From Phyllobates terribilis (lineage: Eukaryota): 64,000 bases of DNA. Below the pieces are notes generated by a model, which did no database searches, was not told where the DNA came from, and saw only the letters and a program-made list of their open reading frames with translations. The first letter of the stretch is position 1, and each line of letters opens with the position of its first letter. Location of the stretch: the NCBI RefSeq assembly GCF_046119375.1, contig NW_027362770.1:184512001-184576000 (forward strand), in the 5' to 3' direction. The position numbers and the translations under genes are program-made. Below, piece by piece: positions 1-64,000 of this stretch.

Positions 1-3000
1 ATCCTGTACCGAGTGTCAGTGTCATCATCCTGTACCCCGAGTGTCAGTGTCATTATCCTGTACCGCGAGTGTCAGTGTCATTATCCTGTACCCCGAGTGT
101 CAGTGTCATTATCCTTCACCCCGAGTGTCAGTGTCATCATCCTGTACCCCGAGTGTCAGTGTCACTATCCTTTACCCCGAGTGTCAGTGTCATTATCCTT
201 TACCCCAAGTGTCAGTGTCATTATCCTTTACCCCGAGTGTCAGTGTCATTATCCTTTACCCTGAGTGTCAGTGTCATCATCCTGTACCCCGAGTGTCAGT
301 GTCATTATTCTGTACCCCGAGTGTCAGTGTCATTATCCTGTACCCCGAGTGCCATTATCCTGTACCCCGAGAGTCAGTGGCATTATCCTGTACCGAGTGT
401 CAGTGGCATTATCCTTTACCTTGAGTGTCAGTGTCATTATCCTGTACCCCGAGTGTCATTATCCTGTACCCCGAGTGTCATTATCCTGTACCCCGAGTGT
501 CAGTGTCATTATCCTGCACCCCGAGTGTCAGTGTCATTATCCTTTACCCCGAGTGTCAGTGTCATCATCCTGTACCCCGAGTGTCAGTGTCATTATCCTG
601 TACCGAGTGTCAGTGTCATCATCCTGTACCCCGAGTGTCAGTGTCATTATCCTGTACCGCGAGTGTCAGTGTCATTATCCTGTACCCCGAGTGTCAGTGT
701 CATTATCCTTCACCCCGAGTGTCAGTGTCATCATCCTGTACCCCGAGTGTCAGTGTCACTATCCTTTACCCCGAGTGTCAGTGTCATTATCCTTTACCCC
801 AAGTGTCAGTGTCATTATCCTTTACCCCGAGTGTCAGTGTCATTATCCTTTACCCTGAGTGTCAGTGTCATCATCCTGTACCCCGAGTGTCAGTGTCATT
901 ATTCTGTACCCCGAGTGTCAGTGTCATTATCCTGTACCCCGAGTGCCATTATCCTGTACCCCGAGAGTCAGTGGCATTATCCTGTACCGAGTGTCAGTGG
1001 CATTATCCTTTACCTTGAGTGTCAGTGTCATTATCCTGTACCCCGAGTGTCATTATCCTGTACCCCGAGTGCCAGTGTCATTATCCTGTACCCCGAGTGT
1101 CAGTGTCATCATCCTGTACCCCGAGTGTCATTATCCTTTACCCCGAGTGTCAGTGTCATTATCCTTTACCTTGAGTGTCAGTGTCATTATCCTGTACCCC
1201 GAGTGTCATTATCCTGTACCCCGAGTGTCATTATCCTGTACCCCGAGTGTCAGTGTCATTATCCTGTACCCCGAGTGTCAGTGTCATCATCCTGTACCCC
1301 GAGTGTCAGTGTCATTATCCTGTACCCCGAGTGTCAGTGTCATTATCCTGTACCCCGAGTGCCATTATCCTGTACCCCGAGAGTCAGTGGCATTATCCTG
1401 TACCGAGTGTCAGTGGCATTATCCTTTACCTTGAGTGTCAGTGTCATTATCCTGTACCCCGAGTGTCATTATCCTGTACCCCGAGTGCCAGTGTCATTAT
1501 CCTGTACCCCGAGTGTCAGTGTCATCATCCTGTACTCCGAGTGTCAGTGTCATTATCCTGTACCCTGAGTGTCAGTGTCATTATCCTGTACCCCGAGTGT
1601 CAGTGTCATTATCCTGTACCCCGAGTGCCAGTGTCATTATCCTGTACCCCGAGTGTCAGTGTCATCATCCTGTACTCCGAGTGTCAGTGTCATTATCCTG
1701 TACCCCGAGTGTCAGTGTCATTATCCTGTACCCCGAGTGTCAGTGTCATTATCCTGTACCCTGAGTGTCATTATCCTTTACCCCGAGTGTCAGTGTCATT
1801 ATCCTTTACCCTGAGTGTCAGTGTCATCATCCTGTACCCCGAGTGTCAGTGTCATCATCCTGTACCCCGAGTGTCAGTGTCATTATTCTTTACCCCGAGT
1901 GTCAGTGTCATTATTCTTTACCCTGAGTGTCAGCGTCATTATCCTGTACCCCGAGAGTCATTGTCATCATCTTGTACCCCGAGTGTCAGTGTCATTATCC
2001 TTTACCTTGACTGTCAGTGTCATCATCCTGCACCCCGAGTGTCAGTGTCATTATCCTGTACCCCGAGTGCCATTATCCTGTAACCCGAGAGTCAGTGGCA
2101 TTATCCTGTACCGAGTGTCAGTGGCATTATCCTTTACCTTGAGTGTCAGTGTCATTATCCTGTACCCCGACTGTCATTATCCTGTACCCCGAGTGTCAGT
2201 GTCATCATCCTGTACCCCGAGTGTCAGTGTCATTATCCTGTACCCCGAGTGTCAGTGTCATTATCCTGTACCCCGAGTGCCATTATCCTGTACCCCGAGA
2301 GTCAGTGGCATTATCCTGTACCGAGTGTCAGTGGCATTATCCTTTACCCTGACTGTCAGTGTCATCATCTTGTACCCCGAGTGTCAGTGTCATTATCCTT
2401 TACCCCGAGTGTCAGTGTCATCATCTTGTACCCCGAGTGTCAGTGTCATTATCCTTTACCCTGACTGTCAGTGTCATCATCTTGTACCCCGAGTGTCAGT
2501 GTCATTATCCTGTACCCCGAGTGTCATTATCCTGTACCCCGAGTGCCAGTGTCATTATCCTGTACCCCGAGTGTCAGTGTCATCATCCTGTACTCCGAGT
2601 GTCAGTGTCATCATCCTGTACTCCGAGTGTCAGTGTTATTATCCTGTACCCCGAGTGTCAGCGTCATTATCCTGTACCCCGAGAGTCAGTGTCATTATCC
2701 TTTACCCTGACTGTCAGTGTCATCATCTTGTACCCCGAGTGTCAGTGTCATTATCCTTTACCCCGAGTGTCAGTGTCATCATCTTGTACCCCGAGTGTCA
2801 GTGTCATTATCCTTTACCCTGACTGTCAGTGTCATCATCTTGTACCCCGAGTGTCAGTGTCATTATCCTTTACCCTGACTGTCAGTGTCATCATCCTGCA
2901 CCCCGAGTGTCAGTGTCATTATCCTGTACCAAGAGTGTCAGTGTCATTATCCTGTACCCCGAGTGTCAGTGTCATTATCCTGTACCAAGAGTGTCAGTGT

Positions 3001-6000
3001 CATTATCCTGTACCCCGAGTGCCATTATCCTGTACCCCGAGTGTCAGTGTCATTATCCTGTACCCCGAGTGTCAGTGTCATTATCCTGTACCCCGAGTGT
3101 CAGCGTCACTATCCTGTACCCCGAGTGTCAGTGTCATCATTCTTTACCCCGAGTGTCAGTGTCATCATCCTGTACCCCGAGTGTCAGTGTCATCATCCTG
3201 TACCCCGAGTGTCAGTGTTATCATCCTTTACCCCGAGTGTCAGTGTCATCATCCTGTACCGAGTGTCAGCGTCATTATCCTGTACCCCGAGTGTCAGCGT
3301 CATTATCCTGTACCCCGAGTGTCAGCGTCACTATCCTGTACCCCGAGTGTCAGTGTCATCATTCTTTACCCCGAGTGTCAGTGTCATCATCCTGTACCCC
3401 GAGTGTCAGTGTCATCATCCTGTACCCCGAGTGTCAGTGTCATCATCCTTTACCCCGAGTGTCAGTGTCATCATCCTGTACCGAGTGTCAGTGTCATTAT
3501 TCTGTACCCCGAGTGTCAGTGTCATCATCCTGTACTCCGAGTGTCAGTGTCACTATCCTGATCCCCGAGTGTCAGTGTCACTATCCTGCACCCCGAGTGT
3601 CAGTGTCACTATCCTGCTCCCCGAGTGTCAGTGTCACTATCCTGTACCCCGAGTGTCAGTGTCACTATCCTGCTCCCCGAGTGTCAGTGTCACTATCCTG
3701 CTCCCCGAGTGTCAGCGTCACTATCCTGCTCCCCGAGTGTCAGCGTCACTATCCTGCTCCCCGAGTGTCAGCGTCACTATCCTGTACCCCGAGTGTCAGC
3801 GTCACTATCCTGCTCCCCGAGTGTCAGCGTCACTATCCTGCTCCCCGAGTGTCAGCGTCACTATCCTGCTCCCCGAGTGTCAGCGTCACTATCCTGCTCC
3901 CCGAGTGTCAGCGTCACTATCCGGCTCCCCGAGTGTCAGTGTCACTATCCTGCTCCCCGAGTGTCAGTGTCACTATCCGGCTCCCCGAGTGTCAGCGTCA
4001 CTATCCTGCTCCCCGAGTGTCAGCGTCACTATCCTGCTCCCCGAGTGTCAGTGTCATCATCCTGTACCCCGAGTGTCAGTGTCATTATTCTTTACCCCGA
4101 GTGTCAGTGTCATTATTCTTTACCCTGAGTGTCAGCGTCATTATCCTGTACCCCGAGAGTCATTGTCATCATCTTGTACCCCGAGTGTCAGTGTCATTAT
4201 CCTTTACCTTGACTGTCAGTGTCATCATCCTGCACCCCGAGTGTCAGTGTCATTATCCTGTACCCCGAGTGCCATTATCCTGTAACCCGAGAGTCAGTGG
4301 CATTATCCTGTACCGAGTGTCAGTGGCATTATCCTTTACCTTGAGTGTCAGTGTCATTATCCTGTACCCCGACTGTCATTATCCTGTACCCCGAGTGTCA
4401 GTGTCATCATCCTGTACCCCGAGTGTCAGTGTCATTATCCTGTACCCCGAGTGTCAGTGTCATTATCCTGTACCCCGAGTGCCATTATCCTGTACCCCGA
4501 GAGTCAGTGGCATTATCCTGTACCGAGTGTCAGTGGCATTATCCTTTACCCTGACTGTCAGTGTCATCATCTTGTACCCCGAGTGTCAGTGTCATTATCC
4601 TTTACCCCGAGTGTCAGTGTCATCATCTTGTACCCCGAGTGTCAGTGTCATTATCCTTTACCCTGACTGTCAGTGTCATCATCTTGTACCCCGAGTGTCA
4701 GTGTCATTATCCTGTACCCCGAGTGTCATTATCCTGTACCCCGAGTGCCAGTGTCATTATCCTGTACCCCGAGTGTCAGTGTCATCATCCTGTACTCCGA
4801 GTGTCAGTGTCATCATCCTGTACTCCGAGTGTCAGTGTTATTATCCTGTACCCCGAGTGTCAGCGTCATTATCCTGTACCCCGAGAGTCAGTGTCATTAT
4901 CCTTTACCCCGAGTGTCAGTGTCATCATCTTGTACCCCGAGTGTCAGTGTCATTATCCTTTACCCCGAGTGTCAGTGTCATCATCTTGTACCCCGAGTGT
5001 CAGTGTCATTATCCTTTACCCCGAGTGTCAGTGTCATCATCTTGTACCCTGAGTGTCAGTGTCATTATCCTTTACCCTGACTGTCAGTGTCATCATCCTG
5101 CACCCCGAGTGTCAGTGTCATTATCCTGTACCAAGAGTGTCAGTGTCATTATCCTGTACCCCGAGTGCCATTATCCTGTACCCCGAGAGTCAGTGGCATT
5201 ATCCTGTACCAAGTGTCAGTGTCATTATCCTGTACCCCGAGTGTCAGTGTCATTATCCTGTACCCCGAGTGTCAGCGTCACTATCCTGTACCCCGAGTGT
5301 CAGTGTCATCATTCTTTACCCCGAGTGTCAGTGTCATCATCCTGTACCCCGAGTGTCAGTGTCATCATCCTGTACCCCGAGTGTCAGTGTTATCATCCTT
5401 TACCCCGAGTGTCAGTGTCATCATCCTGTACCGAGTGTCAGCGTCATTATCCTGTACCCCGAGTGTCAGCGTCACTATCCTGTACCCCGAGTGTCAGTGT
5501 CATCATTCTTTACCCCGAGTGTCAGTGTCATCATCCTGTACCCCGAGTGTCAGTGTCATCATCCTGTACCCCGAGTGTCAGTGTCATCATCCTTTACCCC
5601 GAGTGTCAGTGTCATCATCCTGTACCGAGTGTCAGTGTCATTATTCTGTACCCCGAGTGTCAGTGTCATCATCCTGTACTCCGAGTGTCAGTGTCACTAT
5701 CCTGATCCCCGAGTGTCAGTGTCACTATCCTGCACCCCGAGTGTCAGTGTCACTATCCTGCTCCCCGAGTGTCAGTGTCACTATCCTGTACCCCGAGTGT
5801 CAGTGTCACTATCCTGCTCCCCGAGTGCCAGTGTCACTATCCTGCTCCCCGAGTGTCAGCGTCACTATCCTGCTCCCCGAGTGTCAGCGTCACTATCCTG
5901 CTCCCCGAGTGTCAGCGTCACTATCCTGTACCCCGAGTGTCAGCGTCACTATCCTGCTCCCCGAGTGTCAGCGTCACTATCCTGCTCCCCGAGTGTCAGC

Positions 6001-6185
6001 GTCACTATCCTGCTCCCCGAGTGTCAGCGTCACTATCCTGCTCCCCGAGTGTCAGCGTCACTATCCTGCTCCCCGAGTGTCAGTGTCACTATCCGGCTCC
6101 CCGAGTGTCAGTGTCACTATCCTGCTCCCCGAGTGTCAGTGTCACTATCCTGCTCCCCGAGTGTCAGTGTCACTATCCGGCTGCC
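1..6185. repeat. 28-bp minisatellite (GAGTGTCAGTGTCATTATCCTGTACCCC)n, ~220 units, runs off the window edge
   Basis: Direct reading; variant units recur at 594- and 2202-bp offsets. Confidence 0.97.
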
Positions 6186-6216
6186 CGGATGATATTACTC
6201 CTCTGTTTCTCCTTAC

Positions 6217-6474
6217 CTTTCTGGGATCAGCGATGTCCAGGATTGTAGAGAAATCCAATAAGAATCCAGCACTGATTCTGGGGTCAGGGGGAATCCATCC
6301 TGATAGCAAGAAGTAAGTCCGATGGTCAGAGCAGAGACAATGGAGCCTGGCAGTCAGAGGATGGAGTCCAGAGCATCCGATCAGCGGAGAACAGAGGTCA
6401 GTGCGTGAAGAGAGAATCCTGGAGGTGAGAGCAGAGATAGCAGACCATCGGGCCACCGCTGGATGACAAGGGGC
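6217..6474 (-). CDS. Candidate internal coding exon (258 nt, phase 0/0) of an unidentified gene
   Basis: Acceptor ctcttgtttccag|G, donor AAAG|GTAAGG, open in the acceptor frame: APCHPAVARWSAISALTSRILSSRTDLCSPLIGCSGLHPLTARLHCLCSDHRTYFLLSGWIPPDPRISAGFLLDFSTILDIADPRK; protein not recognised. Confidence 0.45.
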
Positions 6475-6490
6475 CTGGAAACAAGAGGCT

Positions 6491-8453
6491 GGGGGTCAGT
6501 GCAGAGACAGAGGGTCAGTGCAGGGAGAGCAGAGACAGAGTGTCAGTGCAGGGACAGCAGAGACAGAGTGTCAGTGCAGGGAGAGCAGAGACAGAGTGTC
6601 AGTGCAGAGACTGAGGGTCAGTGCAGAGAGAGCAGAGACAGAGGGTCAGTGCAGAGACTGGTGGTCTGTGCAGAGACAGAGGGTCAGTGCAGGGAGAGCA
6701 GAGGCCGGGTCAGTGCAGGGAGAGCAGAGACAGAGGGTCAGTGCAGAGACTGAGGGTCAGTGCAGAGAGAGCAGAGACAGAGGGTCAGTGCAGAGACTGG
6801 TGGTCTGTGCAGAGACAGAGGGTCAGTGCAGGGAGAGCAGAGGCCGGGTCAGTGCAGGGAGAGCAGAGACAGAGGGTCAGTGCAGAGACTGAGGGTCAGT
6901 GCAGAGAGAGCAGAGACAGAGGGTCAGTGCAGATACTGGTGGTCAGTGCAGAGACAGAGGGTCAGTGCAGGGAGAGCAGAGACAGAGTGTCAGTGCAGGG
7001 AGAGCAGAGACAGAGGGTCAGTGCAGAGACAGAGGGTCAGTGCAGAGACTGAGGGTCAGTGCAGAGAGAGCAGAGACAGAGGGTCAGTGCAGAGACTGGT
7101 GGTCAGTGCAGAGACAGAGGGTCAGTGCAGGGAGAGCAGAGACAGAGTGTCAGTGCAGGGAGAGCAGAGACAGAGGGTCAGTGCAGAGACTGAGGGTCAG
7201 TGCAGAGAGAGCAGAGACAGAGGGTCAGTGCAGAGACTGGTGGTCTGTGCAGAGACAGAGGGTCAGTGCAGGGAGAGCAGAGGCCGGGTCAGTGCAGGGA
7301 GAGCAGAGACAGAGGGTCAGTGCAGAGACTGAGGGTCAGTGCAGAGAGAGCAGAGACAGAGGGTCAGTGCAGAGACTGGTGGTCAGTGCAGGGAGAGCAG
7401 AGACAGAGTGTCAGTGCAGGGAGAGCAGAGACAGAGGGTCAGTGCAGAGACTGAGGGTCAGTGCAGAGAGAGCAGAGACAGAGGGTCAGTGCAGAGACTG
7501 GTGGTCTGTGCAGAGACAGAGGGTCAGTGCAGGGAGAGCAGAGGCCGGGTCAGTGCAGGGAGAGCAGAGACAGAGGGTCAGTGCAGAGACTGAGGGTCAG
7601 TGCAGAGAGAGCAGAGACAGAGGGTCAGTGCAGAGACTGGTGGTCAGTGCAGAGACAGAGGGTCAGTGCAGAGAATGGGGGTCAGTGCAGAAACAGAGGG
7701 TCAGTGCAGGGAGAGCAGAGACTGAGGGTCAGTTCAGGGAGAGCAGAGACTGAGGGTCAGTGCTGAGAGTGTAGAGACAGAGGGTCAGAGCAGAGACAGG
7801 GTGTCAGTGCAGAAAGCAGAGACTGAGGGTCAGAGCAGGGAGAGCAGAGACTGGGGATCAGTGCAGAGAGTGTAGAGACTGAAGGTCAGTGCAGGGAGTG
7901 CAGAGACAGGGTGTCAGTGCAGGGAGTGTAGAGACAGGGTGTCAGTGCAGGGAGAGCAGAGACAGAGGGTCAGTGCAGGGAGAGCAGAGACAGAGGGTCA
8001 GTGCAGGGAGAGCAGAGACAGAGGGTCAGTGCAGAGACTGGTGGTCAGTGCAGAGACAGAGGGTCAGTGCAGAGACTGGTGGTCAGTGCAGAGACAGAGG
8101 GTCAGTGCAGAGACAGAGGGTCAGTGCAGGGAGAGCAGAGACTGAGGGTCAGTGCAGAGACAGAGGGTCAGTGCAGAGACAGAGGGTCAGTGCAGAGACT
8201 GGTGGTCAGTGCAGAGACAGAGGGTCAGTGCAGAGACAGAGGGTCAGTGCAGAGACTGGTGGTCAGTGCAGAGACAGGGTGTCAGTGCAGGGAGAGCAGA
8301 GACAGAGGGTCAGTGTAGGGAGAGCAGAGACAGAGGGTCAGTGCAGGGAGAGCAGAGACAGAGGGTCAGTGCAGAGACTGGGGGTCAGTGCAGAGACAGC
8401 GGGTCAGTGCAGAGACAGAGGGTTAGTGCAGAGACAGAGGGTCAGTGCAGAGT
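6491..8453. repeat. Purine-rich minisatellite of mixed 18/28-bp units (GGTCAGTGCAGAGACAGAG / GTCAGTGCAGGGAGAGCAGAGACAGAGG)
   Basis: Direct reading; 139-bp higher-order period (ORF starts 6621, 6760, 6899). Confidence 0.95.
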
Positions 8454-8766
8454 CCATGGAGGGCAGAGCTGGGTCAGTGGTGGCAGAGGCTCCTCTGTCC
8501 TCTCCTCTGTCCTCTCCTCCAGGCTCCACAGTTGCTCGGGATATTTAAAGGATGAAGGAAGTGATTGTCGCCTCCCCGCCCCACATTCCAGGGTCCAGCC
8601 GAGAGCAGGAGGGCGAGAGGGCACCGGGCAGCCGGGTCACCAGACGCCCCCAGCATCACTATCTGTCCTTCTCCTGCACTGACCACAGGGGGCGTCTTCT
8701 GGGAAAGCTGGGTGACCACTCTGGTGACAGTGCTGGGGAGAGGGGAGACAGTCACTGCTGGTAGTG

Positions 8767-9630
8767 GTCCCGGTGTACGGGCCCCTGGGGGGCAGAGTCC
8801 CGGTGTACGGGGCCCTGCGGGGCAGTGTCCAGTTGTACGGGGCCCTGGGGGGCAGTGTCCCGGTGTACGGGGCCCTGGGGGGCAGAGTCCTGGTGTTCGG
8901 GGCCCTGCGGGGCAGTGTCCCGGTGTACGGGGCCCTGGGGGGCAGAGTCCCGGTGTACGGGGCCCTGGGGGGCAGAGTCCCGGTGTACGGGGCCCTGGGG
9001 GGCAGAGTCCCAGTGTGCGGGGCAGTGTCCCGGTGTACGGGGCCCTGGGGGGCAGAGTCCTGGTGTACGGGGCCCTGCGGGGCAGTGTCCCGGTGTACGG
9101 GGCCCTGGGGGGCAGAGTCCTGGTGTACGGGGCCCTGCGGGGCAGTGTCCCGGTGTACGGGGCCCTGGGGGGCAGAGTTCCGGTGTACGGGGCCCTGGGG
9201 GGCAGAGTCCCGGTGTACGGGGCCCTGGGGGGCAGAGTCCCGGTGTACGGGGCCCTGGGGGGCAGAGTTCCGGTGTACGGGGCCCTGGGGGGCAGAGTTC
9301 CGGTGTACGGGGCCCTGGGGGGCAGTGTCCCGGTGTACGGGGCCCTGGGGGGCAGAGTCCCGGTGTACGGGGCCCTGGGGGGGCAGAGTCCCGGTGTACG
9401 GGGCCCTGGGGGGCAGAGTCCCGGTGTACGGGGCCCTGCGGGGCAGAGTCCCGGTGTACGGGGCCCTGGGGGGCAGAGTCCCGGTGTACGGGGCCCTGGG
9501 GGGCAGAGTCCCGGTGTACGGGGCCCTGGGGGGCAGAGTCCCGGTGTACGGGGCCCTGGGGGGCAGAGTCCCGGTGTACGGGGCCCTGGGGGGCAGAGTC
9601 CCGGTGTACGGGGCCCTGGGGGGCAGAGTC
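8767..9630. repeat. 30-bp GC-rich minisatellite (CGGTGTACGGGGCCCTGGGGGGCAGAGTCC)n, ~29 units
   Basis: Direct reading. Confidence 0.96.
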
Positions 9631-9801
9631 CTGCTTTTCCCGTCTTTGCTTCTTCCACCTTTTCATCTTTCGGTCGCTGGATCAGGACGAGATGGAGATT
9701 TTATCTTTACTAATTGGAGGTCCGGACCCCCGAATACAACACAACGCCCACCTGCAGGCGTCAGATCAGGGAGACCAGGGACCGACTCCTGAGACCCTGA
9801 G

Positions 9802-12800
9802 CGGATTAGATACACGACTCAGCAGACAGTATCACACAGGAGAGGATTAGATACACGGCTCAGCAGTCAGTATCACACAGGAGAGGATTAGATACACGGC
9901 TCAGCAGACAGTATCACACAGGATAGGATTAGATACACAGCTCAGCAGAAAGTATCACACAGGAGAGGATTAGATACACAGCTCAGCAGTCAGTATCACA
10001 CAGGATAGGATTAGATACACGGCTCAGCAGACAGTATCACACAGGAGAGGATTAGATACACGGCTCAGCAGACAGTATCACACAGGAGAGGATTAGATAC
10101 ACAGCTCAGCAGTCAGTATCACACATGATGGAGTTAGATACACGGCTCAGCAGACAGTATCACACAGGATAGGATTAGATACACGGCTCAGAAGACAGTA
10201 TCACACAGGAGAGGATTAGATACATGGCTCAGCAGACGGTATCACACAGGAGAGGATTAGATATACAGCTCAGCAGACAGTATCACACAGGAGAGGATTA
10301 GATACACGGCTCAGCAGTCAGTATCACACAGGATAGGATTAGATACACGGCTCAGAAGACAGTATCACACAGGAGAGGATTAGATACATGGCTCAGCAGA
10401 CGGTATCACACAGGAGAGGATTAGATACACGGCTCAGAAGACAGTATCACACAGGATAGGATTAGATACACGACTCAGCTGACAGTATCACACAGGAGAG
10501 GATTAGATACATGGCTCAGCAGACGGTATCACACAGGAGAGGATTAGATACACGGCTCAGCAGACAGTATCACACAGGAGAGGATTAGATACACGGCTCA
10601 GCAGACGGTATCACACAGGAGAGGATTAGATACACAGCTCAGCAGACAGTATCACACAGGAGAGGATTAGATACACGGCTCAGCAGTCAGTATCACACAG
10701 GAGAGGATTAGATACACGGCTCAGAAGACAGTATCACACAGGAGAGGATTAGATACATGGCTCAGCAGACGGTATCACACAGGAGAGGATTAGATACACG
10801 GCTCAGAAGACAGTATCACACAGGATAGGATTAGATACACGGCTCAGAAGACAGTATCACACAGGAGAGGATTAGATACATGGCTCAGCAGACGGTATCA
10901 CACAGGAGAGGATTAGATACACGGCTCAGCAGACAGTATCACACAGGAGAGGATTAGATACACGGCTCAGCAGACGGTATCACACAGGAGAGGATTAGAT
11001 ACACAGCTCAGCAGACAGTATCACACAGGAGAGGATTAGATACACGGCTCAGCAGACGGTATCACACAGGAGAGGATTAGATACACAGCTCAGCAGACAG
11101 TATCACACAGGAGAGGATTAGATACACGGCTCAGCAGACAGTATCACACAGGAGAGGATTAGATACACGGCTCAGCAGACAGTATCACACAGGAGAGGAT
11201 TAGATACACAGCTCAGCAGACAGTATCACACAGGAGAGGATTAGATACACAGCTCAGCAGATGGTATCACACAGGATAGGATTAGATACACGGCTCAGCA
11301 GACAGTATCACACAGGAAAGGATTAGATACACGGCTCAGCAGACAGTATCACACAGGAGAGGATGAGAGACACGGCTCAGCAGACAGTATCACACAGGAG
11401 AGGATTAGATACACGGCTCAGCAGACAGTATCACACAGGAGAGGATTAGATACACGGCTCAGCAGACAGTATCACACAGGAGAGGATTAGATACACGGCT
11501 CAGCAGACAGTATCACACAGGAGAGGATTAGATACACGGCTCAGCAGACAGTATCACACAGGAGAGGATTAGATACACGGCTCAGCAGACAGTATCACAC
11601 AGGAGAGGATTAGATACACGGCTCAGCAGACAGTATCACACAGGAGAGGATTAGATACACAGCTCAGCAGACAGTATCACACAGGAGAGGATTAGATACA
11701 CAGCTCAGCAGACAGTATCACACAGGAGAGGATTAGATACACGGCTCAGCAGACAGTATCACACAGGAGAGGATTAGATACACGGCTCAGCAGTCAGTAT
11801 CACACAGGAGAGGATTAGATACACAGCTCAGCAGACAGTATCACACAGGAGAGGATTAGATACTCGGCTCAGCAGACAGTATCACACAGGAGAGGATTAG
11901 ATACACGGCTCAGCAGTCAGTATCACACAGGAGAGGATTAGATACACGGCTCAGCAGACAGTATCACACATGATGGAGTTAGATACACGGCTCAGAAGAC
12001 AGTATCACACAGGAGAGGATGAGAGACACGGCTCAGCAGACAGTATCACACAGGAGAGGATTAGATACACGGCTCAGCAGACAGTATCACACAGGAGAGG
12101 ATTAGATACACGGCTCAGCAGACGGTATCACACAGGAGAGGATTAGATACACAGCTCAGCAGACAGTATCACACAGGAGAGGATTAGATACACGGCTCAG
12201 CAGACGGTATCACACAGGAGAGGATTAGATACACAGCTCAGCAGACAGTATCACACAGGAGAGGATTAGATACACAGCTCAGCAGACAGTATCACACAGG
12301 AGAGGATTAGATACACGGCTCAGCAGACAGTATCACACAGGAGAGGATTAGATACACAGCTCAGCAGACAGTATCACACAGGAGAGGATTAGATACACAG
12401 CTCAGCAGACAGTGTCACACAGGAGAGGATTAGATACACGGCTCAGCAGACAGTATCATACAGGAGAGGATTAGATACACGGCTCAGCAGACGGTATCAC
12501 ACAGGAGAGGATTAGATACACGGCTCAGCAGACAGTGTCACACAGGAGAGGATTAGATACACGGCTCAGCAGACAGTATCACACAGGATAGGATTAGATA
12601 CACGGCTCAGCAGACAGTATCACACATGATGGAGTTAGATACACGGCTCAGCAGACAGTATCACACAGGAGAGGATTAGATACACAGCTCAGCAGAAAGT
12701 ATCACACAGGAGAGGGGATTAAATACACGGCTCAGCAGACAGTATCACACAGGAGAGGATTAGATACACGGCTCAGCAGACAGTATCACACAGGAAAGGA

Positions 12801-13523
12801 TTAGATACACGGCTCAGCAGACAGTATCACACAGGATAGGATTAGATACACGGCTCAGCAGACAGTATCACACAGGAGAGAACTAGATACACGGCTCAGC
12901 AGACAGTATCACACATGATGGAGTTAGATACACGGCTCAGAAGACAGTATCACACAGGAGAGGATTAGATACACAGCTCAGCAGAAAGTATCACACAGGA
13001 GAGAGGATTAGATACACGGCTCAGCAGACAGTATCACACAGGAGAGGATTAGATACACGGCTCAGCAGACAGTATCACACAGGAGAGGACTAGATACACG
13101 GCTCAGCAGACAGTATCACACATGATGGAGTTAGATACACGGCTCAGAAGACAGTATCACACAGGATAGGATTAGATACACAGCTCAGCAGAAAGTATCA
13201 CACAGGAGAGGATTAGATACACAGCTCAGCAGACAGTATCACACAGGAGAGGATTAGATACACGGCTCAGCAGACAGTATCACACAGGAGAGGATTAGAT
13301 ACACAGCTCAGCAGACAGTATCACACAGGAGAGGATTAGATACACAGCTCAGCAGACAGTATCACACAGGAGAGGATTAGATACAGGGCTCAGCAGACAG
13401 TATCACACAGGAGAGGATTAGATACACAGCTCAGCAGACAGTATCACACAGGAGAGGATTAGATACACAGCTCAGCAGACAGTATCACACAGGAGAGGAT
13501 TAGATACAGGGCTCAGCAGACAG
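9802..13523. repeat. 41-bp satellite (GATTAGATACACGGCTCAGCAGACAGTATCACACAGGAGAG)n, ~90 units
   Basis: Direct reading; period 41 (e.g. 11401 and 11442). Confidence 0.97.
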
Positions 13524-13861
13524 TTTCTGGTATATGGCTGTGATCCCGTGTGCTGAGGCTTAGATACAGCAGAGCGGTATTTTCCTCGGTGTGATCTTCT
13601 GCTTACGCTGCACTTTTCGGCAGCCGCCTGTGGTGACCTCTTCCCCTTGTGGTGTCGCCGCCCTGCTGTTCGCTGGTCCCATCTGCACATCTGAGGATCC
13701 AGATGCTTTGATAAGAGGTGGCCCTGCCGAGAGAAGCTCAGCCTCCGGGGCGGACGGGGACTACAACCCCGAAATGCCGTCACCCCCAACAGCTGCGGAG
13801 CCGCATTAACCCCCTCAGTACCAGGGGCTGCTCACAGATTTCTAATGAGCAAGCAATGGTA

Positions 13862-16800
13862 GCAGCTTTCCCAGTACAGAAGGGGGGCACCCAGCTTTCC
13901 CATGACAGGGGGGCTCCAAGCTTTCCCATTACACTGGGGCACCCAGCTTTCCCTTTACAGGGGGGCACCCAGCTTTCCCATTACAGGGGGGGCACCCAGC
14001 TTTCCCATTACAGAAGGGGGGCACCCAGCTTTCCCATTACAGAAGGGGGGCACCCAGCTTTCCCATGACAGGGGGGGCTCCAAGCTTTCCCATTACACTG
14101 GGGCAGCCAGCTTTCCCATTACAGGGGGGTCCAAGCTTTCCCATTAAACTGGGGCACCCAGCTTTCCCATTACAGGGGGGGGCTCCAAGCTTTCCCATTA
14201 CACTGGGGCACCCAGCTTTCCCATTACGGGGGGGTACCCAGATTTCCATCATAGGGGGGAGCACCCAGCTTTTCCATTACAGGTGAGGGGTACTCAGCTT
14301 TCCCATGACAGGGGGGGCTCCAAGCTTTCCCATTACACTGGGGCACCCAGCTTTCCCATTACAGGGGGGGGGCCTCCAAGCTTCCCCATTACAGAAGGGG
14401 GGCACCCAGCTTTCCCATTAAAGGTAGGGCTCCAAGCTTTCCCATTACACTGGGGCACCCAGCTTTCCCATTACAGGGGGGGGGGGAGGTCCAAGCTTTC
14501 CCATTACAGAAGGGGGGCACTCAGCTTTCCCATGACACTGGGGCACCCAGCTTTCCCTTTACGGGGGGGGGGGCACCCAGCTTTCCCATTACAGGGGGGG
14601 CACCCAGCTTTCCCATTACAGGGGGGGTCCAAGCTTTCCCATTACAGAAGGGGGGCACTCAGCTTTCCCATGACAGGGGGGGCTCCAAGCTTTCCCATTA
14701 CACTGGGGCACCCAGCTTTCCCTTTACAGGGGGGGGGCACCCAGCTTTCCCATTACAGGGGGGGCACCCAGCTTTCCCATTACAGGGGGGGTCCAAGCTT
14801 TCCCATTACATTGGGGCACCCAGCTTTCCCATTACAGGGGGGGGGCTCCAAGCTTTCCCATTACACTGGGGCACCCAGCTTTCCCATTACGGGGGGGGGG
14901 GGGGGGGCACCCAGCTTTCCCATTACAGGGGGGGGGGCCTCCAAGCTTTCCCATTACAGAAGGGGGGCACCCAGCTTTCCCATTAAAGGTAGGGCTCCAA
15001 CCTTTCCCATTACACTGGGGCACCCAGCTTTCCCATTACAGGGGTTGGAGGTCCAAGCTTTCCCATTGCAGAAGGGGGGCACTCAGCTTTCCCATGACAC
15101 TGGGGCACCCAGCTTTCCCTTTACGGGGGGGGCACCCAGCTTTCCCATTACAGGGGGGTCACCCAGCTTTCCCATTACAGGGGGGGGGGGTCCAAGCTTT
15201 CCCATTACAGAAGGGGGGCACTCAGCTTTCCCATGACAGGGGGGGCTCCAAGCTTTCCCATTACACTGGGGCACCCAGCTTTCCCTTTACAGGGGGGGAC
15301 ACCCAGCTTTCCCATTACACTGGGGCACCCAGCTTTCCCATTACAGGGGGGGGGGTTCCAAGCTTTCCCATTACACTGGGGCACCCAGCTTTCCCATTAC
15401 AGGGGGGGGTTCCAAGCTTTCCCACTACACTGGGGCACCCAGCTTTCCCTTTACAGGGGGGGGGTCCAAGCTTTCCCATTACACTGGGGCACCCAGCTTT
15501 CCCATTACATGGGGGGGGGTTCCAAGCTTTCCCATTACACTGGGGCACCCAGCTTTCCCATTACGGGGGGGGTACCCAGATTTCCATCATAGGGGGGATC
15601 ACCCAGCTTTTCCATTACAGGTGAGGGGTACTCAGCTTTCCCATGACAGGGGGGGCTCCAAGCTTTCCCATTACACTGGGGCACCCAGCTTTCCCTTTAC
15701 AGGGGGGGGGGGGCACCCAGCTTTCCCATTACAGGGGGGGGGGGGCACCCAGCTTTCCCATTACAGAAGGGGGGCACCCAGCTTTCCCATTAAAGGTAGG
15801 GCTCCAAGCTTTCCCATTACACTGGGGCACCAAGCTTTCCCATTACAGAAGGGGGGCACTCAGCTTTCCCATGACAGGGGGGGCTCCAAGCTTTCCCATT
15901 ACACTGGGGCACCCAGCTTTCCCTTTACAGGGGGGGGGGGTCCAAGCTTTCCCATTACAGAAGGGGGGCACTCAGCTTTCCCATGACAGGGGGGGCTCCA
16001 AGCTTTCCCATTACACTGGGGCACCCAGCTTTCCCTTTACAGGGGGGGGCACCCAGCTTTCCCATTACACTGGGGCACCCAGCTTTCCCATTACAGGGGG
16101 GGGGTTCCAAGCTTTCCCATTACACTGGGGCACCCAGCTTTCCCATTACAGGGGGGGGTTCCAAGCTTTCCCACTACACTGGGGCACCCAGCTTTTCCTT
16201 TACAGGGGGGGGGTCCAAGCTTTCCCATTACACTGGGGCACCCAGCTTTCCCATTACATGGGGGGGGGTTCCAAGCTTTCCCATTACACTGGGGCACCCA
16301 GCTTTCCCATTACGGGGGGGGTACCCAGATTTCCATCATAGGGGGGAGCACCCAGCTTTTCCATTACAGGTGAGGGGTACTCAGCTTTCCCATGACAGGG
16401 GGGGCTCCAAGCTTTCCCATTACACTGGGGCACCCAGCTTTCCCTTTACAGGGGGGGGGGGGGCACCCAGCTTTCCCATTACAGGGGGGGGGGGGCACCC
16501 AGCTTTCCCATTACAGAAGGGGGGCACCCAGCTTTCCCATTAAAGGTAGGGCTCCAAGCTTTCCCATTACACTGGGGCACCAAGGTTTCCCATTACAGAA
16601 GGGGGGCACTCAGCTTTCCCATGACAGGGGGGGCTCCAAGCTTTCCCATTACACTGGGGCACCCAGCTTTCCCTTTACAGGGGGGGGGCACCCAGCTTTC
16701 CCATTACAGGGGGGGCACCCGGCTTTCTCATTACAGGGGGGGGGGGTCCAAGCTTTCCCATTACACTGGGGCACCCAGCTTTCCCATTACAGGGGGGGGG

Positions 16801-17099
16801 TCCAAGTTTTCCCATTACACTGGGGCACCCAGCTTTCCCATTACGGGGGGGTACCCAGATTTCCATCATAGGGGGGAGCACCCAGCTTTTCCATTACAGA
16901 TGAGGGGCACCCAGCTTTCCCTTTACAGCGGGGGGGGCACCCAGCTTTCCCATTACAGGGGGGGGGGCACCCAGCTTTCCCATTACAGGAGGGGCTCCCA
17001 GCTTTTCCAATACAGGGTGGGGGGCTCCCAGCTTTTCCATTACAGGGTGGGGGGCTCCCAGCTTTTCCATTACAGGGTGGGGGGCTCCCAGCTTTCCCA
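13862..17099. repeat. ~27-bp minisatellite (CACCCAGCTTTCCCATTACA-Gn) with variable G-runs
   Basis: Direct reading; G-run length varies between units; marker CCCAGATTTCCATCATAGG recurs near 14238, 15576, 16324, 16856. Confidence 0.95.
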
Positions 17100-17609
17100 G
17101 GGTTCTGAATAGCAAACCACTATCACTGGTACCACTGGTTTGAAACCAGATGTCATTCAGGGGCCTTGGAAAGCTGTGTGTTCACCAGAAAGGGTGCAAC
17201 AGCGGCCATATTAGTTCATCATTAACCCCCTAATGACCGACATTTACTAGGATTTATTTGATAGAAGGAAATCCTCCTCCGTCTTCCCTCCGGCTCCGCA
17301 GCATGAAGAAAAGAATCTGGTGGGCGGCTGTTGATATATGCGTCTGCGCAGCGTGGTGTCGCCCCCTCACCCTGTCCTCGCCCCATCCTCCTGCAGGTTC
17401 GGGTTCAGGCAGCTGTGACCCGTCCTGTGTTCTATCAAAAAAAAAATCTTCATAGAACATCTGATCTGTTAACATTAAACCCGACAGAAGCCGCATGACC
17501 CGATGTGAACGCAGAAGAGAGCGGAGGTAACAAAGCATGGCGGAGGCGACAGGCCGGACTCTGGGGGCACAGAGCCAAAGTCTCCAGTTATCTTCCTACA
17601 GTCATCGCT

Positions 17610-20600
17610 AGTGAGAGCTCAGTACATACAGATTTCTACAGCCACCACTAGAGGGAGCTCACTACATACAGATTTATACAGTCACTACTAGAGGGAGCTC
17701 ACTACATACAGATTTATACAGCCACCACTAGAGGGAGCTCACTACATACAGATTTATACAGTCACCACTAGAGGGAGCTCACTACATACAGATTTATACA
17801 GTCACTACTAGAGGGAGCTCACTACATACAGATTTATACAGCCACCACTAGAGGGAGCTCACTACATACAGATTTATACAGCCACCACTAGAGGGAGCTC
17901 ACTACATGCAGATTTATACAGCCACCACTAGAGGGAGCTCACTACATACAGATTTATACAGCCACCACTAGAGGGAGCTCACTACATACAGATTTATAGA
18001 GTCACCACTAGAGGGAGCTCACTACATACAGATTTATACAGCCACCACTAGAGGGAGCTCACTACATACAGATTTATACAGCCACCACTAGGGGGAGCTC
18101 ACTACATACAGATTTATACAGCCACCACTAGAGGGAGCTCACTACATACAGATTTATACAGCCACCACTAGAGGGAGCTCACTACATACAGATTTATACA
18201 GCCACCACTAGAGGGAGCTCACTACATACAGATCTATACTGTAACCACTAGAGGGAGCTCACTACACACAGATTTATACAGCCACCACTAGAGGGAGCTC
18301 ACTACATACAGATTTATACAGTCACCACTAGAGGGAGCTCACTACATACAGATTTATACAGCCACCACTAGAGGGAGCTCACTACATACAAATTTATACA
18401 ACCACCACTAGAGGGAACTCACTACATACAGATTTATACAGTCACCACTAGAGGGAGCTCAGTACATACAGATTTATACAGTCACCACTAGAGGGAGCTC
18501 AGTACATACAGATTTATACAGCCACCACTAGAGGGAGCTCACTACATACAGATTTCTACAGCCACCAATAGAGGGAGCTCAGTACATACAGATTTATACA
18601 GCCCCCACTAGAGGGAGCTCACTACATACAGATTTCTACAACCCCTACTAGAGGGGGCTCACTACATACAGATTTATACAGCCACCACTAGAGGGAGCTC
18701 ACTACATACAGATTTATAGAGTTACCACTAGAGGGAGCTCACTACATACAGATTTATACAGCCACCACTAGGGGCAGCTCACTATATACAGATTTATACA
18801 GCCACCACTAGGGGGAGCTCACTACATACAGATTTATACAGCCACCACTAGAGGGAGCTCACTACATACAGATTTATACAACCACCACTAGGAGGAGCTC
18901 ACTACATACAGATTTATACAGCCAGCACTAGAGGGAGCTCACTACATACAGATTTATACAGCCACCACTAGAGGGAGCTCACTACATACAGATTTATAGA
19001 GTTACCACTAGAGGGAGCTCACTACATACAGATTTATACAGCCACCACTAGGGGGAGCTCACTACATACAGATTTATACAGCCACCACTAGGGGGAGCTC
19101 ACTACATACAGATTTATACAGCCACCACTAGAGGGAGCTCACTACATACAGATTTATACAGCCACCACTAGAGGGAGCTCACTACATACAGATTTATACA
19201 GCCACCACTAGAGGGAGCTCACTACATACAGATCTATACTGCAACCACTAGAGGGAGCTCACTACACACAGATTTATACAGCCACCACTAGAGGGAGCTC
19301 ACTACATACAGATTTATACAGTCACCACTAGAGGGAGCTCACTACATACAGATTTATACAGCCACCACTAGAGGGAGCTCACTACATACAGATCTATACT
19401 GCAACCACTAGAGGGAGCTCACTACACACAGATTTATACAGCCACCACTAGAGGGAGCTCACTACATACAGATTTATACAGTCACCACTAGAGGGAGCTC
19501 ACTACATACAGATTTATACAGCCACCACTAGAGGGAGCTCACTACATACAGATTTATACAGCCACCACTAGAGGGAGCTCACTACATACAGATTTATACA
19601 GTCACCACTAGAGGGAGCTCACTACATACAGATTATACAGTCACCACTAGAGGGAGCTCACTACATACAGATTTATACAGTCACTACTAGAGGGAGCTCA
19701 CTACATACAGATTTATACAGCCACCACTAGAGGGAGCTCACTACATACAGATTTATACAGCCACCTCTAGAGGGAGCTCACTACATACAGATTTATACAG
19801 CCACCACTAGAGGGAGCTCACTACATACAGATTTATACAGCCACCACTAGAGGGAGCTCACTACATACAGATTTATACAGCCACCACTAGAGGGAGCTCA
19901 CTACATACAGATCTATACTGTAACCACTAGAGGGAGCTCACTACACACAGATTTATACAGCCACCACTAGAGGGAGCTCACTACATACAGATTTATACAG
20001 TCACCACTAGAGGGAGCTCACTACATACAGATTTATACAGCCACCACTAGAGGGAGCTCACTACATACAAATTTATACAACCACCACTAGAGGGAACTCA
20101 CTACATACAGATTTATACAGTCACCACTAGAGGGAGCTCAGTACATACAGATTTATACAGTCACCACTAGAGGGAGCTCAGTACATACAGATTTATACAG
20201 CCACCACTAGAGGGAGCTCACTACATACAGATTTCTACAGCCACCAATAGAGGGAGCTCAGTACATACAGATTTATACAGCCCCCACTAGAGGGAGCTCA
20301 CTACATACAGATTTCTACAACCCCTACTAGAGGGGGCTCACTACATACAGATTTATACAGCCACCACTAGAGGGAGCTCACTACATACAGATTTATAGAG
20401 TTACCACTAGAGGGAGCTCACTACATACAGATTTATACAGCCACCACTAGGGGCAGCTCACTATATACAGATTTATACAGCCACCACTAGGGGGAGCTCA
20501 CTACATACAGATTTATACAGCCACCACTAGAGGGAGCTCACTACATACAGATTTATACAACCACCACTAGGAGGAGCTCACTACATACAGATTTATACAG

Positions 20601-23600
20601 CCAGCACTAGAGGGAGCTCACTACATACAGATTTATACAGCCACCACTAGAGGGAGCTCACTACATACAGATTTATAGAGTTACCACTAGAGGGAGCTCA
20701 CTACATACAGATTTATACAGCCACCACTAGGGGGAGCTCACTACATACAGATTTATACAGCCACCACTAGGGGGAGCTCACTACATACAGATTTATACAG
20801 CCACCACTAGAGGGAGCTCACTACATACAGATTTATACAGCCACCACTAGAGGGAGCTCACTACATACAGATTTATACAGCCACCACTAGAGGGAGCTCA
20901 CTACATACAGATCTATACTGCAACCACTAGAGGGAGCTCACTACACACAGATTTATACAGCCACCACTAGAGGGAGCTCACTACATACAGATTTATACAG
21001 TCACCACTAGAGGGAGCTCACTACATACAGATTTATACAGCCACCACTAGAGGGAGCTCACTACATACAGATCTATACTGCAACCACTAGAGGGAGCTCA
21101 CTACACACAGATTTATACAGCCACCACTAGAGGGAGCTCACTACATACAGATTTATACAGTCACCACTAGAGGGAGCTCACTACATACAGATTTATACAG
21201 CCACCACTAGAGGGAGCTCACTACATACAGATTTATACAGCCACCACTAGAGGGAGCTCACTACATACAGATTTATACAGTCACCACTAGAGGGAGCTCA
21301 CTACATACAGATTATACAGTCACCACTAGAGGGAGCTCACTACATACAGATTTATACAGTCACTACTAGAGGGAGCTCACTACATACAGATTTATACAGC
21401 CACCACTAGAGGGAGCTCACTACATACAGATTTATACAGCCACCTCTAGAGGGAGCTCACTACATACAGATTTATACAGCCACCACTAGAGGGAGCTCAC
21501 TACATACAGATTTATACAGCCACCACTAGAGGGAGCTCACTACATACAGATTTATAGAGTCACCACTAGAGGGAGCTCACTACATACAGATTTATACAGC
21601 CACCACTAGAGGGAGCTCACTACATACAGATTTATACAGCCACCACTAGGGGGAGCTCACTACATACAGATTTATACAGCCACCACTAGAGGGAGCTCAC
21701 TACATACAGATTTATACAGCCACCACTAGAGGGAGCTCACTACATACAGATTTATACAGCCACCACTAGAGGGAGCTCACTACATACAGATCTATACTGT
21801 AACCACTAGAGGGAGCTCACTACACACAGATTTATACAGCCACCACTAGAGGGAGCTCACTACATACAGATTTATACAGTCACCACTAGAGGGAGCTCAC
21901 TACATACAGATTTATACAGCCACCACTAGAGGGAGCTCACTACATACAAATTTATACAACCACCACTAGAGGGAACTCACTACATACAGATTTATACAGT
22001 CACCACTAGAGGGAGCTCAGTACATACAGATTTATACAGTCACCACTAGAGGGAGCTCAGTACATACAGATTTATACAGCCACCACTAGAGGGAGCTCAC
22101 TACATACAGATTTCTACAGCCACCAATAGAGGGAGCTCAGTACATACAGATTTATACAGCCCCCACTAGAGGGAGCTCACTACATACAGATTTCTACAAC
22201 CCCTACTAGAGGGAGCTCACTACATACAGATTTATACAGCCACCACTAGAGGGAGCTCACTACATACAGATTTATAGAGTTACCACTAGAGGGAGCTCAC
22301 TACATACAGATTTATACAGCCACCACTAGGGGGAGCTCACTACATACAGATTTATACAGCCACCACTAGGGGGAGCTCACTACATACAGATTTATACAGC
22401 CACCACTAGAGGGAGCTCACTACATACAGATTTATACAGCCACCACTAGAGGGAGCTCACTACATACAGATTTATACAGCCACCACTAGAGGGAGCTCAC
22501 TACATACAGATCTATACTGCAACCACTAGAGGGAGCTCACTACACACAGATTTATACAGCCACCACTAGAGGGAGCTCACTACATACAGATTTATACAGT
22601 CACCACTAGAGGGAGCTCACTACATACAGATTTATACAGCCACCACTAGAGGGAGCTCACTACATACAGATTTATACAGCCACCACTAGAGGGAGCTCAC
22701 TACATACAGATTTATACAGTCACCACTAGAGGGAGCTCACTACATACAGATTATACAGTCACCACTAGAGGGAGCTCACTACATACAGATTTATACAGTC
22801 ACTACTAGAGGGAGCTCACTACATACAGATTTATACAGCCACCACTAGAGGGAGCTCACTACATACAGATTTATACAGCCACCACTAGAGGGAGCTCACT
22901 ACATACAGATTTATACAGCCACCACTAGAGGGAGCTCACTACATACAGATTTATACAGCCACCACTAGAGGGAGCTCACTACATACAGATTTATAGAGTC
23001 ACCACTAGAGGAGCTCACTACATACAGATTTATACAGCCACCACTAGAGGGAGCTCACTACATACAGATTTATACAGCCACCACTAGGGGGAGCTCACTA
23101 CATACAGATTTATACAGCCACCACTAGAGGGAGCTCACTACATACAGATTTATACAGCCACCACTAGAGGGAGCTCACTACATACAGATTTATACAGCCA
23201 CCACTAGAGGGAGCTCACTACATACAGATCTATACTGCAACCACTAGAGGGAGCTCACTACACACAGATTTATACAGCCACCACTAGAGGGAGCTCACTA
23301 CATACAGATTTATACAGTCACCACTAGAGGGAGCTCACTACATACAGATTTATACAGCCACCACTAGAGGGAGCTCACTACATACAAATTTATACAACCA
23401 CCACTAGAGGGAACTCACTACATACATATTTATACAGCCACCACTAGAGGGAGCTTACTACATACAGATTTCTACAGCCACCACTAGAGGGAGCTCACTA
23501 CATACAGATTTCTACAGCCACCACTAGAAGGAGCTCACTACATACAGATTTCTACAGCCACCAATAGAGGGAGCTCAGTACATACAGATTTATACAGCCC

Positions 23601-23807
23601 CCACTAGAGGGAGCTCACTACATACAGATTTCTACAACCCCTACTAGAGGGAGCTCAGTACATACAGATTTCTACAGCCACCACTAGAGGGAGCTCACTA
23701 CATACAGATTTATACAGTCACCACTAGAGGGAGCTCACTACATACAGATTTATACAGCCACCACTAGAGGGAGCTCAGTACATACAGATTTCTACAGTCA
23801 CCACTAG
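17610..23807 (+). repeat. 40-bp satellite (CCACTAGAGGGAGCTCACTACATACAGATTTATACAGCCA)n, left block, ~155 units
   Basis: Direct reading. Confidence 0.97.
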
Positions 23808-23820
23808 GAGCCTGTAGTCT

Positions 23821-26800
23821 GTGGAGGTGAGCGGAGTACTCGCAGAGGTGCAGCAGCGGCGGTGCAGAAAGATTGGGGCACTAGGGCCGCACGGGAGTCG
23901 GTTACCAGCTATGGCTCCTGCATCCATGTGTACCTCTGAGTATGAGGAGGCTGGGAAGACCCTGAGAAGGCTCCGGGAGGAGATGAAGGAGGCGAGGCAG
24001 GCCGCAGACTGAGCCTCCCGCATGGACAAGTCTGCCCTAACAGCCAGGATATCCAGCCTGGGGATATGCATCGAGGGCATGGAAGCCCCATCAGACAATA
24101 GTATTTCAGAGGATGATGGGGGTGATGCGGATGATAGCAGCAGTGATAATAGCAGTAGTGGGGGTTGCCTCGTCATGCAGCAGATCCGTCAGCTAGAGTC
24201 CCCAGTAAATTATGCCCACCTGAAGTTTGGGGATGAGGTCTGCGGGGACGAGGCAACTGTAGCACCCCGAGGGTTCGGCCACTACAGAGGTATTGCATCT
24301 CAACCTGATGTGCGATATCTCACTTACAGGTAAGGATGGAGTGTGGATCAGGACCCTGACACCTACATGCATTACACCACATTTCCGGGGGGCAGGGCGA
24401 CAATGCTCCAAGTAGAGCACGACAGTCCCTGTCCCTGGCTGGAGTGGGGGGAGGGAACACCTAGGAAGGGGGAACCCTGTAGTGCATGGGTAGGGAGAGG
24501 AGTTCCTGGGTACACAGGAGAGAAAGATATAAAAGGGAGGAGCCATCTTAGATGAGGGCTCAGAGTGAGAGGAGAAGACAGGGAGCAGAGACTCTGCATG
24601 GGCTCTGCTCCACAGGCAGGCCCTGTCAGGAGGCCCGAGCCGGGGAAAGAAGAGGAGAGAAGGAGGCTCCAGGAAGAGGAGTGAAGGGACCCCAGGGGTG
24701 CGGACCGGCCAGTCGCCACCGTACGCCCGCCGCTACCAGAGTAGGGGGGTCAGGCCAAGAGAGGGAACCGGATCCCTTACTAGTGGAGGAGCGAAACTAC
24801 CCTCAGCTAGGAACCGGAGGCTGTGGCGTTCCATGCGTCACAGCCCCTCACTACACTCGCTAGGAAGGCACCATATAGGGTCCAGGGAAACGGAACATAC
24901 TTTTGCCCGCCAAGACCCGAGGCAGCTGGACAGAAGCGTGGTCACTTGTGGGGTATGACAGGCCAGAGAAAGGACATACAAAGGGGGTCCTGTGAAGCAC
25001 TCCAAAGTTATCTGGGAGTAGGCCGAGCCCCTCACCTGGTGAACACGGTGCGACGCGGGAAGTTACAGCCTGCCGGAGTAATGTGGAGTAACGAACTGTG
25101 AAGATCCTGGACTGCATTACAGAGACTCGGAGTCATTATTCCCGCGCACCATCACCCCCATCATCCACCTACACTGCCCTGGGGCTACACTCTTCCCGTG
25201 GGGAGTTATACCATCCCTGTGCTGCTCACCAACATCAGCCCCAGCGGTCTGCCCTGCAGCGGCGGTTCATCCTGACCGCAATCCACGGGTGGCGTAGTCG
25301 GACATTTGAAAATAATGAAAACCATATCAATAGACTGCCATTTGGTTTGACCACCCTGAGCCACAGACCGGGTCACTGCCACGCGGAGACTACAACCCCC
25401 AGCATCCCAAAAAATGCCCGGTTCCGGGTTCCCCACACGGCCCAGGGGGCGAGTCACAACCGGGAGGGGGAAAAGGAATGGGGAAAAAAGGCAGAAAACA
25501 TCTGAGAAGTTGGTGTTTGTCCCCTTCCTAGGACCCCCCGGTCCCGCTGTGTGGAGCCCGCTACTCACCTTGGCCCAGGCCCTACAGTGGGTCGGTTGCG
25601 AGGGAGAGTACAAGACATAGGGCGCAGGTTGCCGTCTCTGCTGGCGGTAGCAGAGGGGGCGAGAATGGGCATGTGGCTGCAGAGCCGGACAATGTGCGTG
25701 GTCTGGAGTGTGGCCCTGTGGCGGGCGGTAATAAGATCTGTGGAGGTGTCCAGGCCCGGTCCTCAGTGGGGACGGGGGACGGGCTGGCGCCAGCTGCACC
25801 CGCTGACCCTCGGGGGGTGGAGACTGTGGGCACCTTGCGGGCGGTCGCCGCTCCCCGCAGTGTTGGCGGTGCACTGTCAGCCGGGGCCGCATCGTCGGCG
25901 GCGTGTGCTGTGGTGTCGGGGTCCCCCGCATGCAGATCCGATGCTGGGTCAAAGTCAGGGACCCCGGCACCGGTTATCATCTCGGGTGCAGCTGTAATGG
26001 AAGCGGTAATGCCGGCCCGGAGGGGATCGCCACCGGGGTCCCCTGCGTGTGTATCACCTCCTGTATCTGCGGGGGACCCGGTGGTGAAGTGCACACAGGA
26101 GCTTGGAGATGGTCTGCAGGGGAGGCTGGAGCAACGGTCTGCAGCAGCAGCTGCCAGCACATGCTCTGCTGAAAAGCAGGGTGTGGTAGTTAAACCCTGC
26201 AGCATCGCCCTTAAAGGGGCAGCTGCACTGCAAATAACAACCCCCCCAGCAGAAAGCCGTGTAAAAAATAGAGATGAAAATCTAAATAAGAATGGAAGTG
26301 GAAAAATGAGCGAAAGTGGAGTGAATGGTGCGAGTGGTGTGAATAGTGTCTGTGACAATGGTGTAGGGTCAGGTGTTGGAGGGGCGGTTTCTGCTGTGGG
26401 AATGGGGGGGGTGAATGGTGTCAATGTGGTTTCTGCTGGAGGAATGGGGGGTGTGAATGGTGCCAGCACGGGGACTTCTACTAGTGGAAATGGCGAGGCT
26501 GAGGTAAGCGAGGTGGAGATGGTTGACTGTGAGGTGGAGGGTTCAGGGAATTTAGGGGCTGGTCCATCGCCCCCCTCGCCTGCAGGCACCATTAGTTATG
26601 AAGCTGCTGCCGGTGGGTTCTACAGGGGTCTTCCTCATTTCCGGACCCAGGGAATGATGCTTTTCCTGGAGGCCCTTGAAAAAGGGAGCGGACGATCAAT
26701 GTAGAGGGAAGAGAGGTGGAGTTGTCCTACTGGTTAGATAAGTTTGGTCCAGCTGCCTTCCAAGAGACAAGGGGGGGGGGGGGACTGTGTGGTCCGTCTG

Positions 26801-28233
26801 ACAGCTGGGCAGGGGGTCTCCAGGAGAAACGTGGTTTGTCTTTGCTGGAGGGGCGATGAGGCGTGTCCACCCAGGACAAATGTGGTGAAGCTCCTCATGA
26901 AGATGGACTTCAGGGCTATTGACATCGTTGTTCTGATACATCCTTTTGGGACCTCCACCTTTGATATCAGCTTAGTTTGGCCGGAGGGCTTGGAGCTCTT
27001 TTGGTCGAATTATGAGCTAGTAAAAGAGGAGCCTGGCTGGCGAGGGTTTGCCGTGGAGGCAATTTCTCGCCAAAGTGGGCCGAAGAAAGTGACCGTTTTA
27101 ACGTGTAATGAGTCTCTTTCTCGCATCGACATAATGACCTGGTTGAGCAGGTACGGCGAGGTTGTGGAGGTCCCTAAGAAGAACCGGGACGATTTTGGCA
27201 TCTGGTCAGGAGGCTGGACCTTCATGGTGAAGTTGAAGCGTTTAGGGGGCACTGTCATCCACATCCCTTCCTCGGCTTTCCTGGGAAGGGATCGGATTCT
27301 GGTCTTCTACCAGGGGCAGCCGAGGGTCTGCCACAGGTGTGGTGATCCTCGCCACTTCAGCGCGGGCTGCAAGGTGCAGAAATGTGTCTTGTGTGGCGAG
27401 GTGGGTCACCTTGCCGCATCCTGTGGTGTCATTCGATGTCACCTGTGTGGTGATCTAGGTCAACTGTTCAGCCGCTGCCCTCGTTCCTTCTCTAATGCCA
27501 TGGTCGGCTGGGCGGAGGGGAGCCGCGAGCAAGTTCTTGGCGGTGCAACTTCTGCAGAGGTTGGAGGTAGCAGCGGGGGAAGAGCTGAGGGGCCGGTGAA
27601 GAATGGCAGGGCTAGGGGCCCCTCTTACCAGCGGAGGCAGGCAAGGAGTCAGGAGGGCTGGGGGCAGGAGGAGCCTCGGGAAACTGGGATAATGGCTGCC
27701 CCCTCCTCCGAGGTGGCGGCCCATGTCACTGAGGCCCCGGGGAGGAAGCCGTGAATGAGGAGATCAGACGGATGCCGAAAGAGGAAATGGCTGATCTCTC
27801 AGATGTCTCCCAATATGAAAGTTTTTTGATGAGGACGGAGGGGAACAGCCAAAAGAAATTGGTGACAAGGGTACCAAGAGTGCCAAAAGTAAAAATAAAT
27901 AAATAAAGGGAGGTGGAAAATGTTCTCCCTCCCTGATCAAGGTCCCACCGATTCCCCTCTGATCCCCCCCCCTCTCCAACCGGTTCCAAGGCCTTGACGA
28001 CCCTGCTGAGACGGGAGTCGGGGGTGAGGTTCCGGAGGTAACATTAAGAGGGGGTGGGGTCCCTTCTCCAGAGGGTGTGTCTTCCTTGGGAGGTGGGGCC
28101 ATCCCTGAGTCCGGAGATGAGAAAGAGGTGGGAGGGATGGATACCTCTGTCTTTCTGAAAAGAAGAGGGGGGGCTTCATCGTCCGGAGATGAACAGACTA
28201 GGAAAATGGGTGGGGGGGGGGGAGGCCATCTAA
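23821..28233 (+). pseudogene. Tx1 ORF1 (gag-like, ZCCHC3-like zinc knuckles), interrupted by stops, frameshifts and a solo LTR
   Basis: Coiled-coil YEEAGKTLRRLREEMKEARQAA; core RNVVCLCWRG...GIWSGGWTFMVKL...FYQGQPRVCHRCGDPRHFSAGCKVQKCVLCGEVGHLAASCGVIRCHLCGDLGQ (26744-27754). Confidence 0.8.
24258..25456 (+). mobile_element. Solo LTR (1199 bp, probably Gypsy-type) nested in Tx1 ORF1
   Basis: TG...CA termini (TGTAGCACCCC...GGCGAGTCA), 4-bp TSD CAAC (24254-57 and 25457-60), TATAAAA at 24528; removing it restores the ORF1 frame (GDEA-TGRGKRN). Confidence 0.65.
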
Positions 28234-28244
28234 CTCGATCACTC

Positions 28245-31200
28245 ATGATGGCGGCACCCACCCCGTTGACTCTGGCGTCCATTAATGTCACTAGTATAAA
28301 GTCTGATGCGGCTACATTTGCGGCCTTTGATTTTCTCACCCGATTTGAGGCTGAAATTTTGTTTTTGCAAGAGACCAGACTTACGGATATGGGGGCCATA
28401 CACAAGGCGGAGAGTGAGTGAAGGTGAGGGTCCTCGTACTGGTCTCTTGCGGCTGAGCCGTGTAGCGGTGTGGCAGTCCTTTTTAAGACTGCAACGGTTG
28501 AATGCCGGAGAGTTATCGAGGTAGAAATGGGGAGGTGCCTGGTCTTAGACAACTTCATGAGGAGACAAGAGCTTCGGCTCATTAACATCTATGGTCCACA
28601 GTAAAAGTGGGACCGTAAATGTCTCTTCCTGAAGAGTAAGCCCTATCTTTCTATGAGCCGGCAGGTGGTCTTTGCAGGTGATTTTAATACTGTCACAAGG
28701 CTTCGTGATAGGGGAGGCTCCATTGACCGGCTGGCTTATGATAGTAATACTCTTAATAGCATAGCTAGTGACGCTCGCCTGGTGGATGTCCACATCCGGC
28801 ATACCCCATGTCACTGTGGTTTCACATTTCATAGAGGTAGCTGCAGGTCTAGGATAGACAGGTTTTTTTTGAAGAAGGAAGCCATCTCTTCAGCAGTGTC
28901 CGTTGTTGAGGTGGAGTTCTCCGATCACTGTCTGATTTCTTTTTCTCTGAATGTTGAAAAAACTCCTAGGATGGGAAAAGGACTATGGAACCTGAATGCG
29001 TCCCTCTTGGAGGAAGCGGAGATAAGACAATCCTTTGAGCACTTTCTTCAGAGCCAGGTACCGCTTTTGGATCTCTGTAGCGATAAGTCAGAGTGGTGGG
29101 AGATGTTCAAGGAACGGGTTGCGAGTTTCTTCCACCAGCTCTCTAGAGCCTCAGGAGCCTGAGCAGGTATCGCCTGTATCAGGAACTGAGGAGGGAACTT
29201 GAACATCTCGTCTCGACTGGAGATGACCGTGAGGAGATCTCCAGAGTGAAGTCTTTACTCAAGAGGTGTCAGTACGATAGGCACACATCTTTGGCTTTTG
29301 AGAGGGATTTCGGGAGGTACCGCTCGCCCAACCCCTATAGAAACTGTAAGATGTCAGTGAGTTGTAAGGTGGTGACAGGTTTGGTCGACCGTACGGGTTC
29401 CCTGAACAGATCCAAATCAGGGATCCTGGATGTGATCAAATCTTTCTACTCACACCTCTTGGGGAAGAAGGATCTGGATCGGTACGTGATGTCGGCTTTC
29501 CTGACCGAAGCCATCCCTGAGCCAGGGGATGACCCCTCACTTCACGTTTTGACAGAGGCAATCAGGGAAGAGGAAGTGCGACTGGCCATTGATGGGCTTC
29601 GGCCTAAGAAATCGCCAGGTCCGGATGGCTTAACATCCAAATTTTATAAGACCTCTAGGGACTCCTTGGTCCCCCTCTTGACTGAGGTGTTTAACAAGTG
29701 TCTCTCCTCGGGTGCTCTTTCCCGGTCAATGAGGCAGCCGGCCCTGATTATCCTGTCAAAGGGTAAGGACTTGTCCCATATCATTTCTCAATACGGACCG
29801 GAAGATTCTTGCAAAGGTGCTGTTTAATCGGCTGGTGAAGTTTGCACCCCGGCTCCTTTCGGGGGCTCAGCATTGCTCTGTTCCAGGCGGCAGCACTTTT
29901 AGTGCAGTACTCGGTGTCTGAGAGGCAGTGGAGCAGGGTAGGGCAGGCCACTGGAAGGGGTAGTTGCTGTCTTTAGACCAGGCGAAGGCTTTTAATCGGG
30001 TTAACCATGATTACCTCTGGTCTGTCCTTCTGAAGTACGGTCTGCCTGGGGAGTTTGTAAATTGGCTAAAGATCTTGTATTCGGGAGGCAGAGACTTTCC
30101 CTCTCGTGAATGGTTGGTCTGGCCGCCCTTTTGAGGTTGGGTCTGGGGTCCGCCAGGGCTGTCCGTTGAGCCCACTGTTATACGTGTTCGCGATAGATCC
30201 CCTTTTAAGGAGGATTGAGCGCGGGCTGTTGGCTGGAGTCAGGATGGACCAGGCGGCCCCAGAAGCCACCCTGAGGGTGGTAGCGTATGCCGATGACGTC
30301 TTCCTTTTCGTGTCCTCGGGTGAAGAGGCGGAGTGGGTCATGTCCGAGGGTGGTCGCTACTCGGAGGCTTCTGGGTCCAGGATTAATCAGGAAAAGTGTG
30401 AGTCTCTAGCTGGGAGGGGGATACCCTAGCTTTGGTCTCCCGGACACTCTTCCAGAGCCCCAGGCATGGGCAAAAATTCTAGGCAACGAATTTGGCCGGG
30501 GGAACTACCCCCAGCAAAATTGGGAGGGCAGACTTAAGATCGCCGCCCAGAAAGTGGACTAATGGAAGGTTTGGTCTTTGACCCTGAGGGAAAGGGTTAG
30601 CCTGGTTATGGGTTTTTTGCTACCCTTGTTAATATACCTGGGCAGTGTCTGCATGCTGCCAGAGCCGCTCTGGACACGGGTCTACAGCCTGTTTTTCCAG
30701 ATGTTATGGGGAAATAGGCTGAACCTAGTCAAACGAGAGGTCACATATCGCACAAGGAGACTAGGAGGGTTGGGTATGGTCAACCCAGTGGTGTTTCTAG
30801 TAAACACTTTTGTCAAGACTAACATCGCCAACCTCTGGTCAGAGAGGGCTCCTCCGTGGGTATTCTCCTGCAGGGGATGGCTTCCGCCTTTCTTCCAGGA
30901 ATGGGAGACAGGAGGGCAAGTGAAGGACCTACGCACACCGCATGGACATCTCCCGGCTTACGCTACCCCGGTTCGGAAGGTAATCCGCCGGTGGGGTCTT
31001 GGAATGTGGGAGATCAGGACCATGTCGAGGAAATTCCTTGACAGGAGAGTCCTGTTGACCCATTTCCAGAAGCCTCTGGTGCTCAAAGATTGTCCAGGTC
31101 GGGATCTGGAGGGCGGGCTGAGGTTATTGAATTCTACACGGGTCCCCTTGAAGTTTTGGGACTTGGCTTGGCGCTGTTTCCATGGAAAACTGTATATAAG

Positions 31201-31627
31201 GGACAACCTGAAGTGTAGTATCTCTGAAGACCGGGGTTGTCCCCATGAGGAGTGCTGCGACACACTGGAAAGTATGGAGCACTTCCTCCTTCAGGGTCCT
31301 TTTAATACAGGGGTCTACAACGGGGTAGGTGGTTCCATAGGCTGGCCTCGGCTGGCACACCTTTCCTATGCGGAGTGGGCGTATGGGGCATTCAGATTCC
31401 TGGGTGGCCGAGATCGGGGCACTTTATTTCTATTCAGTTTACTCATCAGGTTTAACACTTGGAAAGCACGGTGCTTAGTGTCAACTCAGCAGAAAATCCT
31501 CCCCGGGGACGAGGTTGTTAGGAACATTCTGGGTGGCCTGGTGAAGGTGCGCTCTCTGGAGTATGACAGGCTGGGTGCAGCGAGGGCCTCTCTTCTCTGG
31601 AGAGGGTTCTCATTTAATGTACCCTAG
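28245..31627 (+). pseudogene. Tx1 ORF2 (AP endonuclease, reverse transcriptase, C-terminal zinc finger), several stops and frameshifts
   Basis: LASINV, LFLQET, GDFN, SRIDRFF, FSDH; KSPGPDGL, GVRQGCPLSPLLY, YADD; HGKLY...CPHEEC...ESMEHF. Confidence 0.9.
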
Positions 31628-32214
31628 GGCCTAGATAAGCAGGTAAGTGGTAGGGACAGGTAGATAGGTAGGGACAGGACAGGGACAGCCGAGGGACAGT
31701 TAGGTAGGCACGCGGTGAGTTAGGTAGGGGAGTAGGATCAGGCAGGGAGAGACAGCAAGGTAGGTAGATAAATAGGGGCAGATGTCTAGACAGGTAGGGA
31801 CGGCTGGTAGAGTAAGGATTGTTAGGATAGACGCCGGTCATCTCCGGTCTCCTGGTGGCGGGCTGGGGGCTTTTTGTTTTGCAGAAGTGAAATACTGATA
31901 TATGGCTTACCGGCACCAATCCTGGCTCTGGGTAAGTGGTGTAATATAGAGTTATGTAACGTTATATTGTAAGGTGATGATCCTGTGGCTTATTGGGTTA
32001 ATGCACCTGTCTTGTAGGCAGGAGGTCATGAGTTCCTTGGTGAGATTATTTTTGTATTGTGTGGGTTTTTTTAGTGGTTGGGGGGGGTTGCTTTGATTGA
32101 GGGGGTAATGCTGGACTCGGACTTTTGCTTTGACTGGGGGAAGGGTAATGCTGGACTTTTGCTGGGGTTTGGATTCTGCTATTTATTGATTGTACGTTTT
32201 GTATTTTTATAATA

Positions 32215-34405
32215 GAGCTCACTGCATCCAGATTTATACAGCCACCACTAGAGGGAGCTCAGTACATACAGATTTATACAGCCACCACTAGAGGGAGCTC
32301 AGTACATACAGATTTATACAGCCAGCACTAGAGGGAGCTCACTACATACAGATTTATACAGCCACCACTAGAGGGAGCTCAGTACATACAGATTTATACA
32401 ATCACCACTAGAGGGAGCTCACTACATACAGATTTATACAGCCACCACTAGAGGGAGCTCAGTACATACAGATTTATACAGCCAGCACTAGAGGGAGCTC
32501 ACTACATACAGATTTATACAGCCACCACTAGAGGGAGCTCAGTACATACAGATTTATACAGCCAGCACTAGAGGGAGCTCACTGCATACAGATTTATACA
32601 GCCACCACTAGGGGGAGCTCACTGCATACAGATTTATACAGCCACCACTAGAGGGAGCTCACTGCATACAGATTTATACAGCCACCACTAGAGGGAGCTC
32701 ACTGCATACAGATTTATACAGCCACCACTAGAGGGAGCTCACTGCATACAGATTTATACAGCCACCACTAGAGGGAGCTCACTGCATACAGATTTATATA
32801 CAGCCATCACTAGGAGGAGCTCACTACATACAGATTTATATACAGCCATCACTAGGAGGAGCTCACTACATACAGATTTATACAGCCACCACTAGAGGGA
32901 GCTCACTACATACAGATTTATACAGCCACCACTAGGGGGAGCTCACTGCCTACAGATTTATACAGCCAGCACTAGGGGGAGCTCACTGCCTACAGATTTA
33001 TACAGCCAGCACTAGGGGGAGCTCACTGCCTACAGATTTATACAGCCACCACTAGAGGGAGCTCACTGCCTACAGATTTATACAGCCACCACTAGAGGGA
33101 GCTCACTGCCTACAGATTTATACAGCCACCACTAGAGGGAGCTCACTGCCTACAGATTTATACAGCCACCACTAGAGGGAGCTCACTGCCTACAGATTTA
33201 TACAGCCACCACTAGAGGGAGCTCACTGCCTACAGATTTATACAGCCACCACTAGAGGGAGCTCACTGCCTACAGATTTATACAGCCACCACTAGAGGGA
33301 GCTCACTGCCTACAGATTTATACAGCCACCACTAGAGGGAGCTCACTGCCTACAGATTTATACAGCCACCACTAGAGGGAGCTCACTGCCTACAGATTTA
33401 TACAGCCACCACTAGAGGGAGCTCACTGCCTACAGATTTATACAGCCACCACTAGAGGGAGCTCACTGCCTACAGATTTATACAGCCACCACTAGAGGGA
33501 GCTCACTACATACAGATTTATACAGCCCCCACTAGAGGGAGCTCAGTACATACAGATTTCTACAGCCCCCACTAGAGGGAGCTCACTACATACAGATTTA
33601 TACAGCCACCACTAGAGGGAGCTCACTACATACAGATTTATACAGCCACTACTAGAGGGAGCTCACTACATACAGATTTATACAACCACCACTAGGAGGA
33701 GCTCACTACATACAGATTTATACAGCCACCACTAGAGGGAGCTCACTACATACAGATTTATATACAGCCACCACTAGAGGGAGCTCACTGCATACAGATT
33801 TATACAGCCACCACTAGAGGGAGCTCACTACATACAGATTTATACAGCCACCACTAGAGGGAGCTCACTACATACAGATTTATACAGCCACCACTAGAGG
33901 GAGCTCACTACATACAGATTTATACAGCCACCACTAGAGGGAGCTCACTACATACAGATTTATACAGCCACCACTAGAGGGAGCTCACTACATACAGATT
34001 TATACAGCCACCACTAGAGGGAGCTCACTACATACAGATTTCTACAGCCACCACTAGAGGGAGCTCACTACATACAGATTTCTACAGCCACCACTAGAGG
34101 GAGCTCACTACATACAGATTTATACAGCCACTACTAGAGGGAGCTCAGTACATACAGATTTATACAGTCACCAGTAGGGGGAGCTCACTACATATAGATT
34201 TATACAGCCACCACTAGAGGGAGCTCACTACATACAGATTTATATACAGCCATCACTAGGAGGAGCTCACTACATACAGATTTATACAGCCCCCACTAGA
34301 GGGAGCTCACTACATATAGATTTATACAGCCACCACTAGAGGGACCTCACTACATACAGATTTATACAACCACCACTAGGAGGAGCTCACTACATACAGA
34401 TTTAT
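32215..34405 (+). repeat. 40-bp satellite, right block (~55 units), same orientation as the left block
   Basis: Resumes at GAGCTC directly after the retrotransposon 3' end. Confidence 0.97.
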
Positions 34406-34528
34406 AGTCATTACATTTTCTCTCCTGCCAGAATCTCTGCACCATGTTCAGTGCTTGTGTGCAGGGTGGACATAGTATATATTACATAGATTCATACAGT
34501 TCTCATTTACTTCTATCATAAATATAAA

Positions 34529-35296
34529 TGTAGTGAGCTCCACCTAGTGGTGGCAGTATAAATCTGTATGTAGTGAGCTCCCTCTAGTGGTGGCAGTATA
34601 AATCTGTATGTACTGAGCTCCCTCTAGTGGTGACTGTATAAATCTGTATGTAGTGAGCTCCCTCTAGTGGTGGCAGTATAAATCTGTATGTAGTGAGCTC
34701 CCTCTAGTGGTGGCTGTATTAATCTGTATGTAGTGAGCTCCCTCTAGTAGTGACTGTATAAATCTGTATGTAGTGAGCTCCCTCTAGTGGTGGTTGTATA
34801 AATCTGTATGTAGTGAGCTCCCTCTAGTGATGTGTATAAATCTGTATGTAGTGAGCTCCTTCTAGTGGTGGCTGTATAAATCTGTATGCAGTGAGCTCCC
34901 TCTACTGGTGGCTGTACAAATCTGTATGTAGTGAGCTCCCTCTAGTGATGTGTATAAATCTGTATGTAGTGAGCTCCCCCTAGTGGTGACTGTATAAATC
35001 TGTATGCAGTGAGCTCCCTCTACTGGTGGCTGTACAAATCTGTATGTAGTGAGCTCCCCCTAGTGGTGGCTGTATAAATCTGTATGCAGTGAGCTCCCCC
35101 TAGTGGTGGCTGTATAAATCTGTATGCAGTGAGCTCCCCCTAGTGGTGGCTGTATAAATCTGTATGAAGTGAGCTCCCCCTAGTGGTGGCTGTATAAATC
35201 TGTATGTAGTGAGCTCCCTCTAATGGTGGCTGTATAAATCTGTATGTAGTGAGCTCCCTCTAGTGGTGGCTGTATAAATCTGGATGTACTGAGCTC
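34529..35296 (-). repeat. 40-bp satellite, inverted block (~19 units)
   Basis: Reverse-complement units GTGAGCTCCCTCTAGTGGTGGCTGTATAAATCTGTATGTA. Confidence 0.96.
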
Positions 35297-37239
35297 GTCA
35301 TAGTCATGGGTGCAGGGAGACTTCTCATATAATTCTACAACTATTTTAGGCTACTCTTGCTCTGTATGAAAGGAGCCAATAACTAACCCCAATATAATAC
35401 AATCCGCACAGAATTCAATCTGTTTTCCTACAGATATAGAACTATATTCCTGGTGATCCTACAGGCAGCACACACGGGGTTAAAGATTAGCTTCGACACT
35501 ATTGGACATAAGATAATTTAGCAATAACATATCTGATATCGCTGCGTCCAGAAAAGTCTGATCTTCCAAAATATAAACGTAATTAACCTGCAAGTCGTCG
35601 TTCCTACATAGGAATGAACAGATCGTTTTTTTTGAGGGTTTTCCTTTTAATGGTGCTTTTTGTACACAAAAAAAATAGTAGATAGTCGCAGTGTGAACAC
35701 GCCCCAAGACTAAGCGCTAAATGGAGGGTTTTTTTTATGTGACTCAGTGCAGATCAGAAAGCGTCGCGTCCTCCGATAACTTTTCACCGGATCCTGAGGA
35801 CTGTTATTTATTTATCGAGGACAGGTCGTCTGAGTTGCAGAAAGCAGTGGAGCAGACCGGCGAGACATCATAGCGACAGGTCACACAAGCGGTCTGTTCT
35901 ACTGCCCCACACGTCCTGTCCTGAGCGAGGCGTGTGGGGCACCGTTGGCTTAGACCCAATACAGTGGATGCAGGCACGAGACTGAAAGTGATTCACAGGC
36001 TCGACCTCGAAGAAACAGACAAGTGGGATCCGGTCACCCAGGAAAAAGTGACCGGATGTAGAACTTGTTTTATTTCCGCTTTCACCAAAAATATTCCGGT
36101 TTTAATTTTTTTTAAACCCGCCATATGATTCCAGAGATATGGGCCTTCTTCAATTAAGTGCTACCTTTCATGGTCTGTGGGGGTGCGGCTCACATGGTAA
36201 TTATGCAGAACAGCCAAAAGTCCGGCCCCCCGAGGAGCCTTGTGAGCACGGACCCCTCGGAAATAATCATAAAAATCAGCACCAAAATGAAAAAAGGGTC
36301 CGCACTGCTGGAACCATATGGAGGATAAAGGAAGAGGGGATTCAGGGGGGCAGCGGGAAGAAATGAAAAGCCAAGAATGGACACTTTATACACAATTCCC
36401 CAATTGTTTTTCGTCTTTTCTTTTGATGTTCATTCGGCAGTAACAATGGCCGGGAAATCTCTCTCTCCAGGTCAGTACAATTACTAAACCGGATGTTTTT
36501 ATTGATATTATTTCGGGGTCGATACGACGCTTTGATCACTAGTTTTTGTATTATTTTGTGGAGTTGCAGCAATGTAATTCAGGCATTCATTTTTTTTTCT
36601 CTGTTGCAGTTTTTAGAGATCGGGGTTAATTCATTTTATAGATTGGACTTTTCTGAACACATTGATACAAATATTTGGTATTTTATTATTTTTTCTTACT
36701 TTTTTTTTTATTTATTGTGAACTGGGAAAAAGGGGGGAAGGGAGGATGATTTGAATTTTTAAATATTTTTTTAGATTTTTAAAAACTTTTTCCTTTACCT
36801 TTTATCTGTTCATTCCCTTAGGGGACTTGAACCGGCTTGTGCTTTATACAGGAATACCACGGTATTGCTGTATGTAGGATAAATCAGTGTCTTTTATGAC
36901 ACGTGGCCACAGGTTTGTCGTAACAGAGATCATACAACAGGTAAGGGAGCGTTCATCCAGCCCCTGGGTGCAATACCAACCCATCAGCTCCCTGCGATCG
37001 CTCTGCCGGGAAGCCCATGGACGGATCACGGCACTTACATACCGCTGTCAGCGATTGGTTTAACGGTGATTAAAGACAGAGACTTTCCTTCACATAAGCA
37101 GCGCAGGTTTACATCAAACTTGAAAGTCAGATTCTTGACCATCGTCTTTAATCAAAAGGAGGATATTGGCTAGAATTAATTTCAATTCTTCAAGAAAAAT
37201 TATTTCTGAATGTTCACAACCACAGCTTATCTCCAATGG

Positions 37240-37460
37240 TCCAAGACTTTACCCTAAAAAGGGTCTCTATACTCAATCCTTCTGAATCAGAGGGATACAG
37301 GGGGTGATCGTGTATTTCTAGGCTTGTGGTGGACCCATCCTATGACCCACTCAGAAGAGTCAAGATGGAGTCGATCAACTCAGTAATTACCTTTCTCAAA
37401 GAACAAGCGTTCGTGGCTACGACAGAGTTGAAGGATCCATATTCCCATTCTCAAGTAGTC
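37240..37460 (+). mobile_element. Degraded DIRS-like reverse transcriptase fragment
   Basis: RRVKMESINSVITFLKEQAFVATTELKDPYSH resembles the recalled DIRS RT motif FKMES.RSVI...DLKDAY.H. Confidence 0.4.
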
Positions 37461-37980
37461 AAAAATTCTTAATGATAGCGGTGAATCACAACTCCTCCCT
37501 CGCGGTTTGGTTGAATGGATGCACCAAGATCTCTCGTGGTGGCCGAGCTGAAAGTTGATTTTTGGGGCCAGAGTCTAGAATCCTCGGCTCTGAAGATCCT
37601 CACATCGGACAGATGCGGGGCTGGGGGGCCCTCGTAGACATTTCGGTTAAGCTCTTCAAACTCGACATTGCGAGAGGCACGTCCATGACCAGGTCCTTCC
37701 CCGACTGTCTTCTTCAGGAGTAGACTCGCCGCCCACACCCCGCTCACCTTCTTCCTGCAGTTTACCGGAGAGGACGAATCTGCTATCTGCAGGTGATTTC
37801 GACCGTTCTGCTCTTATTTTATTCCCGCTGCTCCTCCCGATTATTCCACGCTAATCTTTAGGAGTTGGGTGCGAATGGCAATGGATTGACTGCAGCGTTT
37901 GTTACAGGAAGATGTCGGCTGTGTAACGCTGCTCCCGATCACGACTCCATATATATCAGCAACTGATGCACAGCCGGATG

Positions 37981-37986
37981 TTTATT
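37981..37986 (-). terminator. Candidate KDM5A polyadenylation signal (AATAAA); a second one lies at 37818-37823
   Basis: TTTATT on + ~650 nt past the KDM5A stop; positional inference only. Confidence 0.3.
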
Positions 37987-38628
37987 GCTGCAGATTCAGT
38001 GTCCCTATGACAACACTTCCTGCCCTGTCCACTGCTGTTGATCCAGATACTTCCGATACTGCTGGGTTTTCATATCGGGGATATTTTTGGTACAGAGACT
38101 CCGGACAAATCGAAAGGAGAGAAAACTATTTATACAACAGTCAGTAGTCACAGAAAGAAGAAAGGGGTATCCCCAGGATTTACTAAAAAACAAAGTCCCA
38201 CACAGACGATCCATGTCCTGCGTTCACCACGCGGCCTCCCATCACCCGCAGTCCAGACACCGGCGCCAATACTTGTGCAAAGCGGGTAAGGATGTATTGG
38301 ACCCATCACAAAAGGGATCCTCCTACTGTAAGAAAAGGAAGGGTGTCCACCGGCCGCCCTCGCTCCGGCCACACGTGGCATCCTGAGTCGGGGGCTTCCA
38401 TTATAAAAAGTCACTTCTGGGAAATCCGCGAGTCTGTCGGGGTCAGGAATCTTGCAGGATAATACACTTCACTATGGAGCGGTTTTTTTGCAATGACAGC
38501 CCCCCCACCCCACCTTGCCCGCCGCTATCTAAGAGAAAGCTCTGCCCAAAGCAGGTGGCAGAGGGTGGTAAGAGGAGAAAGATAACCAGTTTATGGGGGA
38601 AAACCAAAAAAATAAACCGTCTATGATG

Positions 38629-58705
<20,077 letters not shown>

Positions 58706-59081
58706 GCCAAGGGGCCGCGGGGTCACACAGACGCTCGGGGGGGGGGGCGCTGAAAGCTGCCGGGTCTGAGCCCTGGGATTAACCCCTCATCGCCGGGCAG
58801 GAGAAACCTGGGGGGGGGGGGGGGGTCTCACCAACAATAATCTGTGACACCCAACGTCAATGTCGCCCCCACATTAACCTCCTGCCACCCGGAAACAACA
58901 AGCTGCTAATCTGACAACCATGAATAGCAGCGACAGCTAGAACACCCAGGTCCCCCACAGTCTGCGCTGACAGCCAGGTTACATCTAGTGAGACCCCTGA
59001 ATACAACAAAGCATCAACCCCGACAACCAGGAGACCAATAACACCGACAACCAGACAGAAAAAGGTCACTAATGCTCCATC

Positions 59082-59360
59082 CCGACAACCAGCAGAGATC
59101 TCACCAGGGACCCCCAACAACCTGCAGAGATCTCACAAGAGACCCCCGACAACCAGCAGAGATCTCACAAGAGACCCCCGACAACCAGCAGAGATCTCAC
59201 AAGAGACCCCCGACAACCAGCAGAGATCTCACAAGAGACCCCCGACAACCAGCAGAGATCTCACAAGAGACCCCCGGACTCCTGACAACCTGCAGAGATC
59301 TCACAAGAGACCCCCGACTCCTGACAACCAGCAGAGATCTCACAAGAGACCCCCGACAAC
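59082..59360. repeat. 32-bp minisatellite (~8 units) upstream of the KDM5A ATG
   Basis: CGACAACCAGCAGAGATCTCACAAGAGACCCC. Confidence 0.92.
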
Positions 59361-59379
59361 CAGGGGGAAAATGACTGAA

Positions 59380-59770
59380 TAACAGGTGACAGGCAGGCCT
59401 CTCCAGGCTCCTGGGGCCCCTCCTGCTCCGGTGCCGCCGTGCGGATCCCCCGGGCCCGGTCCAGTCCGTCCTCGCCTCCCCGGAGCTCCGGGAGTGATGG
59501 CGGCGGTCACAGCAGCCTCCGCAGCCCCCGGCCCGGTCACTACGTCTCCGGCTGCAAACACCGGTTTGTTTTGCTCTCAGTCCTAGGCCGGAAGTTCGGG
59601 GTCACCGGAAACCGGAACTGTCCGCCTCCGCCAGCCGGGGGCAGGTAGTGCGCGGCTGCTGTGATGGCGGCTGAGCCCGGAGATGAGATTCCTGCAGAAT
59701 TCAGAAGGCACCGGAGACGGTTTTCACATGGCGATAATGATGCTTCACCGGACGGAGGGATCTGCTGTGT
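59380..59770. promoter_or_regulatory. CpG island, probable KDM5A promoter
   Basis: Very high GC/CpG; ETS-type CCGGAAGT at 59588 and tandem CCGGAA at ~59605-59617; ~700 nt upstream of the KDM5A ATG. Confidence 0.5.
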
Positions 59771-59777
59771 AGACGGT

Positions 59778-61148
59778 GGTATCACTCCGCGTCATCCTGC
59801 ACTGTAGTACCAGATGTCACCAGCAGAGGGCGGACGGTATCTGTGTCATCCTCCGCTGCAATACTAGGCGTGACCAGCAGAGGGCGGCTGTATCCCTCCG
59901 CGTCATTCTAAACTGCAATCTCAGATGTGACCAGCAGAGGGCAGGCGGTATCACTCCGCGTCACCCTAAACTGCAATCTCAGATGTGACCAGCAGAGGGC
60001 AGGCGGTATCACTCCGCGTCACCCTAAACTGCAATCTCAGATGTGACCAGCAAAGGGTGGACAGTATCACTTCGCGTCATCATAAGCTGCAGTACCAGAT
60101 GTAACCAGCAGAGGGCGGTATCATTTCATGTCATCCTACACTGCAATATAAGATGCTACCAGCAGAGGGCGGCGATATCACTGCGATGCAGTACCAGATG
60201 TAACCAGCAGAGGGCAGGCAGTAACACGTCGCATCATCCTTAAGCTGCAGTACCAGATGTGACCAGCAGAGGGCGGACGGTATCAATCGGTGTCATCCTG
60301 CACTGCAATACTAGATGTGACCAGTAGTATCATTCCGCGTCATCCTGCACTGCAAGTACTAAATGTGACCAACAGAGGGCGGTAGTATCACAGCGTCATC
60401 CTGCGCTGTAGTACTAGATGTAACCAGCAGAGGGCGGGCAGTATCAGTGTCATCCTGCGCTGCAGTACTAGATAGCATCAGCAGAGGGCAATAAAATTCC
60501 GTATCATCCAACACTGCAATATAAGATGTTACCAGCAGAGGGCGAGCGGTATCACTCAGTGTTATCCTGCGCTGTAGTACCAGATAATACCAGAAGAGGG
60601 CGGTATCACTCCGTGTCATCCTACTCTGTAGTACCAGATGTGACCAGCAGAGGACGGACGGTATCAATCAGTGTCATTCTGCGCTGCAATACTAGATGTG
60701 ACCAGCAGAGGGCAGTAGTATCACTCCGCGTCATCCTGTACTGCAGTACTAGATGTGACCAACAGAGGGCGGTAGTATCACTTAGCGTCATCCTGCGCTG
60801 TAGTACCAGATGTAACCAGCAGAGGGCGGGCAGTATCCGTGTCATCCTGCGCTGCAGTACTAGATAGCATTTGCAGAGGGCAATGAAATTCCGTATCATC
60901 TAACACTGCAATATAAGATGTTACCAGCAGAGGGCGAGCGGTATCACTGTTATCCTGCGCTGCAGTACCAGATAATACCAGAAGAGGGCAGTATCACTCC
61001 GTGACATCCTACACTGCAATACCAAATGTGACCAGCAGAAGGCATCATGCGCCGCAGTATTATATTTGACCAGCAGAGGGCGGCCGGATCACTCCAGGTC
61101 ATCCTGCGCTGCAGTACCACATTTGACCAGCAGAGGGCGGGCGGTATC
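59778..61148 (+). repeat. ~57-bp degenerate tandem repeat (~24 units), each carrying a CTCF-like site
   Basis: Consensus CTGCAGTACCAGATGTGACCAGCAGAGGGCGG...TATCACTCCGCGTCATCCTGCA; 15 units have a perfect CCAGCAGAGGGC. Confidence 0.9.
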
Positions 61149-61199
61149 ATTCCGCGCCTTACCCTGCATAGCAATACGGTGTACAAATCCTAAGAACCA

Positions 61200-61448
61200 T
61201 AAAACTACATTTCCCGGTGAGCTCCGCGCTCGCGTAAACAATGACCCTGCTACTGATTGGCTGGTGAATGAAGCGGCTCTGCGATTAGCTGAGACTTGGC
61301 CAGCGGCTTGTTCGGTTTTCAGTTTGCGCTGTAGAGCTGAGGCGGCTGCAGACCCGCGGAGAGCGGCCGGAGAGGAGGACGTGTGGCTGCCGGTGCTTAT
61401 AGCGGGGCCATACGGGGGCGACACAGGCCGCTGAGGCCGTCTATGCAG
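61200..61448 (+). promoter_or_regulatory. Probable CCDC77 promoter and non-coding first exon
   Basis: CpG-rich; E2F-like TTTCCCGG 61210, forkhead-like GTAAACAA 61234, inverted CCAAT (ATTGG) 61256; donor CAG|GTACAG at 61448. Confidence 0.4.
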
Positions 61449-62118
61449 GTACAGCTGTGACCGGTGACTATGGGGGCGCTGTGTGCGGTCAGCCCGGGGG
61501 GCGCAGGCTTCACAGCTGATGTTCAGTCTGCTGAGCCCCTATTTGCTGTGCAGTGTCCCCTCCCCCACCATAAAATAAGAATTATTACATTAGTATAGGA
61601 GAAGAGAGCAGACCTGGTTCTGAGCAGATGGCGGCTGCGGCTTCTCCTCCCGGTGACGGTGATATTTTCTGTAATGCTTTTATTTCCAGCGTCTCCTCTG
61701 CGGCATTGACCTCTTTGTCACCACTTTGGGAAACATAAAAAAAAAAGTTTTGTTCACTTTTATTTATTTTTTTTTGAGGATTTGCAGCAATTAAATAAGC
61801 TGAGATGCTTTTTTCTTATCATTTTTGGTAGTTTAAAAAGTTTTTCTATTTTATTTTTATATATTTTTTTTTCTACTTTTCTTTCTTTCCCTTTTCTTCC
61901 CCCGTGTGACCTCTCATATACTTGTAGTTTAGTAATTGATCGCGGCCTCCTAGTCCTGCGTCTCGGCTACAAAGATGGCGGAGACAGAGGCCCCCGGCCA
62001 CCAGAACAGTCCGTCCGGAAGCGCTTTCTCTTCCCGGGGAGGGAAGAGGTTAATTAAATACCCCTCGAACCCTAAACCTGTTGTGATTTTTATTTCAGGT
62101 TTTGTCCTTTTTGCAAAC

Positions 62119-62156
62119 ATGGCGCTGTCACCGCCCCGAGACCGCCGAGACCACAG
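62119..62156 (+). CDS. CCDC77: CCDC77 first coding exon (38 nt CDS; exon from 62099)
   Basis: tttcag| at 62098, ATG 62119 (MALSPPRDRRDH), CAG|GTGAGG donor; 2-nt overhang fits the next exon. Confidence 0.7.
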
Positions 62157-62238
62157 GTGAGGGGGCGCCGCAGGTCACAGTGTGATGTGACGGCTCCACA
62201 GATCCCGGCTCGGGTCTCATGTTTTTTCTCCTTCTCAG

Positions 62239-62458
62239 GCCCAGGATCCCCCACACTCCAGACTCACCCGTCTCCTACAGCTTCACCCCACAGCCGGTGG
62301 ACTCCACCCCACTGCCCCCCATTAACGAGCGCCTGGCTTACCTGCGCCCGTCCCGCGAGCTGCTGGAGTATTACCGCAGGAAGATCGCGGAGTTTGACGA
62401 GGAGCATGAAGATCTGGTGTCGAGGCTGGAGCAGTACAAAGCCACATATGAGGAGCAG
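62239..62458 (+). CDS. CCDC77: CCDC77 coding exon 2 (220 nt); gene continues beyond the window
   Basis: STPLPPINERLAYLRPSRELLEYYRRKIAEFDEEHEDLVSRLEQYKATYEEQ resembles the recalled CCDC77 [32 protein letters not shown]; ttctcag| and |gtgatg; KDM5A-CCDC77 synteny. Confidence 0.88.
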
Positions 62459-62799
62459 GTGATGATGGGGGTCCCGGAGTCCACTTATATCCTGTCTGAT
62501 TCAGTAACCTGGATCTTATCGTGACCAATCGCTGTTGTTAGCCCCTCACCTGCCTCTGTCAATCACTGACAGCAGCATTTCAGCTCCACAGTCCTGTCCA
62601 GGCTCTCAGTGCCGATGAGTCACGGCCAATATCCTTCTCCTTCCTAGGAGACAGGGATCTGTCCTATATACTGCAACGATCGCCTGACAGGTTCCCATTA
62701 ACAAAAGGGCTGGAAAAGTAACTGGCACTAATGAAAATCAGCGAAGAGACATCTGACTATAGAAAAAGAGCGTGTTAGAGAGGCAGAGTTTCTGCAGCA

Positions 62800-63030
62800 A
62801 AGATGGTCGGAGATCACCGAACTGTGAACAACTGTCTAAAAGTTGTGGAGCAATTGCAGAAAAATGTTCAATGTAAAATTGCAAAGACTTGAATATCCTC
62901 CATCTACAGCAGAAAATATAGAAGATTGTGGAGAAATCCATGTGCACAAGGGACAACGCTGACCTCAGTATTGTGGTCTCCGGACCCTCAGGCCGCACTG
63001 CATTAAATAAAGGTTCAGCGCCTTTGATCA
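62800..63030 (+). mobile_element. Tc1 transposase N-terminal (paired-like HTH) fragment
   Basis: Frameshifted RSPNCEQLSK / VVEQLQKNVQCKIAKT...ISSIY...GEIHVHKGQ...LRTLRPHCIK. Confidence 0.55.
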
Positions 63031-63099
63031 CAGGAGAGTTGTGGGTGAAGCGGCCGCCGCACTCCGGACCTTGCACTTTGCACCAATGAGAAACCTTTA

Positions 63100-63690
63100 A
63101 AAAAAGGAAAAAATCCTCCAGTGATGAAAAAGGTTAAGTATAAAACTTCACGTTTATTTGTAGTAGTTAAAAATTGTAGAGATCGCGGCAAAATGGCATA
63201 TAGACGCACGAGACCGGCGCGTTTCGGTGTAGCGCCTTATTCGTGGTCTAAAGAAACGTTAGCGATCTGCCATTAAATACTAGACATAATGAGTCGCATG
63301 TTAAATACAAGAACATATATAAGGAGTTCCCATCTGTAGGTTTCCTGTAGGGGAAAAATGTAATATTCTGGATATTTCCTGACAAGGTGACATCCAGGTA
63401 ATTTTGTTACTGTCAAAAAAGTACTTAAAATTTATATTAAACAGATTATTATTATAAATATAAGTAGCACATTTAATAGCTTCTTCCCGGGCGCCTTTCC
63501 AGACAAATCGGTCGTTTATAAAGCGAATGTGGTCCTGGAACGGGTTATTATTAAACGCCAAAACGCGTTGGTCTCCTGCGTCTACATGGGGTTTTGCAGT
63601 GATCTCTGCAATTTTTAGCTACTACAAATAGACGTGAAGTTTTATACTTAACCTTTTTCGTCGCTTTGAGGATTTTTTTTTTCTTTTTCC
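63100..63690 (-). mobile_element. Truncated Penelope-like element: RT fragment flanked by ~135-bp inverted repeats
   Basis: RFINDRFVWKG...YIYNNNLFNINFKYFFDSNKITW resembles PLE RT motifs 5-6; inverted repeat 63105-63240 vs 63553-63690 with GAAACGCG. Confidence 0.5.
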
Positions 63691-64000
63691 ATTCGGCTTC
63701 TGCAGCTTTGACCTCGGCGGCTCGTTGCGTTGCTTTCACTGTGATTACAGGTGCAGCGGGGCCTGGTGAGCCGACTCTCCCTCCTCTCTCACTCAGCTTC
63801 ATTATGTTTGAATAGAAAACATTTGGAGTTTGGAGTCTTAAGAAACAGAAAAATCCAGCAAAGACCCCGAATTGAGGAACATCGAGAATCGGACAAGACG
63901 GGGACAACATTCCTCTGCCAAAAGCCCAGCTATTGTCTCCTCGCGCACAGTGGTGGGCCCGGCCCCGGGGCACAGTGGTGCAATCTGGAGATAAGAGGTT

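What the first reader, a model, noticed from the sequence alone, without database searches (positions are those of the whole stretch)
59778..61148. Tandem array of ~24 full-length CTCF-like sites (core plus upstream motif) between two divergent promoters
Seen in sequence: ~57-bp units reading TGCAGTACC-AGATG-TGACCAGCAGAGGGCGG, all in one orientation, 15 with a perfect CCAGCAGAGGGC. Established: the CTCF core consensus is CCASYAGRKGGCRS, and a subset of sites carry an upstream TGCAG-type motif about 5-6 bp before the core, read by zinc fingers 9-11. The units match both modules at that spacing. Core and upstream motif look better preserved than the linker between units. Inference: a repeat-built CTCF cluster forming an insulator or loop anchor that splits the KDM5A/CCDC77 head-to-head promoter in two.
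Basis: partly seen in the sequence, partly recalled or inferred. Interest (0 to 1): 0.75.

Follow-up and report, generated by a model that had tools for sequence, protein, structure and literature searches.

The report
CTCF-motif minisatellite splitting KDM5A/CCDC77 promoter
A 1.4-kb tandem repeat lies exactly between the start sites of the frog genes KDM5A and CCDC77, and almost every one of its 25 short units carries a strong, same-direction docking motif for the genome-folding protein CTCF. It is therefore a plausible but untested repeat-built chromatin boundary, of a kind already known from mammals.

Summary
The array is real. It has 25 units of about 54-58 bp at 59775-61138. There are 24 CTCF-core-like sites, all on the + strand, and 15 are a perfect CCAGCAGAGGGC (0.06 expected by chance). 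Twenty-one sites score at least 15.9 bits on the CTCF matrix, against 0.03 in shuffles.

The consensus unit is a textbook two-part CTCF site. CTGCAGTACC sits in the same register (-18 to -9) as the ZF9-11 contacts in the CTCF-DNA crystal structure.

The 12-bp core is the best-kept part of the unit: 0.73 versus 1.62 parsimony changes per non-CpG column (p about 0.01). Variation concentrates at degenerate matrix positions.

RNA contigs and splice joints place the KDM5A start near 59.6 kb (minus strand) and CCDC77 exon 1 at 61350-61445 (plus strand). The array therefore separates two promoter halves.

The array is specific to this locus and varies in length between individuals.

CTCF occupancy, methylation and insulation could not be tested. 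I file it as a new member of a known kind (tandem-repeat CTCF clusters).

The scan has already noted similar CTCF-motif minisatellites elsewhere in this genome (TERF2, NOL7, cd19/rabep2 and others). That recurrence is the more interesting lead.

The parts
59775..61138 (+). Minisatellite of 25 units (38-59 bp, mostly 54 or 57-58 bp). It holds 24 CTCF cores, starting at 59820, 59874, 59931, 59989, 60047, 60105, 60159, 60204, 60263, 60369, 60424, 60478, 60532, 60590, 60644, 60702, 60759, 60816, 60870, 60924, 60978, 61032, 61070 and 61127.
   Evidence: Mean pairwise unit identity is 70%.
61139..61180 (+). Decayed terminal partial unit (GGCGGTATCATTCCGCGCCTTACCCTGCATAGCAATACGGTG) without a core.
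   Evidence: Read directly against the consensus.
60275..60655 (+). First copy of a 7-unit higher-order repeat.
   Evidence: Aligned to 60656-61043: 355 identities, 21 mismatches, 17 gap positions. Lag-7 unit identity is 0.90-0.96.
60656..61043 (+). Second copy of the 7-unit higher-order repeat.
59886..60058 (+). Three near-identical units (90-97% identity). A one-unit (58 bp) deletion allele, 59907->59966, is seen in other individuals.
   Evidence: The joint is in runs X5 (DNA) and X9.
60313..60324 (+). Truncated core (GTGACCAG|TAG) in the reference. Run X9 carries 10 extra bases (CAGCAGAGGG) after 60321, which makes a complete core.
   Evidence: table 4.
58559..59619 (-). KDM5A exon 1. The coding part is about 58559-58705 ([23 protein letters not shown]...). 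A roughly 0.9-kb 5'UTR runs up to a start-site zone near 59577-59619.
   Evidence: ORF. Solved-structure match to KDM5A residues 10-63, 89.7 bits against about 73 for KDM5B. RNA contigs at 58730-59118, 59252-59619 and 59425-59577. Contigs cannot give the exact start.
59589..59621 (.). ETS-like cluster (CCGGAAGT, CCGGAAAC, CCGGAACT) at the inferred KDM5A start site. It lies about 155-200 bp from the left edge of the array.
   Evidence: Read. The motif assignment is from general knowledge.
61207..61265 (.). CCDC77 proximal promoter motifs: ACTACATTTCCCGG (like a ZNF143 site) and the CCAAT box CTGATTGGCTGG.
   Evidence: Read. The motif assignment is from general knowledge and was not tested.
61350..61445 (+). 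CCDC77 exon 1 (non-coding). The RNA contig begins at 61350, so the start site is at or upstream of that position.
   Evidence: Run X17 record 14 and the splice joint 61445->62096 (GT..AG) in X9 and X17.
62096..62153 (+). CCDC77 exon 2, with a likely start codon at 62119 (MALSPPRDRRD...).
   Evidence: Joints 61445->62096 and 62153->62236. ORF frame. The start codon is inferred.
62236..62458 (+). CCDC77 exon 3 (…PLPPINERLAYLRPSRELLEYYRRKIAEFDEEHEDLV…).
   Evidence: for the joints and the loose end after 62458. The top protein-atlas hit is 'Coiled-coil domain containing 77 family protein', score 0.94 with 171 shared features.

Best explanation
This is a locus-specific, length-polymorphic minisatellite. 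It most likely grew by tandem duplication (slippage or unequal crossing-over) of one genuine two-part CTCF site that lay in the middle of the ancestral KDM5A/CCDC77 bidirectional promoter. Shown: it now offers 24 (25 in another allele) co-oriented CTCF sites at 54-58-bp spacing, and it pushes the two core promoters about 1.75 kb apart, each keeping roughly 150-200 bp of proximal promoter. Inferred: several units are occupied by CTCF at once. Gaps of 35-39 bp between cores match the '2xCTS' class that gives double footprints in mammals. Binding should not be blocked by CpG methylation, because the methylation-sensitive core position C2 is a CpA here and only the insensitive C12 is a CpG. All motifs point towards CCDC77, so the cohesin-stalling N-terminal side of CTCF faces higher window coordinates. 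The array would then act as a very reliable one-sided loop anchor and barrier for cohesin arriving from the CCDC77 side. It would shield the KDM5A promoter from elements on that side and uncouple the two promoters.
For: Array, orientation and motif strength. The two-part register matches the crystal contacts: C(-9) and C(-10) pair with the guanines read by ZF9, then A(-11) and T(-12), then C(-15) and G(-16) for ZF11 (unit; structure text). CTGCAGTACC differs at one position from the 'CTGCAGTTCC-like' upstream consensus with its usual 5-bp linker. About 13-15% of real CTCF sites carry this module, whereas a match with at most 1 mismatch at a fixed offset has a chance of about 1e-4 (my calculation). 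The founder unit was therefore very probably a true CTCF site. Constraint on the core: it is the best-conserved 12-column window, with 15 perfect units against at most 10 for any other window. It shows 0.73 against 1.62 parsimony changes per non-CpG column, p = 0.012. Per-position conservation follows the matrix's information content (Spearman 0.63, p = 0.004). Variant types occupy 15 of 21 possibilities at degenerate positions but only 9 of 36 at positions 4-15, and the observed types are milder than random sets (P = 0.001). This holds although units are only 70% alike overall. Position between active promoters. Locus-specific: DNA contig depth in the array is 1-3 times the flanks. There are no flanking inverted repeats. 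CpG observed/expected is 0.65 in the array, against 0.2-0.35 in bulk sequence and 0.82-0.85 in the flanking promoter halves. Methylation logic. Co-occupancy at this spacing. The two-part motif is ancestral to vertebrates, and convergent CTCF motifs mark domain borders in Xenopus.
Against: There are no occupancy, accessibility, methylation or contact data for this species. The constraint signal rests on 11 against 16 columns and on a tree built from those same columns. The variable positions 16-19 coincide with the indel-prone unit junction. The upstream module, which the literature links to insulator strength, decays as fast as the linker, and its ZF9 contact bases are the most variable. A core-destroying 10-bp deletion and a one-unit deletion segregate in the population, so single sites are dispensable. 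CpG sites in the unit have decayed about twice as fast as other sites, which suggests at least some germline methylation. Low-level RNA contigs cross parts of the array.
Confidence: 0.55

Rival explanations
1. Neutral by-product. The window lies in a minisatellite-rich, probably highly recombining region. A promoter CTCF site happened to be inside a segment that expanded. The array may or may not bind CTCF, but it has no selected boundary function. The better-kept core reflects chance, mutation-rate heterogeneity or the position of indel-prone junctions.
For: There are twelve unrelated minisatellites in 64 kb. In frogs, satellite expansion tracks recombination and is ascribed to unequal crossing-over, and the arrays are rich in AGGG, TGGG and ACAG. 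Such composition raises the chance of a CTCF-like unit about fivefold (8e-4, against about 1.8e-4 for random sequence derived). The array is length-polymorphic and one core is deleted in the reference. The upstream module is not conserved.
Against: The core is the single best-kept window in units that are otherwise 30% diverged. Variation avoids informative matrix positions. Even the composition-matched null makes two CTCF-bearing array families out of 12 very unlikely, about 4e-5.
Confidence: 0.3
2. Not a CTCF platform in vivo. The array is packed in methylated or repressed chromatin, or is read by another factor (for example one binding the CGTCA half-site or the CAGATG E-box in the unit), and the CTCF likeness is functionally idle.
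For: Excess CpG decay in the unit. Some RNA contigs cross the array. Other well-kept blocks exist in the linker, GGTATCA and GTCATCC, at about 8% mismatch.
Against: The array sits inside a CpG-rich island between two expressed promoters. The core lacks a CpG at the methylation-sensitive position. No other block is kept as well as the core. The two-part register is specific to CTCF's finger array.
Confidence: 0.12
3. Assembly artefact: a collapsed or expanded repeat that does not exist as written.
For: Repeats are error-prone in assemblies, and contigs of short-read runs break inside the array.
Against: Run X5 is a different sample and study. It covers all 30 bins and differs only by one unit and a few bases. 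X9 and X10 carry matching pieces.
Confidence: 0.02

Closest known systems
DXZ4, FIRRE and ICCE tandem-repeat CTCF anchors of the mammalian X chromosome
   Same: They are tandem repeats with a CTCF motif in every unit. What stays conserved is the repeat organisation and the short CTCF motif rather than the rest of the unit. The orientation of the motif array governs contacts at Dxz4 (abstract listed). Mouse Dxz4 keeps Ctcf binding despite sequence turnover.
   Different: Those are macrosatellites with kb-sized units spanning tens to hundreds of kb. They are bound on the inactive X only and are methylation-controlled. This array has 57-bp units, spans 1.4 kb, has no known link to a sex chromosome or X inactivation, sits inside a promoter, and has a core that should be insensitive to CpG methylation.
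Clustered CTCF sites ('2xCTS') at active promoters (Pugacheva et al. 2015, PMC4562119)
   Same: Two or more CTCF motifs separated by 30-40-bp linkers give double footprints and higher occupancy, and are enriched at active promoters. Every neighbouring pair here has a 35-39-bp linker and lies between two active promoters.
   Different: The mammalian cases have two or three sites that are not repeat-derived, and many are co-bound with BORIS/CTCFL. Here there are 24 sites produced by a minisatellite. To my knowledge (not checked) frogs have no BORIS.
Human VNTRs carrying many predicted two-core CTCF motifs (HRNR repeat; Lu et al. 2023, PMC10234305)
   Same: The number of predicted 34-bp two-part CTCF motifs scales with VNTR length and is proposed to change local folding and the expression of nearby genes. 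That case too rests on prediction.
   Different: That repeat is coding (an exon of HRNR) with long units. This array is non-coding and promoter-central.
Transposon-borne CTCF site expansions (SINE B2 and others) and clustered boundary sites
   Same: They show lineage-specific multiplication of CTCF sites by repeats and clustering of sites at boundaries.
   Different: That multiplication is by transposition to many loci. Here it is by local tandem duplication at one locus.

Membership tests
Two-part vertebrate CTCF binding site (core plus upstream module) | Core matching CCASYAGRKGGCRS / MA0139.1 | tested here: met
   21 of 24 sites score at least 15.9 bits out of a maximum of 25.6. Shuffles give 0.03 hits.
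Two-part vertebrate CTCF binding site (core plus upstream module) | Upstream CTGCAGTNCC-like module about 8 bp before core position C1 (a 5-bp linker before the TGG-like triplet) | tested here: met
   The consensus unit matches, in the register of the crystal contacts at -9 to -18. Per unit, 4 are perfect, 13 of 24 have at most 1 mismatch and 11 of 24 have 2-5 mismatches.
Two-part vertebrate CTCF binding site (core plus upstream module) | Occupied by CTCF in cells | not testable with these tools
   No ChIP, CUT&Tag or ATAC run was found among the 23 runs listed.
Tandem-repeat CTCF anchor (DXZ4/FIRRE/ICCE kind) | Tandem units that each carry a co-oriented CTCF motif | tested here: met
   24 of 25 units, all on the + strand.
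Tandem-repeat CTCF anchor (DXZ4/FIRRE/ICCE kind) | Motif conserved more than the rest of the unit | tested here: met
   Met for the core only. The upstream module is not conserved.
Tandem-repeat CTCF anchor (DXZ4/FIRRE/ICCE kind) | Macrosatellite scale (kb units, array of tens of kb or more) | tested here: not met
   The units are 54-58 bp and the array is 1.37 kb.
Tandem-repeat CTCF anchor (DXZ4/FIRRE/ICCE kind) | Anchors long-range contacts | not testable with these tools
   No Hi-C data were reachable.
Clustered CTCF sites at promoters (2xCTS) | Two or more motifs with 30-40-bp linkers at an active promoter | tested here: met
   Core-to-core spacing is mostly 54-58 bp, which gives 35-39-bp linkers. 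Both flanking genes are expressed.
Enhancer-blocking insulator | Blocks enhancer-promoter communication when placed between them | not testable with these tools
   This needs a reporter assay or a deletion.
Bidirectional promoter (divergent start sites less than 1 kb apart) | Start sites within 1 kb | tested here: not met
   The start sites lie near 59.6 kb and at or before 61.35 kb, about 1.75 kb apart, and 1.37 kb of that is the array. Contigs give only approximate starts.
Transposable-element internal repeat | Terminal repeats around the array, or many genomic copies | tested here: not met
   No flanking inverted repeats. DNA depth is 1-3 times the flanks.

The most novel reading that the evidence does not exclude
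In this frog genome, functional CTCF sites, often promoter-proximal, are recurrently amplified in place into co-oriented minisatellite arrays whose cores are kept by selection. This would be a tandem-duplication route to CTCF-site expansion, the counterpart of SINE-borne expansion in mammals, and it would build exceptionally stable one-sided boundaries in a very large genome. The KDM5A/CCDC77 array would be one instance that has converted a bidirectional promoter into two insulated promoters.
Probability: 0.2. Interest if true: 0.75.

Novelty: new member of a known kind. Interest (0 to 1): 0.5.

Why it matters
If the array is bound, it is a natural 24-site, single-orientation CTCF cassette. 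It sits at a defined, expressed and conserved gene pair, and its copy number varies in the population. That offers a ready-made allelic series for three questions: how boundary strength scales with the number of sites, whether neighbouring CTCF molecules co-occupy sites at about 57-bp spacing, and what happens when a bidirectional promoter is split. The wider point is that unrelated CTCF-motif minisatellites seem over-represented in this genome. That could reveal either a mutational link between CTCF sites and tandem duplication or selection for repeat-built boundaries in giant amphibian genomes. If the array is unbound, it is an ordinary promoter VNTR.

Tried and rejected
1. The JASPAR upstream-module matrices (MA1929/MA1930) were not available and I could not recall them. 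I used the text consensus CTGCAGTNCC and the crystal-contact register instead.
2. I looked for occupancy data. The single run search returned only DNA runs and transcriptome-like runs.
3. Orthologous intervals in other frogs could not be compared, because no eukaryotic genome collection is searchable here. Organism B (run X17) gave only RNA contigs of the exons.
4. A genome-wide copy count could only be approximated from contig depth in X5.
5. A transposable-element origin is rejected.
6. Coding potential of the array is rejected. The ORFs through it are only repeat read-through.
7. Pfam gave nothing for the CCDC77 exon, so its identity rests on the protein-atlas hit, on synteny with KDM5A, and on my memory of the human protein.
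8. One Pfam call failed on a frame error.
9. A literature search for frog or amphibian CTCF-bearing satellites found no report.

Full report
**The observation**

Reading 59400-61600 and running Tandem Repeats Finder shows a head-to-tail array from 59778 to 61153 with a period of 54-57 bp. I anchored units on the core and obtained 24 core-like sites. Cutting between cores gives 25 units that tile 59775-61138 with nothing left over. One 106-bp stretch is two units, the first of which has lost its core. A decayed partial unit without a core follows, to about 61180.

The exact 12-mer CCAGCAGAGGGC occurs 15 times in the 64-kb window. All 15 are in the array and on the + strand, against 0.06 expected from shuffles. 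With it, 22 sites score at least 10 bits and 21 score 15.9-22.4 bits, out of a possible 25.6. The best minus-strand score in the array is 0.6 bits. Five hundred dinucleotide-preserving shuffles of the array give on average 0.03 hits at 14 bits or more, against 21 observed.

**The two-part motif**

The consensus unit is GGCGGTATCACTCCGTGTCATCCTGCGCTGCAGTACCAGATGTGACCAGCAGAGGGC. Counting back from C1 of the core CCAGCAG, the upstream decamer CTGCAGTACC occupies positions -18 to -9.

The ZF3-ZF11/DNA crystal structure paper (PMC10484683) describes these contacts:
- ZF8 bridges about 7-8 bp.
- ZF9 reads -9 to -12: guanines opposite -9 and -10, then A(-11) and T(-12).
- ZF11 contacts G(-15) and G(-16) across the two strands.

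The unit has C(-9), C(-10), A(-11), T(-12), C(-15) and G(-16), which is the same register. PMC12885311 gives the upstream consensus as 'CTGCAGTTCC-like', usually with a 5-bp linker before a TGG-like triplet and the core, and says 13-15% of sites carry it. Here the sequence is CTGCAGTACC-AGATG-TGA-core.

A match with at most one mismatch at a fixed offset has a chance of about 1e-4 (my arithmetic). The founder unit was therefore very probably a real two-part CTCF site and not a look-alike. The two-part mode is ancestral to vertebrates (lamprey ChIP-seq, PMC5504073). Convergent CTCF motifs mark domain borders in Xenopus tropicalis (PMC8270788).

Unit by unit the module is weaker. Four units are perfect, nine have one mismatch, six have two, four have three, and one has five because of a 1-bp insertion.

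**Motif versus linker conservation**

Units are only 70% identical on average. The exceptions are a 7-unit higher-order duplication (60275-60655 against 60656-61043: 355 identities, 21 mismatches) and three near-identical units at 59886-60058.

Against this background the core 12-mer is the best-kept 12-column window of the unit. Fifteen units are perfect there, against at most 10 for any other window and 0-6 for windows that do not overlap the core. I built a tree of the units and counted Fitch parsimony changes per column, with CpG columns set aside:

| Region | Changes per column |
|---|---|
| Core | 0.73 |
| Linker | 1.62 |
| Upstream module | 1.60 |
| 5-bp spacer | 1.60 |

The core-versus-linker difference gives p = 0.012 in a one-sided column permutation. 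So the core is conserved and the upstream module is not.

Across the 19 matrix positions, conservation in the array tracks the matrix's information content (Spearman 0.63, p = 0.004). Observed variant types fill 15 of 21 possibilities at the degenerate positions 1-3 and 16-19. They fill only 9 of 36 at positions 4-15, each in one or two units. The observed types cost less binding score than random sets (P = 0.001).

This pattern is what purifying selection on CTCF binding would give, with two caveats. The columns are few, and positions 16-19 coincide with the indel-prone unit junction. CpG columns change about twice as fast as the others (3.5-4.0 against 1.6).

**What lies around the array**

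On the minus strand, an ORF at 58499-58726 reads [49 protein letters not shown]. Its best solved-structure match is KDM5A residues 10-63 (E = 9e-25, 89.7 bits, against about 73 for KDM5B). Exons 2 and 3 lie near 52.7 and 52.5 kb.

The one run search returned four kinds of run:
- DNA runs from the probable source sample.
- DNA runs from a second study.
- Several small runs that hold 30-44% of the words.
- Runs from a second organism label (organism B).

Laying X9, X10, X5 and X17 showed GT..AG joints at 61445->62096 and 62153->62236, and a continuation beyond 62458. X9, X10 and X17 are therefore transcriptomes, and they define CCDC77 exons at 61350-61445, 62096-62153 and 62236-62458. The exon 3 translation's top protein-atlas hit is a 'Coiled-coil domain containing 77' cluster (score 0.94, 171 shared features). 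Pfam has no model for it. I searched exons singly by reference and built no joined model.

The KDM5A RNA contigs run from the coding exon up to 59577 (X17) and 59619 (X9). This puts the start-site zone near 59.6 kb, beside a CCGGAAGT cluster. The array thus fills 1.37 kb of the roughly 1.75 kb between two divergent, expressed start sites. Each start site keeps about 150-200 bp of proximal promoter. CpG observed/expected is 0.65 in the array, 0.82-0.85 in the two promoter halves, and 0.2-0.35 in bulk sequence.

Array coverage in RNA is nil (X17) or low (X9, depth about 4 against 23-80 on exons). The exception is one X10 contig that runs from the 5'UTR to 59986. That contig remains unexplained.

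**Nature and dynamics of the repeat**

Run X5 is DNA from another sample and study. It covers every bin, so the array is not an assembly artefact. Its contig depth in the array is 1-3 times that of the flanks, as the internal duplication predicts. The repeat is therefore locus-specific and not a dispersed high-copy family. No inverted repeats flank it.

It is a true VNTR:
- X5 and X9 lack one 58-bp unit (59907->59966).
- X9 has 10 extra bases after 60321 that make the truncated core complete.
- A low-depth X10 contig suggests a two-unit gain.

Loss of single sites is evidently tolerated.

**How it most likely works**

Shown: the array is a co-oriented set of 24-25 high-scoring CTCF sites between two active promoters, and the core is preferentially preserved.

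Inferred: the array binds several CTCF molecules at once.
- The 35-39-bp gaps between cores match the mammalian '2xCTS' class, which gives double footprints and higher occupancy and is enriched at active promoters (PMC4562119).
- CTCF binding is sensitive to methylation at core position C2 and insensitive at C12 (PMC10484683). Here C2 is followed by A, and the only core CpG is C12-G13. CpG methylation of the core should therefore not evict CTCF.
- All motifs point to higher coordinates, so the N-terminal, cohesin-stalling side would face CCDC77.
- Insulation is reported to be stronger when that side faces the enhancer, and to rise with the number of sites.

The prediction is a highly reliable one-sided anchor and barrier for loops on the CCDC77 side, together with physical and regulatory uncoupling of the two promoters. 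I put 0.55 on this. I put 0.30 on a neutral promoter VNTR that merely inherited a CTCF site, 0.12 on an unbound or otherwise-read array, and 0.02 on an artefact.

**Comparison with what is known**

Tandem repeats that carry a CTCF motif in each unit are established in mammals:
- DXZ4, FIRRE and ICCE. In these, the motif and the repeat organisation are conserved rather than the remaining sequence (PMC6125249; PMC3491370).
- The human HRNR VNTR, which has been predicted to add two-core CTCF motifs with length (PMC10234305).
- Clustered boundary sites and transposon-borne expansions.

This array works like those but differs in scale (57-bp units, 1.4 kb) and in place (the centre of a conserved head-to-head promoter). 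It also differs in lacking a methylation switch in the core. I file it as a new member of a known kind. It fails the macrosatellite criterion, and with about 1.75 kb between start sites the gene pair no longer meets the usual 1-kb definition of a bidirectional promoter.

**The wider pattern**

Two of the 12 unrelated minisatellite families in this window carry strong CTCF matches in nearly every unit. They are this array and the 40-bp satellite at 17.6-35.3 kb, which has about 220 hits with a median of 17.7 bits.

A third-order Markov null trained on the other ten arrays gives 8e-4 per family for a match of 16 bits or more. That is about five times the random-sequence rate, and fits the AGGG/ACAG richness of frog subtelomeric repeats (PMC10794172). 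It is still far too low to explain two families (about 4e-5).

The scan's notebook lists 19 notes on CTCF-like arrays in 773 windows of this genome. Several are at promoters: TERF2/CYB5B, NOL7, cd19/rabep2, endou/cyb5r3 and wee2/ssbp1. Those notes are unchecked leads, and one of them names the species as the golden poison frog, which I did not verify. So the scan has found this kind before on other DNA of the same genome. The recurrence deserves a proper census. My literature searches found no report of it in amphibians.

**Limits**

- No upstream-module matrix was available.
- Contigs give neither exact start sites nor strand.
- No occupancy, methylation, contact or cross-species data could be reached.

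Noticed in passing
window 59081-59363: A 32-bp minisatellite (8.4 copies, unit CCCGACAACCAGCAGAGATCTCACAAGAGACC) lies inside the transcribed KDM5A 5'UTR. It shares the 10-mer ACCAGCAGAG with the 57-bp unit but lacks the GGGC half of the core (best matrix score 4.4 bits). Its contigs are very deep in RNA runs. It may be a decayed relative of the array, or the shared 10-mer may be coincidence.
   Followed up: partly
window 17597-23807, 32215-34406 (+) and 34528-35296 (-): A 40-bp satellite (TACAGCCACCACTAGAGGGAGCTC...) in a KDM5A intron gives about 220 CTCF-matrix hits with a median of 17.7 bits. They are co-oriented, except for an inverted block at the right end.
   Followed up: partly
window 43596 (+), 48581 (-), 48900 (-): Three isolated strong CTCF-matrix hits (14.6, 18.7 and 21.1 bits) lie outside any repeat. 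The two minus-strand sites and the plus-strand array form a divergent pair around KDM5A exons 1-3.
   Followed up: no
window 1-17099, 40817-41015, 45511-46026, 50487-51117, 51665-51763: Ten further unrelated minisatellites (units of 19-56 bp, some more than 6 kb long) fill the KDM5A introns. This density resembles the recombination-driven 'extended subtelomere' described for frogs.
   Followed up: no
window 56877-57928 (-): Remnants of a Tc1/mariner transposase (Pfam HTH_Tnp_Tc3_2, E = 6e-12) lie in KDM5A intron 1.
   Followed up: partly
window 59334-59986; 59766-60577; 60988-61199: Low-depth RNA-run contigs cross the inferred KDM5A start site into the array (X10) or lie within it (X9). None does so in X17. 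The possibilities are an upstream alternative start, promoter-upstream transcripts, or genomic DNA carry-over.
   Followed up: no
window 61207-61265 and 59496-59671: Promoter motifs flank the array. On the CCDC77 side there is ACTACATTTCCCGG (like a ZNF143 site) and a CCAAT box. On the KDM5A side there are three GGAA ETS-like sites and two GATGGCGGC (YY1-like) elements, which form an 18-nt inverted repeat (59500-59517 and 59654-59671).
   Followed up: no
window 61628-61879: A stretch inside CCDC77 intron 1 has high depth in RNA run X9 (37-54) but low depth in X10 (about 2) and none in X17. The read tool skipped a repeat at 61845-61876. It is probably a dispersed repeat or a retained or alternative exon.
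   Followed up: no
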